A stretch of 64,000 nt of DNA from Bdellovibrionota bacterium (GTDB taxonomy: Bacteria > Bdellovibrionota_B > Oligoflexia > Oligoflexales > JAWKNZ01): NCBI GenBank assembly GCA_041391425.1, contig JAWKNZ010000006.1:219629-283628 (forward strand), given 5' to 3'. The translations under genes were made by a program, and so were the position numbers. Below are positions 1-64,000 of the stretch, in pieces. Each line of letters begins with the position of its first letter. The first letter of the stretch is position 1. The notes under the pieces are model-generated. The model ran no database searches. It worked only from the letters and a program-made list of their open reading frames with translations, and had not been told where the DNA came from.

Positions 1-419
1 CAAAAAAAATTGATGATTTCGAAGATGTATTTAATAATCTACTTTTCCATACATCTTGTACCTATGGGGCCGACGTTCAGCACTCCATCATTTCTAAGTT
101 CTATCAATCAAATAAGTACATGAATGAATTAGTAAGCTATAAATCTGATAAAGATATCCCTCGGCGCGACAAAAATAGATATGCATGGGAAGGCATGTGT
201 TTAAATGCTGGAAGTGCTACAACAGGTGATAGCTTTGGAGGGGTATTAATTCATCCGAACTGCCCAGTTGTCTTTACAATCGGTAAAAATAATAAGCCAA
301 CCCAAAAAGTCGTTCGAAGAAAAGGTGTATCAAATTTTGAAGTAAGAGAATGCTTTAACTGCCGCTGTGAAACTTGTGATTTTAGAGATATCGTTCAACA
401 ATGTGTAAAAATTAGATGA
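1..419 (+). CDS. hypothetical Cys-rich protein, 5' partial at window edge
   Basis: The reading frame is open from nt 3 with no stop, through TGA at 417-419. The ATG at 120 is therefore probably internal. The C-terminus has a CFNCRCETC cysteine cluster. No family recognised. Confidence 0.45.
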   Translation, partial: KKIDDFEDVFNNLLFHTSCTYGADVQHSIISKFYQSNKYMNELVSYKSDKDIPRRDKNRYAWEGMCLNAGSATTGDSFGGVLIHPNCPVVFTIGKNNKPTQKVVRRKGVSNFEVRECFNCRCETCDFRDIVQQCVKIR

Positions 420-464
420 TGTAGGAATACACGCTAAAATTCAATCATATAAAATTTTAGCGTA

Positions 465-1885
465 CTAATACACCTGCTGCACTGTAAACAAATTACTGGA
501 CTCACGCCCAACCGAAGACAACGTTACAGTCACAAAGACAAACTTATCTCCTGGTTGTAACTCACATCTTCTCTTTAATAAATCGTTTACGGCAGGAAGA
601 ACCTCTTCTATCGCTGGATCTATATCAAGACATACGCCATCTACGCCTCGCACCAATGAAAGCTTCCTATTAACTTCTTCCGAAAAAGTTAAAGCAATAA
701 TAGGTTTTTGTTGACGAAAACTAGATAAGCGTAAAGCGGTATTGCCCTCCTTTGTCAAACAAACAATAGCTCTGACTTTCAAACGCTTTGCCGTTTTATA
801 GGCTTGTCTTGAAACAGCATCAAATTCATTATGAATGATTGGCTCTTCTTTTACCCAATTGATGCTAATACTTTCATTTGCTTCGATGTCTTTAACCACT
901 TGCATGCTTATATCTAAAGCCTTTTAGAATAAATCCCTCGACAGATATCCTCACTTAATACCACTGCATCAGCACCATCCATGACACAATTTGCAATGTC
1001 TGAAACTTCAGCACGGGTAGGAGTCGGGTTATAGCGCATCGAACCTAAAATTTCGCTTGCAATCAACACCAATTTTGCGTGGTTATTACATAATTGAACT
1101 ACTTCTTTAGTGATCATCGGTATACTAGCAGGTTCTAGTGTCAATGCTAATTCTCGCCTAGAAATCATAACACCATCAACGAGGGGTAGTAGCCCCTCCA
1201 ATTTTTCATAAACGCCTTTGTTATCAATTTTCAATATAATCCAAGGCAGCTCATCGCTTGCTTTCAATATACGCCTTCTAATAAATTCAATTTCACGAGA
1301 TTCGGAAAACCCTGGGAGTACTACATAATCAACACCAACTCGCGAAAACTCATTAATATTCAAGTCTGTAAGGTGGTTTAATGATGGAGGTTTGCGGGTG
1401 GAAGGAACATGAATTTCCATTCTAGGATAAGCAGTACCACCTTGTAAAACACGGCAGGTTGTAACCTCATTTTTAATCTCTTCAACCGTTAAGACTACAT
1501 TGCCATAGCCAAAAAACACTTTTGAACCAATTGTAAAAAGATTTTGCCAATCTTCAGCTTCAATTTTAAGGTGTGTGGCTTTCTCAGGATTTACACTCAA
1601 AAAAATCTGTTCACCATGGCGAAGCTCTTTCGGTTCCTCTAGCCCAATAAGTTTTGCTCTGGCCTGCGGCGTAATATCTAACATGGCGGAAATACGACTA
1701 CGCCCCTGCTCATACTCTCGAACATCTTTCAAAAAATTTAATAACTTATCATCACTTCCTGGCGTATAGACGAGTCTTACGGCATCAGCTGCACTCTCTG
1801 CAATGGACTTCGGCAGATCTTTAGTTAGTGCCTTTGACTTAAATGACCAAACAATTTTCGTTTGTCTTCCGCTTATTAAACCCAA
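465..1885 (-). pseudogene. pyk: divergent pyruvate kinase-like gene, split by a 1-nt frameshift into 914..1885 (A/B domains) and 465..905 (C-terminal domain)
   Basis: The 323-aa ORF carries PK-like motifs (RQTKIV, KIDNKG, NPTPTRAEVSDIANCVMDGADAVVLSE). The 146-aa ORF resembles the PK C-terminal alpha/beta domain (RAIVCLTKEGNTALRLSSFRQQKPIIALT). Together they give 469 aa, a normal PK length. The two frames differ by 1 nt. The junction lies at the T4 run 922-925 (A4 on the coding strand), and one extra A would restore ...GIYSKKALDISMQVV... Confidence 0.8.
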
Positions 1886-1986
1886 TGGAGCATATCCTTA
1901 TCCACGATTAAATCAGCTTCGAACTCTATAGTACTCAAACGCCGAAGATTTGCATACCCAACATATAAAAAATCTTGAATCTAAAT

Positions 1987-2847
1987 TTAATGCACTCTAT
2001 TTCCTTCTATCTCTGGCGCTAGAAGAGATTGTCCCATTCTAACTCCTTTCTTAGCATTAATTTCAATTAAGCTATTTTTTTTCACAAAGTCTCGATCAAA
2101 GACCAAAACCACAGTAGAACCTAGCATGAAAGTGCCAAGCTCATCACCAGGCAGTAGTATCTGGTCTTTTTTAATAGCAACTTTACTTGGGCCAAGACCT
2201 AGCAGTCTTTTTGCGCTGTTTGTAGTAAACGAGCTATTAAACCTCGTAGAAATTCTGCCTACATTTAATGCTCCCACCATAACAGCGTAGACATAGATGT
2301 TTGGCTCCCATTCAATCACAAAAGTCAGCCGTTCATTACGTGCAAAAATATTTGGAACATATTGCACAAAGGGAGGATTAACCGGCCACAATTCACCAGG
2401 GTGATATATGACCTCTCTTAATATACCCCCTACAGGTGAATGAACCCGATGATAATTATGGGGCGCCAAATAGACGGTTGTTGCCCAAGCTGCATCAAAT
2501 TTTCTCGACTCCGGCCCCTGAACCCCAAAAACAAGCTCTTCAGTAGAGTAATAGTGTCCCTTCGCTTGTAAAGCCCGATCATTGCGAGTTGGCCCTGAAA
2601 ATGAAATATATCCATCAGAAGGCACCACAACACCTCCATCAATTGGCCTAACACCTGGTTGTAACTTACGTGTAAAAATACCTTCGATTGAATTATAACG
2701 GGCGATTGGAAATTCAGCTTCGTGCATATTTATTCTAAAAGCCGCAACAAAAGCTTTGTTTAGCCAAACCTTTATCGGCGAAGGCCAGCGTATCTGAGCG
2801 ATTTGACCAACAAGCAGACTTATCAAATTTTTTGGAAGAAGTTTCAT
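1987..2847 (-). CDS. psd: phosphatidylserine decarboxylase proenzyme
   Basis: The LGSTVVLVF self-cleavage motif (LGST) lies near the C-terminus, with typical Psd length and N-terminus. The ORF is open up to a TTG at 2964. I prefer the ATG at 2845-2847 (MKLLPKNLISLL..., 286 aa), but the start is uncertain. Confidence 0.85.
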   Translation of the reverse strand: MKLLPKNLISLLVGQIAQIRWPSPIKVWLNKAFVAAFRINMHEAEFPIARYNSIEGIFTRKLQPGVRPIDGGVVVPSDGYISFSGPTRNDRALQAKGHYYSTEELVFGVQGPESRKFDAAWATTVYLAPHNYHRVHSPVGGILREVIYHPGELWPVNPPFVQYVPNIFARNERLTFVIEWEPNIYVYAVMVGALNVGRISTRFNSSFTTNSAKRLLGLGPSKVAIKKDQILLPGDELGTFMLGSTVVLVFDRDFVKKNSLIEINAKKGVRMGQSLLAPEIEGNRVH

Positions 2848-3206
2848 CAAGTTAACAAGATAATTCACAGCAATATCCCTTTTAATAGCGAACGCAAGAT
2901 GTCCAACAATAACACAAGTGTCTAAAACAAAACACGCCGAAGCCGACACATACAACTGTGTCAATATTACAACAATTTTAGGCTTTAATTATTGCAATTT
3001 TGCTACGCATTTTAACAGCCAATTGTAACTGACTTTTTTTAAAAAAAGCAAAAGCTATATATTTTAAGTGTTAAATAGCTAAGCTATATAAAATAATGCC
3101 CTGCGATTAATTTTATGGCACACTTGTTGAATTAAATCCTATACCATGGCCAGAAAAGGGCTTATAACATAAGCTTGGATCCTTGGGATTGTTAAGGAGA
3201 GCTAAT

Positions 3207-3407
3207 ATGAACAAACAGGGACATATACACCAAAAGGAAGAAAAAAATAATATTCCAATGCCTGAGCGTGCAGTTAAAAACCTAGCCGACTCCATTTTTA
3301 AAACTTTATGCGATGAAGGCTGTAATCCTAAGGATATCATTGGCGTTTCTAGCCAACTTTTATCATTAGTCACCTCTGAGTTAGAGAAAGCAAGTATTAT
3401 TGACTAA
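3207..3407 (+). CDS. small hypothetical protein (66 aa)
   Basis: The ATG at 3207 is preceded by AAGGAG at about 3194-3199. A stem-loop follows at 3425-3457. No family recognised. Confidence 0.4.
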   Translation: MNKQGHIHQKEEKNNIPMPERAVKNLADSIFKTLCDEGCNPKDIIGVSSQLLSLVTSELEKASIID

Positions 3408-3499
3408 TCGTAAGCTCCGATTGTATTGCGAACGTCCGCTTCTGGAGCGTTCGCAATATTAGACTCAAAACTAAATTACATTGATAGAATCTATTAAAG

Positions 3500-3661
3500 T
3501 GGGGCCTAAAATTTTTTGAAAAACTGTAGTATTTTCACCGGATTCGAAGTTCAGCCGGATGCTAGGCGCGAGGAGGTGGGAAACCGCAGTGTACATGTTG
3601 GTACATGAGAATTTCCTGACGACGAAGCAACGACGCAACCGGCTAGAAATTCGGATCCGGG
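3500..3661. mobile_element. MITE family A, copy A1 (~160 bp, inverted relative to A2/A3)
   Basis: Near-identical to the reverse complement of 18205..18544 (minus its insert) and of 48905..49064. The ends are imperfect inverted repeats (GGATCYGAAATTT-like). This copy is flanked by the direct repeat ATTAAAG (3493-3499 and 3662-3668). Confidence 0.75.
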
Positions 3662-3693
3662 ATTAAAGAGACTTTCGTCGCGATAGGCGTCAA

Positions 3694-5025
3694 TCAAACC
3701 AGAACTTCATTCCACTGACTAAATTTTTCATATGCTAAGGTACATTGAACTTGCTTTTTTTCAGCCTTGCTAATTTTCTTACTTCGCTTTAAAGACGGCA
3801 AAAGGCCAAGGTTTGCATTCATAGGAGCAAATTTACCAAGGCATCCCGCTGTAATATACGTGTATAAGCCACCCATCATCGTATCAGAAGGGGGCATTAC
3901 CACAGGACGATTTTGTGCCTTGGCATCAATAGCCAATGCAGCTAATAACCCCATTGCAGCCGATTCTGTATAGCCTTCTACACCAGTAATTTGTCCAGCC
4001 AAAAATATTCTGGGATTGCTACGAAAACTCAAGTCATTATTCAATACTTTCGGACTTTCAATATACGTATTTCGATGAACTGAACCATACCTTAATATTT
4101 CCACATTTTTAAGCCCAGGTAGTTGAGAAAAAACTTCTTTCTGAGCAGGCCATTTCATTTTAGTTTGAAATCCAACCATCGAATACATGGTTCCGTCTTT
4201 ATTTTCCTTTCTCAGCTGAACATTTGCCCATGGCCGTTTATCAGTTTTAGGGTCTACTAAACCCACTGGTTTCATAGGACCAAAGCGCAGTGTTTCACGC
4301 CCTCTTTCGATCATTACTTCAATTGGTAGACATGATTCAAAATACGAAGTAGATTCAAATGCGTGTAACGGCATCTTTTCAGCAGCAATCACTGAGTCGA
4401 TGAAATGCTCATATCCTTCTTTTGATAAAGGCAGATTAATATAATCCGAATCACCTTTACCGTAACGGTCGGCAAAAAAACATTCATCCATATCGATAGT
4501 GTCTGCAGATAGTATAGGAGCAATGGCATCGTAAAAGTACAATCTGGTATCCGTATCACATAATTCCACTAAGCTTTGTGATAAAGAAGTCGAGGTGAGC
4601 GGCCCTGTTGCTACAAGCCAAATTTCATTTGATGACTCTAATTGATTTGATGTTGGCAGCTCGGTAACTTCTTGATCAGTTCTAGTAAAACCATCAAATT
4701 GCTTAAGCCTAGATTCAATAAAAGCTGAGAATTTTTCTCTATCAACTGCAAGAGCTTGCCCAGCAGGAACCCGTGCAAATTCACCGGCTTCAATTACCAA
4801 CGAATTTAACAACTTCATTTCTCTTTTTAATTCACCAGGCCCTGTGTTTTCGCTTAAAGACTTTAAAGAATTTGAACACACTAGTTCGGCAAGGTTACCG
4901 GTCTTATGAGCATCTGTGCCTCGAATTGGCCGCATTTCGAAAAGCTCAACCGTATGCCCTCTCTTTAATAATTGCCAAGCTGCTTCGCTCCCAGCAAGTC
5001 CGCCACCTATAATGTTTATTTTCAT
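3694..5025 (-). CDS. trmFO: methylenetetrahydrofolate--tRNA-(uracil-5-)-methyltransferase TrmFO
   Basis: N-terminal FAD fold IIGGGLAGSEAAWQL, followed by ELVCSNSLKS. The 443-aa length is typical of TrmFO/Gid. Confidence 0.9.
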   Translation of the reverse strand: MKINIIGGGLAGSEAAWQLLKRGHTVELFEMRPIRGTDAHKTGNLAELVCSNSLKSLSENTGPGELKREMKLLNSLVIEAGEFARVPAGQALAVDREKFSAFIESRLKQFDGFTRTDQEVTELPTSNQLESSNEIWLVATGPLTSTSLSQSLVELCDTDTRLYFYDAIAPILSADTIDMDECFFADRYGKGDSDYINLPLSKEGYEHFIDSVIAAEKMPLHAFESTSYFESCLPIEVMIERGRETLRFGPMKPVGLVDPKTDKRPWANVQLRKENKDGTMYSMVGFQTKMKWPAQKEVFSQLPGLKNVEILRYGSVHRNTYIESPKVLNNDLSFRSNPRIFLAGQITGVEGYTESAAMGLLAALAIDAKAQNRPVVMPPSDTMMGGLYTYITAGCLGKFAPMNANLGLLPSLKRSKKISKAEKKQVQCTLAYEKFSQWNEVLV

Positions 5026-5253
5026 TCTTTAACTTTCGCTGCTATATTTAACCAAAATATTTCTTTAAGGCTTGTTTGATAAAAATAAGATTTTCGTAAT
5101 TTTTCTATATATTCCCCAAGTTTAACCCTCAAAAGTATGTCCGATTTAACACACTTGTAGCGTAAAAAGGCCTCCTTAATAACACTGTTTTACAAGATTG
5201 CAAATTTTTGAAAATTTTATTTGTGATAACAACAGGTTACTTGCTAAAATAGT

Positions 5254-5269
5254 TGGCATGATCGCTGCT
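5254..5269 (+). promoter_or_regulatory. candidate sigma-54 (-24/-12) promoter
   Basis: TGGCATGATCGCTGCT compares with the consensus TGGCACG-N4-TTGCW. GG and GC have the correct spacing. It lies 30 nt upstream of the ATG at 5299 and just ahead of the GGAGGG Shine-Dalgarno. Confidence 0.35.
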
Positions 5270-5298
5270 TATTATTTTAATGAGCAGGAGGGAACATC

Positions 5299-5652
5299 AT
5301 GAAAGCACGTATTTTAATAATTGAAGATAGCTACTGTCAGTTTTTCACAGCTAAGCAAGTTCTGCAAAGTCAGCTTAGATTACAAGTAAAAGCAGTAAAA
5401 GTTGCCGACATTCAGGAGCTAGCTCAAAAGACCATTGCTTTTGAACCCAGCTTTATCATCGACAGACCATGTGGGGGAGTCGTACCATTAATGGAACAAA
5501 TGAAAAAAAGACAAGCTAATCGCAGAAACACTGAGATTCTTTTAATACTTGCTGAAGAAATCGAAGAACTTGAAGGACCTCAAATTAAGAATTTTATCGA
5601 TCACTTTAACGTCAAGCCAGTAAGGTGGCATGAATTTGCAGACGTAGCTTAA
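5299..5652 (+). CDS. receiver-domain-like small protein (divergent)
   Basis: 117 aa. The N-terminal ILIIEDS and a mid-protein IIDRP are reminiscent of CheY-like receivers. Similarity is weak. Confidence 0.4.
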   Translation: MKARILIIEDSYCQFFTAKQVLQSQLRLQVKAVKVADIQELAQKTIAFEPSFIIDRPCGGVVPLMEQMKKRQANRRNTEILLILAEEIEELEGPQIKNFIDHFNVKPVRWHEFADVA

Positions 5653-5726
5653 TACTATATTTTTTGCAGTGCCCTAACTTCGCAATCAAGCTGGTTAGCA
5701 AGTTATATTTGCTAACCAGGACTCCC

Positions 5727-6503
5727 CTATGAATTGAGGAGGCCAAAGTTTATCATATCAGCAAAAGAATTTGGCTTAAGCGACGCGCCACCGATTAAAC
5801 CACCATCAATATCAGGTTTTGCCAAAAGCTCTGCAGTATTTTCTGGCTTCATGCTTCCACCATAAAGTATTCGCATAGTTTCCGCAGTTGACGCTCCAAG
5901 CTCTCTTTCAATCAAATCTCGGATAAATTTGTGAACCTCTTGCGCGTGCTCAGCCGTTGCAGCTAATCCAGTGCCTATTGCCCAGACCGGTTCGTACGCA
6001 ATGATTAACTGGCTCGGGTCGGCATTTGCGGCCTTCAAAATAGCAACCGTTTGTTTCTCAATGATCTTTTCAGTATGTTCTGCCTCTCGCTCTTCTATAG
6101 TTTCGCCCACACACGCAATTACCTTCATCTTCTGAGCCAGACATGCTGTAACTTTCTCTGCTACGGTCTCATCGGTTTCGGCAAAATATTGCCGCCGTTC
6201 ACTATGTCCAATTAAAGTAGCTTGAATACCGACCTCTTTTAACATTGCAACCGAAATCTCACCTGTATAAGCTCCCGACTCTTGCCAATGGACATTTTGT
6301 GCAGCAACTTCGACACCATATTTGCTAGAAAAATCACTACCATTACTTAACAAGGTAGCTGGCATTGCAATGAGAATATCTATTTTTTCGAGTGCATTCT
6401 TGAGTCCACCTGCTACTCTAGCATCTAATACAGAAAAAAATTCTGCCAATTGATGATTAAGCATGTTCATTTTCCAGTTTCCGGCTAACATCGGCTTTCT
6501 CAT
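5727..6503 (-). CDS. tpiA: triosephosphate isomerase
   Basis: Motifs AGNWKMN, IGHSERR, AYEPVWAIGTG and GGASLK. Confidence 0.95.
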   Translation of the reverse strand: MRKPMLAGNWKMNMLNHQLAEFFSVLDARVAGGLKNALEKIDILIAMPATLLSNGSDFSSKYGVEVAAQNVHWQESGAYTGEISVAMLKEVGIQATLIGHSERRQYFAETDETVAEKVTACLAQKMKVIACVGETIEEREAEHTEKIIEKQTVAILKAANADPSQLIIAYEPVWAIGTGLAATAEHAQEVHKFIRDLIERELGASTAETMRILYGGSMKPENTAELLAKPDIDGGLIGGASLKPNSFADMINFGLLNS

Positions 6504-6590
6504 TTAGAGTCCTTTCCAAAAGACAATCATCTTGTACATCAAACTACCTGGTTTTAACTAGCTTCAATAGTTTTAAAATTAAAAAATAAG

Positions 6591-7778
6591 CTATAAAGCA
6601 AGCACTTTCAATCCTGGCAACACACTGCCTTCTAAAAATTTCAAAGAAGCCCCACCACCAGTAGATACATGTGTCATTTTATCTGCTACACCAGCCTTGT
6701 TAACGGCAGCAACCGAATCACCTCCTCCGACTACGGTCATGCCATTATTCAACGCCATTTCTTCGGCAATTGCTAAAGTGCCTTTTGCAAAACTATTCCA
6801 CTCAAAAACCCCCATAGGGCCATTCCATAAGATAGTCTGCGAGTTTCTTATTACTTCCCTGTAATTCAAAATCGTCTTCTCGCCTATATCTAAGCCCATA
6901 AGGCCCTTTGGAATGACTTCTCCCGAAGTTACGTGAGGCTTTGCCGTTTCAGAAAATTCTTCAGCACATATATGATCTGTTGGTAAATGGATCTCGACTT
7001 TTCTTGCTTCGGCATTTCGAAAAATAGTTTCAACCAAGTTTAATTTTTCGGTTTCAACAACAGAGTTTCCAACCTCAATGCCGCGATATTTAAGAAAAGT
7101 ATAAGCCATTGCCCCACCAATAATTAAATGGTTGCAATGGTCTAACAGACTGAGAATCACCCCAATCTTGTCTGAAACCTTAGATCCACCCATAATAACC
7201 GTAAATGGTGCTTTAGGATTATTTTTTAAACTAGAAAGCGCAGTTACTTCTCTTTCTATAAGCAGTCCAATGCTTCGTAGCTCAGGTTTAATTAATTCTG
7301 CCACCTTGACAGTTGAAGCATGAGCACGGTGCGCTGTACCGAAGGCATCATTGACATAAGCATCTATACCAGTAGACAATGCTTCCGCAAAAGCACCATC
7401 ATTTGCGGATTCGCCAGGCCAAAAACGAAGATTTTCAAGTAAAATGATTTGGTTCTTTTGTAAATTCGCCAACAATTGATCAATTGGTTCCGATAAAAAA
7501 TCCTGAACGAATATAACTTCTAAACCCAACAATTCAGCAAGCAACGCACCAACAGGCTCTATACTCAAATCAGGAACAATTTGACCCTTAGGACGCCCAA
7601 GATGACTTGCAATTACCAACTTATTGGTTTGCTCTAAAATCTTGCGAACTGTAGGCAATGCAGCTCGAATTCTAGTATCATCTGTAATCTTTCCATCCTT
7701 TAGAGGCACATTTAGGTCTAATCTCAAAAAGACCGCGCGATTTACTAAGTCTAAATCTTCTAGCTTACGAAATTTCAT
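6591..7778 (-). CDS. pgk: phosphoglycerate kinase
   Basis: Motifs RLDLNVP, SHLGRPKG, GGAMAYTF and STGGGASLEFLEG-like, in 395 aa. Confidence 0.95.
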   Translation of the reverse strand: MKFRKLEDLDLVNRAVFLRLDLNVPLKDGKITDDTRIRAALPTVRKILEQTNKLVIASHLGRPKGQIVPDLSIEPVGALLAELLGLEVIFVQDFLSEPIDQLLANLQKNQIILLENLRFWPGESANDGAFAEALSTGIDAYVNDAFGTAHRAHASTVKVAELIKPELRSIGLLIEREVTALSSLKNNPKAPFTVIMGGSKVSDKIGVILSLLDHCNHLIIGGAMAYTFLKYRGIEVGNSVVETEKLNLVETIFRNAEARKVEIHLPTDHICAEEFSETAKPHVTSGEVIPKGLMGLDIGEKTILNYREVIRNSQTILWNGPMGVFEWNSFAKGTLAIAEEMALNNGMTVVGGGDSVAAVNKAGVADKMTHVSTGGGASLKFLEGSVLPGLKVLAL

Positions 7779-7987
7779 TTTTATCTAACTCCGATACATT
7801 CTCTAATTCTCACGATATTCAAACCCAATGCCTTTCGAATAAAGCTATTTAGCCCTATAAAATTATACAGGCAATAGAGATATCATTTGTGCTCACCCTT
7901 AACCACAAGTTAGTATGCAGAAATTGACACGTTCAAGTCGAGAACAGCCTATCACCCCGCAGGGAAGACATAAAAAGGGGGGAAGAA

Positions 7988-8977
7988 ATGAAAATAGGGA
8001 AGAAGCAAAAAATGAAACAATTTCATCTGTTTATAATTGATCCCATTGAAAACTTGAATTTCAAACTAGACTCGAGCATCCGCCTAGCTTTTGAGCTAAT
8101 ACAGCTAGGCGCAAACGTATACAGCACCGAAATCACAGACTTATTTTGGAATATCCGTGATGCCTGTGCAAGCTGCTATGCTAATCAGATTGCATTTCCT
8201 GATGGAACTATCGAAAGCCTCAGTATAGTTAAAAAAGAAAATTTTCTCTTAGAGAAGTTTAATGGCATTCACATGCGCAAAGAGCCTCCATTCAATATCA
8301 GCTACATTAGCGCTACCTGGTTTTTGGATAGTGTCCGCGACAGAACTAAGATTTATAATGATCCAGCAGCATTGCGAGCCATCAACGAGAAATTATCTAT
8401 TTTTCGCTTCCCTGAGGCAGTCAAAGATGCTCTTGTGAGTTGTAATGTATTAGATTTATATGAGTTTTTAGAGACTAAAGCCAACGGAGATGCAATCCTT
8501 AAACCCTTAGACCTATTTGGCGGAAAAGGCATTATCCGTTTACAGCTTTCTCTAATGAGCAAAGAACAAGCGCTGGCAATTCTTGATGACGCGACGAATC
8601 ACTCTAAAAGTCCTAGGCTTATCCAACCATTTGATCATAGAATCAGCGACGGCGAAGTAAGGGTTTTTACATTTAATGGCGATGCCATCAGTTGGTGCTT
8701 AAAAAAGCCTAGAGAAGGGCATTATATGGCAAATACCTCTGAAGGCGCTCGTTTGCTAGAATACAAACCAGATCATAAAATGAGAAGCATGGTGGAAGAG
8801 GTGGCCAAAGCGCTTGTAGACTCAGGAATCTACATCGCTGGATTTGACATTATTGGTGATGCGATTTCTGAAATTAATGTCACAAGCCCACGGCTACTAC
8901 AAGCAGCCGAAGACCAAACAAATTATTATAAAGAAATCGCAAAAAAAATGTGCCTAGAAACCGAAATTAGAAGCTAG
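7988..8977 (+). CDS. gshB: glutathione synthetase (ATP-grasp, prokaryotic type)
   Basis: N-terminal IDPIENLNFKLDSS, and C-terminal GEVRVF..., AGFDIIGDAISEINVTSP, which matches the GshB signature ...IIGD.LTEINVTSP. A strong SD (GGGGGGAAG) lies upstream. Confidence 0.8.
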   Translation: MKIGKKQKMKQFHLFIIDPIENLNFKLDSSIRLAFELIQLGANVYSTEITDLFWNIRDACASCYANQIAFPDGTIESLSIVKKENFLLEKFNGIHMRKEPPFNISYISATWFLDSVRDRTKIYNDPAALRAINEKLSIFRFPEAVKDALVSCNVLDLYEFLETKANGDAILKPLDLFGGKGIIRLQLSLMSKEQALAILDDATNHSKSPRLIQPFDHRISDGEVRVFTFNGDAISWCLKKPREGHYMANTSEGARLLEYKPDHKMRSMVEEVAKALVDSGIYIAGFDIIGDAISEINVTSPRLLQAAEDQTNYYKEIAKKMCLETEIRS

Positions 8978-9734
8978 CTTTATAAGGAATTCGGTAATGC
9001 AATAGCGCATACGCCTCATGGATCCGATATAAAGAACGGTCACGCCTACTACCTAATTCTGTAAATGTCCCTCCAATTTTTTGTGGAACATAATATGAGG
9101 AAGAAGCGCCAACCGATACCAAGAAATTTTCCGTAAACGCAAACTCGAAATCGATATTTGCCTGTGCTCCAGGTCTGAAAAAGTGAGTTACTTGATTTAC
9201 ATAAGAAATACTATCTGGAGCAGGCTCAGACGATTGATTTGGGACTTCAATATCATCATCTTCAGGAATCTTATACCTGCCCGTATTAACATAGGCGTAA
9301 GTGCCGACAAGGCCTAGACTCAAAGATAACCTTGCTGGCCCTATCCGAAGTGGCAAGCCCAAAGAAAGTGGCTTCCATGTAGCGCCCCATATTTCTGGAC
9401 CACCCGGAACCGTTCTCCAGCCAAGCATAATACTTTCAGGAATAAGAATAAATCCAACTCTTACTTCTTCCACTTTTTGCAAACTTTTACGAAATTTCTC
9501 TGGGATCTTTCTTTTGTTTTTTTCTAGTAAGGCTTTGTTTACTACTGCCTTTATATGTAATCTAAAACCACTAAAAGGCTTTGTATCATCCCTTCCTAAT
9601 TTTTCTGGGACATAGAACTTAGAAGGTCCGATTCCTAAATTAATAGGCACTTCAGTCACAGCATATAAATTTATGCTTGGTAAGTAAAACAACCCCACCA
9701 AACCAACTAAACGTAATAAACTCTGCAATACCAC
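8967..9734 (-). CDS. hypothetical outer-membrane beta-barrel protein
   Basis: Has a signal peptide, an alternating-hydrophobic pattern and a C-terminal ...YKASF. Confidence 0.5.
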   Translation of the reverse strand: MVLQSLLRLVGLVGLFYLPSINLYAVTEVPINLGIGPSKFYVPEKLGRDDTKPFSGFRLHIKAVVNKALLEKNKRKIPEKFRKSLQKVEEVRVGFILIPESIMLGWRTVPGGPEIWGATWKPLSLGLPLRIGPARLSLSLGLVGTYAYVNTGRYKIPEDDDIEVPNQSSEPAPDSISYVNQVTHFFRPGAQANIDFEFAFTENFLVSVGASSSYYVPQKIGGTFTELGSRRDRSLYRIHEAYALLHYRIPYKASF

Positions 9735-9934
9735 CCCTTCCCTGTTTCAATTTATCTTGGAATAGTCAGTCTTTTTGAGTCAATCCGGGGTCGTAGTGAA
9801 AAGCAAACTTTACACTAAACTCGTTGAACTCACTATTTCAAAGTAATTATTACTTGATCACAAGTTTAAACCAAACTATATACCAACCAAAGTCCAAATT
9901 TCTTTAAAATAAATTTAAATAGAAAAGGTTTACA

Positions 9935-10438
9935 ATGACAAATAAACTCTCTAAAAGAACAAAATCCTACTTACTGCAATTATTGGCATTAGTTTTCGTT
10001 TGCTTATTTGCCCAAGCGTGCACCAAATGCTCTGAACAATCTTCATCATCTTCAAATAGTCAAAATACAGTCTCCGAACCTCAAAATAGCGACACTGACG
10101 AAAATACCTCAAGTAATGGACTTAAAATTGAAGATATAGTGGTAGGTACAGGAAAAACAGCCGAAGCTGGCAAAGAGGTGACCGTCCACTATACCGGAAC
10201 TTTAGAAGATGGGGAAAAATTTGATAGCTCTAGAGATAGAGATTCTCCTTTTACGTTTTTCCTTGGAGTTGGAAAGGTTATAGAAGGTTGGGATAAAGGG
10301 GTAGTAGGCATGAAAGTTGGAGGTAAACGCAAACTTATAATCCCTCCTGAAATGGCGTATAAAGAACGAGGAGTTCCTGGAGCAATCCCACCCAATGCAG
10401 TTCTTATTTTTGATGTAGAACTGTTGGGAGTTAAATAA
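9935..10438 (+). CDS. FKBP-type peptidyl-prolyl cis-trans isomerase (lipoprotein)
   Basis: Lipobox ...AQAC. The FKBP core is [16 protein letters not shown]...[28 protein letters not shown]...[14 protein letters not shown]. Confidence 0.85.
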
Positions 10439-10587
10439 CCCAGTTCTGAATAAAGGTTAAAAATTTCTTTAAAATTAAATAATTATCTCACAATCTCAAG
10501 CCTGACCACTGCATGACGATAGGAACCTCAGTGAAGAAAGATAGGTCTTTAAACCGGCTAGAAATGGGAAGTTAAAAGCTTCCCTTA

Positions 10588-11475
10588 GTGAGGGATTGCA
10601 GCGTGGAGAAATTTGCAACACGTTATGTAGTGTTACTTGGAGCAACCTTGGCTATGTTCGCTAACTTTATAGCTTGTGGTGCACAAATGTATCGCATTAG
10701 CATGGAAGGTGACTTTGCGGACGAAAAAATCCCGCCCGAGGCAAAAGATAAAAAAGCACCGCAATTTGGTATTCATGCTCTTGAAGGATGGAAAGACCTA
10801 CCCATTAAATTTAGCTTAGGTAAAGAGATAACCCCGGTACAGAAAAAAGGGCTGCTAAAAGCCATGAAAACTTGGGAGACAGCGGTTGGGAAGCAGCTGT
10901 TTGAATTTGTTGGACAAGATGATCGAAATGGAGATTCTTTTGATGACCTCTATAGCTCTTTAAATGACTCTGTAAATGGCCATTATATGGATGACAACTG
11001 GAACAAAACAGGCAAACCTCAAGTGGTCTTAGCTACAACCATTTGGGATAATTATGATCAAGATACTATAGATACAGCTGATATTCGTTTTAATAGTAAC
11101 TACTATATGATTTTAGATAGTTTAGATGAAGAAGGAATCCACCTTACAAGTGTCAACAGCGATAAAGGCATTGTAGATATGCAGTCTCTCGCTTTACACG
11201 AATTAGGGCACCTTTTAGGACTGGCCCATGTATCGGATGAAGACGACTCCTATTCAATTATGAACCCCTCTCTTTATATAGGTCCTGGGCTAACCAGTCG
11301 AAAACTTTCTTATGGCGATATCAGTAGAATTCAAAAAATATATGGCTGCGAGGGTGAAACCTGCGACGTTGCACAGCTTCATCTCTCCATGGAACAAAAT
11401 GAAGACCTACCCCCCGCTAAAGATGCTCATGCCAATGAAGAAAGTGACGACAATCAAGAAGAAATTGGCTCTTGA
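10588..11475 (+). CDS. matrixin-like (M10-type) zinc metalloprotease, lipoprotein
   Basis: HELGHLLGLAHV is an extended HEXXHXXGXXH motif, followed by a downstream SIMNP Met-turn. Lipobox FIACG. Confidence 0.7.
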   Translation: MRDCSVEKFATRYVVLLGATLAMFANFIACGAQMYRISMEGDFADEKIPPEAKDKKAPQFGIHALEGWKDLPIKFSLGKEITPVQKKGLLKAMKTWETAVGKQLFEFVGQDDRNGDSFDDLYSSLNDSVNGHYMDDNWNKTGKPQVVLATTIWDNYDQDTIDTADIRFNSNYYMILDSLDEEGIHLTSVNSDKGIVDMQSLALHELGHLLGLAHVSDEDDSYSIMNPSLYIGPGLTSRKLSYGDISRIQKIYGCEGETCDVAQLHLSMEQNEDLPPAKDAHANEESDDNQEEIGS

Positions 11476-11481
11476 TCCATC

Positions 11482-11601
11482 GTAACTATTCAGCGTATTT
11501 TTTTATCTGATCGATTCAAAGCCTTGACCGCCCTTCATCCATATGAGGATGACGGTGTATCAAGCGACATATTGAAGGGAAAAGATACGCTGAATAGTTA
11601 C
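11482..11601. mobile_element. MITE family C, copy C1 (120 bp)
   Basis: 17-bp terminal inverted repeats GTAACTATTCAGCGTAT. A perfect 8-bp target-site duplication GATCCATC sits at 11474-11481 and 11602-11609. Confidence 0.85.
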
Positions 11602-11641
11602 GATCCATCAAAATAAATCATATATTCACAAAATAATCTTT

Positions 11642-14296
11642 TTATCCTAGCGCCTCTAAGCTCCGCTGTAGATTCTCTAATTGAGCTTGCATATTAGCAA
11701 GTTGCTCCTTTGTTTGCTTGACCACCTCAGTGGGTGCTCTCTCTACAAAATTTTTATTAGAGATCTTGCTCGTAAGGCCAATGACTATTTTTTCCACTCT
11801 CTTAATCTCATTCTCAAGGCGCACCCGCTCTTTTGCAAAGTCAAGATACTGACCAACCGGTACAAAAGCTTGGTATCCTTTGCCAACAAAAACAAGGCAT
11901 CGCTGCGGACGTGGCACTTGTGAGCCTGCGCTTAAAGTGGAAACACCAGCGAGTTTTTTTACCCAACGATCTGATGTTTGCAAAAGTGAAGCAAAGCCAT
12001 CTCCACATTCGACATAAACTTCAACTCGATCTTTAAGAGGAACACCAGCTTGATTTCTCACTGACCGTATGCCTGTAATAAATTCCATCACAGAACGCCA
12101 CTCTTGCGCCTCTTGTTTAAATTTTGGAACCTGCAATAAACTAGGGAACTTAGCGATTACTAAACTTTCGGGCTTATCCAATAAAGGATGCTTAGGCATA
12201 GCTTGCCAAAGTTCTTCAGTTACAAAAGGCATAATTGGAGCGCAAAGCCTTAGGATTCCATCAAATACATAACAAAGCACAGAAACAGCTATCTGTCTTT
12301 GATGCTCATCATCTCCATCAATAGCATCTTTAGAACATTCTAAGCCCCAATCACAAAAATGACGCCAAGCTAATTGAAAAACGACCTCAACGGCTTCATT
12401 TATGGCATACCGTTCAAGTAGCGTATCGACTTCAACTGCACACTCTTCCAATTCAGTCAAAAGCCATTTTTGAGTTAAATTTAAATCAGATGCTGTAAAA
12501 GCTAGTAAACCTTTTTTTGCATCAATTTTAGAATAAAGAAATCTACCAGCATTCCATAGCTTATTAACAAACCTGCTACCATTTTCGAAATCCGTCTCAC
12601 TCATTTTAACTCGACCACCAATCGGTGCTTGGTTTACGCAGGTATACCGCATCGCATCAGCACCACGTTGGTCAATAATCTTAAGTGGATCAATTCCATT
12701 GCCGAGGGTTTTTGAAAATTTACGTCCATCTTTGTCACAAATGATTGAATTAAAATAAACATCTTTAAATGGGATTTCTTTTTTCGTCCATAACCCCACC
12801 ATAACCATCCGAGCAACCCATAAAAAGATAATGTCAGCACCGGTTACAAGGACATTGGATGGATAAAAATACTTCAAATCTTCTGTTTCATCAGGCCATC
12901 CAAAAGGACTCAATGGCCACAGCCAGCTAGAAAACCAGGTATCTAAAACATCCTCGTCTTGACTTATTTTTACACTGCCACAATGCTGACAAGCCTCTGG
13001 ATCTTCTAGTCCAGTCGACGTCTCACTACACTCAGAGCAGTGCCATATAGGAATTCTATGCCCCCACCACAACTGACGAGAAATACACCAATCTTGTATG
13101 TTTTCTAGCCAATGAAAATAAACTTTTTTATATGAATCGGGATAAAAGCAAAGTTTTTCATCCTTGGCAGCATCGATAGCAGGCTTGGCTAATGCCTTCA
13201 TATTAACAAACCACTGCTTCGACAGCATTGGCTCAATCGGCACTTTACCCCTTTCAGAATAAGGTACTGCATGCCTTGTAGACTCCTGTTTTTCGAATAA
13301 ATCCATATCTTTTAAAGCGCGGATAATTGCCTTTCGCGCTTCAAATCGATCCATTCCACAAAAAGGGGCGGGGGTATTTTCATTTAATGTAGCATCTACA
13401 TTCATAATATTGATAAACGGCAGAGCGTGGCGTTTGCCAATTTCAAAGTCGTTAGGGTCATGAGCAGGTGTTATCTTAACACAGCCTGTCCCGTATTCAC
13501 TTTTGACATATTCGTCAGCAATAATAGGAATCTCTCTGTTCGCAAATGGTACGATCGCGGTTTGGCCAATTAAATGTTGGTATCTATCATCATTTGGATT
13601 CACGGCAACAGCAGTATCACCGAGCATAGTTTCCGGACGCGTTGTTGCGATTTGAACATACTGTCCTTCCATGCCCTTAATTGGATACCGGTAATACCAG
13701 AGGCTTCCATCCACCTCCTTTGACTCCAGTTCATCATCAGAAATTGCCGTTTTAAGCGCCGGGCACCAATTAACAAGCCTTTCACCACGATAGATCAGGC
13801 CCGCGTCATATAAATCAACGAATATTTTTCGCACTGCTCGCGATAAGCTGTCGCTCATCGTATAAGCTTCACGGGACCAATCACAAGAAGCGCCTATACG
13901 TTTAAGCTGTTCAACAATAATTCCACCATTTTCGTTTCGCCACTCTACGCACTTTTGAAAAAAGTTTTCTCGCCCAACTTGTTTACGAGACGTTCCTTGT
14001 TTCTCGAGAGACTTTTCAACCATCATCTGAGTCGCAATACCAGCATGGTCTGTTCCTGGCAGCCAACAGCAATTATAGCCATGCATCCGCTTCCAACGAA
14101 TAAGAATGTCCTGGATTGTATTATTCAAGCCGTGGCCCATATGCAGTCTATCAGTTACATTAGGAGGGGGGATAATAATCGTGTATGGTTTTTTATTCGA
14201 ATCAGGCTCAGCATGAAACCATCCACCTTTTTCCCAAAAGTCCCACCATTTCTGTTCGTATTTTTTGTGATCATAAACTGCATTAATTTCTGGCAT
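11642..14296 (-). CDS. valS: valine--tRNA ligase
   Basis: 884 aa, with PPPNVTDRLHMGHG (HIGH) and KFSKTLGN (KMSKS) motifs and a C-terminal coiled coil. Confidence 0.95.
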   Translation of the reverse strand: MPEINAVYDHKKYEQKWWDFWEKGGWFHAEPDSNKKPYTIIIPPPNVTDRLHMGHGLNNTIQDILIRWKRMHGYNCCWLPGTDHAGIATQMMVEKSLEKQGTSRKQVGRENFFQKCVEWRNENGGIIVEQLKRIGASCDWSREAYTMSDSLSRAVRKIFVDLYDAGLIYRGERLVNWCPALKTAISDDELESKEVDGSLWYYRYPIKGMEGQYVQIATTRPETMLGDTAVAVNPNDDRYQHLIGQTAIVPFANREIPIIADEYVKSEYGTGCVKITPAHDPNDFEIGKRHALPFINIMNVDATLNENTPAPFCGMDRFEARKAIIRALKDMDLFEKQESTRHAVPYSERGKVPIEPMLSKQWFVNMKALAKPAIDAAKDEKLCFYPDSYKKVYFHWLENIQDWCISRQLWWGHRIPIWHCSECSETSTGLEDPEACQHCGSVKISQDEDVLDTWFSSWLWPLSPFGWPDETEDLKYFYPSNVLVTGADIIFLWVARMVMVGLWTKKEIPFKDVYFNSIICDKDGRKFSKTLGNGIDPLKIIDQRGADAMRYTCVNQAPIGGRVKMSETDFENGSRFVNKLWNAGRFLYSKIDAKKGLLAFTASDLNLTQKWLLTELEECAVEVDTLLERYAINEAVEVVFQLAWRHFCDWGLECSKDAIDGDDEHQRQIAVSVLCYVFDGILRLCAPIMPFVTEELWQAMPKHPLLDKPESLVIAKFPSLLQVPKFKQEAQEWRSVMEFITGIRSVRNQAGVPLKDRVEVYVECGDGFASLLQTSDRWVKKLAGVSTLSAGSQVPRPQRCLVFVGKGYQAFVPVGQYLDFAKERVRLENEIKRVEKIVIGLTSKISNKNFVERAPTEVVKQTKEQLANMQAQLENLQRSLEALG

Positions 14297-14353
14297 TATA
14301 CTTTGATCCTATTTCTATGTTTTCTGTCAAAATGAATGAATCTACGAACTAAT

Positions 14354-15631
14354 TTATACGCATGTGGAAAGAACCTCATGAATTTTTGATACCGCTTCTC
14401 GTAGATGGTCTCGACTTATATTCAACGGAGGTGTTAGCGAAAGACACTCTCCCTGCACCCCAGCAGGTATTGCAATCACTCCTTTTTCTCTAAGCTTACT
14501 CATAACAAGAGCAGCTAGATTTTTCACATTAAACTCGATGGCATTCATCATACCACTGCCTCGGATTTTTTCGACACGCGAATCTGAATTTAATGCCTCA
14601 GATAGCAAGTCTCGCAAAAAAATCCCATTTTCAACTGACTTTTCAATCACTTTTTCTCTCAACAACAAAGAAATCGTCAGCCTGCCTACCTTACACGCAA
14701 GAGGATGGCCAAAAAATGTCCCTGTATGGATTGCCTCTCCTTTACTTTCGGGCCAATAATCCATTACCGCCTGAGTCCCAATGCAGGCAGATAATGGCAT
14801 ACCTCCACCGATTGCTTTTCCTAAGCAAAGTAGATCACATGGCACATCATGAGCAAAGGTAAGCTTACCGCTACGACCTAGACCCGTATAAACTTCATCA
14901 AAAATTAACAGCATGCCTTTTTTGGTAGCTAAGGCGTATAATTCCTCTAACCATCCGCTAGGAGGCAAATGAACCCCTCCACGACCCTGGATAGGCTCTG
15001 CGATTATTGCAGCTGTCTTTATTCCCTGACGTGCTTGCATATCTATAGCTTGTTCAATAGCCTGAGATTGGCAACCAAAGTCAACATGCGCCACTTTTTC
15101 TGACACTAACCACTTGGAAAAAGGCATTGTAAATTCTGGTCGATCATTGAGAGACAAGGCTCCGAAATCTAATCCATGGTATCCATTCTTGATGGCAATA
15201 ATACCGTCGCCTTTCGTCGCTAGTAAAGCTGTCTTAATTGCAATCTCTACAGCCTGGCTTCCCGTCACTGCCAATGAAGCTTTATTTAATTCTCTAGGTA
15301 AGAGTTTTAATAAAATGCGCAAGAATTCCACTTTTTCAACGCTAGGATGAACATCGCCTAAACCCTGCATCACAGGTGGTTTTAAAAACAATAAATCATT
15401 TGCAACAACCGAAACAACCTCAGGATGATTGTGCCCTAGAGGCAAAGAGCCAAAACCAGCACACAGATCAAGATAGCTGCGCCCCTCAACGTCCCATATA
15501 GTAGAGCCAAGAGCCTTATCCATCACTAGGGGGGGCTCTTGGCCGTGTTCGGTTGCATCACGGCATTCTAGTTTTTCTAGTTCATTAAGATACTGACGAT
15601 TCAACCCAATATTAGGGCTATCCATTTCCAT
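14354..15631 (-). CDS. class-III PLP-dependent aminotransferase (acetylornithine/GABA-AT family)
   Basis: Motifs IAEPIQGRGGV, FDEVYTGLGRSG and the LGKAIGGG Lys site. The start was moved to the ATG at 15629-15631, which overlaps the queE stop (TAATG). Confidence 0.8.
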   Translation of the reverse strand: MEMDSPNIGLNRQYLNELEKLECRDATEHGQEPPLVMDKALGSTIWDVEGRSYLDLCAGFGSLPLGHNHPEVVSVVANDLLFLKPPVMQGLGDVHPSVEKVEFLRILLKLLPRELNKASLAVTGSQAVEIAIKTALLATKGDGIIAIKNGYHGLDFGALSLNDRPEFTMPFSKWLVSEKVAHVDFGCQSQAIEQAIDMQARQGIKTAAIIAEPIQGRGGVHLPPSGWLEELYALATKKGMLLIFDEVYTGLGRSGKLTFAHDVPCDLLCLGKAIGGGMPLSACIGTQAVMDYWPESKGEAIHTGTFFGHPLACKVGRLTISLLLREKVIEKSVENGIFLRDLLSEALNSDSRVEKIRGSGMMNAIEFNVKNLAALVMSKLREKGVIAIPAGVQGECLSLTPPLNISRDHLREAVSKIHEVLSTCV

Positions 15632-16278
15632 TACACACCTTTGACTCTCGGTCCCCAAATATATTTATGCAATTGCAAATTTAAACGGCAGTCTATCCCA
15701 GAATCTAGCACCCATGCACTCAGATCCTTTTCTTTAACCAACCCCCAAGCTGGAGAAAAAAGCAATTTAAAGCGCTTCTCTAAATTAAATTCGTGAACAA
15801 CATTAAGTGCCCATTCAAAATCCGCATAGGAAGCGATAACAAACTTGATTTCATCACTTGCTTTCAAATAGTCTAAATTTGGCCAAAGATTTCTTGAATC
15901 CATGCCACTTCCTGGACACTTAATATCCATAATAATATGAGCCTCTTGTGGAACAGCATCGATCGCGACAGCGCCACTAGTTTCCAGTAAAACCTGATAA
16001 CCTTTTTCAACAAACATCTTCATCAAGGCTGGGACTCCACTTTGCCCCAGAGGCTCCCCTCCTGTAAATTCAACAATCTTGGGAGAAAGTTCATTCACTT
16101 TACCCAAAATATCATCCGCACTCATCAATGTGCCATTTTCAAAACCATAAGCAGTATCACACCAATTGCAGCGTAGAGGACAACCTGTAAGTCTAATAAA
16201 TGTACAGGGGAGGCCAGCAAATGAAGACTCTCCTTGTATGCTGGCAAATATCTCGGTAATTGTAAAACTCAGTGTCAT
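15631..16278 (-). CDS. queE: 7-carboxy-7-deazaguanine synthase (radical SAM)
   Basis: IFASIQGES...FIRLTGCPLRCNWCDT is the QueE-type CX14CX2C cluster. 215 aa. Confidence 0.85.
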   Translation of the reverse strand: MTLSFTITEIFASIQGESSFAGLPCTFIRLTGCPLRCNWCDTAYGFENGTLMSADDILGKVNELSPKIVEFTGGEPLGQSGVPALMKMFVEKGYQVLLETSGAVAIDAVPQEAHIIMDIKCPGSGMDSRNLWPNLDYLKASDEIKFVIASYADFEWALNVVHEFNLEKRFKLLFSPAWGLVKEKDLSAWVLDSGIDCRLNLQLHKYIWGPRVKGV

Positions 16279-16411
16279 AAATATAAATTCCGCGTTCGAA
16301 TTAAAAGTTGTTTGACTGACCGGATATCAGGGCACAAAAGAATGCGGCACAAAGATCGCGCAAATCAGACAACTTCCTACACTAATAATAGTTTAAGGAT
16401 CTAGATCAATT

Positions 16412-17470
16412 ATGGATAATAAGCATAAACCTCTGTCTGCCCTCCACGCTATTGGTGGGGGCTATAATATGCTAAAGGGCCAAACGAAAAGATGCCTCAC
16501 CGTTGCCGTCTTTACCATGCTTTTACCGCAACTTGTATGTGAAATTTTATTTTCTTATAAAGCCAACAATATAGTGGAATCCCTTGAACATTTGCGGAGC
16601 TTACCAACGCTAAATAATGGGATTTATGGGATGCTAACCCCACTAGTGCATTTTTTTCCTAACTACTTGTTTTTTCATTTAATAATATCCTTTTTATTCG
16701 TTTTAGGATATTTCGCAATCTTTGAAATTATAGTGAAGGGAGGCTTTCAGCTAAATTCAAGATTAGACACACCTTTTAAAAAGCAGCCTGAAATACAAAA
16801 TATTAATGGACAAAGGGAAAAAATTTTAGAGCTATATAAGCAAAATCAGGACACATTTTCTACGGATTGCGATAATGAGGGCGCCGAACGCAAAGTTACT
16901 AGTCATGACCACAAACAAGGCATTTGGGCCACCATAAAACCTATATTTGCTAATGCGTTTAAAAAAAGTCTCCCACACGGATTAATTTTTGCGTTACTCG
17001 CAGCCCTTGTCTTTGCTCTTGCACAAACAAGCTTTCCATTTTTAATTTTTGTGGTAGTTCTAACTTTAATGGGGCCGGTTTTAATCCGCTTTGAAAAACA
17101 AAAAGGATTTGAAGCCTTTCGAAGTGCGATTTTTCTTAAGTACTTAAATAAACAATCTAAAATTAGTAAATTGTCAGTATTTTTTGTCCTGACAAGCGTA
17201 GCTGCATTTTTTTATTTGGCATTATATGTAATTCAGTTTTTAAAGAAATTTCTGCTAGAGTTTGATCAAATCTTTTCTATTTCTAGATCATTATGGTCCA
17301 CACCTATCTCCCATTTACCTTTCAGTCTTCCTTATATTATGACTGAGACATTAACCACATTACTCTCTGCACTTTTAGTTTGTTTCCTTCCTGCTGTAAC
17401 AACACATCTATATCTACAAATCTATAACCATGCCTCCATTAGTAGATCTGTTGATCAAGTGGGAGAATAA
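16412..17470 (+). CDS. hypothetical polytopic membrane protein
   Basis: Several long hydrophobic segments. No family recognised. Confidence 0.5.
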   Translation: MDNKHKPLSALHAIGGGYNMLKGQTKRCLTVAVFTMLLPQLVCEILFSYKANNIVESLEHLRSLPTLNNGIYGMLTPLVHFFPNYLFFHLIISFLFVLGYFAIFEIIVKGGFQLNSRLDTPFKKQPEIQNINGQREKILELYKQNQDTFSTDCDNEGAERKVTSHDHKQGIWATIKPIFANAFKKSLPHGLIFALLAALVFALAQTSFPFLIFVVVLTLMGPVLIRFEKQKGFEAFRSAIFLKYLNKQSKISKLSVFFVLTSVAAFFYLALYVIQFLKKFLLEFDQIFSISRSLWSTPISHLPFSLPYIMTETLTTLLSALLVCFLPAVTTHLYLQIYNHASISRSVDQVGE

Positions 17471-18185
17471 AAATTACATGTGGATTGATGACCAAATTTT
17501 AGAACGAAGCGCTGAAAATTATGCTCTAAGAATCTGGAGGCCAGAAAATTCTGTTGTGATATTGGGTAGTGGCAACAAAGCTGACCTCGAATGCAACCTC
17601 AATCATTGCCAAAAAGATCAAATAGAAATTCTTAAGCGTTATGGGGGGGGAGGCACTGTTTTGTTACATAGCGGTTGTGCGATTATCAGCTTTGGCTGCT
17701 GGGTTCGATATCATTATAAAAATGATCTTTATTTTGACAAAATGAACTCCGCTGTTATCAACTGCCTGCAAAGCAGATGGCCTAGTTTAAGGCATTTAAC
17801 ACAAGAAGGTATAAGCGATATCGCCTACAATCATCAAAAGATATGTGGCACTTCGCTTTTTCGGAGTCGTAACTATTTATTGTATCAAGCTTCGATCCTG
17901 GTTGAAGATAGAATTGATTTCATCAATAGATATCTGTCACATCCAACAAAAGAACCTGAATATAGGCAAGGTAAATCCCATTCTGAATTCTTAACAAATC
18001 TACAGAAAATCGACAACAGTATCACAATTTCAGATACTGTAATTCAGCTAGAATCATCACTTATTTCAGAAATCTTTTCAGCCTTAGACGGTGAGCTCAT
18101 CGAATCACAATCAATGCAAGTGCCTCATATTTTAAATAAGATACACAGACACAAAAATAACACACAAACGAATAAAACTACATAA
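17430..18185 (+). CDS. biotin/lipoate A/B protein ligase family protein (LplA/LipM-like)
   Basis: Motifs LKRYGGGGTVLLHSG and KICGTS (candidate catalytic Lys). The start is uncertain, with an alternative ATG at 17478. Confidence 0.6.
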   Translation: MPPLVDLLIKWENKNYMWIDDQILERSAENYALRIWRPENSVVILGSGNKADLECNLNHCQKDQIEILKRYGGGGTVLLHSGCAIISFGCWVRYHYKNDLYFDKMNSAVINCLQSRWPSLRHLTQEGISDIAYNHQKICGTSLFRSRNYLLYQASILVEDRIDFINRYLSHPTKEPEYRQGKSHSEFLTNLQKIDNSITISDTVIQLESSLISEIFSALDGELIESQSMQVPHILNKIHRHKNNTQTNKTT

Positions 18186-18204
18186 AATCAACTGTGCATT
18201 TAAA

Positions 18205-18544
18205 CCCGGATCCGAATTTCTAGCCGGTTGCGTCGTTGCTTCGTCGTCAGGAAATCCTCATGTACCAACATGTATACTGCGGTTTCCCACCTCCTCGCGC
18301 CTAACCCGACCAAACTTCGAATCCATTGAAAATACTAGGGCGTGTTGACGTTTCATTTCCTACTACGAGCCAAACCCTTGAGTCACAACGTTGTCAGGGT
18401 TTCAAAAATTATCCTCAATATACATCTAGTACACCTCCGGTAATTTTTGAAACCCTTCCTAGCTGCGACTTTCAAGTATTTGTCTCTCGCTACGAAAATG
18501 AAACGTCAACACGCCCTACAGTTTTTCAAAAAATTTCAGATCCC
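18205..18544. mobile_element. MITE family A, copy A2, interrupted by MITE B1
   Basis: Collinear with A3 and the reverse complement of A1, except for a 179-bp insert at the TA of ...GAAAATAC-TA-CAGTTTTT... Confidence 0.85.
18338..18516. mobile_element. MITE family B, copy B1 (179 bp), nested in A2
   Basis: 21-bp perfect TIR GGGCGTGTTGACGTTTCATTT. TA is present on both sides (18336-18337 and 18517-18518), while uninterrupted A copies have a single TA at this position. Confidence 0.9.
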
Positions 18545-18935
18545 AGTTATATCTTTAATTAGGAAGGCTTTGTTTGATAGGTTCTGCCTTTAGGTTTAGT
18601 TTTGCACTCTGCAAATATTCAATAATTTCATTGTCTTGTGGTTTTTCTGAATTTCCAGATTACAGATCTCGGTTTGTCTTGAATCTGCAATATCTACAGC
18701 CAAAGCTGTTTGTTTCTTAGTATCGACAATTATTTCCAGTTTTAAATTTTGAGTGCTATCATGGCCGTGTTTTCTGGCCCGGTACTTGAGCTTTTAACTT
18801 GCTTGCGATCTACTAGGGCGGATAGTAAAAAAGCATTAGAGTTATGGCTGGTAGTGAGTATTAAAATGCGAAAGTTGTATATGATGGTGTTTTTAGCTCT
18901 CAGGAGCTTTTTGTGTCTATGAAGAGAGGGATGTT

Positions 18936-19307
18936 GTGGTTACTTTGGAAATAAAGGATTTTCCTGTTTATGTAAAAATTGGAGTTTTTCCAGAGGAGAG
19001 GTTAGGTGGACAAGATCTAAATTTGTGCCTACGAGCCGAACTAGATTATGATGTTTGGGATTTGTCGGATGATTGTCCTTTGCCAGATGTGGTTGATTAT
19101 TCTCAAGTGATAGCGAGTATTGAAAAAAGCCTAGCTGGCCAAAATATAGAGCTATTAGAAGTCGCTGTAAAAATTGTAGGTAATATGCTCATGGATAAGT
19201 TTTCTCGAATTTGTAGTTTGAATATTAAGCTTGAAAAGCCTGTAATTCCTAATGGCCTTTCAAAAGGGGCTGCTATTAGTATTTCACAGAATTTTGTCAG
19301 GGGTTAA
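18936..19307 (+). CDS. folB: dihydroneopterin aldolase family protein
   Basis: 123 aa. The FolB-like start is ...IKIGVFPEERLGGQDLNLCL..., with DYSQV. GTG start after a GAGAGGGA SD. Confidence 0.7.
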   Translation: MVTLEIKDFPVYVKIGVFPEERLGGQDLNLCLRAELDYDVWDLSDDCPLPDVVDYSQVIASIEKSLAGQNIELLEVAVKIVGNMLMDKFSRICSLNIKLEKPVIPNGLSKGAAISISQNFVRG

Positions 19308-19315
19308 GTCTAAAA

Positions 19316-20401
19316 ATGTTAGTCATCACACTTGGAGATCCTCATAGTATCAATATTGAAAAGATAGTTCAGTTATTGCCAGTTTTGAACCCCTTGCAGG
19401 ATCATTTTTCGACTATACTCGTTGGAAGTTATTGGCATTGGCAAGATCAACTTGAGCGTCTTGGCCATTTACAGAACCAAAGTGTTAAGTTGTCTCGCAT
19501 CTCTTCTATTGACGATATAGCCGTAGTTACTGAAGAATCCTTGGTCTATTTTTTTGATATTGGCGGAGAAGAGGCTCCAGCCGAGCTGTTGGCTCCTTTA
19601 CAAAGAGGGCTGATTGCTTGTAAAGCATTAATGATGTCAGTTGAGATTAGTAAATTTTTGGAGAAAAATTTTGCTGAACATGCGCGACGCTTAGCGGTTT
19701 TGACAGCGCCTATAGATAAGTTTGCTTGTTCTAAAGCTGGATTTGATTTTCCTGGCCAAACAGAATTTTTTGAAAAAACTTGGCATCAAGAAGGAATTAT
19801 GTTGCTGGCAGGTGATAAACTTAAGGTTGGATTGCTAACAAATCATATTCCTGTTAGTGCGGTCGAGTCGATGGTAAATGAACAGCTTATTCATGATAAA
19901 TTACGAGCTTTGGAACATTCACTATTGGATATTTTTAACATATCGCTACCGAAGATCGCAGTCTGTGGTCTTAATCCTCACTGCGGAGATGGGGGATTAT
20001 TTGGTGACTTTGACCAAAAAATCACTGAGAAAAGTCTGTTGAGTTACCAAGGTCATAGCAAAGTTAGTGGTCCATATTCGGCCGATACCGTATTTTGGCA
20101 GGCTATGGGTGGCAGCTTTGATGCTGTTTTAGCTATGTATCACGATCAAGGCCTTCCCGCCTTAAAAACATTATGCTTTGATACGGCTGTGAATATTACA
20201 GGGGGGCTTGAACACTTGCGAATATCTCCAGACCATGGTCCGGCAAAAGATCATTTTTTATTGAAAACGGCTTCGATCTCGAGCTTTGAACGAGCACTCG
20301 ATATTGCTTTAGGTTATATCCGTACAAGAGCAATACACAAGGAGTATGGAAAAAATGAAAAGGTGGGGCAGCATCTAGCATACAATGAGATTGACGTTTA
20401 A
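19316..20401 (+). CDS. pdxA: 4-hydroxythreonine-4-phosphate dehydrogenase
   Basis: Motifs TLGDPHSIN, GLNPHCGDGGLFG, MYHDQGL and TSPDHG-like (ISPDHG). Confidence 0.9.
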   Translation: MLVITLGDPHSINIEKIVQLLPVLNPLQDHFSTILVGSYWHWQDQLERLGHLQNQSVKLSRISSIDDIAVVTEESLVYFFDIGGEEAPAELLAPLQRGLIACKALMMSVEISKFLEKNFAEHARRLAVLTAPIDKFACSKAGFDFPGQTEFFEKTWHQEGIMLLAGDKLKVGLLTNHIPVSAVESMVNEQLIHDKLRALEHSLLDIFNISLPKIAVCGLNPHCGDGGLFGDFDQKITEKSLLSYQGHSKVSGPYSADTVFWQAMGGSFDAVLAMYHDQGLPALKTLCFDTAVNITGGLEHLRISPDHGPAKDHFLLKTASISSFERALDIALGYIRTRAIHKEYGKNEKVGQHLAYNEIDV

Positions 20402-20435
20402 TATAGGCTGATAACTCGGCAAAGGCAGCAAGGTA

Positions 20436-22973
20436 TTGAAACAAAGTTTACAGCAGATCCATATTAAAGGTGCCTGCGAACATAATCTAAAAAATTTAGA
20501 ACTGAGTATAAAGCGTAATCAGATCACTGTTATTACGGGCGTGAGTGGTTCTGGGAAAAGCTCACTTGCGTTTGACACCATTTTGGCCGAGTCTCAACGC
20601 CGTTTTTTTTATACTCTTTCACAATATACACGACAATTTTTAGATTTGGGCTCTCGTCCGGCTGTACGTAGTATTACAGGATTATCACCTGCGATTAGTT
20701 TGCGCCAAAATGAAACCCAACCTTCTAAAAGGGCTAGTGTTGGGACTTTGACTGACTTAGCAGAATTATTAGGGGTACTTTTTTCTAATTTTGGATCTAG
20801 ATTATGTCCTGAGCATATGTTGCTTACCACGTGTAAAAGTAGTGAAGAAATTAGCAAGTCGATTATCCACCAAGCAATAGAAAAAACGATTGCAATTTGC
20901 CTTCCTTTAGCTAAGGAAAAGAAAGGCTCATTTGAGAAATCTTTAAGTGGATATGCTACAAAGGGGTATGTGCGTGCATATATTGATGGTGAGCTGGTTT
21001 CATTAGTGCCAACCCCAAATTAAATAAGAATGAAAAACATACGATAAAAATTATAATTGATTTGATTAAAGTAAAAGATAGTTCCTATCCACGAGTGCAT
21101 AGAGCCATTGAAGCCGTTACCACCCAAGCAGATGGATATGGTGAGTACTTTATTGTAAAAAATAAAAATGAGCTAGATATCCAGTCTGGACAAGTTTTTT
21201 CCAGTCAAGGTGGCTGCCCAGAATGTGGATTTTCTTGGCCGAAGTTAGATCCTAGATATTTTTCCGCAAATTCTATTGGGAAGTGTGAGTTTTGCCAGGG
21301 CATAGGCTATCTTAATGAAGAAGAAAATGTTGAAGTGATTTCCGATACCCTTTGCCTCGAGTGTTGTGGAACGGGGCTATCCTCACAATATACTGCTATA
21401 CATCTGGGTGGAAAGGACCATCAATCTATACATAAGCTTTCACTTGCTGAATTGCATGACTTTGTGTCTGGATTGACGGATATAGATCCATTGAAAAAAA
21501 ATATGGCTTTTATCCGTGTGCAGGAAGAAATTCTACAAAAAATTAGTAGACTTGTTGCAGTTGAGCTAGGATATTTGCAGATTGCAAGGCGAATACATAC
21601 GCTTTCCGGGGGAGAAGCGCAGAGAGTTAGGTTGGCAAATATTTTGTCAGATAGCTTGCGCGGTGTTTTATATATATTGGATGAGCCTAGCCAGGGGTTG
21701 CACCCTAGCGAAGTTGAAAAAATTTGGAAAGCTTTACTCATTCTAAAGGAGAAGGGTAATACTGTTATATTAGTAGATCATGATGAGTACTTTATACGAA
21801 ATGCTGACTGGATTGTTGATCTAGGTCCTGGTGGTGGAGCTGAAGGTGGTTGCATTATGGCTCAGTTTCTCCTCGGAGGCAAAGAAATTTGCAATAAAGT
21901 CTCTAACGGCAAAACACCTTATCAGTAATGAACAAAAAAAGGTAAAGAAGAGCAAAGTTACATCCTTTGATGCTCTAACTGTCGTAGGTGCTAATTTAAA
22001 TTATTTAAATATTGACAGGGTAAGCTTTGTTTTTCGTAGTCTGAATGTTGTCACTGGTGTGTCTGGTGCAGGGAAGTCGTCTCTAGTTCTTAATACTTTG
22101 TATCCTAATCTGAAGATGCAATTAGGGCTAAAAAATAAGCGTTCACGAAATAATTGGTCTCATTGTGAACGGATTGAAGGTTTTAATGATCTTACTTCGA
22201 TAGCAGTTATAGATCGACGGCCGATAGCAAAATCATCTGTTAGTATGCCTGTGACCTATCTTGATGTTTTTACGGATATTCGCAGGTTATATGAAAAATT
22301 ACCTGATAGTCAATTATCGGGGCTTTCCGCTAAATCGTTTTCATTGTTTTCTGAAGGAGGCCGATGCGAAGAGTGTAAAGGTAAGGGGGAGGTAATTCTG
22401 AGTATGAAGTTTCTCTCTGATGCTCGTGTACGGTGTCCTATTTGCTTCGGAGGTCGGTATAAAGAAGAGGTCAATTTAGTGAAATATAATGGTCTATCTA
22501 TTTCTTCTGTATTGGATTTAACTGTAGATCAAGCACTTGATCATTTTCGCCACCATAAGCGTATTTCAAAACGATTAGAATCTGTAGTTGCTTTAGGTTT
22601 AGGGTATTTAAAACTCGGACAAACCAGTGCTAGCTTATCTGGTGGAGAGGCCCAAAGATTAAAGCTGGCGCCATTCTTGAGTAAAAATTGGGAGCCAGGG
22701 AGCGTTCTTGTTATTGATGAACCAACCCAAGGATTGCATTTTGAGGACGTTGAGCGGTTGGTTATGGTTTTTAAGAAAATGGTTGACTCGGGGCTTACTA
22801 TTATCATTATTGAGCATAACCCGGAAGTTATTTGTGCAGCTGATTGGGTTATTGATCTTGGGCCGCTTTCTTGTGCTGGCGGTGGTAAACTTGTTTATCA
22901 AGGGCCAGTAGAGGGGTTGATGAAGGTAAAAAATTCGCCGACTGGTAAATTTTTAGCAAGTCGGCTTGCTTGA
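20436..22973 (+). pseudogene. uvrA: UvrA-like ABC ATPase, broken by two frameshifts into 20436..21023, 21062..21928 and 21831..22973
   Basis: It has two Walker A motifs (GVSGSGKSSLAFDT; GVSGAGKSSLV), two ABC signatures (LSGGEAQR twice) and Zn modules (CPECG, CEECKGKG). Frame junctions are at about 21012-21020 (an A-run) and about 21855-21866 (a T-run). The total of ~846 codons is shorter than canonical UvrA. Confidence 0.8.
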
Positions 22974-23110
22974 AAGTAGTATTTTGGAAGTGGCTTACTT
23001 CTTGGCTCTTGAGTTGGCGTAAAAATAGATTTCGAAACTCAGCTGGCGTTACTCTGTTAACTTTCTTAACGACCTAGCCTTATATTGTATGAGGCCGCCT
23101 TTAAGACTTT

Positions 23111-24454
23111 TTAGCGTATTATGGTTATTTCAACCCTACGATTTTTCTTCCTTCCTTGATAATTGCCATTATCTGCGACAGGCTTAGCTTCTCCGAAGCC
23201 TACAGCTTCTATTCTATTAGGATCAAGTTTAAAAGCTTTAATTAGCAGTTCACGTACTGTATCGGCTCTGCGCTTACTTAAATCTAAATTATAAGTAGCA
23301 CCACCAATAGAATCGGTATGGCCGGCAACAATTATTTTTTTATACTCAGGTGGTTTGCGGATGTGCTCAACTATTTTTGAAATTATTTCGACGCTGCCAG
23401 GTAATATTTTGCTATCGGATGCAAATTCGAAGTGAATACTATGTAAAATAAAAGTTTCTTTAGGGGCCGGAGGAAGTTTGGATTTTTCTGTAATATGTTT
23501 TATTTCGTTGTTTTTTTCTTTGGGTTGTCCGAATGTCGGTCCTATTGCCCAGTTAAATCCGGCAAATAAACGCCAATCTGGCGAAGAAACTCCATGAATG
23601 AGCTCGCTACCTCCACCTACATATGATGAGACTTCCGATGTGATATCATAACGCAGACCCGTGATAATTTCTGCAGAAGAGGCCTGTCGTGATGAGTTTT
23701 TATCAGTATTTGAGTGAGTAGGCCTAGAACCGTAGATCTCCATTAGTAACTTTGTGTCAATTGAAGATAATAGATAACTGATTCCTAATGATGAAATGAT
23801 TTGGTCTTTTGTTGGTTGGATAAAACTATCTGGGGTTGGATCTGATGGTTTGCGCCATCTGTAGCCTATGTTTATAGCCATTGAAGCTCCAAGAATCTTT
23901 GTATCACCTACTAGAAATAGATTGTAAATATTTCCTTGATTTGCACCCATGTATGGATTATTGCGAATTCTATTTTGTACAATGGACCCAGCTAAGGCTA
24001 ATCCAAATTTCTTTTTTGACCACAAATGTGCTTTTGCTGTGTAACGAAAGTGAGTACGGCCGATAACATTGAAGTTACCGCCAATGTCCGGATTGTCTAT
24101 TTTACGCCGACGGATTTCTCCGGCAGAGAACCCTATTTCAAAGTTTTTATATAGGCCTATGCCTAAATTGTACTCTAGTGTAGTGAGTGAATCATTTGCA
24201 TTAAATTTATTTTGGTTTGTTTCCTCATCGATAAATACTGGTAGGCTATTTATTGCATGATTTACTGTAATCCCGAAATTGATGATTCCCGTTTCTAAGG
24301 TTTCAGATGATTCTACTGTCGCATAATCTATTCCATTCGTTGTCGTATTAAAATTTTGCAAATCTGTGCCAACAACATTGGCATTAGAGCTAGTTGCGTT
24401 AACTAAAGTAAATACGGCTAATAGAATATGCATCAAATTACATTTGCTGTTCAT
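23111..24454 (-). CDS. OmpA-family outer membrane protein (N-terminal barrel plus C-terminal OmpA domain)
   Basis: C-terminal GHTDSIGGATYNLDLSKRRADTV...GFGEAKP. The signal peptide is MNSKCNLMHILLAVFTLVNATSSNA. The ORF stays open up to a GTG at 24508. Confidence 0.8.
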   Translation of the reverse strand: MNSKCNLMHILLAVFTLVNATSSNANVVGTDLQNFNTTTNGIDYATVESSETLETGIINFGITVNHAINSLPVFIDEETNQNKFNANDSLTTLEYNLGIGLYKNFEIGFSAGEIRRRKIDNPDIGGNFNVIGRTHFRYTAKAHLWSKKKFGLALAGSIVQNRIRNNPYMGANQGNIYNLFLVGDTKILGASMAINIGYRWRKPSDPTPDSFIQPTKDQIISSLGISYLLSSIDTKLLMEIYGSRPTHSNTDKNSSRQASSAEIITGLRYDITSEVSSYVGGGSELIHGVSSPDWRLFAGFNWAIGPTFGQPKEKNNEIKHITEKSKLPPAPKETFILHSIHFEFASDSKILPGSVEIISKIVEHIRKPPEYKKIIVAGHTDSIGGATYNLDLSKRRADTVRELLIKAFKLDPNRIEAVGFGEAKPVADNGNYQGRKKNRRVEITIIR

Positions 24455-24612
24455 TGATCGTCTTGAACCCTCATGCAATTGGTTACTCTTCTTTTGTTTG
24501 CTTATCACTGCGCTTATTTTTTTCTTATATAGCGCGACTTAGTTCGACTAATTTCTACTGAACTTCTGTCTTTGATAAGTTCCAGCAAAAGCATTTTTAA
24601 AAATTTAAACTA

Positions 24613-24790
24613 GGGCGTGTTGACGTTTCATTTCCTACTACGAGCCAAGCCCTTGAATCACAACGTTGTCAGGGTTTCAAAAATTATCCTCAATGTACAT
24701 CTAGTACACCTCCGGTAATTTTTGAAACCCTTCTAGCTGCGACTTTCAAGTATTTGTCTCTCGCTACGAAAATGAAACGTCAACACGCCC
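24613..24790. mobile_element. MITE family B, copy B2 (178 bp)
   Basis: Same TIRs as B1, flanked by TA/TA. Differs from B1/B3 at only a few positions. Confidence 0.9.
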
Positions 24791-25182
24791 TAATTGTACC
24801 TTATCACCATACGTTGTGGCAAAAATTTTAATGGTGTTGGCCTAAACATTTTAATATCTATTCTTGGTAATGAGAGTAGATGGGTGTTGATCGCACAGCG
24901 TTGCGTCATACTGACGTGTTCGTAAAAATCGTATTATGTCTTATTGACATTAATCAGGCTGCTTAGGCCTAGTCGTATAGAAAAAAATACTTTGCTTAAA
25001 GAATACGCTTTATTTTGTTAAGAAGATTTGGTACTTCGGTGAAGTCAAAAACGCAGTTGCTGTAATGTTTTGACAAAAATTTTTTCTTATTGTGCCTGCT
25101 TTATTATTTGCCGTATCGATGAATTGTATTGAACGCTCACAACTATCCGATTTCTTCAAAATTTAAATTGGAGCTTTATTTT

Positions 25183-25524
25183 ATGCCGCGGATTCACATA
25201 CCAAGTATTGAGGGTTATACTTGCTATCGCAAATATCTTAGCGATATTATTCTTTGCAAGGATATTAAAGATTCACCGATGAGCTATCGATATCTTGCAA
25301 AAAATATAAATTGTAGCCCGTCTTATTTGAATGATGTGGTAAAAGGCAGGACGAATTTAAGACTTGGTAAAGCTATGGCTATTGCAAACTTTTTAAGAAT
25401 GGATGCAGCAACAAAAGCAAAATGGTTATTATTGCTTTTAAAGGAAATTGAAGATGAGGATGTATTTCGTTATTTCGAAGAGCAGCTACAGAATGCAAGT
25501 GCTTTTTTAAGACAGTATGAGTAG
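25183..25524 (+). CDS. short HTH protein resembling the N-terminal half of TIGR02147/DUF4423-type proteins
   Basis: YRKYLSDIIL...MSYRYLAKNINCSPSYLNDVVKGRTNL parallels the N-terminus of the 45716..46567 product (YRRYLESLY...YMQFAEDLGFSATTVIRQIVSKSRPL). The ATG at 25183 has a GGAG upstream. The ORF track starts at a TTG at 25129. Confidence 0.45.
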   Translation: MPRIHIPSIEGYTCYRKYLSDIILCKDIKDSPMSYRYLAKNINCSPSYLNDVVKGRTNLRLGKAMAIANFLRMDAATKAKWLLLLLKEIEDEDVFRYFEEQLQNASAFLRQYE

Positions 25525-25652
25525 AACTTGTAATTGTTTTGTCACAAAGATAATCTCTTATGTCGAGTTATAAATTTATAAGAACGTATTTTTTACAGAA
25601 GTAACTGTAAGGCATACACGCGTTAGCTAGAACACTTTGGTGTGTCTTTTCT

Positions 25653-26303
25653 TTAGATGTCAGGATCTTGCTTTTTAAAAAGATTTTTCTTGATCCATCT
25701 TTTTATTTCACTAGCGATAATTATTTTTTCGGTAAATGGAGTGTTTTCAGGATAATAATAATGCATGGTGTCTTCAATCATACTAAGATCTTCATAACCA
25801 AGACCAAACCTATCTGCACTATATAGTTCATAACTGTAAGCTTCTCGCTCAGCATGACCTGTTCCATCAAAGCCAAGAGAGTCGAGAACCCAAATCATAA
25901 AGAAATTTTGTCTGCCATGGACTTCAATTTCGTGAGCTAATGTCGAACCTAATATCGACCAGTCTGAAAATGCGGCAGATCCAATTTTAACCCAAGCTGT
26001 TTCTGACAATGTGCCTTTGCTGGTAATCCCTCTGTCTTCAATGGTATCGTCGAAATCGGGGCCTAAAATATTTGGCGGTGTTTTTATACCAAACAAAGTC
26101 ATGGCAAAATCAATGCTATCTTGATTAATTCTAGGAGGGGTCTTTGGAATATTAATTTCTACATTATGTATTCTACTAAAAAAATTTTGTTCATTTATAA
26201 GTTGAATTTTTGCCCAAGTTAGACAGAAAATGACTGATGAAAATGCAAAGATTTTAATGGCTATATTGGCATATATGAGAATATTTTTCTCTTGATTTTC
26301 CAC
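25653..26303 (-). CDS. hypothetical membrane-anchored protein
   Basis: One N-terminal TM segment. It has an AHEIEVHG motif (HExxxH, not the canonical HEXXH). No family recognised. Confidence 0.5.
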   Translation of the reverse strand: MENQEKNILIYANIAIKIFAFSSVIFCLTWAKIQLINEQNFFSRIHNVEINIPKTPPRINQDSIDFAMTLFGIKTPPNILGPDFDDTIEDRGITSKGTLSETAWVKIGSAAFSDWSILGSTLAHEIEVHGRQNFFMIWVLDSLGFDGTGHAEREAYSYELYSADRFGLGYEDLSMIEDTMHYYYPENTPFTEKIIIASEIKRWIKKNLFKKQDPDI

Positions 26304-27003
26304 AGTTTTTAACTTTCTTTTCTTAAATAGGTCTATAAATAGTGAATATTAAAATACGACCACTGATGGGTAGGGAAGAAGGTGATCAGTGAAGAATAAT
26401 TTTACATTTGGTTACAAGGTCGAGCCGGTTGCTTATCAGGAAGGAAATGGAAAAGCAATACAACGGGTAAGTCAACATGAGCAGGATTAAGACAATTCGC
26501 AATATAGATTTCAAAATAGCGAAAATGTGATCAACTGACTCGACCTCAGAAGAGGAAGAAGGTCTACTGACCTCCTTGATTATCTATAATGCAGTGTTCG
26601 TGCCAAATGAACGGGCAGCTGTGAATACAGTGAGTTACCCATTAGTGATATCCGCTGTTGCTATTTTCTTAAATAATTATAGTACGTTACTCTTCTTAAA
26701 AACTGTCCAATGAATAGACATATGCCTATGAATTTTCTTAATTATCTTAGCGTAAATGGGTGTTTAGGTAGGCATCTACCTGCGGTGCGTCTTTTTGATC
26801 GTTAATTCCTTTATTATGTCAATTTGTTGGAGGTATTAGCCCAAGGCTTGAAAAGTGTAAATTGTCCTACCATTACGAACGGAAAAATTTGTTTGCCTAA
26901 AAAAGGTTTGTTGAGGTCGAAAACCCTGTGCATAATATTGGAATACTTCTCTGAAATTATTGCTATATTGAGATGTTTACGAACTTTAAACTGGGAGATG
27001 ATT

Positions 27004-28034
27004 ATGCTTTTAGGCTGGATAAAGAATAAGCTTTTGTTGTTGGTGACTATATTTCCTATTTGTGCATGTGCTCCTAAATCTATGGAAACAAAGCTTACGC
27101 AAGATAGTTCTGTTTCTAACTCCACAGGATGTCAAGGTGAACTGCAAGCTGCTGTAGTCAATGAAACACAGCGTATTATGGATGCATATAAGGTGCATGA
27201 TATACTGATAGGTGGTAATGTAAAACCCCCTATAAAGACCGAAGCTTATCCCTCTTTAAGGTGGGGGACAAATCCTGATAGGGCTATAATTCTGCTCCAT
27301 GGGTTTATGGCCTCCCCTGGGAAGTCCGTCAGCTTGCAGATTCTCTGCATGCCGATGGCTATACTACTTATAGCCCTCTGATGTTCGGCTTTGGCTCGAC
27401 CAATAAAATTGCAAATGGAGTAGAGAGTTGGGGAATAGGCCCTTGGAGACAGTCGTTGAAATTGGCGGTTTCGGAGGTTGCGAAATGTTTTAGTTCTGTA
27501 ACGGTCATTGGCTTTTCTTTAGGTGGAGGATTGGTAGCAGAGTATATTTTGTCCAAAGATTTAGATTCAAAAGTTGAATCTGCAGTGCTCTTAGCGCCGT
27601 ATCTTGGCACAGTCGAGAATAGTTTTTTGGCACCAATCGTTTCGGCTCTGGGAGATACAATTGACTTAGATGTTGTTGCCAAACTTGCTAGTAAGGAAGA
27701 TATAAAGGTCTTGGAGTCCCACCCTGAAGCTTATAATGATGCAATTCCAGCTAAAGCAGCGAATCAAGTGGTTAACTTCGGAAAAACCCTAGATAATATG
27801 AAAAGCTCTGAGAAAACAGATTTGCCAGTTAAAGTTATCTATTCAGAAGCAGATAAGACAGTGAATTTGAGCAAGATTGATTCATTTTCGAGGGCGCATT
27901 TTAATAATCTCAGTATAGAATCTATAGAAAAGCAGCATAAGATTCCCCATCAACTGTTAATTAAACACCCAGGAAAAGAGCAGATATACGATGATTTTGT
28001 AGAAGATGTGAAATCCTTTATAGGGAAGCATTAA
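27004..28034 (+). pseudogene. alpha/beta-hydrolase (lipase/esterase-like) lipoprotein, 1-nt frameshift near 27319-27321
   Basis: Lipobox FPICAC, then ILLHGFMASPG. After the shift, (E)VRQLADSLHADGYTTYSPLMFGFGS continues into ORF 27381..28034, which has the nucleophile elbow GFSLGG. The junction is at a GGG run. Confidence 0.7.
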
Positions 28035-28154
28035 TAACCAAATTAGGCACTTATTTAGCGATCAAATTTGAAAATTATCTATATCTTTAAAAACATCGGT
28101 GTTACCCTTATGGAGTTGTTAGATAAAGCTTTTCTGATACTCAGAGTTTTTGTG

Positions 28155-28233
28155 TTGTTTAAGAAAAAATGTTCGCATTATTATGGATGACATAACTGTG
28201 TTATTTCTTTTCTGCTTTATGTTTGTCAGATAG
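28155..28233 (+). repeat. promoter-like repeat module, copy R0 (upstream of 28267 gene)
   Basis: Shares ...AAAAA(G)TGTTC.CATTAT(T)ATGG(A/C)T(G)ACATAACTG...TATGTTTGTC(A/T)GAT... with 28664-28892. Contains TTGTTT-N16-ATTATT. Confidence 0.5.
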
Positions 28234-28266
28234 CTTTACCGATCGTTATACATATAGGAGTTGGCT

Positions 28267-28635
28267 ATGAAAACATTGCGATTTGCACTAATGATGATGC
28301 TTCTTTCCACCTTTTCAACTTTGGCCATGGCTGATTATTATGACTATTATGCTGACGGCGAAGATTATATAGAAAGAGAATGCGAGGTTGCCGTCAAATA
28401 TACGAACTTGCGTTTGATTTTAAACAATGAGGCGCTAAAGATTCGTGGTCCAGCAGGGGTTGATGAGTTTTGTTTAGCACAAGGTTTTGATGATTCACGA
28501 GTACTATATAAGCATCGTAAAAAGATGAAAGATTATCGATGGGACTTTACCAATGGTTATTGGGAAGTTACTTGGGGGCGGCATTATATTAAAATTTTTG
28601 AATGTATAAGCTATTTGTCTGAAAATGGATGTTAG
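28267..28635 (+). CDS. small secreted Cys-containing protein, unknown function
   Basis: AGGAG lies 6 nt before the ATG at 28267. Signal peptide ...STLAMA/DYYDYY. The mature part has 4 Cys. Confidence 0.55.
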   Translation: MKTLRFALMMMLLSTFSTLAMADYYDYYADGEDYIERECEVAVKYTNLRLILNNEALKIRGPAGVDEFCLAQGFDDSRVLYKHRKKMKDYRWDFTNGYWEVTWGRHYIKIFECISYLSENGC

Positions 28636-28637
28636 AA

Positions 28638-28892
28638 GGTGCCTGCCGCAAATGATCTCTTCGTTGCTTCAGACAAAAAGTGTCCTCATTATGGCTACAT
28701 AACTGCGGTACTTTTTTTCTTCGCGCCTTGATATCATTTGCGGCAGGCATCTTCTATGTTTGTCTGCGGCAAATGATCTCTTCGTTGCTTCAGACAAAAA
28801 GTGTTCTCATTATGGCTACATAACTGCGGTACTTTTTTTCTTCGCGCCTTTGTGCCCTTCGTGTTAGATACCTTTATATGTTTGTCTGATGC
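28638..28892 (+). repeat. tandem ~120-bp repeat (2 full units plus the start of a third), with a 16-bp perfect inverted repeat
   Basis: Units are 28642-28729 and 28764-28850, about 97% identical. TATGTTTGTCTG occurs at 28756 and 28877. The inverted repeat is GCCTGCCGCAAATGAT (28641-28656) / ATCATTTGCGGCAGGC (28733-28748). Confidence 0.8.
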
Positions 28893-29022
28893 AGATGGTT
28901 TCGATTTTGCTTTAGAAAAAGGTAGCCATATTTTCGGAATAAATAGTTTCGGTGCTTTTTTGCTTCTTGATTTGCTAGTCAGACAGTTTTTGAAATCGTT
29001 CAAAGAATTGAGATAGTCGATT

Positions 29023-31950
29023 ATGCCAGATAGTATTTTTCTGGCCGTCAGAGAGATGGTCGCGAGCGAAGTTTGGTCAAAAGGGGTTGCGTTAAGTCGG
29101 CAGAATTTAGTGGCGTTGACGGGAGGTACTGATGGCCGGGAATTGTCATTTAGAGTTTCTGTCCCTAATAGAGCTACAGCTGCAAAGGTCGTTTTATGGC
29201 TTGACGATGATGATTGGAATTGTGATTGCTCAGGCCCTGAGGATCCTTGTGAACACGTTGCTGCTGCAGTTATTGCTTTAAGACGAGTGGATGGTGATGT
29301 GTCAGCATTGCCGAGTATTCAACGTGATATTGCAGAGGTTGGTTATCGTTTTCGAGAATTCAACGATTCGCTAGAATTATATAGGTCGATAAAAGAAAAT
29401 GGACGAGAAGAAACTCGGCTTTCTGTTGCGTTAACAGCAATTCAGTCCGGACGAGTTGCGGGTCCAGAAATTGCACCGTCAAAAGATGATTTGGCTATTG
29501 AGTTTATTTTAGGAGTACAATTTGAAGGAATTTTTCCAGTACAAACATGGAGAAAACTAAAACCACATTTATCTCTTTGCCGCGATTTAAAATTTGCTGG
29601 CAATCCCGTGTCTTTTGCTAATAAGGCTGTTGGTTTAATCCTTAAGGTTGAAGATGAAAATAATGGCGTTGTGTTAAGAGCTGAAAATGATCCTTCTATA
29701 CAGAAGATCTATGACAACGGCGTCGCATTTTGCGGTGAAAGTATAGCATTGGTAGATTTTGGAGGTTTAAGTAGTTTTGAAGTTTCGCAATTAAAACGTG
29801 GTAAGTTCTATTCCTATAGAGAGTTGACAGATCTTGCTACTAGAGTTTTACCCGAACTTTCTAATATTTTTCCTGTTGAAAATTGCTCTAAAAATTTACC
29901 TGAAATAATTGATGTTCTTCCAAAGGCGGTCGTAGAGACTCGAACTGATGGGAAATTGCTAAAAGCAGAAATTGTTATTTATTATGGAAGCCCTCCTGTT
30001 GCGTCGGTTAGAGAGGGAGAATTGCAACTGATCGAAGTAAATCGAGCACCTAAAAGGAATCAATTACTTGAAGAAAAATTAATTGCGGGCTTAGAAGATA
30101 AGTTTGGGTTCATAGGTCAGAATACGAAGGTATTAGCTGGTCAAGATGCGGTCGATTTTTCTGAAAAGCTTGCAGGTTCAACTACTAAAATATATGGAAA
30201 TGGTGTGCAAATGTTTAGGAAAATGCCACCACTTGCTCCAAAATTTTTTCTATCTAAAGATGAATTCAAACTTGAATTTGTCAGTACTTCCTCGGAAAAT
30301 CCATCGCAACGGGATTTTATACCGCCTCAAAACATCTTTGATGCTTGGGACAGAGGAGAACATATGGTTCCTTTGATTAATGGTGGTTGGGCAGAGATTC
30401 CCAAGGATTGGTTACTGAAATATGGAGATAAAATCCGTAGTGTTTTAGCTGCTAGGGAGGCGGTTGGGGGGGTGTCTAATGCTTTAAAGCCTCAGTTAGC
30501 AAGTTTATGTAGCGAGTTAGGCGAAGCTGCCCCCGAAAATTGGGTAGCTGTAGCAGACGGTTTGAAAGATTTTAGCGGGTTTAGTAACTATGCATTACCT
30601 CAGGATATAAAAGCAACTTTACGTCCTTATCAAGAAGAAGGGGTACGTTGGTTGCGTTTTTTGACCGAGTTTGAACTCGGTGGAGTTCTTGCTGACGATA
30701 TGGGCTTGGGCAAAACTTTGCAAGCTATCAGTATTATAAAAGGACGTACGTTGGTTGTGGCACCAACTAGTGTTATTTATTCCTGGGAAAATGAGATTAA
30801 GCGTTTTAGACCGAATCTTTCTGCATGCGTCTACCATGGTGGCAAGCGTCAATTTGATCAGAATGCCGATGTTATTATTACTTCCTATGCGATACTTAGG
30901 CTTGATAAAGAAATTTTTCTTTCTGAACGATGGAGTATGTTTATCCTTGACGAGGCGCAATATATTAAAAACCCAGATAGTCAAGTAACAAAGGTCGTTT
31001 TTGAAGTTAATGCAAAATTTAAACTTAGCATGAGTGGAACACCTATTGAAAATCGTTTAGAAGAGCTGTGGAGCCAAATCAACTTTTCTAATCCTGGAAT
31101 GCTTGGAGGAAGACGGTATTTCATAGATAATTATGTGAAAAAAATACAAAATGGCGATATGGCTAAGTTAGAAGAATTACGCACGAAAGTGAGACCTTTT
31201 ATTTTGCGCCGGAAAAAAGTTGATGTTGCTAAGGATTTACCTGCTCGTACAACTGTTTTTTTGCAATCTGAATTAAGCACTGAAGAACGCAAAGTCTATG
31301 ATAGCCTCCTATTGAGTGCTAGAAAGGATATTGCAGCTTTGGTGCATGAAGAAGGTAATGTCCTTAAGGCGCTTGAGGTTTTGTTAAGGTTAAGGCAAGC
31401 TGCCTGTCATGTAGATTTAGTGCCAGGGCAGTCTCTAGGTTATTCATCAAAATTAGCACTTGTGCTTGAGACCTTGGAAAAAAGTATTTCTTGTGGTCAT
31501 AAAACTTTGATTTTTTCTCAATGGACCAGTTTGTTAGATAAGGTCGAGGCAGAATTAATAAATGCCAATATTAAATTTTTAAGGCTTGACGGGGCAACTC
31601 GAGATAGGAAGAAAGTAGTTGAGGCTTTTCAAACGACAAATGATTTTGATGTTATGATTATTTCTCTTAAAGCTGGAGGAGCAGGACTAACTTTGACAGC
31701 TGCAGACCATGTTATGATACTAGACCCTTGGTGGAACCCGGCGGTAGAGGATCAGGCTGCCGATCGTTCCCATAGGATTGGACAAGATAAGCCTGTATTG
31801 ATTCAAAAATTTGTGAGTAAGGACACCGTCGAAGAAAGAATTTTAGAATTACAAGAGCGAAAACGGGCCTTGGCAGCATCTATTTTTGAAGGGATGGAAG
31901 GTGAGTTTACTATTGGTAAAGATGATATATTAGGTTTGATAGAGGCTTAA
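29023..31950 (+). CDS. SNF2-family helicase/ATPase with N-terminal SWIM zinc finger
   Basis: SWIM motif CDCSGPEDPCEHVAA. Helicase motifs LADDMGLGKT, DEAQYIKN and SGTPIENRL. C-terminal motifs GGAGLTLTAADHVMILDPWWNP and QAADRSHRIGQ. Confidence 0.9.
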   Translation: MPDSIFLAVREMVASEVWSKGVALSRQNLVALTGGTDGRELSFRVSVPNRATAAKVVLWLDDDDWNCDCSGPEDPCEHVAAAVIALRRVDGDVSALPSIQRDIAEVGYRFREFNDSLELYRSIKENGREETRLSVALTAIQSGRVAGPEIAPSKDDLAIEFILGVQFEGIFPVQTWRKLKPHLSLCRDLKFAGNPVSFANKAVGLILKVEDENNGVVLRAENDPSIQKIYDNGVAFCGESIALVDFGGLSSFEVSQLKRGKFYSYRELTDLATRVLPELSNIFPVENCSKNLPEIIDVLPKAVVETRTDGKLLKAEIVIYYGSPPVASVREGELQLIEVNRAPKRNQLLEEKLIAGLEDKFGFIGQNTKVLAGQDAVDFSEKLAGSTTKIYGNGVQMFRKMPPLAPKFFLSKDEFKLEFVSTSSENPSQRDFIPPQNIFDAWDRGEHMVPLINGGWAEIPKDWLLKYGDKIRSVLAAREAVGGVSNALKPQLASLCSELGEAAPENWVAVADGLKDFSGFSNYALPQDIKATLRPYQEEGVRWLRFLTEFELGGVLADDMGLGKTLQAISIIKGRTLVVAPTSVIYSWENEIKRFRPNLSACVYHGGKRQFDQNADVIITSYAILRLDKEIFLSERWSMFILDEAQYIKNPDSQVTKVVFEVNAKFKLSMSGTPIENRLEELWSQINFSNPGMLGGRRYFIDNYVKKIQNGDMAKLEELRTKVRPFILRRKKVDVAKDLPARTTVFLQSELSTEERKVYDSLLLSARKDIAALVHEEGNVLKALEVLLRLRQAACHVDLVPGQSLGYSSKLALVLETLEKSISCGHKTLIFSQWTSLLDKVEAELINANIKFLRLDGATRDRKKVVEAFQTTNDFDVMIISLKAGGAGLTLTAADHVMILDPWWNPAVEDQAADRSHRIGQDKPVLIQKFVSKDTVEERILELQERKRALAASIFEGMEGEFTIGKDDILGLIEA

Positions 31951-31995
31951 GCTATCTATTAGCTTACCATAACCAATGTATGTGGAGTGTATTTG

Positions 31996-32322
31996 ATGGA
32001 TAAAATTTCTATGCTCTATGCTACGTTTCCTTCACAACAAGAAGCGCAAGAAACAGTACGTTTATTGCTTGATAGGAAGTTAATTGCGTGCGGAAATATT
32101 CTACCACAAATGCAATCGTTCTATTGGTGGAAGGGGAAAGTGGAATCAAGTAATGAAGTTGCTGTATTAATGAAAACAAGGGCATCGTGTTTTTTTGCCA
32201 TAGAAAGCCAGTTAAAAAAAATGCATTCATATGATGTTCCTGTATTGATTGAAATCCCTATTATCAACGCATTGAATGAATATCAGTCATGGGTATTGAG
32301 AGAAACACAAGCAACAGAGTGA
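31996..32322 (+). CDS. cutA: divalent-cation tolerance protein CutA
   Basis: ~108 aa, with LIACGNILP...S.YWWKGKVE...E..L..KT......L...I...HSYDVP pattern. Confidence 0.8.
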   Translation: MDKISMLYATFPSQQEAQETVRLLLDRKLIACGNILPQMQSFYWWKGKVESSNEVAVLMKTRASCFFAIESQLKKMHSYDVPVLIEIPIINALNEYQSWVLRETQATE

Positions 32323-32363
32323 ATAAAATTGTTTGCGGAGTAATCTTTTGTATTGTAAAAAAA

Positions 32364-32397
32364 CCCACGGCAATAGGTATCATTACCGTGGGTTTTT
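32364..32397. terminator. bidirectional rho-independent terminator
   Basis: Stem CCCACGGCAAT/ATTACCGTGGG (10 of 11 bp), with an A7 run upstream and a T5 run downstream. It lies between the convergent cutA and the 32467..34746 gene. Confidence 0.75.
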
Positions 32398-32466
32398 ATG
32401 AATTACTGTTGTTTTGCTAATGAAAAGCGTCAGAGGTATACTCCGGCGCTTCTTGTCTAAACGTAA

Positions 32467-34746
32467 CTATTGCTTTGTAGCTTTCATCTGGAAACTTTCC
32501 ATGAAGCCCGCGCCATCTTCAGCATTATCACCGCATTCTTCTTTGCTTGCTGAATTAAACATCCCTTTCCAGCTTGTTTCGCTTTCGAGTCGTGCATTGA
32601 TTATAGTACGGTGGATGTGCTTACATTCAACTTGCTTGTTATTTTCAGCATCCCAGCCTTGCCAGCGATCAACATTTTGTTCACTCATTTCAAAGGATCC
32701 AGCGATTCTTGGTTTTACATTCATCAGTGCCATACGACCGCTAATACGTCCTGCAAAGTTGCCTGCTTCGTCAAAACACTTACCGCCTTCTGATGAGCCT
32801 GGGCATCTAAGTGTGCGTACGCATCCTCTTTCATCACAAATTTCATCGTTAAAGATTTCAGGCATACAACTATTTTGCGCCAAGCTTTTGACTGTACTGA
32901 TTGCTTCTTCATATTGAGTGCTGTCACATAGAATTTTTTCTGCTAACGGACGCCACTGTGCTGATTGATCCGAAATTTTTTGTACTTGCTGTGCAATAGT
33001 TTTTGCAGCAAATTCATTTCGACATTCTATAGCAGCAGCTTGTTCGTCGTATTGATTACTGTTTTGCAAGCTATCTAATGCAGTTGGACAGGCTAATTCA
33101 GCAAATTGATGATTAAAAAATTGTGGTGTTCTTGATGTGTCGGCAATCATCTTACCACTTCCATCTAGCTTAAGTGCCATGTCGTTCATTATCCAGTCTT
33201 TATCCCAGCAAATAGAAGGCCTTTCATTATCACTCATAGTTTCGCACATATTAAAGTTAAAGTTGCTTGGAAGTTGGCTTCCGCACATATGATCTTCTTC
33301 ATCTCGGTTTCCTGCCCTAGAAAGAAGTTCAGTTACGGTTCTACCGACTTCTCGTGCTGATGCTTTGATCAAGCCGCTATATGGACCTGAGGTGATTTTT
33401 TCACAGCTATCATCTTTTGCTCCAGCGGCCCCTGATGTAACGGCGCTAATGGCTTCTGCCTCAGTTTTACCCCTTGCTGGCATTTGTTCGAAAAATCCAG
33501 AAACATTATCTTTACAGAGTAACATAATTGGATTTTTGTTAGCTGAAATATAGTTAGTAAAAGATGTTGCATCTGGTCCTAATTCTGGTGGACAAGTAGG
33601 AACTCCTTCTTGAAATTCTGAGCTACAAGCCACTGTTTCTGTATTAACAGTTCCGGTGTATTCCGTAACGGTATCGAAATCTTCAGGAGAATACCACTTT
33701 GGCATGTAAATTGTTTTTTCTTGACCGTCTTCGAAGACTGTATGCTGTTCCAATTTAGCTTCGATAAATTTACAGTTTTCAGCTGTAAATAGGGCTTGGT
33801 AAGGGTCACCAGCACCTTCATTACACCATCCCCACATAGTGCTTTCTCTTTTTAAAACTTCGTCTTTGATTACGGCTCGTAAGTTTGAAGGGAGTGCAGA
33901 ATAAACGGCTGCTACCGATTTCTCATAGGCTTCTTTTGAGGAAAAGTCAAATGGAGTATCACCCATTCTAAAGCTTGGTTTTCCTTCACCAGCATCACCG
34001 ATACATCGGTTTTTAGCGTCTTCGCTCTCCCAGATTGCTGCGACATTTCTTTCGCCCACAGTTGTATGATTTATATAGATGCTCATTGCTTCTTCATCTT
34101 GAGTTAGATGAGCTTTATCTGAGCATGGGCCATCGGTTGACTCTCCTTCTGAACAATCAAATTCTAAGTCCCATGTTCCTGTCAAATTAGGAAGTTCAGT
34201 CTTTCCTTGTTCAAGCAAGTTTTTTATACCGGCTAAAGCTTCTTCACTTAATGCAGAACTGCTAGGATCGATTTTCGCTATAGCTGAGCCAGTTGCAGCG
34301 TCAAATACGATATCCATTTTTAACTGACCAGCACCGGCAATTAGAGATGAATCTGATGAGGCGTCATAGTCAAATTCGACAGTGGCAAGGGTTTTCCCGT
34401 CTTGTCGAACAAAACATCCAAATGAGGTTCCTGCAAATTTTTCGCAAGATTGGTCAAAAGCACCGCTACTAGAATCCACTTCAACTTTACAGGCTGTAGG
34501 CTCTTCCATGAAAGTAACGCAATATAAGTCATAAGTACTTAATCGCAATGAAGCACCACTAGCTGAGCTACCAATCAAAGATAATGATCCTGTCATCTGA
34601 ACGTCGCCAGAGCCAACTAAGTCTTCCGGGCTTGCTGAAGTGTCTGATGATTCATCTTTCTTTTTGAGTAATCCGCAACTCGCCAAACTAGCAGAGAGTA
34701 TGAGTGCTCCCGATAATTTTGCGATTAGTTTTGTTTTTTGTCTCAT
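32467..34746 (-). CDS. large Cys-rich lipoprotein, unknown function
   Basis: Lipobox LASC. 759 aa with about 26 further Cys spread through the mature protein. No family recognised. Confidence 0.7.
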   Translation of the reverse strand: MRQKTKLIAKLSGALILSASLASCGLLKKKDESSDTSASPEDLVGSGDVQMTGSLSLIGSSASGASLRLSTYDLYCVTFMEEPTACKVEVDSSSGAFDQSCEKFAGTSFGCFVRQDGKTLATVEFDYDASSDSSLIAGAGQLKMDIVFDAATGSAIAKIDPSSSALSEEALAGIKNLLEQGKTELPNLTGTWDLEFDCSEGESTDGPCSDKAHLTQDEEAMSIYINHTTVGERNVAAIWESEDAKNRCIGDAGEGKPSFRMGDTPFDFSSKEAYEKSVAAVYSALPSNLRAVIKDEVLKRESTMWGWCNEGAGDPYQALFTAENCKFIEAKLEQHTVFEDGQEKTIYMPKWYSPEDFDTVTEYTGTVNTETVACSSEFQEGVPTCPPELGPDATSFTNYISANKNPIMLLCKDNVSGFFEQMPARGKTEAEAISAVTSGAAGAKDDSCEKITSGPYSGLIKASAREVGRTVTELLSRAGNRDEEDHMCGSQLPSNFNFNMCETMSDNERPSICWDKDWIMNDMALKLDGSGKMIADTSRTPQFFNHQFAELACPTALDSLQNSNQYDEQAAAIECRNEFAAKTIAQQVQKISDQSAQWRPLAEKILCDSTQYEEAISTVKSLAQNSCMPEIFNDEICDERGCVRTLRCPGSSEGGKCFDEAGNFAGRISGRMALMNVKPRIAGSFEMSEQNVDRWQGWDAENNKQVECKHIHRTIINARLESETSWKGMFNSASKEECGDNAEDGAGFMESFQMKATKQ

Positions 34747-35026
34747 ATTAATACGCCCTTCATTTCCATCGAAGTTTACACCGTAAATTTGCCTCCCATA
34801 GACAAGATAAATGCAGGCATCGGTATTTTTTTTTCGACCTTTAATATATTGTATTGTTTCTTGTGATTTTAAATGGTTATCTTTGATTTACAGATGCCAG
34901 AGGGTGGGGTTTTGGAGGTGGGTTTAGGCTTTTTTAGCAGGTTATTTTGTGTTTTTGGTATTTTGCCAGAAAATTAATAGTATCAGAGTTAAGTATCCAT
35001 AAAAAAATATTTTTTTGAAAAACTAG

Positions 35027-35204
35027 GGCGTGTTGACGTTTCATTTCCTACTACGAGCCAAACCCTTGAGTCACAACGTTGTCATGGTTTCAAAAATTAT
35101 CCTCAATGTACATCTAGTACACCTCCGGTAATTTTTGAAACCCTTCCTAGCTGCGACTTTCAAGTATTTGTCTCTCGCTACGAAAATGAAACGTCAACAC
35201 GCCC
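35027..35204. mobile_element. MITE family B, copy B3 (178 bp)
   Basis: Same TIRs as B1, flanked by TA/TA. Confidence 0.9.
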
Positions 35205-35264
35205 TATTTTTTGATATTGTGACATCTAGATGCATTTTTAAAGTATTATGAGCTTACGTATTGA

Positions 35265-36386
35265 TTAATGGCTATAAACTGCTCTATCTGGGCGGAAGAA
35301 ATCATCCCAATTGACGGTATTTGTCTTTTGGAAGGCGTCGTTATCTAGGTTTTTATCGGAAGATCCTTTATTGGATGTTGGGGGAAGTAGCTTGAGCATA
35401 CTTAAAGATATATTTTTTTTGTTACTTACGGCAAAAATATGCTGTAGAGCAGATTCCAACCTTGGTAGGGTTTTGGCTGCGGTCTCTTGATAAAAACCTA
35501 AGTGTATAACATAGTTATTGTTAGGATATTTTCGATGTAAGTTTATATAACCATCGAACAGATCAATTAAATCTTTGGTTGATAAATAGTCGAGGGTGGC
35601 AGCATTGTTAAATACTTCTGTGATCCAACCTGCTCTCGTTGGTACCGGTACAGGTTGTGAGAATGCCGTGGTTTGATTCCACAGCTCTGTGATCCAATGA
35701 AAAAGTGGATATTTAGCTATCCGGCTTTTTACCAAGTGTGGGGGAACTCCGGAAAAGTCGTATTTAAAGCCTGATTCGACAGCTGCTTCAAGGACATCAT
35801 TACTGGCCATCCAACCGCCAGCCATAAAGGCATGAGGTTTGGGAAGGTCGTATTTATCGAATAAATATAAGCTATGATCGATGAGTGTTCTAATTTCGGA
35901 TTTGTTATACGCACTCAAAGGAATTTCGTGACCACAATCTTTGAGGCAGGATCGGTCGTTAAGTTGATTTCCCCAAAAGGTAGGAGAGTTTCTGAATATA
36001 ACTTTGGCATCTTGGATAAATGATTTCCATCCAAGAAGTTGTAGTCCCATAGAGTCCTCTGGATAGATAGCCGATTTAATTTTTTTGGCAGTTTCTTGTG
36101 GGTCTTGGTCTTTCTTTGTAAAATATGCCGGATTAACAAACTGAAAGAAGTCGATAGATGCGAATTTTTTTCTAAAGAGCTTAATTGCTTCTAGGTTAGA
36201 AGCTTCCAGCTGGCTACCTTCCCATTGTAACGATATTGCGAGTTTTATTTTGCCACTCTGAGATCCGAATAACTCTTTTTGCAATTCCAAATTTTTTTCA
36301 ATCTTTGCTTCTGAGGCAAAGGTGGTAAGTGAAAAGCATGCGTAAAGTATGCAATAAAATAGCTTTAGACTATTCATCTTCTTCAT
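35265..36386 (-). CDS. secreted hypothetical protein
   Basis: Has a signal peptide (...TTFASEA). 373 aa. No confident family. Confidence 0.6.
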   Translation of the reverse strand: MKKMNSLKLFYCILYACFSLTTFASEAKIEKNLELQKELFGSQSGKIKLAISLQWEGSQLEASNLEAIKLFRKKFASIDFFQFVNPAYFTKKDQDPQETAKKIKSAIYPEDSMGLQLLGWKSFIQDAKVIFRNSPTFWGNQLNDRSCLKDCGHEIPLSAYNKSEIRTLIDHSLYLFDKYDLPKPHAFMAGGWMASNDVLEAAVESGFKYDFSGVPPHLVKSRIAKYPLFHWITELWNQTTAFSQPVPVPTRAGWITEVFNNAATLDYLSTKDLIDLFDGYINLHRKYPNNNYVIHLGFYQETAAKTLPRLESALQHIFAVSNKKNISLSMLKLLPPTSNKGSSDKNLDNDAFQKTNTVNWDDFFRPDRAVYSH

Positions 36387-36502
36387 TATGACCCTTTCAA
36401 GGTAATTGATACCTATGCTTAGTTTGCTTTAGGCCTACTTTAGGTATATAAATGTTAGATAATTTATGAAAATCTGTCCATGTGACAAAAATATTCATTC
36501 TT

Positions 36503-38380
36503 CTAACTATTTGTATTTATATATAAATTTTTAAAAATTGCTAATATTGATAGGCATAATGGTAGGCATAATAGGATGGCTAACAGCATTAAATTGATGG
36601 TGGTTTGTGTGCTGTTTTGGATGGCACCACATGAAGAAAATAATCCACCGCCGTTATTACTACTTTTTTTCTTAGGAGTCGTTTCTGTTTCTGTCGGAAG
36701 GCTCCATGAGCCGTAATCTACAGCGCAGTTAATATTTTCTAAAAGTGTTGAAAATCCTCGATCTACCGCAATGTCGTACATTGTTTGACAGTATTGTCCA
36801 GAAAATTTTTCTTGCTCAGTAATAAATAGGGAGAGTATAAAATCTTTAATTTCGCTGTTTTTAACAAGTAGGTCAAGGGAGGCAAATACCGTAGAGGTTA
36901 CGTTTTCTGCAGGAACCCCCCCTTTTTCTCTCAAGTCTCTAAGATATCCCGATATAAGCTGACCTTTTTGATGGGCTTCAATGCTATTATATGTCGTCCC
37001 CTTATATGTAATTTCATTTGCGGCACTTCTTAGACATTCACCTTTAGACCAGCATGCATCACTATTTGCGGGACATATGGATTCACCCAAGCAATCGTCT
37101 CCTGTTCTGGAATTTGCAAAGAAATCTGCTAAGCCTTCGTGGAGTACAAGGGATTCTCCACGAGTTTCTGTCAGTGTTTTGAATATCACATGATGGCTAA
37201 ACTCATGAGCAATGACATCAGAATCTACTGAAAGATTTTGCAAAATAACTCCATCTCCATCACCAATTGCAATAGCCGGATGGCTTTCAGGTGTGCCATC
37301 GGAGGGAAGGTATTGGGCATTGTTTTCACTCGATCCTGGTATAGCGTGTATTCTAAGATCCATTGGTTTATTCCCATGCCATTCATAGCCGAGGCTTCGA
37401 AAATATTCGAACATTAAAGCTGCATGGACAAATGCAGAGGTTTCTTGAAATTTTTTGTCATCAACGTCATAGTTAAATTCATTGGTATCGCTCTTTGCCC
37501 TTGGAATCGTAGCTGTGTCTGTCGTAAAGAATTCGTTTGTTAAATATGAATCGCCACTTAATTCAATTTCGTATGATTTTAGTTGTCCATTCTTTGGGTT
37601 GGTATCATATACAGTTGCTGTTCCCTTCACATCAAATGCAAGCATTTGAATATCTATCACTTCGTAGGTGTCGGCAATAGCTCTAAAAGGAATGGAGTTT
37701 ACTGTGAGCCAGATTTGCCAAGTAGGGACGAGGTTTTCTTCAATGATGCTATAACATTTTTCCTTTTTTGTTATTTTTGCTTTCTCAGTTTTAAGGCCCT
37801 GGCGGTATAAGTTGTCTAAGATTGTTTCATAACTTTCATTTAGCCTTGGCCAATCAGATTCAGGAGGCGGCTCATCTGTCTCGACTTGAGGGAAGTTCCC
37901 CATGATAACCTGATTTCCACTCATAAGATGATGGGCTTTTATTTGGAATCCACATATTGGAATGTTTTTTACTTTAAATTCCAGCTCAATAGTTTCATGA
38001 CTTACTGGGGTATTTCTAAATTTTGTTAGACTTAATATCTTCGGATTTGTCACAGATTTAATGTTAAGACCTATAAATGGATTTTTTATTTGCTTATGGA
38101 TAAAATATTCAATACCCTTTTTGAACGAAGTCGTTTGTGTATTGATTAGGTTGAAAGCTGGTGATTGGTAAGGCATTTTGTTGATTGACTGTAAGGCACG
38201 AATAGAATGCCAATGAATATTAGAACGATTATTTGTTGGTAAATAAATACTTATAGGTGCTTTTTCCCATAATGCAAAGGCTGGATTGGACTGCATAATA
38301 TATAATATGCATAGTGTTACCTGTGCGCGTATGAAAAAGGATATCATTTTAGAGAAGTTTGGATTCAATAAATTTCTCAA
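36503..38380 (-). CDS. secreted zinc metalloprotease (thermolysin-like HEXXH...E arrangement) with C-terminal hydrophobic anchor
   Basis: VIAHEFSHHV, followed by LHEGLADFF (compare NEAFSDIF in M4). The C-terminal tail is NNGGGLFSSCGAIQ... plus a ~25-aa hydrophobic segment. Confidence 0.7.
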   Translation of the reverse strand: MRNLLNPNFSKMISFFIRAQVTLCILYIMQSNPAFALWEKAPISIYLPTNNRSNIHWHSIRALQSINKMPYQSPAFNLINTQTTSFKKGIEYFIHKQIKNPFIGLNIKSVTNPKILSLTKFRNTPVSHETIELEFKVKNIPICGFQIKAHHLMSGNQVIMGNFPQVETDEPPPESDWPRLNESYETILDNLYRQGLKTEKAKITKKEKCYSIIEENLVPTWQIWLTVNSIPFRAIADTYEVIDIQMLAFDVKGTATVYDTNPKNGQLKSYEIELSGDSYLTNEFFTTDTATIPRAKSDTNEFNYDVDDKKFQETSAFVHAALMFEYFRSLGYEWHGNKPMDLRIHAIPGSSENNAQYLPSDGTPESHPAIAIGDGDGVILQNLSVDSDVIAHEFSHHVIFKTLTETRGESLVLHEGLADFFANSRTGDDCLGESICPANSDACWSKGECLRSAANEITYKGTTYNSIEAHQKGQLISGYLRDLREKGGVPAENVTSTVFASLDLLVKNSEIKDFILSLFITEQEKFSGQYCQTMYDIAVDRGFSTLLENINCAVDYGSWSLPTETETTPKKKSSNNGGGLFSSCGAIQNSTQTTINLMLLAILLCLPLCLSILAIFKNLYINTNS

Positions 38381-38705
38381 TCTTTTCGTCTAGTAATACT
38401 ATACAGTTTGTAAGACCCACTGCTGGCTATTCACCCCTTTATTATCGGTCCTGGTTTGTAAAGCGTGAGTATTTGAAAAAAAAACTTTTAATATTAATAT
38501 GTTATATTATTGCGCATGTTTGGAGCGAAAATGTGGGATTGTTTGTCAGTTTCTTTTGAGATGAATTTTTCAGTCATGCTTTTTCCACAATAGCTGTTGA
38601 AAAGTCATAAAATGGTTTAATGTACGTCTAGAAAGACTTGGTTTTTGCCGTGTAGCTTATTTTGTCAGCTATAATGGAAACGATGAAAGATAATATGATC
38701 TGAGG

Positions 38706-39614
38706 ATGGGGTTACAAATGCCGGTGTTGCTAAGCTCTATAGAAGGAAACAAACAAAAGCTCGATGGTGGCTCTATGTTTGGTAATGCTCCTAGAGTGAT
38801 GTGGGAAAAATGGATGACAGTAGATTCAATTGGCCGCATTGACCTTGCCTGCCGTTCTTTACTTATCGAAATTAACGATCAAAAAATTCTTTGTGAGGTA
38901 GGAGTTGGTGCTTATTTTGAGCCAAAGTTGGCTGATCGTTATGGCATTCAAAATCCAGAGAAGCACCTATTATTAGAAGGTTTGTCACATCTTGATATTT
39001 CTCACGAAGATATTGATTATGTTGTTTTATCTCACTTGCATTTTGACCATGCTGGTGGGTTATTTCCATCTTATCAGGAGCGTAGTCGAGGGCAGTTTAA
39101 GCTACTTTTTCCAAATGCCAGATATTTAGTTGGAAAGCGTGCTTTTGAAAGAGCTGTACATCCTCACAAGAGAGATCGGGTATCTTTTATTCCAGAACTT
39201 CCAGGGCTGTTGCAAGGCAGTGGCAGGCTTGTGCTTTTAGAAGGTGATAAACTTAGTAGTAACGAAGATTGGGCAAAAAAATTAAATGAGTATATTTCAT
39301 TTTTTTATAGTGATGGCCATACACCTGGGCAAATGCACACGGTTGTGAAAGGTGAAAAACAATCCATTGTTTTTTGTGGTGATCTAATTCCTGGAACCCC
39401 TTGGGTTCATATCCCAATTACGATGGGTTATGACCGTTTTGCTGAGCTGGTAATAGATGAAAAAACAGAATTGCTTGAAAAAGTTGTCGGTGATGGTTGG
39501 TTGCTATTTTATACGCATGATCCGTTAGTGTCTGCCTCTAAGTGTGTTGAAGATGATAGACATCGTTGTAAGGCTGTAGATGAAATTGGCGAATTGAATC
39601 GTTATTCATTGTAA
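38706..39614 (+). CDS. MBL-fold metallo-hydrolase
   Basis: Has LSHLHFDHAGG (HxHxDH) and downstream His/Asp residues. Confidence 0.8.
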   Translation: MGLQMPVLLSSIEGNKQKLDGGSMFGNAPRVMWEKWMTVDSIGRIDLACRSLLIEINDQKILCEVGVGAYFEPKLADRYGIQNPEKHLLLEGLSHLDISHEDIDYVVLSHLHFDHAGGLFPSYQERSRGQFKLLFPNARYLVGKRAFERAVHPHKRDRVSFIPELPGLLQGSGRLVLLEGDKLSSNEDWAKKLNEYISFFYSDGHTPGQMHTVVKGEKQSIVFCGDLIPGTPWVHIPITMGYDRFAELVIDEKTELLEKVVGDGWLLFYTHDPLVSASKCVEDDRHRCKAVDEIGELNRYSL

Positions 39615-39617
39615 TTA

Positions 39618-39739
39618 TTAAGGGGAGCAAAACCTATGAGAGCAAGGCGCAGAGGATCGAGCAGCACAGTGTACATATGGGTACATGAGCAGTGCAGAGA
39701 CGAAAGCAACGCAGCTATCATAGGTTTTGCTCCCCTTAA
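39618..39739. mobile_element. MITE family D, copy D1 (122 bp)
   Basis: 20-bp TIR TTAAGGGGAGCAAAACCTAT, flanked by TA (39616-17 and 39740-41). The central ~75 nt is homologous to the core of family A. Confidence 0.8.
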
Positions 39740-39760
39740 TAGTAATAAATAATTTGGCCT

Positions 39761-41851
39761 TTATTGAGGTGTGAGGATTCCGACGTCGTTTTTAGCGATT
39801 TGACCTATTTTTTGACATTGCTTTTTGAGTTCTAGGCTATTTCGAGAAAATTGCAAGGGTGTCTCGACTGCATATACATACTGATTGAAGCTTATTCTTC
39901 CCTGTGTGTGGACTTGGCTTAGTTTGTCTAGGATTAATTTGTGATAGTTTGAAGTGGGCTTCTCATTACAGTATTGTTTGAATCTCATCTTTGGATTCGG
40001 CAATAGTGATACTAAAAAGGCGGCTTCTTTTAAATTTAAATTTGATGGCTGTTTACCAAAGTAGTGGTGTGCCGCTTCAGAAATACCGTAGATATTTGGG
40101 CCAAATTCGATGATGTTTAAGTAGATTTCTAGTATTCGGTCTTTTTTTAAAATGTGATCTAAATGCCACGCCAAAAATAATTCTTGTACTTTTCTTGATA
40201 GCGTTTTTTGGGTGGATAAAAAGAGATTTTTTACAGTTTGCATTGTTATTGTAGATGCTCCGACAGCCAGCCTGTTTTCTTTTAGATTTGTTTTAAATGC
40301 TAAACCTAAAGCTTCTAAGTCGACCCCTTTATGGCGCCAAAAACCAGCATCTTCAGCTGCTATGGCTGCAACTAAGACACTCTTGTTTATTTCGCTTATG
40401 GGAGCAAAGTTTGTAGAAAATGGGCTTAAGTTAAAAGAAAGGATTTGGTCTTTTGAGGTCTGCCTTTCAAATGTAAAAGGTGCAGATAATTTATTTTTGC
40501 TGTATTTTTCGGGGGTGCTTTGTACTTTGCAAGAGAATCTCTGCCTATTTGTTTGAAAAAAATAATTATCTAAATGTGCAGTGTCGAGGCGAAATGATGC
40601 ATTGAGAGAGTAAAATCCTGATAATGTAAAATTATTTAATTTAGGTATGAAGCTAGGAGGAATGGTATTTAGTATTTTTTCGCATTGGGTGGTGGGGATT
40701 TCGATTCTGCCATTCCAGATTCCGTAAGGGGAGGTAGGTTTATTGAAGCTTCCTGTAAGTATCAATTTTCCAGTTAGTTGATTTTTATTTTCAGTTTGAC
40801 CACTATTCGTGGAGGATAGGTTGACTTTAGAGTTTAGGATTGAAAAAAGATTATTTTTTAAATCGATAATGCTGCTAAATTTTGTGTCAAGAGTGAATGG
40901 TCCGATTGTTGTATCAGATAAAGTGGGATGAAATAATTTTAAGTTCGAAGTAGTTATAGATCCGAGAATATTGAAGTTGTCCGTGCTAGGCCAAGTAACT
41001 TTTGTCTTAATATCAACTTTAATCTTTTCTGGATTGATAAGATTGTTTGCAAATAAAAGATTGTTTTTAATGATATCGGGCATTGATTTTAATAATATAT
41101 GGGTGTTAAATCCTACTTTCCTGACTTTTCCTTTTGCGTATAATTCCCAGAGATTTTGAGATGAATCTCTTCCTTTTAATATTATAGAAAGAATGCGTTT
41201 TGCTCCGATTTGAATCCTACCTTTCAATAAACCTATACTCTGCCCATTAATAACTGTGTCATCCGTATAAATTTCGAGCTTTTTGTCCGTTGTGTCTATT
41301 TTTATGCTTGTTAATTTGCTTGTCGCAATAATATTACTTTGAGAATACTTGATGGAAATTTTTGGCTTATGAAAAATGAATAATGTGTTTTCGAGCCAAC
41401 TCTTTAAGGCAAAATAAGGAGTAAAATTTAGGAATTGATTTACCTGAACGTTTGTATCGCTTTTACTGAGGAAGTCGATAAGGGACTTTATGATGCTATT
41501 TTTATTGTCATCAATTTGAATCTTAGCATTGGCAGCATATATTTCGATGGTGGGTATGGTGATAACTTGAGTAGAAAATGGGTTGAAAGATAAAGAAACA
41601 TTTATCTTGTCGATTTTAATGATTTGAGGTTGGGTAATTGTGACTCCATACAATGTTAGAGCTTCAGGATAGAAATCGTATGAGTCTATTTTTATTTCTG
41701 TCCCCGTTTGCTTGTGGATATGCTTAATCCCTGATATTATTATTTGCTCTGAATACAGCCTAATTGTCAGGCTGCAAATGGCCAATATAGCCAATGTTAC
41801 TAATAAGGCTGTGACAAACCATTTATAAAATTTATTAGCTTTTAGCTGCAT
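39761..41851 (-). CDS. peptidoglycan glycosyltransferase (GT51) domain fused to a ~470-aa N-terminal domain of unknown function
   Basis: C-terminal AAIAAEDAGFWRHKGVD and GASTITMQTVKNLFL are GT51 motifs. The N-terminus has a TM segment plus a long beta-rich region. There is no transpeptidase domain. Confidence 0.75.
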   Translation of the reverse strand: MQLKANKFYKWFVTALLVTLAILAICSLTIRLYSEQIIISGIKHIHKQTGTEIKIDSYDFYPEALTLYGVTITQPQIIKIDKINVSLSFNPFSTQVITIPTIEIYAANAKIQIDDNKNSIIKSLIDFLSKSDTNVQVNQFLNFTPYFALKSWLENTLFIFHKPKISIKYSQSNIIATSKLTSIKIDTTDKKLEIYTDDTVINGQSIGLLKGRIQIGAKRILSIILKGRDSSQNLWELYAKGKVRKVGFNTHILLKSMPDIIKNNLLFANNLINPEKIKVDIKTKVTWPSTDNFNILGSITTSNLKLFHPTLSDTTIGPFTLDTKFSSIIDLKNNLFSILNSKVNLSSTNSGQTENKNQLTGKLILTGSFNKPTSPYGIWNGRIEIPTTQCEKILNTIPPSFIPKLNNFTLSGFYSLNASFRLDTAHLDNYFFQTNRQRFSCKVQSTPEKYSKNKLSAPFTFERQTSKDQILSFNLSPFSTNFAPISEINKSVLVAAIAAEDAGFWRHKGVDLEALGLAFKTNLKENRLAVGASTITMQTVKNLFLSTQKTLSRKVQELFLAWHLDHILKKDRILEIYLNIIEFGPNIYGISEAAHHYFGKQPSNLNLKEAAFLVSLLPNPKMRFKQYCNEKPTSNYHKLILDKLSQVHTQGRISFNQYVYAVETPLQFSRNSLELKKQCQKIGQIAKNDVGILTPQ

Positions 41852-42063
41852 AGGCCTATTTGCTGAAATTCTTACATCAATTACGAAAATTTTTATTTCT
41901 GTGTTTCTTGTGTCTAATTTTAGTTTATATTTTCTATTATAGAGTGGGTTGAATATCCTTCTCTACAGCAAGAGTAGCCTATCTGCGGTTTTTGCCTAGA
42001 AAAGTGGATACATTTTGCCGGCATTGTCCGGCTATTTTTATAAACTGCAAGTGATACTGCTAA

Positions 42064-42495
42064 TTAGAATGGTTTGAATACAACCAGTGCGACAATGATT
42101 AACATCAATATAGTTGGCACTTCATTCATTATTCTCAGTTTTTTGCTTGAAGGTACTTGAGCATTTATATCTGCAAAAGATTTTCTCATTTTTCCAGCCT
42201 TGAAGGTTATGAAAGTCAAAGCAATGACAAATAGGATTTTCCCGTGTAGCCAGCCTCCGCTAGCTAAGGATGGCATAGAGATTATAATGCTGATGCCTGC
42301 TATCCATGCCACTGCCATTGCAGGAACTGTAATATAGCGAAAAAGACGAAATTCCATTAACGCAAGTAGTTCATGAATATCGTTGTTATTTCTCCCTTTT
42401 TCACTGTGATAGACAAAAAGGCGAAATAGATACAAGATGCCACACATCCATGAGATTACTGCAATAATGTGAAACCATTTAAATACTAAATACAT
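42064..42495 (-). CDS. hemJ: HemJ-type protoporphyrinogen IX oxidase (UPF0093 family)
   Basis: The MYLVFKWFHIIAVISWMCGILYLFRLFVYH start is typical of HemJ. 143 aa with about 4 TM segments. Confidence 0.7.
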   Translation of the reverse strand: MYLVFKWFHIIAVISWMCGILYLFRLFVYHSEKGRNNNDIHELLALMEFRLFRYITVPAMAVAWIAGISIIISMPSLASGGWLHGKILFVIALTFITFKAGKMRKSFADINAQVPSSKKLRIMNEVPTILMLIIVALVVFKPF

Positions 42496-42562
42496 CCACT
42501 TACCCCCTTTAAATTATTTTTCCTAACAAATACTACTAATTATTTTATGCATTTCAAAAAAA

Positions 42563-42727
42563 GTAACTATTCAGCGTATCTTTTCCCTTCAAGATGTCGC
42601 TTGATACACCGTCATCCTGAGTGAAGCGAAGGATCTATTTCGCAATTTCGAGATCCTTCGCTTCACTCAGAATGACGGGCGGTCAGGGCTTTGAATCGAT
42701 CAGATAAAAAATACGCTGAATAGTTAC
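42563..42727. mobile_element. MITE family C, copy C2 (165 bp, extended central hairpin)
   Basis: Same 17-bp TIRs as C1. The 8-bp TSD CAAAAAAA sits at 42555-42562 and 42728-42735. Confidence 0.85.
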
Positions 42728-42772
42728 CAAAAAAAGAGTTTATTTTTTATACTACACATTATTTCATTGTGC

Positions 42773-45202
42773 TTATATGACAAAATTTACAATTTTCGTA
42801 GGAACAAAAATTTCTTTCTTAATAGCTTTTCCTTCTAGTAGTCTTGCCACTGTTTCTAACGCTTTAGCTTTAGCAATAGCATCATTTTTGGTAACATCTT
42901 GTTCGACTTCTATTGTTCCTCGCATTTTACCGTTAACCATAACTGACATAATTATAATATCTTCCTTTGCGTATTCTGCATCGAATTTCGGCCATTCAGC
43001 ATATGCTAATGAGGAGGTGTTTCCAAGCATTTGCCAAATTTCCTCACATATATGGGGAGCGTAGGGAGACAAAATTAAAATAAATTTTTCTAACGCCTGT
43101 TTGGATAAACAGTTTTCTTTATAAGCGCAGTTGACAAATTCCATCATTGCAGAAATTGCGGTGTTAAAGCGCAATGCCTCTATATCCTCACCCACTTTTT
43201 TTATTGTGCGGTGTAACGATTTTTTCATCGATTCAGATTCGTTATCTGATAATATAGATGAAAGATTACCACTGTCATCGATGGCCAAGCGCCATACTCG
43301 TTTAAGGAAACGATGCACTCCTACAATGCCATTTGTTTGCCAGGGCTTTACTTGATCTAAAGGCCCCATGAACATTTCATAAAGTCTTAGAGAATCTGCG
43401 CCCCATTCTTCTATAACGTGATCAGGATTGACGACATTGCCACGGCTTTTTGACATTTTTTCATTATTACTTCCTAAAATCATTCCTTGATTAACGAGTT
43501 TTTTAAAAGGTTCTTTAGTAGAAACTAAATTGAGGTCATACAGGACTTTATGCCAAAACCTTGCGTAGAGAAGATGTAAAACTGCATGCTCTACCCCACC
43601 TATATACAAGTCTACCGGCATCCAATATTTTTCTTTTTCTTTACTCCAAGCTTCGATATCGTTGTTTGGATCAATATAACGCAAATAGTACCAGCATGAG
43701 CCAGCCCATTGCGGCATAGTGTTTATTTCGCGACTGAAAATTTTGCCGTTTTTTTCATATCTTATCCATTCAGTTGCCTTAGCCAAAGGAGGCTCTTCAG
43801 TACCAGTTGGTTTGAAGCTTTCAAGATCGGGCAGGAGAACGGGAAGCTCCTCTTCACTGACGGGAACTACATTTCCACTTTGATCATAGGCAAGAGGAAA
43901 AGGCTCTCCCCAGTAGCGCTGACGGCAAAAGAGCCAGTCTCTTAGCTTATAGGTGATAGAGCGTTTCCCAATACCTTGTTTTTCAATATAATCACAAATT
44001 TTTATTGTGGCATCATCTTTAGTCAGGTCATTAAGAAAATCAGAGTTGACTAATGTACCATCGCCAGTATGGGCCTGTTCAGATATTTCAGCTTCTCCAC
44101 CACTGATAACCCTAATAATTTTTAAGTTATATTTTTTTGCAAACTCATGATCACGTTCATCGTGTCCTGGGACGGCCATAATAGCTCCGGTGCCGTAGCC
44201 CATCATAACGTAGTCGGCTATATAGATAGGAATTTCTTCGTTATTTACGGGATTTATTGCATAGCTTCCAGTAAAAACGCCAGTTTTTTCTTTCGTGGTA
44301 TCGCCGCGATCTATTTCAGTTTTCTTTGCTGCAGATTCGATATATTTTTTTACTTCCGATTTATTTTTATCGGTTGTAATTTGCGAGACAAGTGGATGCT
44401 CGGGGGCAATAACGCAAAATGTCGCACCAAATAATGTGTCAGGGCGAGTGGTAAATACTTCGAAATCGAGATTGGCAATTCCTTTGACAGTAAAAATAAC
44501 TTTTGCTCCAGTACTTTTGCCAATCCAGTTACGTTGCATTTCTTTGACTGATTCTGGCCAGTCTAATTCGTCTAGATCACCGAGAAGCCTATCGGCATAC
44601 TCTGTGATTTTGAGCAACCACTGTTTCATTTCCTTTTTTTCTACCGGATGGCCACCTACTTCAGAGACCCCATCTTTGACTTCTTCATTAGCTAAAACTG
44701 TTCCGAGGTTAGGACACCAGTTGACGGTTTGATTGGCCTGATAGGCTAGGCCTTTTTCGAAGAGTTTCAAAAAAATCCATTGGGTCCACTTGTAATATGA
44801 CGGCGATGTGGTGTCGATCTCACGGTCCCAATCATAAGAAAGTCCAATAGTTTGAATTTGGCGTCTAAAGTTAGTTATATTTTTTTGAGTTGTTTCTTTC
44901 GGATGAGTGCCAGTTCGAATTGCATGCTGTTCTGCTGGAAGCCCAAAAGCATCCCAGCCCATTGGGTGGAGTACATTATAGCCCTGCATACGTTTATAGC
45001 GTGCAATGATATCAGTGGCAGTATAGCCTTCTGGGTGTCCAACGTGGAGGCCATCGCCGGATGGATAGGGGAACATGTCTAATACATAGTATTTTGGTTT
45101 GTCGTTGTGATCATGAGTCTTAAAGGTTTTATGTTCAGCCCAGTAAGTTTGCCATTTGCTTTCAATGGATGAAAAATCGTAATTTCCAGTAGTGTTGGTC
45201 AT
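42773..45202 (-). CDS. leuS: leucine--tRNA ligase
   Basis: Motifs [18 protein letters not shown] (HIGH) and KMSKSRGN (KMSKS). I prefer the start at ATG 45200-45202 ([18 protein letters not shown]). The ORF stays open up to a TTG at 45250. Confidence 0.95.
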
Positions 45203-45715
45203 TCCTAAGTCTCTTAATTTTAGTGATGAAGGGTGTCTTGCTGTTTTCAAAAATATAGGCGTTTTGTCGCCAGCTTGCCTAGTTATAAGTCTTTAAAAAC
45301 AAAATGCAAATCCATATTTTTCTGCGTGTTTTATCTTTGCATGTTTCAGCTTGATTAATTTCAATTGCCTTAATGAAATACTTGTAATATTAATGCCTTA
45401 ATGTGTATGACAAGTTTGTGCTGGTTAGGCTAACAGTATATTTGAGAGTGGGAGACGATGCGTCAGAGTCTGCCATACTGTTGAATTTATACGCTTATCT
45501 GAAGTTTAGACATTATTGCTGACCAACTATTATGTAACATTATCGCTGATCTTCTTCAAAATAAGTAAATTTTTTTGTAAATAAATATCAAGTATAATAT
45601 ACTTAAATAATTAAACTTTTTAGAAATATCTAAATATTTTCTAAGCAATCCCGAATAGTATTTTGTAAATGCGCTGGTGAGTTAGCGTGAGGCACTTAGA
45701 GGGAACTTAGAATCC

Positions 45716-46567
45716 ATGACTAAAAGACTGCTAAAACAAAAGTCAAAGCTGATAAAGCCTAGCGGTTTTATGGATTATAGGCGCTACCTTGAGAGTCTTT
45801 ACAATTCAGTAAAGTCTGGCTCCTCAGAATATACTTATATGCAATTTGCTGAAGATTTGGGTTTTTCAGCAACGACAGTGATTCGCCAAATTGTTTCCAA
45901 AAGTCGGCCGTTGACGGTTAAGGCTGGGGAAAAAATTTCTGTAGCATTAAAATTAGTATCTATAGAGAAGCAGTATTTTTTAGAGCTAATCTCCTATTGT
46001 AATTCGAAAGAAACAAAGAAAAGAGATGTGCACTTTGCAAATTTGTTAAAGGTTCAGCAAAAGCTTTTACCAACATCACTGGATGAAGCGCATTTGGAAT
46101 ATTTCAAAGAGTGGTATCATCCAGTTATTAGAGAATTAGTGGGGCAAGCAGATTTTAGGGAGGATCCGAAGTGGATAGCAAAAAAACTTATCCCTTCGAT
46201 CCGTCCCGAACAAGCAAAAAGGAGTCTTATTCTATTAGAAAAGTTAGGTATGATAAAATTTGATAGGGTAACTGAGAAGTATGTTCAAGCTGAAAGTAGG
46301 GTGGATACTGGTCCTCGTGTTAAAGGAATTGGTTTAGCGAATTACCATAGGAAAATGATTGAGTTGGGTAAAGATGCGTTAACTGTTGTTCAAGCGAAAA
46401 AGCGAGATATTAGTGCGATTACTGTGGGAGTTGATGCTGAGACTGCTGCGAAGATGAAAGAGATGATACATGCATTTCAGGTTCAGTTACTTGAGGAAGC
46501 GGAAAAGACAGTAAAACCAGATCAAGTTTATCAAGTTAACATTCAGTTTTTTTCGATAGCTGAATGA
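45716..46567 (+). CDS. TIGR02147/DUF4423-like putative DNA-binding protein
   Basis: The N-terminal HTH-like region YRRYLESLYN...FAEDLGFSATTVIRQIVSKSRPL and the 283-aa length recall this family. The identification is from memory only. Confidence 0.6.
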   Translation: MTKRLLKQKSKLIKPSGFMDYRRYLESLYNSVKSGSSEYTYMQFAEDLGFSATTVIRQIVSKSRPLTVKAGEKISVALKLVSIEKQYFLELISYCNSKETKKRDVHFANLLKVQQKLLPTSLDEAHLEYFKEWYHPVIRELVGQADFREDPKWIAKKLIPSIRPEQAKRSLILLEKLGMIKFDRVTEKYVQAESRVDTGPRVKGIGLANYHRKMIELGKDALTVVQAKKRDISAITVGVDAETAAKMKEMIHAFQVQLLEEAEKTVKPDQVYQVNIQFFSIAE

Positions 46568-46579
46568 TGGGGTGGGGGT

Positions 46580-47260
46580 ATGCGACTGTTTATAAAAACA
46601 TCGTTGTTCGATAAAAACAAAAAAAAGTGGCACTTGCTTTCTCTCTTGGCAGCAGTCGTCTTCCCCGTCTCATGTGGCACTAGAGCTGGAAATCCTGATG
46701 ATGATAGTGGCATTGAAGTGAAAATTGTTAGTGAAGATTATAGTTCGCTTAATGAAGGTGCATTATTGCTTCTGCGGGGGGAGGAGTTTAAATTCTGTGT
46801 GGAAAAGTTGAAGTTGAAGGGAAAAGGTCGCGACGGGGCGTTGCCTGTTCATTTTGAGCCTGGTTTGATCGATGTGTCAAGTGGAGAAGCCGTAGAGTGG
46901 GGCACGGCTGTAACCTCGATGGGTACATATGATGAACTCAAAGTCACCTTAGCGGCTAATTCCGAAGTGTGTGGGGTAGATTATAGTCTTATTTATGGAC
47001 CATTGACGTTTTATGACCGAGTGACTTTAAAGTGGAGTTTTGAGCCTGAGATTGATGTGTATGATTCTAATGTTGCAATGTCGTTGGCCTTGGAAGAAAT
47101 AGTGGAATTACTGAAAGCTGGAATTGAAAATGATGATGATAGTGACACGTTGAAAATAAAAATTGAAAATGCGCAGAATAAAGGTGTGGGTAAGGATAAA
47201 TCGAAGGTTGCAACGGGAAAAGTTAATAAAAATGAAGGGGCTAATAAGCCTGGTAATTAG
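46580..47260 (+). CDS. lipoprotein, unknown function
   Basis: Lipobox VSCG. Sits 12 nt after the preceding gene, so a likely operon. Confidence 0.6.
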   Translation: MRLFIKTSLFDKNKKKWHLLSLLAAVVFPVSCGTRAGNPDDDSGIEVKIVSEDYSSLNEGALLLLRGEEFKFCVEKLKLKGKGRDGALPVHFEPGLIDVSSGEAVEWGTAVTSMGTYDELKVTLAANSEVCGVDYSLIYGPLTFYDRVTLKWSFEPEIDVYDSNVAMSLALEEIVELLKAGIENDDDSDTLKIKIENAQNKGVGKDKSKVATGKVNKNEGANKPGN

Positions 47261-47281
47261 AGCATAGAAGGGAAGTAGATC

Positions 47282-48229
47282 ATGGTTCTGTTTAAGAGAA
47301 AGATATTGTCAGTCTTTATTATACCGAGTGGCTTAATATTTTATGCGGCTTGTGGGGAGAAGAATACGGACACTGATGACGATAAATTAGTGATTAGTCA
47401 AGGTGTGCCTGGGAATTCGAGTGGAAGTAAAGGATCTGTGCAAGTTGATTTTAATAGTGCTAATTCTTCTTTGAGTTTAACTGAAGAATCAAGTTTAATG
47501 ATTGGTGATAGTATCGAGTTAACGCAAGCAAGATTTAGCATTGCTGCAATTAAAATAAAAACCGAGAAAGAACTGTCTGATGAAGAAGCCGAAATTGAAA
47601 AAATTGAAAAAGAGCACGAACTGGAAGAAGTAGAAAAAGTTGAAAAGACTGAAAGTGATGATGATTCAGCTGCTTTGGTTGATGGCAATGAAGCTAAACC
47701 TTCTAAAGATGGTTTAGCATCTAAAAAAGATGAGTTTAAAGCAGAGCAAGAAAACGAAGCAATGAAGGAAAAAGATCGCGATAAGTCTCTTAAATTTTCT
47801 GGCCCTTATGTATATGATGCATTAGCCGGTGTGTTAGAGGGAGATGCGATTGAGCCAACAGAGATGGTTGATGGAAGCTACCAACGTATTGAATTTAAGC
47901 TTAAACGTAATTGGGACGTTGATGAAGAAGATCCGTTGTTTGGAAATGTGTTTGTGATTCAAGGTAATAGAATTGATGGTGAAGATAAAGTTCCTTTTGA
48001 TGTATATTATCACATAGCTACAAATTTCCGTTTACATGGTGATGGTGATTTCTTTGTCGAAGCAGGCACTGATAATGAGTTGGAAATAGTGTTTGATCTT
48101 CAAAAATGGTTTGATGGGGTAGATTTGTCTGGCGTTGAAATTGCAGATGGAGAAAATAAAATTGTCATAGACAAGGACTCTAATCATGAAATTTTGAAAG
48201 CAATACGAAAAAATATAAGTAAATACTAG
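47282..48229 (+). CDS. lipoprotein with acidic coiled/low-complexity insert, unknown function
   Basis: Lipobox YAACG, with an E/K/D-rich insert. The C-terminal region is similar in style to the preceding lipoprotein. Confidence 0.6.
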   Translation: MVLFKRKILSVFIIPSGLIFYAACGEKNTDTDDDKLVISQGVPGNSSGSKGSVQVDFNSANSSLSLTEESSLMIGDSIELTQARFSIAAIKIKTEKELSDEEAEIEKIEKEHELEEVEKVEKTESDDDSAALVDGNEAKPSKDGLASKKDEFKAEQENEAMKEKDRDKSLKFSGPYVYDALAGVLEGDAIEPTEMVDGSYQRIEFKLKRNWDVDEEDPLFGNVFVIQGNRIDGEDKVPFDVYYHIATNFRLHGDGDFFVEAGTDNELEIVFDLQKWFDGVDLSGVEIADGENKIVIDKDSNHEILKAIRKNISKY

Positions 48230-48374
48230 GTTTGGTAGGATGATGATGGTGATGGTAGTCTTGATGAGGATGAAGTCGCGGGTGTTGGTGAAGAAGTGGC
48301 GGATGCTGGAGATGATGAGTCTGAAACTGCGAGTGAATAAATTCAAGTTGGAATGAAGGTGGAATTTAGATGCG

Positions 48375-48416
48375 CCGGCCCTTAAAAGATATCTCTTTTA
48401 AGGGCCGGATTTTTTT
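48375..48416 (+). terminator. strong rho-independent terminator
   Basis: A perfect 15-bp stem CCGGCCCTTAAAAGA / TCTTTTAAGGGCCGG with loop TATC, followed by A and then T7. Confidence 0.85.
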
Positions 48417-48697
48417 ATGAAGTAATAACTTTGAGATTGAGCTTACTAGAAATTATATTATGATTTTTTTGCTGGTGCTAGGCTAGTTCATGGATTCATT
48501 TAAATGGAAATTCAAAGGAAGGTTCAGTGGTTATAAGAGGATATGATTTGACCTAAGCACCAGCAAATGTTTTAAAGTCAGCCTTTCTTAGCTAACTGTC
48601 TCATTTCTTCTATGGTATGAGAGCTAGTATGAATAATTCATGAGAGAACCGTCCTTTACGTTTTTTTCGGTTAAAATAAGCTTTCGAAACTATCCTA

Positions 48698-48819
48698 TTA
48701 AGGGGGAGCAAAATCTATCAGACAAGGCTTGTCTAAAAAAATGACGAGATAGTAGCTTTAGTACAGTGACGGATGTTTTTTTAGGTGTAACGCAGCATGA
48801 TAGGTTTTGCTCCCTTTAA
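48698..48819. mobile_element. MITE family D, copy D2 (122 bp)
   Basis: TIRs TTAAGGGGGAGCAAAATCTAT / ATAGGTTTTGCTCCCTTTAA, flanked by TA/TA. The central part differs from D1. Confidence 0.75.
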
Positions 48820-48904
48820 TATGTGCAAGATATTGATGCATTGAGTTAAGTGAGTCTAAGTTATCTATTGATAATGATGAAGTTTTTTAATGCCTGACTT
48901 ATAT

Positions 48905-49064
48905 CCGATCCGAATTTCTAGCCGGTTGCGGCGTTGCTTCGTCGTCAGGAAATCCTCATGTACCAACATGTACACTGCGGTTTCCTACCTCCTTGCGCCT
49001 AGCACCTGAGCGAACTTCGAAACCGTTGAAAATACTACAGTTCTTCAAAAATTTCAAATCTCGG
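48905..49064. mobile_element. MITE family A, copy A3 (~160 bp)
   Basis: Collinear with A2 (minus its insert) and with the reverse complement of A1. Confidence 0.8.
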
Positions 49065-49086
49065 TTACATATGTGGAGGGTATTAT

Positions 49087-50763
49087 TTATAGGCCTATTA
49101 TATCGCCCGCTATAGGATCAATATCGATTTTACGGAATGATGGGAGAGAGCCTGTACCAGGCATTAATTTAAGATCACCACAGACTGGAATGGCGATCCG
49201 TGCCCCATGGTGGAATATTAAGTTATTGACGTCTAATGTGAAAGGTTGGGGTAAGGCTCCAAGATGTGGGTTATGGGTTAGACTGTATGGGGTTTTTGCT
49301 GTGCATAAATTATAATCATCAATAGCAAAGTTGCAATTGGCTTGTAACTGACGTTCAGCTTGATCGCTGAAACATACTTTATTTGCTCCATATATTTTTT
49401 GGGCAATAACTAAAACTTTTTCTTTAATCCCTAGATTTGTTGGGTATAAATACTTAAATGGTTTTTCTTTTATTGTTTTGACTTCTTTGAGCACTGTTTC
49501 AGCTAACTCTAAAGCTCCCTCTGAACCATTGGTGAAGTGTCTCGACGCCACAGCTGTTGTGCTGTTTTCTTTACACAGCTTTTGAAGTAGAAGGATATCT
49601 TTATCTGAGTCATGTTCATGGATGTTGATGCAAACAATAGGGTTGATGTTTGAGAGTTTAATAATATTGATGTGGTGTAACAAGTTAGCAAAGCCAGATC
49701 TTATTTTGTGCTTTTCTTGGGATATATTACAGTTGGCATGTGCTTTTATAGTGTCTATCGTAGCAACAAGAACTACTGCTGATGGGTGCATATTTGCTTG
49801 TCGGCATTTTATGTTCCAGAATTTTTCGTATCCGATGTCTGCGCCAAATCCTGATTCAGTTATATGGTAGTCGCAGAGTGAAAGGCCTATCCGGTCGGCG
49901 ATTACTGATGACTGGCCAATGCTAATATTTGCAAAAGGCCCGCTATGAATTAAAATGGGATTGCCTTCAAGCGTTTGAACTAAGTTAGGCTTAAATGCAT
50001 TTATTAAAAGAGCTGACATTGCACCTGCAACATTGAGATCTTCAGTCGTTATCCACTTATTTTGATTAGTGCTTGTAGTGTTAGAGCTCTTAGCGATAAC
50101 CATTTGCCCGATTTTTTTGCGCAGGTCTTTTAAATCTTTAGAGAGTGTTAAAATAGACATCACTTCGCTTGCAGCAGTCATTACGAAATTAGACCTTAGT
50201 TTTAGCGTCGCATTTATTTCACTATCGATTTGACGCAATGATTGAGCACACAAGTCGATAGCCCAGTTTTGACTGAGGGATGACCAGTCGAGGGAAAGGC
50301 GCTTTAAACCTTTTTCTTGTAATTGTTCATTTGTATCATGCTTTTCATGAATATATCGTGCTGAAGCAGCGACCATAGCTAAGTTTTGGGCATGAGTTAC
50401 TCTGTCCATATCGCCGGTTAGCCCTAAGGTTAAGAGATCTCTTGGTAGACAACGGCTTTTTCCACCACCGATGCCTGATCCTTTCAAATTGAAGGTTGGC
50501 CCTAATGATGATTGTCGTATTGCTGCAGTCGTTTTCACATTCAATTTTGATAAAGCGTCTAACAATCCGATTGTAACCGTAGTTTTTCCCACACCTTTCA
50601 TGCTGGGAGTAATGGCAGTTACATTTATTAGATGACTCTTTGTTTTTTGTATTCGTCTGTCTGGCAAGGTCCCTATGTTTATCTTGGCTACGTGGTCTCC
50701 ATAGCATGTATAGTCTTGTTTCTCTAAACCGAGTTTGGATGCAATTTCATCGATAGGTAGCAT
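49087..50763 (-). CDS. fhs: formate--tetrahydrofolate ligase
   Basis: 558 aa, with ITPSMKGVGKTT (P-loop-like) and the typical FTHFS N-terminus PIDEIA.KLGL. Confidence 0.95.
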   Translation of the reverse strand: MLPIDEIASKLGLEKQDYTCYGDHVAKINIGTLPDRRIQKTKSHLINVTAITPSMKGVGKTTVTIGLLDALSKLNVKTTAAIRQSSLGPTFNLKGSGIGGGKSRCLPRDLLTLGLTGDMDRVTHAQNLAMVAASARYIHEKHDTNEQLQEKGLKRLSLDWSSLSQNWAIDLCAQSLRQIDSEINATLKLRSNFVMTAASEVMSILTLSKDLKDLRKKIGQMVIAKSSNTTSTNQNKWITTEDLNVAGAMSALLINAFKPNLVQTLEGNPILIHSGPFANISIGQSSVIADRIGLSLCDYHITESGFGADIGYEKFWNIKCRQANMHPSAVVLVATIDTIKAHANCNISQEKHKIRSGFANLLHHINIIKLSNINPIVCINIHEHDSDKDILLLQKLCKENSTTAVASRHFTNGSEGALELAETVLKEVKTIKEKPFKYLYPTNLGIKEKVLVIAQKIYGANKVCFSDQAERQLQANCNFAIDDYNLCTAKTPYSLTHNPHLGALPQPFTLDVNNLIFHHGARIAIPVCGDLKLMPGTGSLPSFRKIDIDPIAGDIIGL

Positions 50764-51037
50764 AAAAAATCTGTTTTCCTAAGAAAATAAGAGTCGTTAT
50801 CAATTAGAATTATAGCATATGTTCGTTGATAAGGCAGGGAATTGTTTGTATTAAGGATTTTGGTGATAATATTATACCGACGGCTTTTTGATTTTATTAG
50901 TACTGGTAAATTAAAGGCCTATTAGGTATAGCTTTTCATGTGGACTAAGACTAAGAAAGTTTGCTCTTAGATAGGGTATGCTAGTCTTGTTTCCATTAAT
51001 TTCTAATAGAGAGCAATGAAAATTGAAGGAGTTGGCT

Positions 51038-51745
51038 ATGATATTTTTTTCAAGGAAAATTCTATTTTTAAGGCTTGCTGCAGTTTTATGTTTTCATATT
51101 TTATTTTCTGTAAAGGCATATTCGCAAGGAGCGGGTCCTGGATGGATGATGCATAATTCTATCAATGGGCCTATGTGTGTGGAAGGGCCTATGGCATTGA
51201 TGTGGGATGATGAAGTGTCATTAGGTGTTGAAAAATTGAAAGATGGGATTGCAATTAAGTGGACCACAAAAAATGCGACGAAAGTTAAAGATCTGCACGA
51301 AATGGGTGATCACTTGAAAGAGTTGAAGTCTCAAGTTTCGAAAGATAAAAATGGGATTAAAAGTGGATTTAGAGATCATATGAATTTGAGAGGCACGCGT
51401 CGACAAGGGAAGTGGGGGATGATGCAGGGGATGCGCCATGGATTTATGATGGGTTGGTATGGTGACCCAATACCGTCGACTCCAGCTTCTATTAAGAAGG
51501 GGAAGGCGCTATATGAGGAAAGCTGTCAGTCTTGTCATGGAAAAGAAGGTAGGGGAGATGGACCGGAGGCAAAAGGGTTAGCGGTGGTACCTGCTGATCT
51601 TGCAAGCTTGACAAAACGTTTCCCAAAACATCATTTCTACATGCAAATCGCTTATGGGAGGGGAGAAATGCCAGCTTGGAAGGATACTTATAGCACAGAA
51701 GATATCTGGCATCTTACTAATTATATTAGAGCTTTTTCAAAATAA
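51038..51745 (+). CDS. periplasmic mono-haem cytochrome c with Met/His-rich N-terminal region
   Basis: AAGGAG lies 6 nt before the ATG at 51038. It has a signal peptide, CQSCH plus a distal GEMPAW, and Met-rich stretches GWMMHNS and WGMMQGMRHGFMMGW. Confidence 0.75.
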   Translation: MIFFSRKILFLRLAAVLCFHILFSVKAYSQGAGPGWMMHNSINGPMCVEGPMALMWDDEVSLGVEKLKDGIAIKWTTKNATKVKDLHEMGDHLKELKSQVSKDKNGIKSGFRDHMNLRGTRRQGKWGMMQGMRHGFMMGWYGDPIPSTPASIKKGKALYEESCQSCHGKEGRGDGPEAKGLAVVPADLASLTKRFPKHHFYMQIAYGRGEMPAWKDTYSTEDIWHLTNYIRAFSK

Positions 51746-51826
51746 ACAGAAAGTCTTTATAATTCTTATAGGGATGAGTTTCTCCTTTGGAGAGGAGTCT
51801 GATGGGGGTGTTCATTTGCAAAAATA

Positions 51827-51854
51827 AGCACCCTTTCTGAAAGTGCTTTTTTTT
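51827..51854 (+). terminator. weak rho-independent terminator candidate
   Basis: AGCAC...GTGCT is a 5-bp stem followed by a T8 run. Confidence 0.4.
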
Positions 51855-51965
51855 GATTGATTTAGAAATTCCGTCATCAAACAGCTTCTAAAGAAAAGTT
51901 ATGTTATCATATGAGCTGGATAAATGAACAGAATCTGGTGATCACCAATAGGGAAGTGTTTTTTG

Positions 51966-53453
51966 ATGATTGATCGTTTCAAGCTGACATGGATATTGAC
52001 ATTATTAGTCTTTTTTTTATTAATGTTAATTAGCAGTAACAATCCTTTGAAGGCAGAGCCTTGGTTGGGCACACGGTTTGCTCAAAATTGTGCGGGGTGT
52101 CATGCTCCGCAAAGGCTTAATACCCAGCCGCGCGATCGTCGATGTACTTTGTCATGTCAAGGATGCCATGTAAATCCTAACGGAGGGGGACTGCGTAGCT
52201 TTTATGGAAAGTGGAATGGCAACCACTGGTTGAAAAGCTACCGTTCGAGCATGCTTGGTCATAAGAAAAATTTTGCTCCTTTTAAGAAACAACGCTATGG
52301 AAAAAAGCCATATAAAAAGGGAGTGGTCTCAGAGTCAATCATTCGTAATAAAGGGCTGCCCCTTGTCGAGCAAGAAGCTCCTATGGATGAATCTCTTTAT
52401 GATAGGCGTTATGGACGTTCTAAAATTATCGTGACTGATCGTTCGGAATATTTATATAGTGTTCCTGAATCAGATCCTTGGCGCCAAATGGGGGAAACTA
52501 AATATAATGCAGGTGCTGACGCCAGGTGGTTTTTGTCATCGACATCTACTGATTCTAACGGTGCAAAGAAGAAAGATGATAACAAGAATTTTTTGATGAG
52601 TGTTGATTTTGGATTAGAGTACCGACCTGTATATCGAAAATTTCACTTAGTATATGAGAATCGCTTTTTTGGAGACCCGCGCTCATCAGGGTCGACTGAA
52701 AAGACTTTGGTGTTGGCACAAAATAATGCTACTCGCAGTCTTTATGCTTTAGTTGATGACTTGCCATGGAATATTTTTGTAATGGGAGGCTATTACCGTC
52801 CTCTTTTTGGTAATCAAGTCCCTGATCATGATGCTCTTGCTCAGCAAATGCAGTCGATTATAATGTCGGATAGTCCATTTGCGCAAAATCTCAGATATAG
52901 CGCTATTTCTATTGGTACGGCGCCTAATGTACCTTATTTGAACGTGCATGTTATCCAAAAGCGCTTGGGTAAGGAAAATGACAAAACTAGAGGGTTTGGT
53001 ACAAACGCGGGCCTTCGCTTTGTAACATTAGGTGGCTCACTGAACTATTCCTATTGGCGGACAAGAGATGATCAAGGAGACGAAGGAATTACTGAAACGG
53101 TTATGCATTCCATTGGTTTTGGAATGCAGATAAAACGGTTTACCTTATTTTATGAGGGTATTAGTATGACGCGCGATACTCCTAAAGATTTTAGAGAAGG
53201 TGGGGTGCATTCCGTAGATACTTATACTCGTGTTTGGCGAGAGCTTTATTTGCTTGCAAATTATTCTGTTGCTAACACTTCTGTCAGTGTTACCTCTGGA
53301 GTGGCAAGGCAGTATAAAACTGGAGTTCGAACTTTTTTATATCCGGGAGTTGATCTTTCATTGTTGTATGCATCTACCTTGAATGATGATTATTTAGCGG
53401 ATAGTAAAATTGAAAGGTCTGGAATTACGGGGCAGGTTCATATGTATTTTTAG
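51966..53453 (+). CDS. predicted outer-membrane beta-barrel protein with two N-terminal CXXCH haem-binding motifs
   Basis: N-terminal hydrophobic signal. CAGCH is at 52089-52103 and CQGCH at 52155-52169. About 420 aa follow with amphipathic-strand character, ending ...ITGQVHMYF. Confidence 0.6.
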   Translation: MIDRFKLTWILTLLVFFLLMLISSNNPLKAEPWLGTRFAQNCAGCHAPQRLNTQPRDRRCTLSCQGCHVNPNGGGLRSFYGKWNGNHWLKSYRSSMLGHKKNFAPFKKQRYGKKPYKKGVVSESIIRNKGLPLVEQEAPMDESLYDRRYGRSKIIVTDRSEYLYSVPESDPWRQMGETKYNAGADARWFLSSTSTDSNGAKKKDDNKNFLMSVDFGLEYRPVYRKFHLVYENRFFGDPRSSGSTEKTLVLAQNNATRSLYALVDDLPWNIFVMGGYYRPLFGNQVPDHDALAQQMQSIIMSDSPFAQNLRYSAISIGTAPNVPYLNVHVIQKRLGKENDKTRGFGTNAGLRFVTLGGSLNYSYWRTRDDQGDEGITETVMHSIGFGMQIKRFTLFYEGISMTRDTPKDFREGGVHSVDTYTRVWRELYLLANYSVANTSVSVTSGVARQYKTGVRTFLYPGVDLSLLYASTLNDDYLADSKIERSGITGQVHMYF

Positions 53454-53465
53454 TATGAGGCAGAT

Positions 53466-54243
53466 GTGGCAGCTAGTAAAATCTTACATAAAATAGAATC
53501 TTTGAGTATTCAGCCAGTTTCGTAGTTTGGGCGTTATGTCTTATTTTGTCGTAATGCTTTCAAGCAAATATATAGTCCCCCGTTAGCATGAGGTTACTTA
53601 TCCAGCAGATGGAGTTTGTTGGTCAACAGAAGCTTTTAATTATCGTTCTAGCTGCAATTATGATAGGTGCTGTCTTTGGCCTTCAGTTTGGCGAGATTTT
53701 TAGAATCTTTGGAGCGGAGTCTATGATAGGAGCCGCAGCAGCATATGCTTTGTCTAAAGAGTTAGCGCCTGTCGTTGGCTCTTTTCTTGTTACTGGACGG
53801 TCAGGATCGGCGATGGCAGCAGAAATTGCTACCATGCGCGTTAACGAACAGATTGATGCTAGAAGGTTATGTCGGTTGATCCCATTGGTTACTTGGCAGC
53901 TCCGCGAATCTTGGCATCTATTCTTATTATGCCATTGCTTGCAGGAGTCTTCACTTTTTTTGGAGTTCTTTCAGCATTTGTTGTTGGGGTTTTGGCCTAT
54001 GATGTCGATGTTGGCGTGTTTTTTGAAAAAATTAAATGGATTAGCCAACCTGAGCATATTGTTCAAGGGATAATTAAGGCTATGATTTTTGGCGCTATTT
54101 TTTCTTCCATAGGGTGTTTTAAAGGATTTACTGCTGCAGGAGGTGCTAAAGGGGTAGGGACAGCGACCACTAAAGCTGTTGTTATTTCTTTAGTGGCGAT
54201 ATTAATTTCTGATTTTTTTATCAGCTATATTCAGATGGATTGA
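53466..54243 (+). pseudogene. mlaE: MlaE-like ABC transporter permease remnant (one in-frame TAG plus two frameshifts)
   Basis: The MlaE-like sequence is spread over three frames. Frame 0 has ...SKILHKIESLSIQPVS-TAG(53523)-FGRYVLFCRNAFKQIYSPP. Then come MRLLIQQMEFVG...AAEIATMRVNEQIDA and MSVDPIGYLAAPRILA...KGVGTATTKAVV. Junctions are at the C5 run 53577-53581 and about 53858-53868. No mlaF or mlaD is adjacent. Confidence 0.75.
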
Positions 54244-54328
54244 ATGGAAACTTAATTTCTTAACGTGTTTATAAAATAAATGTATTCTGCTATAAGCTCC
54301 TCAATACCTTATTTAGGCTTAGAGGAGC

Positions 54329-55060
54329 TTAAACTTTATCTCCAACCGTTTGAATTATGAGCACGAGGAACAGATTGTTCCGATAAACTGCTTGTTTGAA
54401 CATATGACCGTCAGCAATAACTCCCTCACCCACCTTGAGTGTTACCATAATGGCATCCCCTTGCATCATTGAAGCAACTTGACTTGACGACGCGTCTGGT
54501 TGGCTATGTACTGGTGTATTATTGGCTGTTATGTACCTAACAACCCTCGAACCATCACCTTGCGGAACAATTGCTCCAGAGGTATTTGCAGGCACAGCGG
54601 TATTTGTAGGTACATTTGTTGCTGCGGTATTTGTAGGTACATTTGTTGCTGCGGTATCTGTACCATAGTTATATTGGCCGCTAGCATCTGCTTGTTGTAA
54701 ATTATTATTGTATAGGTTGCCTGTATTTCCATAGTCGCCGCCTTCAGTGGAGGGGTTAGCTTCTACTGCAGTATTGCCTTCACTGGCGGTATTGTCATTG
54801 TAATTATAATTGCCTTCTCCGTAATTTCCGGCGACTTCTTCGTTTTCTTCATCATCACCGTAGTTCTCACTTTGATTTCCTGCTTCTTGATAAGATTCTT
54901 CACCTTCTTCTTGTTCTTGACCGTCTTGCTCTAAGCTTTCATCATCTTGCTGAGAACTAGAGCATGCATGAGTTGTAAGAGCTAATGACAGAGTGAATCC
55001 TAATATACGTAGAATGTGGTTTAGGTTGTGATTGATCATATTGTTACCCTTTCTTTCCAT
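54329..55060 (-). CDS. lipoprotein with acidic/Asn-rich low-complexity region
   Basis: Lipobox LTTHAC. Has D/E/N/G/Y-rich repeats, and an internal 27-bp tandem duplication at 54599-54652. Confidence 0.55.
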   Translation of the reverse strand: MERKGNNMINHNLNHILRILGFTLSLALTTHACSSSQQDDESLEQDGQEQEEGEESYQEAGNQSENYGDDEENEEVAGNYGEGNYNYNDNTASEGNTAVEANPSTEGGDYGNTGNLYNNNLQQADASGQYNYGTDTAATNVPTNTAATNVPTNTAVPANTSGAIVPQGDGSRVVRYITANNTPVHSQPDASSSQVASMMQGDAIMVTLKVGEGVIADGHMFKQAVYRNNLFLVLIIQTVGDKV

Positions 55061-55571
55061 CGTTTACCAGTAGATGACCTCGATGCCTTTAACTTATTCC
55101 AAGTTCATGGAAGTCATACGACATAAAGGAATCAATTTGGATTACTGAGCTGTTCGGAGAGGGTTGCGAATACTTTAACGATATATTTTAACTTCTGCGC
55201 AAAAAAAATTGTTGATATCAAAATGTTATCTGATTTTTTTGCTAAATTTGTATTTATTTTTGATTTTGTAAAATATAATTTTATCACTTGTCATGTGTCT
55301 TATGTGTTCATTTTAACTTTTGCGACCCTCATTTACTTTACTTATAGATTGGGCTTAAATTTTCTAATAATTCCTTCTTTATTAATATAAGACATTATCG
55401 CTGATCTGACTTTAACTGGATTAGAAATAATACTGGATATTTAGGTTTTAAAAGAGAAGCAATAAAGTTATTAAAAATTTCATATCATTGATCTGCACTA
55501 ATTTCTTTATCTAGAGATTATTAAAAAATTGTAAGAGATGTCTGACTTCTATGCTGTTTTATAAAAATATC

Positions 55572-55690
55572 GTAACTATTCAGCGTATTTTTTATCTGAT
55601 CGATTCAAAGCCTTGACTGCCCGTCATCCTCATATAGATGACGATGTATCAAGCGACATATTGAAGGGAAAAGATACGCTGAATAGTTAC
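55572..55690. mobile_element. MITE family C, copy C3 (119 bp)
   Basis: Same TIRs as C1. The 8-bp TSD AAAATATC sits at 55564-55571 and 55691-55698. Confidence 0.85.
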
Positions 55691-55822
55691 AAAATATCTT
55701 ACTATCGGTATACTGTCGAGAACAAAGCCCTTCAGACAATTTTTGTGCTTGAAAGGTTTTGTTGGTTATATGACGGGTTTTTTCTTTATGCTTTGATTTC
55801 CTTCATAATAGGTACTATTTAG

Positions 55823-56434
55823 TTAGACTTTGTTTTGTGTTAGTGCTTCAACCCATAAGCGTGTGGCGTGATAACGATGGCTAATTTGGTTTTTTACTTC
55901 GTTGCCAAGTTCGGCCATAGTTTGGTGGTACCCATCGGGGATAAAGATTGGATCATAGCCAAATCCGTCCTTTCCTTTGGGGTGCAAGGCGATAGTGCCT
56001 TGGCAACGGCCTTCGAATACAGATCGAGTCCCATTTTCGGAAATAAACACTAAACAACAGACAAACGCCGCGCGACGATCTGGCTCTGAGATTTTAGCCA
56101 ATTCGTTTAATAACTTTATATTATTCTGTTCATCATCACCTTCAGTCCCTGCATAGCGGCTAGAAAAAATCCCAGGAGCATTATTTAGAGTGAATACCTC
56201 TAGGCCTGAATCGTCTGCAAGCACAGCTTCAGATGTAAATTTTCTTACTTCAATGGCTTTGATTAATGCGTTTTCGAAGAAGCTTTGACCGCTTTCTACC
56301 CATTGTATGTTGTTTGAGAGGGTAGATAACTTTTTGATTTTACAAATACTTCCAGCTAGTTGCTGCATTTCTGCTATTTTGTGCTGATTGTTGCTTGCAA
56401 GAAATACTGGCCTTGGTTTATCAATATAGGGCAT
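55823..56434 (-). CDS. rdgB: dITP/XTP pyrophosphatase (RdgB/HAM1 family)
   Basis: Motifs FLASNNQHK, DDSGLEV, GFGYDPIF and SHR. I prefer the ATG at 56432-56434 after a GAGGA. The ORF stays open up to a GTG at 56455. Confidence 0.85.
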   Translation of the reverse strand: MPYIDKPRPVFLASNNQHKIAEMQQLAGSICKIKKLSTLSNNIQWVESGQSFFENALIKAIEVRKFTSEAVLADDSGLEVFTLNNAPGIFSSRYAGTEGDDEQNNIKLLNELAKISEPDRRAAFVCCLVFISENGTRSVFEGRCQGTIALHPKGKDGFGYDPIFIPDGYHQTMAELGNEVKNQISHRYHATRLWVEALTQNKV

Positions 56435-56576
56435 TGTGTTTCCTCTAGTTTTCACGTGTTAGGTCTATGCTTTATGAAAATATATGAAATGCATCGATAA
56501 GACACTCGCATATTAGGTAAAAGGAACGCTGCGATAGAGCACTGTTTAACACAAAAAAATAAAGAAAGTAATCGAT

Positions 56577-56801
56577 ATGAGTCCAGAGGAGATTAGGGAA
56601 AAATTATTAATATCGTTTCCAGATGCAGAAGTTAATGCGCGTGATTTGACTGGTGGTGGTGATCATTGGCAGGTGGATATCCGCTCTGGCGCATTTGCTG
56701 GAAAGAGCCTTGTTGAGCAACATCAATTGGTGTATGCAGCATTGGGCGATTGGATGAAAGAAAAAATCCATGCCCTTGCTTTGAATACTTCAGAAATTTA
56801 A
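56577..56801 (+). CDS. BolA-family protein
   Basis: 74 aa, with ...GGGDHWQVDIRSGAFAGKSLVEQHQLVYAALGDWMKEKIHALAL.T pattern. Confidence 0.8.
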   Translation: MSPEEIREKLLISFPDAEVNARDLTGGGDHWQVDIRSGAFAGKSLVEQHQLVYAALGDWMKEKIHALALNTSEI

Positions 56802-56815
56802 TAATATTTTTTATC

Positions 56816-58666
56816 TTATTTTTCTTTAAGCCGGCTGAGCCTGTAATCATAGGCTGAGTTCATTGCGAACATATTGTCTATTCCTAGATACCGTCCGTTT
56901 AGAGTAAAATTGTGAATCTCTAAAGCGGCTCGAATTCCTGAAAAGTGTGCCCCATGCACACTAGCGGGCTGTGAGTTTAGAGCTACAGCTTCGCCGGCCC
57001 AAAATAAATTAGGTGAAACAGTTGGATCTGAAAGAATTTTTCTTGCGTATTGGACAGGAACTGATTCGCTATCGTGGACGGCTAGATAAGAGTTTCCGCC
57101 TTTTGCCCAGGGGTCTTTCATCCATTCTGTTCTTTGAATCATATAGCTATCTCTATTTGTGGGTTTCTTTTTTTTGCGTAGAAACTTTAACGTCCCTTGT
57201 GCTTCTGGAAACATGCGATCTAGGTCGCTGCAGATAGCTTCCATTACAGTGTCATTATCCCAAATGCTGATAGTTTCTGCATCTTCTGCCATGATTAATG
57301 CGGTAAGGACAGCAGGTTTTGACGGATCATTACCAAAGACATGAAAATATGATTTACCAGCTTTTCTCGGTATCCCAGTTGTTTTGGCAGCTTTACCGTT
57401 CATATTAAAATGCATTAAATCTTTCGCAGATGCCTGTGGGATATGTGCCATGCTCATATCTTTGGGCCAAAATTTTTTATCGAATACCATTTGGATCTTA
57501 GTGTGGTGTCCTGCTTTAATTGTTTTTAATGCTTCAAGCTTACGTTCGTGTAATGGAGGTGAAAATTCAACACTTCCGCTATTAAGCATGCCTACCGCAA
57601 ATGTGCAAATGGCGGTTTTTGCTCTAAATTGTTTGTGAGATCCATTATCGTCGACGGCATCGATAATAACGCCTTCCCCTGCTTTTTGTCCGTATGTGAT
57701 TTTTTCAATTTTGTGGCTTAACATAATATTGAGGTTTTCTGCCATGCGATCACATAATGATCCATAACCACCTGTTAGATACCATTCATGCCTTTCTTTT
57801 AATTGTTTGCTTAAATAGTCTGCAGCAAATCCATGGATACTTATTTCATTTAAGGGTCCGGGCATGTGACCTGTAAGAGTCATGGCTACAAAGTCTCGTC
57901 CTAATTCGTCATCCATATATTTTTCTTTGATCCATTGTTCTGCGCTTAGATCTTTTTTATGTGTTTGTAATGAATTGTCTATTAGAGGAAACATTTTGGC
58001 GGCGCTTATGATATTCCACTGGAGGGCAGCCTCTAACGAAGACATTTTTTTTGCCTTGGAGTGATGAAAAATAAGACCTTTTCCAAGTTTTTCAATTTCG
58101 ACCCAATTAAGCTTATAACGTTCAATTTCTGCCCATATAGGGGTTTCGTAAGAAAATTCTTTATTGGTGAATAGCTTTTCGAAATTGAATGGTAAATCAA
58201 GCGGTGGTTTTCTGTGGACGAATTCCGCTCCAAGCTCAATGGGCCAGTTTTCTCCAGGAAAAAAATCTCTTTTAGTATGTATGCGACCTCCAATTCTATT
58301 ATTTCCTTCGATGACGATGACACTTTGTGGACGATAATTAATTTTCTTTTTACCATTAAAAAAAGTTGTACTCAAAAAATCTGGTCTAGATAAGTATTGG
58401 GCTGCAGTCAACCCGGCAATACCGGCTCCAAGTACTAAGACGTCAGCTTCATAAATGTTATTTTTCGATGATGTGGATTGAGGCTTATTTTTTGTTATCG
58501 GGCTTGTCTGACAGCTGCTTAGCAACTTATTGCCAAGTATTCCAGTTGCAGCAATTGTTGTTCCATATTGGAGAGAGCTTTTAATAAACTCTCTGCGTTT
58601 TTGTACCGGTGAAGTGCTAATTTTGTCTGCTTGTGGGAGTGTTACCTGCGTCTTTTTTTTGTCCAT
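56816..58666 (-). CDS. FAD-dependent amine oxidase, Tat-exported
   Basis: Twin-arginine-like KRREFIKSS plus a hydrophobic stretch. The dinucleotide fold is VLVLGAGIAGLTAA. The C-terminal WAGEA...HGA is typical of flavin amine oxidases. Confidence 0.8.
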   Translation of the reverse strand: MDKKKTQVTLPQADKISTSPVQKRREFIKSSLQYGTTIAATGILGNKLLSSCQTSPITKNKPQSTSSKNNIYEADVLVLGAGIAGLTAAQYLSRPDFLSTTFFNGKKKINYRPQSVIVIEGNNRIGGRIHTKRDFFPGENWPIELGAEFVHRKPPLDLPFNFEKLFTNKEFSYETPIWAEIERYKLNWVEIEKLGKGLIFHHSKAKKMSSLEAALQWNIISAAKMFPLIDNSLQTHKKDLSAEQWIKEKYMDDELGRDFVAMTLTGHMPGPLNEISIHGFAADYLSKQLKERHEWYLTGGYGSLCDRMAENLNIMLSHKIEKITYGQKAGEGVIIDAVDDNGSHKQFRAKTAICTFAVGMLNSGSVEFSPPLHERKLEALKTIKAGHHTKIQMVFDKKFWPKDMSMAHIPQASAKDLMHFNMNGKAAKTTGIPRKAGKSYFHVFGNDPSKPAVLTALIMAEDAETISIWDNDTVMEAICSDLDRMFPEAQGTLKFLRKKKKPTNRDSYMIQRTEWMKDPWAKGGNSYLAVHDSESVPVQYARKILSDPTVSPNLFWAGEAVALNSQPASVHGAHFSGIRAALEIHNFTLNGRYLGIDNMFAMNSAYDYRLSRLKEK

Positions 58667-58748
58667 TGTTTCTCCAAAAGATTTCGTTTGCTGAATAACT
58701 ATATTCTATGACATAGATTTATATAAATCAGTTTTATATAAAAATAAG

Positions 58749-58874
58749 GTAACTATTCAGCGTATCTCTTCCCTTCAATATGTCGCTTGACTGCCCGTCA
58801 TCCTTCGCTTCACTCAGGATGACGGGCAGTCAAGGCTTTGAATCGATCAGATAAAAAATACGCTGAATAGTTGC
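58749..58874. mobile_element. MITE family C, copy C4 (126 bp)
   Basis: TIRs as in C1, with one mismatch. The 8-bp TSD AAAATAAG sits at 58741-58748 and 58875-58882. Confidence 0.85.
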
Positions 58875-59337
58875 AAAATAAGATGATATTGTTTCAAGTA
58901 AGATGCATAGTTTTTTATTTTCTGCTGATCGAGATACTTATTTATTTTCATCTTCTTGTTTCAATTTAGATTTGAATCATTTATTTTATGTAAATCTGAT
59001 TTGTTTGAGTATTAATTTTTTATTAAAGCCTGATTGATTGATTGATTGATTTTATAAACTTGCAGGCTTAATTTTAGCATAGTTAGTTAATAGGTTGAAA
59101 GTTTCGTCGTTTACTGATTGCTATTTCTCAATAAGCGTATGAATCTGAAAACATGGTGCATAGAGAAATATTGAAGCTATGTCTATTTCTAGATGCTGTG
59201 GCATTTAGAATATTAATGCACGAAGGAAAAATACTAGAGCTATATACCCATAATAAGAAATATTCTTTTCTTAGACGGGAATTGATTTTATTAAGCAGAG
59301 AGATTTTAATGTCTGTCCGTTACTGGTCTAAGTACAA

Positions 59338-60347
59338 ATGGTGATAAGTATGTTAACAAAAAAAATATCAAAACTTCTGTCTATGCCTATGAGTAAGTCA
59401 ATAATAGTAAGTTCTGTGATTTCCGATGCAGCGAAGTCTGGTTTTTTTGAAACTGTCGATGGAATTAGCCTTTATTATGAAGATACGCAAGCTCCGGGGG
59501 AAGTTTTATTTTTTATATATGGTTTGGGATGCTCTATTAGTCATTGGAAATATCAGATGAGTTATTTTTTGGACAAGTCCAATAAGAGTAAAGGAGTTAC
59601 TCAGAAATATCGGATTGTATGGATGGATTTTCGTAATCATGGTCGTTCTGGTAAATGTCAAAGTTCTCAACTATCAGTCGTGCAATTGGCTGAAGATGTG
59701 AAACAATGTTGCGATGTTTTGGGTATTCATAAGGCAATTTTTTTAGGTCAATCAATGGGGGGCAGCGTCTTATTGCAGTTAGCACATAGTTATCCTAAGC
59801 TTGTTAAGAAGATGGTACTGCAAGGGTCTCCTCCAATAGCACCATCACGTACTATCTGTACTAGCCCATTGGCACCTTTCGCTTGGAAAAGGATGATTCA
59901 ACTAAATAAGTTAAGCCCTATGTCCGTGCGTTTAATCCACAAGAGTTTATCAGGAATAAGCCGTCCATTAATGGAAGCTGCTCGCTTTAGCGGTTTTAAT
60001 CCTCAGTTGGTTAATTCTGATGATGTTATGGAATATGTCAAATTGTTATTAGCTTCTGATGCTAATGTTTTCTGAAATTGGCCGAGTCGATGGAAAATTT
60101 TGATGTGGCAGATTTTGGATCAGAGATCATAGTGCCTACTTTAATAATTGCGGGAAAACAAGATAGATGTGTTCCTTTGCCAAATATTGAATATTTGGCA
60201 AGTAAATTGAAAAATGCTCAAATTGAAGTGATTCCGCATGGTAGCCACTGTCCGCACTTAGATGATCCTCCTTTGGTTAATGAGCTTATCAGTAATTTTA
60301 TTCGGAAAAAGCGTAATGCTTTTTCTAAAAAGAAAAATAATTTATAG
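59338..60347 (+). pseudogene. alpha/beta-hydrolase, 1-nt frameshift near 60067-60074
   Basis: ORF 59338..60075 carries FIYGLGCS and GQSMGG (nucleophile elbow). ORF 60078..60347 carries PTLIIAGKQDRCVP and HGSHCPHLD (catalytic His region). One extra T in the T4 run 60067-60070 would give ...ANVFLKLAESMENFD... Confidence 0.7.
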
Positions 60348-60362
60348 TGATGGGCTTAATTT

Positions 60363-60926
60363 TTAATGCGCTTTTTGACAAAGGTAGGCACTAGGCCCCA
60401 TTGCACTAGACCGACAACGGAATGAGTTGTCTGATGGAGGTAACTGTTCTTTATTCTCACTTACATCTAATTGATCACTAATTCCCAGATAAGGTTTTTT
60501 TGCAAGGTTATCTCTTGTTTTCTGTTCAAATCCACTTGAATCTGCTTGATCAGTTGCCATGGTTTCATTGTCAACGAAGGGTCCGAGTTCTTTGTGGGCT
60601 TCAGGTATTTTTCCATTATAGATGATTGGGTGTGATGAGTTGAGTGGCTGACTATTCGTGCTTAGCGTACGCAATGTGTTTTCTGGAATACCTTTCCATA
60701 TTCCTTGATCGCAATATTTCATGGATTTAGCTATGGCGTCATAAATTACATAACTTGGACTATGTTTTACGCATATTGAAGATGTTGTTTGTGTCGGTGT
60801 TTGTTGTGCTGCTATGTCTGAGGTCTTTTGCTCATGATTGTGCTTGGAGTTGAGAGTGTTTCTTTTATTATTAAATTGGCATCCGACAAATACTATAAAT
60901 GCCAAAAAGTTACTGATTTGTCTCAT
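60363..60926 (-). CDS. hypothetical lipoprotein
   Basis: The ATG at 60924-60926 follows GTGAGG. Lipobox FVGC. No family recognised. Confidence 0.5.
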   Translation of the reverse strand: MRQISNFLAFIVFVGCQFNNKRNTLNSKHNHEQKTSDIAAQQTPTQTTSSICVKHSPSYVIYDAIAKSMKYCDQGIWKGIPENTLRTLSTNSQPLNSSHPIIYNGKIPEAHKELGPFVDNETMATDQADSSGFEQKTRDNLAKKPYLGISDQLDVSENKEQLPPSDNSFRCRSSAMGPSAYLCQKAH

Positions 60927-61253
60927 TATCAACCTCACTGGGCAATTCATCATTTTGTGTATAATTCCTTCAACTTGTATTGGCCTTAAATTTAGCAATT
61001 GCTATGCTTTCGGATCTTTTTTTATAATTTTTAGTATAGAAATAGTACGCTCTAATGCGTTGTGGGTGTAACTGACCATTTTTCTTAAGAACTAATTTGA
61101 AGTTTGGGAGAAAACGAAATTTAATGTATAATTAAACTGAATTTGTTTACTTGCTGTCTGCTTTATGACAGATAGCAGTTAGGGTAATATCGAGTTGTGT
61201 TTCCGTATTTTTTGTTGGTCTCTTTTGGCGGGTTAAATTTTTTACTTTAACTA

Positions 61254-61350
61254 GGGCGTGTTGACGTTTCATTTTCGTAGCGAGAGACAAATACTTGAAA
61301 GTCGCAGCAAGGGTTTGGCTCGTAGTAGGAAATGAAACGTCAACACGCCC
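61254..61350. mobile_element. MITE family B, copy B4 (97-bp internal-deletion derivative, inverted orientation)
   Basis: It equals the first 43 bp plus the last 54 bp of the full-length element. It is flanked by TA/TA. Confidence 0.9.
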
Positions 61351-61446
61351 TAGTAGGATGATAAAAATAGTTTTTTGTTATTGATATATGGTTGGAGACT
61401 GGCGGCACTGTGAGCAGTGAAGGTAGGAAATTGGAGGCTTCTGGGT

Positions 61447-61815
61447 ATGCATGAGACTATTCCTCTTTTGGATATGAAGGCTATTGACAGTATCCTTACA
61501 TTTGAAAAGAAAGGCTTGCTATTTGGTTTTTTACAGAAACAATTGGATCATTTGAGAAATGAAGTCCCTGAACATTTGAGTTTAATTAATGATGCAGTTT
61601 TGGAGAAAGATTTTAAGAGCTTATCCCAACATACTCATAAGTTAAATGGTTTCGCAGCGATTATTGGAGCACAGAGAGTTAGGCATCTATGTATAGAAAT
61701 TGAGAGGCTGGGGGATGAAAGTTCTGTTAGTGTAGCGAAGGAGATTGTTGCTCAGCTTGAAGATGCACTGACTGCAACTATTGATGCTTTGCAAGAAATT
61801 GTATCTAAAGCGTAA
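61447..61815 (+). CDS. stand-alone Hpt (histidine phosphotransfer) domain protein
   Basis: HTHKLNGFAAIIGA matches the HxxKG Hpt signature. The ATG at 61447 follows a GGAGG. The ORF track starts at a GTG at 61417. Confidence 0.7.
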   Translation: MHETIPLLDMKAIDSILTFEKKGLLFGFLQKQLDHLRNEVPEHLSLINDAVLEKDFKSLSQHTHKLNGFAAIIGAQRVRHLCIEIERLGDESSVSVAKEIVAQLEDALTATIDALQEIVSKA

Positions 61816-61994
61816 CATGCTAATATTATTGAGTAGTAGTTAATAATATTGAAAGAATTCTAAAAATTATTTAAAATACCTGCCTTGAACTATAACTATT
61901 TTTTAAAAGTAATATGCGTTATATTCTTAGTTATTAGATTTGATATTTTAATATAGAATACTCTATAGAATTAAAATCGGAGAATTTTTGATTC

Positions 61995-62531
61995 ATGAAT
62001 GGTTTTACGACGACAATACCGTGGAAAACTAGACCTTTTGCAAAGAGATTTGCACAAAATTCTTTGTTGCCTTTCCTGGGCGAAACGACCTTTAATAACT
62101 CGTATTATGTCAATATGCTTAACTGTGCTTTGCGTCTTGAATTAGATAGTTTGTCACATCTTACTAGTGGCGAAAAAATTTTGGATTTTGTTGGGATTCG
62201 ACAAGTTATGGAAAATCATAATCAGTCGATAGAGAGCCTTTCTTCCTTAATTGTTAGAAATAGTGGCATCCCTATAAGCCATTCATCTTTTGCCAGTACG
62301 TTTTCCAGTGTGATTATCAGAGTAAAGTCGAATGTTCCTGGTCGGCGTGCAAAATTTTCTTTACTTTCTGGGCTGTGTAGTCAAGAAAAGAAGTTGGAGC
62401 ATGTTTATCAGCGTCTATTGTTAATGTCACCGTCGTGTGATAGATTCGTTGTTTTAAGTCTGCGTGAAAGAATTTCTATAAATGAATCTATTTATTCGAG
62501 ATTAATTGAAAACAATCCGTTAAAAGTATAA
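61995..62531 (+). CDS. hypothetical protein
   Basis: ORF only. No motif recognised. The upstream region is AT-rich. Confidence 0.4.
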   Translation: MNGFTTTIPWKTRPFAKRFAQNSLLPFLGETTFNNSYYVNMLNCALRLELDSLSHLTSGEKILDFVGIRQVMENHNQSIESLSSLIVRNSGIPISHSSFASTFSSVIIRVKSNVPGRRAKFSLLSGLCSQEKKLEHVYQRLLLMSPSCDRFVVLSLRERISINESIYSRLIENNPLKV

Positions 62532-63293
62532 TCCAAAGCGTAATCCTGTATATGCCCCTTGATTTTTTTCTTTATATTTTACTTCATTCCAAGTTAGATC
62601 ATAGCTACGGGTTCTGTATCCCACTATGAAATCGATAGTATTTTTCGTTAGGTCGATACTTGCTCCTACTTCCTGTTCGATTCTTTGTCCTAGACTGATA
62701 TCTTGCCCGCTTTTATCTAATGCCTTAGGAGTATTAAATACCATTCCTGTAGCGTGAAAAACAGCTTTATCAAAAATTGGTATGAAAACTCCTACCCCTG
62801 CACCTAGGTTTGCACCAAAAAGATCAAAGCGCTCATTATTGGCATTGTTGATGCTAATTTCACCTAGTCCCACGGAGATAGTTGGATATAGCCAGCCTAA
62901 TCTCCACTGCATTGCAGTATCTTTCCAGTTTGCTTTTAGATAGCTTTGATTCAGCTCGAATGGAACGTAATTTTCTGAAGATGTGAAGCTGATCCCTAAG
63001 TTTCGACTCTCACCCGCGTAAATTCCTAACTTCCATGTTGATGAGGTTGCGGTCTCTTTACTTTCTGCCGCTTCACTTTCATATGTGTTTAAGGTTAAGT
63101 CTCCTTGCATATATGCAGTCATGGTCTGCTGGGTTAATGAGCTCCCGTAGACTTGACTTCTTGTCTGTGCAATCCCATTTTCTGTGGTTGCCATGAGCGA
63201 TAAACCGCAAATGATTAACATTATGGGATATGTTGAGGCGTTACTTTTATTGGTAATAGACTTTAAGATAAGCATTGTGAAAAACTCCTCCAT
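62520..63293 (-). CDS. hypothetical outer-membrane beta-barrel protein
   Basis: Has a signal peptide, alternating hydrophobic strands and a C-terminal ...GLRFGLYF. Confidence 0.55.
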   Translation of the reverse strand: MEEFFTMLILKSITNKSNASTYPIMLIICGLSLMATTENGIAQTRSQVYGSSLTQQTMTAYMQGDLTLNTYESEAAESKETATSSTWKLGIYAGESRNLGISFTSSENYVPFELNQSYLKANWKDTAMQWRLGWLYPTISVGLGEISINNANNERFDLFGANLGAGVGVFIPIFDKAVFHATGMVFNTPKALDKSGQDISLGQRIEQEVGASIDLTKNTIDFIVGYRTRSYDLTWNEVKYKEKNQGAYTGLRFGLYF

Positions 63294-63450
63294 GAGTTTT
63301 CATAGATATCGATTTACTAGGATATCGGTCATTTTAATATTGACTTTAGATTTCTTAACGTGGGTTCATTTTGGTATTTTTGCTAAGTTTTATATGATAG
63401 CTTTGTTGTAAGAATATTAAACTTTGCAGGTTTATTAAGGAGTTTTCCCT

Positions 63451-64000
63451 TTGCTTAATTCAGATGAAAAACATTCTAAAGAAATGCCATCAACGTTTAA
63501 TAAAATGCTTTTCTATAAGATTGTGGTAGTAGGAACTTGTCTTTTGTTGGTCCTCTTATTAGGATCTTGGTTTCGTAAACTTCCAAAGGCTAGAATCGGA
63601 AGCAATTTATTGGAAGGAACCCTCCAGGGCTCCAGTTTGCATTTTTTTGCATTGGGGGATACTGGAATGGCAAATGATGCGCAAATGCAGGTTGCTGAAG
63701 CCATGGAAAGAGATGTCAGGCTCTCGGAGGTATTGATGGCTTACTTCTGCTTGGGGATACTTTTTATTATACAGGTGTTACTTCTAAAGAGGACTCTCAA
63801 TGGAAGAGTAAGGTTGAAGAACCCTATGGAGGAGAATGTTTAAAAAAAGCTCCTATTTATCCAGTATTAGGAAACCATGATTATAAGGGAAATGTTGATG
63901 CACAAATTCTTTATTCTGGCATGAATAAGAGGTGGCATTTACCGTACCGTTTTTATCGTTTGGATTTTGGAGCCTTACTGAGGATCGTTGCTTTTGATTC
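63451..64000 (+). pseudogene. metallophosphoesterase (calcineurin-like), 1-nt frameshift near 63707-63709, 3' partial at window edge
   Basis: FFALGDTG is motif I. After a frame change it reads ...GGIDGLLLLGDTFYYTGV (GDxxY), then PIYPVLGNHDY (GNHD), continuing open to nt 64000. One extra A in the AAA run at 63707-63709 would restore ...VAEAMEKRCQALGGIDG... Confidence 0.65.

What the first reader, a model, noticed from the sequence alone, without database searches (positions are those of the whole stretch)
51038..53453. Met-rich cytochrome c next to an outer-membrane barrel carrying two CXXCH motifs: a possible compact porin-cytochrome module
Seen in sequence:
- ORF 51038..51745 has a signal peptide and Met/His-rich stretches (GWMMHNS, HEMGDH, WGMMQGMRHGFMMGWYG).
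- It also has a single class-I haem c site (CQSCH with a distal GEMPAW).
- About 220 bp downstream, ORF 51966..53453 has an N-terminal signal/anchor.
- That ORF has two CXXCH motifs within its first ~70 residues (CAGCH at 52089-52103 and CQGCH at 52155-52169).
- About 420 residues with amphipathic-strand character follow, ending in ...GQVHMYF. An aromatic C-terminal residue is typical of BAM-assembled barrels.

Established knowledge: known trans-outer-membrane electron conduits (MtrAB(C), PioAB/MtoAB, Geobacter porin-cytochrome complexes) keep the porin and the cytochrome as separate polypeptides. Met-rich motifs are typical of Cu(I)-handling periplasmic proteins (CopA/PcoA/CusF-type).

Inference: a barrel with covalently attached haems at its N-terminus, paired with a Met-rich cytochrome c, could be a minimal electron or Cu/Fe-redox conduit across the outer membrane. 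I do not recognise a characterised family with this architecture.
Basis: partly seen in the sequence, partly recalled or inferred. Interest (0 to 1): 0.7.

Follow-up and report, generated by a model that had tools for sequence, protein, structure and literature searches.

The report
Two-haem cytochrome fused to a porin
One gene encodes an outer-membrane pore with two covalent haem sites on its own N-terminus, a conserved and apparently undescribed Bdellovibrionota family that resembles the iron-oxidising protein Cyc2 in layout but not in sequence; its pairing with the Met-rich cytochrome next door is not conserved.

Summary
Both ORFs, all motifs and all coordinates check out.

ORF B (51966..53453) is predicted with confidence to be a 16-strand porin-type barrel (AF2 pLDDT 86.5, pTM 0.84; Foldseek E about 1e-11 to OmpT, PorB and OprP). 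It carries an N-terminal two-haem module.

It belongs to a tight family with no Pfam or NCBIfam model. There are about 350 clusters at 50% identity and 161 species genomes, almost all Bdellovibrionota. Of 188 full-length members, 184 keep both CXXCH motifs, at a fixed 22-residue spacing. A fifth Cys (C60) and H288, H492 and M211 in the barrel part are also kept.

The claim that no fused cytochrome-porin is known is wrong. Cyc2 is one. However, ORF B fails Cyc2's defining motif, has two haems, and shows no significant profile similarity to Cyc2-like sequences. I file it as a new variant of a known kind.

The "module" with ORF A is not supported. ORF A has no homologue in 84 related loci. Its Met-rich half is an orphan predicted to be disordered. 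Its closest relatives lie beside CusA/CzcA-type metal-efflux genes.

About a quarter of related loci do carry some unrelated c-type cytochrome gene next to the barrel gene. Electron transfer across the outer membrane is the best functional guess and is untested.

The parts
51966..53453 (+). ORF B (MEZ4742617.1, annotated as hypothetical): a fused two-haem cytochrome c and 16-strand outer-membrane barrel, 495 aa
   Evidence: The ORF is listed. The AF2 model has pLDDT 86.5 and pTM 0.84. Foldseek matches porins.
51966..52055 (+). Signal peptide of ORF B (aa 1-30, ...NNPLKA|EPW). The mature N-terminus, [AGS]E[PL]W (AEPW in ORF B), is conserved.
   Evidence: Read from the sequence: a basic n-region, a hydrophobic core and an A-x-A-like site. 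No SignalP was run. The [AGS]E[PL]W motif starts a fixed 12 residues before the first CXXCH in 176 members.
52053..52235 (+). Two-haem module (aa 30-90): AEPWLGTRFAQN-CAGCH-...RRC-TLS-CQGCH-VNPNGGGLRSFYGKW. This is the most conserved part of the protein.
   Evidence: Conservation index is 0.82, against 0.49 for the barrel. Invariant columns are listed.
52089..52103 (+). First haem c attachment motif, CAGCH (C42, C45, H46)
   Evidence: Coordinates are. It is kept in 98% of 188 members.
52143..52145 (+). C60, a fifth conserved and unpaired cysteine, four residues before the second motif. It may be a haem axial ligand or a free thiol (inference).
   Evidence: It is 99% conserved. Of 188 members, 101 have exactly five Cys.
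52155..52169 (+). Second haem c attachment motif, CQGCH (C64, C67, H68)
   Evidence: Coordinates are. It is 99% conserved. The spacing to the first motif is 22 residues in 182 of 184 members.
52236..52460 (+). Variable linker (aa 91-165). Some homologues carry long charged insertions here, so it is presumably periplasmic (inference).
   Evidence: Conservation index is 0.36. Insertions are seen in P0012 and P0018 and in P0163 and P0166.
52503..53450 (+). 16-strand beta-barrel (aa 180-495) with short extracellular loops L4-L8 and the C-terminal signature Q-x-H-x-[YF]-[FLMY]
   Evidence: Strands come from DSSP on the model. Foldseek gives E 1.7e-11 to 1e-9 against OmpT, PorB, OmpU and OprP. Residues alternate between hydrophobic and conserved polar. 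The C-terminal residue is F in 120 of 188 members.
52797..52895 (+). Long loop L3 (aa 278-310, RPLFGNQVPDHDALAQQM) with a helix. By position it corresponds to the porin constriction loop. It carries H288 (nt 52827-52829), a candidate distal haem ligand.
   Evidence: Secondary structure is. H288 is 98% conserved. It is replaced together with M211 in P0173, P0195 and P0198.
53439..53441 (+). H492, in the polar (lumen-facing) phase of the last strand near the periplasmic rim. It is conserved in all members and is the best candidate for a distal haem ligand (inference).
   Evidence: It is 100% conserved in 188 members.
51038..51745 (+). ORF A (MEZ4742616.1, annotated as cytochrome c). It has a signal peptide; two Met-rich segments (aa 36-57 and aa 125-142) that fall within the segments predicted disordered (aa 26-57 and 106-137); a small hairpin-plus-helix unit; and a class-I monohaem cytochrome c domain (aa 145-235; CQSCH at nt 51524-51538; Met ligand within GEMPAW at nt 51662-51679). 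It is adjacent to ORF B but is not a conserved partner.
   Evidence: In the AF2 model the cytochrome c domain has pLDDT above 90, and aa 26-57 and 106-137 are below 50.
51826..51856 (.). Intergenic hairpin AAGCAC...GTGCTT followed by T8. It is a weak terminator-like site between ORF A and ORF B.
   Evidence: The scan reports it on the minus strand. On the plus strand the stem is only 6 bp, followed by T8 (sequence). It is suggestive only.

Best explanation
**What ORF B is**
ORF B is a self-contained outer-membrane cytochrome-porin. After signal-peptide cleavage at ...LKA|EPW, the periplasmic cytochrome c maturation system would attach two haems to CAGCH and CQGCH. These motifs lie within a 60-residue, almost invariant module at the mature N-terminus. 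A variable linker follows and stays in the periplasm. The chain then forms a 16-strand, BAM-assembled barrel of the general-porin fold.

**How it most likely works (inference)**
I infer that the two-haem module docks into the periplasmic mouth or lumen of its own barrel. Conserved barrel residues would supply the distal ligands and packing. The candidates are H492, on the lumen face of the last strand near the periplasmic rim, and H288, on the inward-folding loop L3. M211 and C60 are further candidates. The two haems would then form a short wire from the periplasmic rim towards the constriction.

The most likely function is electron exchange across the outer membrane. One partner would be a small soluble extracellular redox species that enters the short-looped pore, with Fe2+/Fe3+ as the prime candidate. 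The other would be soluble periplasmic c-type cytochromes. This works like Cyc2 but with one extra relay haem. The direction of transfer and the substrate are unknown.

**ORF A**
ORF A is a separate periplasmic monohaem class-I cytochrome c. It has disordered Met-rich extensions of a kind associated elsewhere with metal (copper) efflux loci. In this genome it may happen to serve as a redox partner, but it is not a dedicated component.

**Shown versus inferred**
- Shown by computation: the motifs, their conservation, the predicted barrel fold, the family's distribution and the lack of synteny.
- Inferred: haem attachment, docking into the barrel, ligand identity and electron-conduit function.
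For: **Fold**
- AF2 gives pLDDT 86.5 and pTM 0.84, with 16 strands from aa 180-494.
- The top 50 Foldseek PDB hits are nearly all outer-membrane beta-barrel proteins, mostly general 16-strand porins, with E 1.7e-11 to 2e-8.
- Strands alternate between hydrophobic and conserved polar positions.
- The C-terminal residue is F, Y, W, L, M or I in 187 of 188 members.

**Haem sites**
- Two CXXCH motifs are present in 184 of 188 full-length members that are 29-59% identical to ORF B. Two of the four exceptions are N-terminally truncated gene calls.
- The spacing is fixed at 22 residues and the offset from the mature N-terminus at 12 residues.
- The module is the most conserved region, with index 0.82.

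**Candidate ligands in the barrel part**
- H492 is 100% conserved and lies in the polar phase of its strand.
- H288 is 98% conserved and lies in L3.
- M211 and H288 are lost together in three divergent members.
- C60 is 99% conserved and unpaired.

**Placement of the N-terminal part**
- A pTM of 0.84 for the whole chain implies that the 150-residue N-terminal part is placed confidently relative to the barrel. This is my inference from the score.

**Neighbouring genes**
- 22 of 85 loci have another CXXCH-protein gene within 500 bp. They belong to unrelated families, including PSCyt1-like and P460-like proteins. This fits a need for some periplasmic cytochrome partner.

**Precedent**
- Cyc2 is a fused monohaem cytochrome and 16-strand porin with iron-oxidase activity. 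Its cytochrome is proposed to plug the periplasmic mouth of the barrel (PMC8406198).
Against: - There is no experimental evidence of haem attachment, outer-membrane location or redox activity for any member of the family.
- I could not inspect model coordinates. Docking of the haem module in the barrel and the ligand assignments are therefore unverified.
- M211 falls in the hydrophobic, lipid-facing phase of its strand, which argues against it being a ligand.
- Bdellovibrionota are aerobic heterotrophs or predators with no known iron-based energy metabolism (my own background knowledge, not tested here). The family includes the cultured Pseudobacteriovorax antillogorgiicola (WP_132318633.1).
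- The gene has no conserved redox operon around it.
- There is no detectable sequence relationship to Cyc2.
- The enrichment of cytochrome genes among neighbours is modest. By my rough count it is about three-fold over the wider flanks. Related loci are also not phylogenetically independent.
Confidence: 0.55

Rival explanations
1. ORF A and ORF B form a dedicated two-gene porin-cytochrome module. The Met-rich cytochrome would be the obligatory periplasmic partner, possibly handling Cu(I) or Fe(II) delivered through the barrel.
For: - The genes are adjacent, on the same strand and 220 bp apart.
- They are the only two CXXCH ORFs in the 64-kb window.
- About a quarter of related loci have some cytochrome gene next to the barrel gene.
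Against: - tblastn with ORF A finds no homologue in any of 84 loci that carry an ORF B homologue.
- No neighbour family is shared by more than 12 of 85 loci.
- Only aa 145-235 of ORF A has homologues in 5.8 billion proteins. The full architecture is seen once.
- The closest relatives of ORF A lie beside CusA/CzcA-type RND and TolC-like genes, not beside barrels of this family.
- A hairpin followed by a T8 run lies between the genes.
Confidence: 0.1
2. ORF B is a surface redox enzyme rather than a conduit. An example would be a two-haem peroxidase-like or thiol/sulfur-reactive catalyst. One haem would be low-potential, possibly His/Cys-ligated through C60, and would act as the active site. It would detoxify H2O2 or other oxidants at the cell surface, or act on prey-derived substrates.
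For: - An invariant unpaired Cys sits next to the second haem motif. From established knowledge, His/Cys-ligated haems are typical of catalytic or sulfur-handling cytochromes such as TsdA, SoxA and DsrJ.
- The host phylum is aerobic and predatory and has no known iron respiration (my own background knowledge).
- The weak best PDB sequence hits include MauG, but with E about 1.7, which is not significant.
Against: - There is no significant similarity to the CCP/MauG, TsdA or SoxA families.
- Nothing is known about the ligation state.
- A porin barrel is not needed for a purely periplasmic or surface enzyme.
Confidence: 0.15
3. ORF B is essentially a substrate channel. The haems would be structural or regulatory, making a redox-gated plug that controls solute flow, rather than electron carriers.
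For: - The closest folds are diffusion porins, including the anion-specific OprP/OprO.
- The lumen-facing charged residues R187, E231, R233 and R351 are conserved.
Against: - Extreme conservation of a two-haem module with fixed spacing is typical of electron-transfer units.
- I know of no precedent for haem-gated porins.
- Cytochrome-gene neighbours point to redox partners.
Confidence: 0.1
4. ORF B is a divergent true member of the Cyc2 family and an Fe(II) oxidase. On this reading it is already known in kind and in family.
For: - The overall layout is the same: a signal peptide, a haem motif about 12 residues into the mature chain, then a 16-strand barrel.
- The N-terminus is loosely similar: A-x-P-x ... 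F-A-[QR] ... CXXCH. hhalign aligns the two N-termini.
Against: - None of 188 members matches the defining motif PXFAR[QK][TY]-x5-CXXCH.
- ORF B has two haems rather than one.
- hhalign of the family profile against two Cyc2-like sequences gives a probability of 6%. The template was shallow and rebuilt from frameshifted contigs.
- A profile search of 1.84 billion proteins lists only this family among its best 150 hits.
Confidence: 0.07

Closest known systems
Cyc2 fused cytochrome-porin (Acidithiobacillus ferrooxidans Cyc2, Mariprofundus Cyc2PV-1, Leptospirillum Cyt572; Keffer et al. 2021, PMC8406198)
   Same: - It is a single polypeptide with a signal peptide.
- A c-type haem motif lies a few residues into the mature N-terminus.
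- A predicted 16-strand porin barrel follows, structurally like OprP/OprO.
- The cytochrome part is far more conserved than the barrel.
- The cytochrome is proposed to sit at the periplasmic mouth of its own barrel.
   Different: - ORF B has two CXXCH motifs, 22 residues apart, plus a fifth conserved Cys. Cyc2 has one motif.
- ORF B lacks the defining PXFAR[QK][TY]-x5-CXXCH and PXL motifs (0 of 188 members).
- There is no significant profile similarity.
- A linker of about 75 residues separates the haem module from the barrel.
- The barrel itself is well conserved, with invariant His residues.
- The hosts are Bdellovibrionota, not known iron oxidisers.
- There is no cyc1, rus or cox neighbourhood.
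MtrAB(C), PioAB/MtoAB and Geobacter porin-cytochrome complexes
   Same: They are trans-outer-membrane electron conduits in which a haem chain is sheathed by a beta-barrel.
   Different: - They use separate polypeptides.
- Their barrels have 26 strands (20 or more in Geobacter).
- They carry chains of 8 to 10 or more haems.
- Their operons are conserved.
- ORF B has 16 strands, two haems and one gene. Its Pfam hit to an MtrC/MtrF domain is noise (E 0.22).
General diffusion porins (OmpT/OmpU of Vibrio, PorB of Neisseria, OmpF, OprP/OprO)
   Same: The 16-strand barrel fold matches (Foldseek E 1.7e-11 to 1e-9, TM normalised to the target 0.5-0.69). There is also a long third loop with a helix.
   Different: - No porin Pfam or NCBIfam model matches, even at E up to 1.
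- Sequence identity is 7-12%.
- ORF B has a 150-residue N-terminal haem-bearing extension.
- Its extracellular loops L4-L8 are very short.
Met-rich periplasmic copper proteins (Met-rich regions of CopA/PcoA/CueO, CusF, PcoE/SilE). This comparison is for ORF A only.
   Same: ORF A has Met-rich segments (12 Met in 116 residues) that are predicted disordered. Its relatives lie beside CusA/CzcA-type efflux genes.
   Different: - ORF A's only recognisable domain is a class-I cytochrome c (PF13442).
- There is no homology to any copper-protein family.
- Copper binding is untested.

Membership tests
Cyc2 fused cytochrome-porin family | A single CXXCH haem-binding motif | tested here: not met
   Two motifs are present in ORF B and in 184 of 188 family members. 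One natural mono-haem deletion variant exists (P0199).
Cyc2 fused cytochrome-porin family | The consensus (A)XPXFAR[Q/K][T/Y] located 5 residues upstream of CXXCH (PMC8406198) | tested here: not met
   ORF B reads AEPWLGTRFAQN-CAGCH. None of 188 members matches the pattern. The same pattern is clearly present in Cyc2-like fragments that I retrieved with a synthetic consensus query.
Cyc2 fused cytochrome-porin family | A PXL motif 4 residues downstream of CXXCH | tested here: not met
   ORF B has CAGCH-APQRLN. P is at +2 and L at +5, and the P-x-L spacing is absent.
Cyc2 fused cytochrome-porin family | A 16-strand porin barrel fused C-terminally, with total length of at least 365 aa | tested here: met
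   The AF2 model has 16 strands and the protein is 495 aa. Foldseek hits include OprP (2o4v) and OprO (4rjx), a different entry of the same phosphate porin that Cyc2 was likened to (4RJW).
Cyc2 fused cytochrome-porin family | Sequence or profile homology (FeGenie Cyc2 HMMs) | tested here: inconclusive
   The FeGenie HMMs were not available. As a substitute I ran hhalign of alignment A1 against two Cyc2-like sequences rebuilt from frameshifted contigs. The probability was 6%, which is not significant, but the template was very shallow.
Cyc2 fused cytochrome-porin family | Fe(II) oxidase activity | not testable with these tools
   This needs biochemistry.
MtrB/PioB-type porin-cytochrome complexes | A large (about 26-strand) barrel encoded next to a separate deca- or multi-haem MtrA/PioA-type cytochrome | tested here: not met
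   ORF B has 16 strands. There is no multihaem MtrA-like neighbour in the window. No neighbour is conserved across loci.
General bacterial porins (Pfam Porin_1, Porin_4, Porin_O_P) | A match to a curated porin profile | tested here: not met
   There is no porin family hit at E up to 1 in Pfam or NCBIfam. Only the fold is similar.
Class-I c-type cytochromes (ORF A) | CXXCH with a distal Met in a Cytochrome_CBB3 or Cytochrom_C domain | tested here: met
   PF13442 scores E 7.8e-15 (55 bits, cut-off 27) and PF00034 scores E 1.9e-9. CQSCH and the Met of EMPAW are invariant in alignment A4. The domain has pLDDT above 90.
Di-haem cytochrome c peroxidase / MauG | A match to the CCP_MauG profile or to solved MauG/CCP chains | tested here: not met
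   There is no Pfam hit. The PDB profile search gives MauG at E about 1.7, covering only the CXXCH region.

The most novel reading that the evidence does not exclude
This Bdellovibrionota family would be a minimal, single-polypeptide trans-outer-membrane electron wire. Two haems would be held inside a 16-strand barrel by ligands from the barrel wall and from loop L3. It would have evolved independently of Cyc2. It would give predatory and heterotrophic Bdellovibrionota an unrecognised capacity for extracellular electron exchange, such as Fe(II) oxidation, Fe(III) or metal reduction for uptake, or redox interaction with prey. One haem might carry unusual His/Cys ligation through C60.
Probability: 0.3. 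Interest if true: 0.78.

Novelty: new variant of a known kind. Interest (0 to 1): 0.6.

Why it matters
- **A second origin of the design.** Cyc2 is so far the only recognised cytochrome fused to its own porin, and it is used as the marker gene for neutrophilic iron oxidation. A second, sequence-unrelated family with two haems would show that this minimal design arose more than once.
- **An engineering template.** It would offer a very small, one-gene template for trans-membrane electron conduits.
- **A gap in metagenomic surveys.** Surveys that search for Cyc2 by its motif would miss this family.
- **An unexpected host phylum.** It would raise the question of what extracellular redox chemistry a largely predatory, aerobic phylum performs.
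- **Testability.** The family is present in a cultured organism, Pseudobacteriovorax antillogorgiicola (WP_132318633.1 / A0A1Y6BMP1), so it can be tested directly.

Tried and rejected
1. **Conserved ORF A-ORF B pairing: rejected.** tblastn with ORF A found nothing in 84 loci. Clustering of neighbour ORFs found no family in more than 12 of 85 loci.
2. **Curated families for ORF B: none found.** Pfam and NCBIfam at E up to 1 gave only noise around the CXXCH motifs: GEGP diheme at E 0.13, the MtrC/F domain at E 0.22 and Cytochrome_CBB3 at E 0.28. A profile search of PDB sequences gave only cytochrome c6 and MauG at E of 1 or more.
3. **Retrieving Cyc2 for a homology test: only partly successful.**
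   - The paper's supplements held no sequences.
   - The third attempt returned only N-terminal fragments of 47-81 aa.
   - The three contigs behind them were long-read assemblies with frameshifts. I rebuilt two approximate full-length sequences by hand.
   - A global hhalign run was meaningless. A local run gave a probability of 6%.
4. **P0063 lookup: failed.** The exact sequence was not on record in the contig index.
5. **Literature: nothing found.** I found nothing on two-haem porins or on cytochrome-porins in Bdellovibrionota. I also found no experimental Cyc2 structure.
6. **H328 as an essential ligand: rejected.** It is replaced by N, S, T, Y or A in about 10% of members.
7. **M211 as a ligand: weakened.** It lies in the lipid-facing phase of its strand.
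8. **A riboswitch or structured leader between the genes: rejected.** The intergenic fold has z -0.3, and there are no Rfam or tRNA hits in the window.
9. **A folded Cu-binding domain in ORF A's N-terminal half: not seen.** AF2 predicts the Met-rich segments as disordered. The alignment is shallow there, so this is weak evidence.


Full report
**1. The observation**

ORF A (51038..51745, +, 235 aa) has a signal-like N-terminus. It contains the stretches GWMMHNS, HEMGDH and WGMMQGMRHGFMMGWYG. It also has CQSCH (nt 51524-51538) with a downstream GEMPAW.

ORF B (51966..53453, +, 495 aa) starts 220 bp downstream. It carries CAGCH at 52089-52103 and CQGCH at 52155-52169, and it ends in GQVHMYF.

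These features are not chance.
- A and B are the only ORFs of at least 100 aa with a CXXCH motif in all six frames of the 64-kb window. About 0.09 motifs would be expected from composition.
- ORF A's residues 30-145 hold 12 Met in 116 residues, against a 2.2% background (P about 1e-5). His is not enriched.

The window comes from a MAG labelled 'Bdellovibrionota bacterium'. ORF B is MEZ4742617.1 (annotated as hypothetical) and ORF A is MEZ4742616.1 (annotated as cytochrome c).

**2. What ORF B is**

No Pfam or NCBIfam model matches ORF B, even at E up to 1. The few weak hits cover only the CXXCH region.

An AF2 model built on a 42-sequence alignment is confident (pLDDT 86.5, pTM 0.84). It shows a helical signal peptide, an N-terminal region of about 150 residues with short helices, and 16 beta-strands from aa 180 to 494.

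Foldseek against the PDB returns nearly only outer-membrane beta-barrel proteins, mostly general 16-strand porins. Hits include Vibrio OmpT/OmpU, Neisseria PorB, OprP/OprO and OmpF, with E 1.7e-11 to about 1e-8 and TM (target-normalised) 0.5-0.69 at 7-12% identity.

Along the strands, hydrophobic positions alternate with polar positions, and the polar positions are the more conserved. The family ends in Q-x-H-x-[YF]-[F/L/M/Y], and the last residue is F in 120 of 188 members. This fits a BAM-type C-terminal signal (established knowledge).

Turn and loop lengths taken from the model are as follows.
- Periplasmic turns are 2-5 residues.
- Extracellular loops L4-L8 are unusually short, at 4-7 residues.
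- L3 is long (aa 278-310) and contains a helix.

**3. The family**

A word-indexed search found 355 homologues, all unnamed. An exhaustive profile search of 1.84 billion representatives found 352 clusters at 50% identity with E up to 1e-3. The best 150 are all this family or fragments of it.

In one-genome-per-species GTDB contigs, 161 stretches encode a relative. The 80 best loci break down as follows.
- 66 carry Bdellovibrionota names (Oligoflexales, Oligoflexus, Pseudobacteriovorax, Silvanigrellales, Bdellovibrionales, Pseudobdellovibrionaceae).
- 11 carry generic (Delta)proteobacteria labels.
- 3 carry odd labels (Lindowbacteria, Chlamydiales and a 'Streptomyces' MAG) that may be binning artefacts.

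Some genomes have two copies. A cultured organism has one: Pseudobacteriovorax antillogorgiicola, WP_132318633.1 / A0A1Y6BMP1.

Among 188 full-length members that are 29-59% identical to ORF B, 184 keep both CXXCH motifs. Two of the four exceptions are N-terminally truncated gene calls, one has an H-to-Y change, and one lacks the module altogether.

The geometry of the module is fixed.
- The [AGS]E[PL]W motif at the mature N-terminus (AEPW in ORF B) starts exactly 12 residues before the first motif in 176 members.
- The two motifs are exactly 22 residues apart in 182 of 184 members.

The module (aa 30-90) is the most conserved part of the protein, with index 0.82 against 0.49 for the barrel and 0.36 for the linker at aa 91-165. 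Some members carry long charged insertions in the linker, which argues that this stretch lies outside the barrel.

Other conserved residues are C60 (99%), M211 (98%), H288 (98%, in L3), H492 (100%, polar phase of the last strand) and H328 (90%). Most members have exactly five Cys, so C60 is unpaired.

In three divergent members M211 and H288 are replaced together, while both haem motifs and H492 stay. One member (P0199) is a natural deletion variant with a single haem motif.

**4. The pairing with ORF A**

- tblastn with ORF A finds nothing in any of the 84 related loci.
- When all neighbour ORFs within 6 kb are clustered, no family occurs in more than 12 of 85 loci.
- In 5.8 billion proteins, only ORF A's C-terminal cytochrome c domain (about 40% of the protein) has homologues. 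The full architecture is seen only in this MAG.
- AF2 gives the cytochrome c domain pLDDT above 90 and predicts both Met-rich segments as disordered. The alignment is shallow there.

The two closest relatives, both from SAR324, also have Met-rich N-termini. They lie next to CusA/CzcA-family RND transporters, TolC-like outer-membrane factors and a DUF411 fragment. This indirectly supports a metal-handling (copper) context for this kind of cytochrome and points away from ORF B.

A short hairpin followed by T8 lies between the genes. It is weak on the + strand.

A looser association does exist. In 22 of 85 loci some other CXXCH ORF of at least 100 aa lies within 500 bp of the barrel gene. These ORFs are of at least seven unrelated kinds, including PSCyt1-like di- to tetra-haem proteins, P460-like repeat proteins and 850-aa Ig-repeat cytochromes. 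They are often divergent or convergent with the barrel gene. By my rough count this is about three times the density in the wider flanks. The loci are not phylogenetically independent, so I treat it as a hint that the barrel protein works with whatever periplasmic cytochrome is at hand.

**5. Mechanism**

*Shown by computation:*
- a predicted outer-membrane barrel;
- two conserved canonical haem c attachment sites in a compact module at the mature N-terminus;
- conserved His residues in the barrel part.

*Inferred:*
- The haems are attached by the organism's cytochrome c maturation system. ORF A shows that the organism makes c-type cytochromes.
- The module docks into the periplasmic mouth or lumen of its own barrel. 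A whole-chain pTM of 0.84 suggests that the N-terminal part is placed confidently against the barrel.
- H492, at the periplasmic rim, and H288, on the inward loop L3, act as distal ligands. The two haems would then bridge from the rim towards the constriction.

Two closely spaced haems extend the reach of electron transfer by roughly one haem diameter compared with Cyc2. For Cyc2, Keffer et al. argued that Fe2+ must enter the pore to reach the single haem at the periplasmic mouth (PMC8406198). The very short outer loops would leave the pore mouth open.

I therefore favour an electron conduit between a small extracellular redox species and periplasmic cytochromes. The direction and the substrate are unknown.

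I could not read the model coordinates with the tools available, so the docking geometry is untested. M211 falls in the lipid-facing phase of its strand, so its role is unclear. The role of C60 is also unexplained; it could be a His/Cys ligand or a free thiol.

**6. Comparison with known systems**

The statement that known conduits always keep porin and cytochrome separate is incorrect. Cyc2 is a fused monohaem cytochrome and 16-strand porin, with demonstrated iron-oxidase activity in several lineages (PMC8406198).

ORF B shares that layout but fails the published membership criteria.
- It has two haem motifs rather than one.
- None of 188 members has PXFAR[Q/K][T/Y]-x5-CXXCH.
- The PXL motif is absent.

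To test homology I retrieved Cyc2-like N-terminal fragments with a synthetic consensus query. I then rebuilt two full-length Cyc2-like sequences from frameshifted contigs. One of them is followed by two c-type cytochrome genes, which I take to resemble the cyc2-cyc1 arrangement, although their haem count and relationship to Cyc1 were not checked. hhalign of the family profile against these sequences gave a probability of 6%. The template was shallow, so a remote relationship is not excluded.

MtrAB and PioAB-type complexes differ in barrel size, haem number and gene organisation.

I found no paper describing a two-haem porin or a cytochrome-porin in Bdellovibrionota.

**7. Verdict**

The haem-bearing barrel is real, conserved and unannotated. 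The two-gene module and the 'no precedent' premise are not supported.
- I classify ORF B as a new variant of a known kind: a fused cytochrome-porin with two haems, apparently independent of Cyc2.
- Interest is moderate to high. The architecture claim is strong. The function is plausible but untested, and it is surprising for this phylum.

Noticed in passing
window 53588..54243 (+): This looks like a remnant of an MlaE-like permease gene. It is short at the N-terminus and frameshifted near 53870, giving two overlapping ORFs (53588-54073 and 53869-54243). The identification as MlaE-like is by eye and no profile search was run on it. Intact homologues of about 255 aa lie convergent, on the opposite strand, just downstream of the ORF B homologue in L009, L010, L013, L014, L015 and L078. 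This suggests a local inversion and decay, or a MAG assembly error.
   Followed up: partly
L088 1-5498 and L089 125-3979 (SAR324 contigs): The closest relatives of ORF A's cytochrome c domain (P0257, P0258) also have Met-rich N-termini. They sit directly beside CusA/CzcA-family RND, TolC-like and DUF411 genes. Together they may form a small, undescribed class of 'Met-rich cytochrome c' linked to metal efflux.
   Followed up: partly
L022 6752-11217; L042 6842-7786; L029, L031 and L082 upstream; L043, L053 and L055 downstream; L044, L045, L054, L061: Unrelated c-type cytochrome genes lie within 500 bp of the ORF B homologue in 22 of 85 loci. They include PSCyt1-like di- to tetra-haem proteins, tandem P460-like repeats and 850-aa Ig-repeat cytochromes.
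   Followed up: partly
window 52143..52145 (C60 of ORF B): This is a fifth, unpaired cysteine, 99% conserved, in RRC-TLS-CQGCH. It could be a His/Cys haem ligand or a reactive thiol. It remains unexplained.
   Followed up: no
P0199 (family member, 360 aa): This is a natural deletion variant in which the two haem motifs are merged into one (AEPWFVNRFDEQCAHCHVNPNGGG) and the linker is missing. It amounts to a mono-haem, Cyc2-like version of the family.
   Followed up: no
L085 3001-5933 (ENA contig_46966): This is a frameshifted Cyc2-like gene (VPSFARQTGYYCSTCH...) followed by two c-type cytochrome genes of about 220 aa each (their haem number was not checked). It came from a long-read metagenome and was used here only as a comparison sequence.
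   Followed up: partly
window 45716..48229 (+): A TIGR02147/DUF4423 protein (E 4.6e-64) is followed by two acidic proteins, apparently lipoproteins, with no family. The second (47282..48229) has a weak MbnP hit (E 0.046), which is probably noise.
   Followed up: no
window 1..64000: There are no tRNA genes and no Rfam family at gathering score anywhere in the 64 kb.
   Followed up: yes
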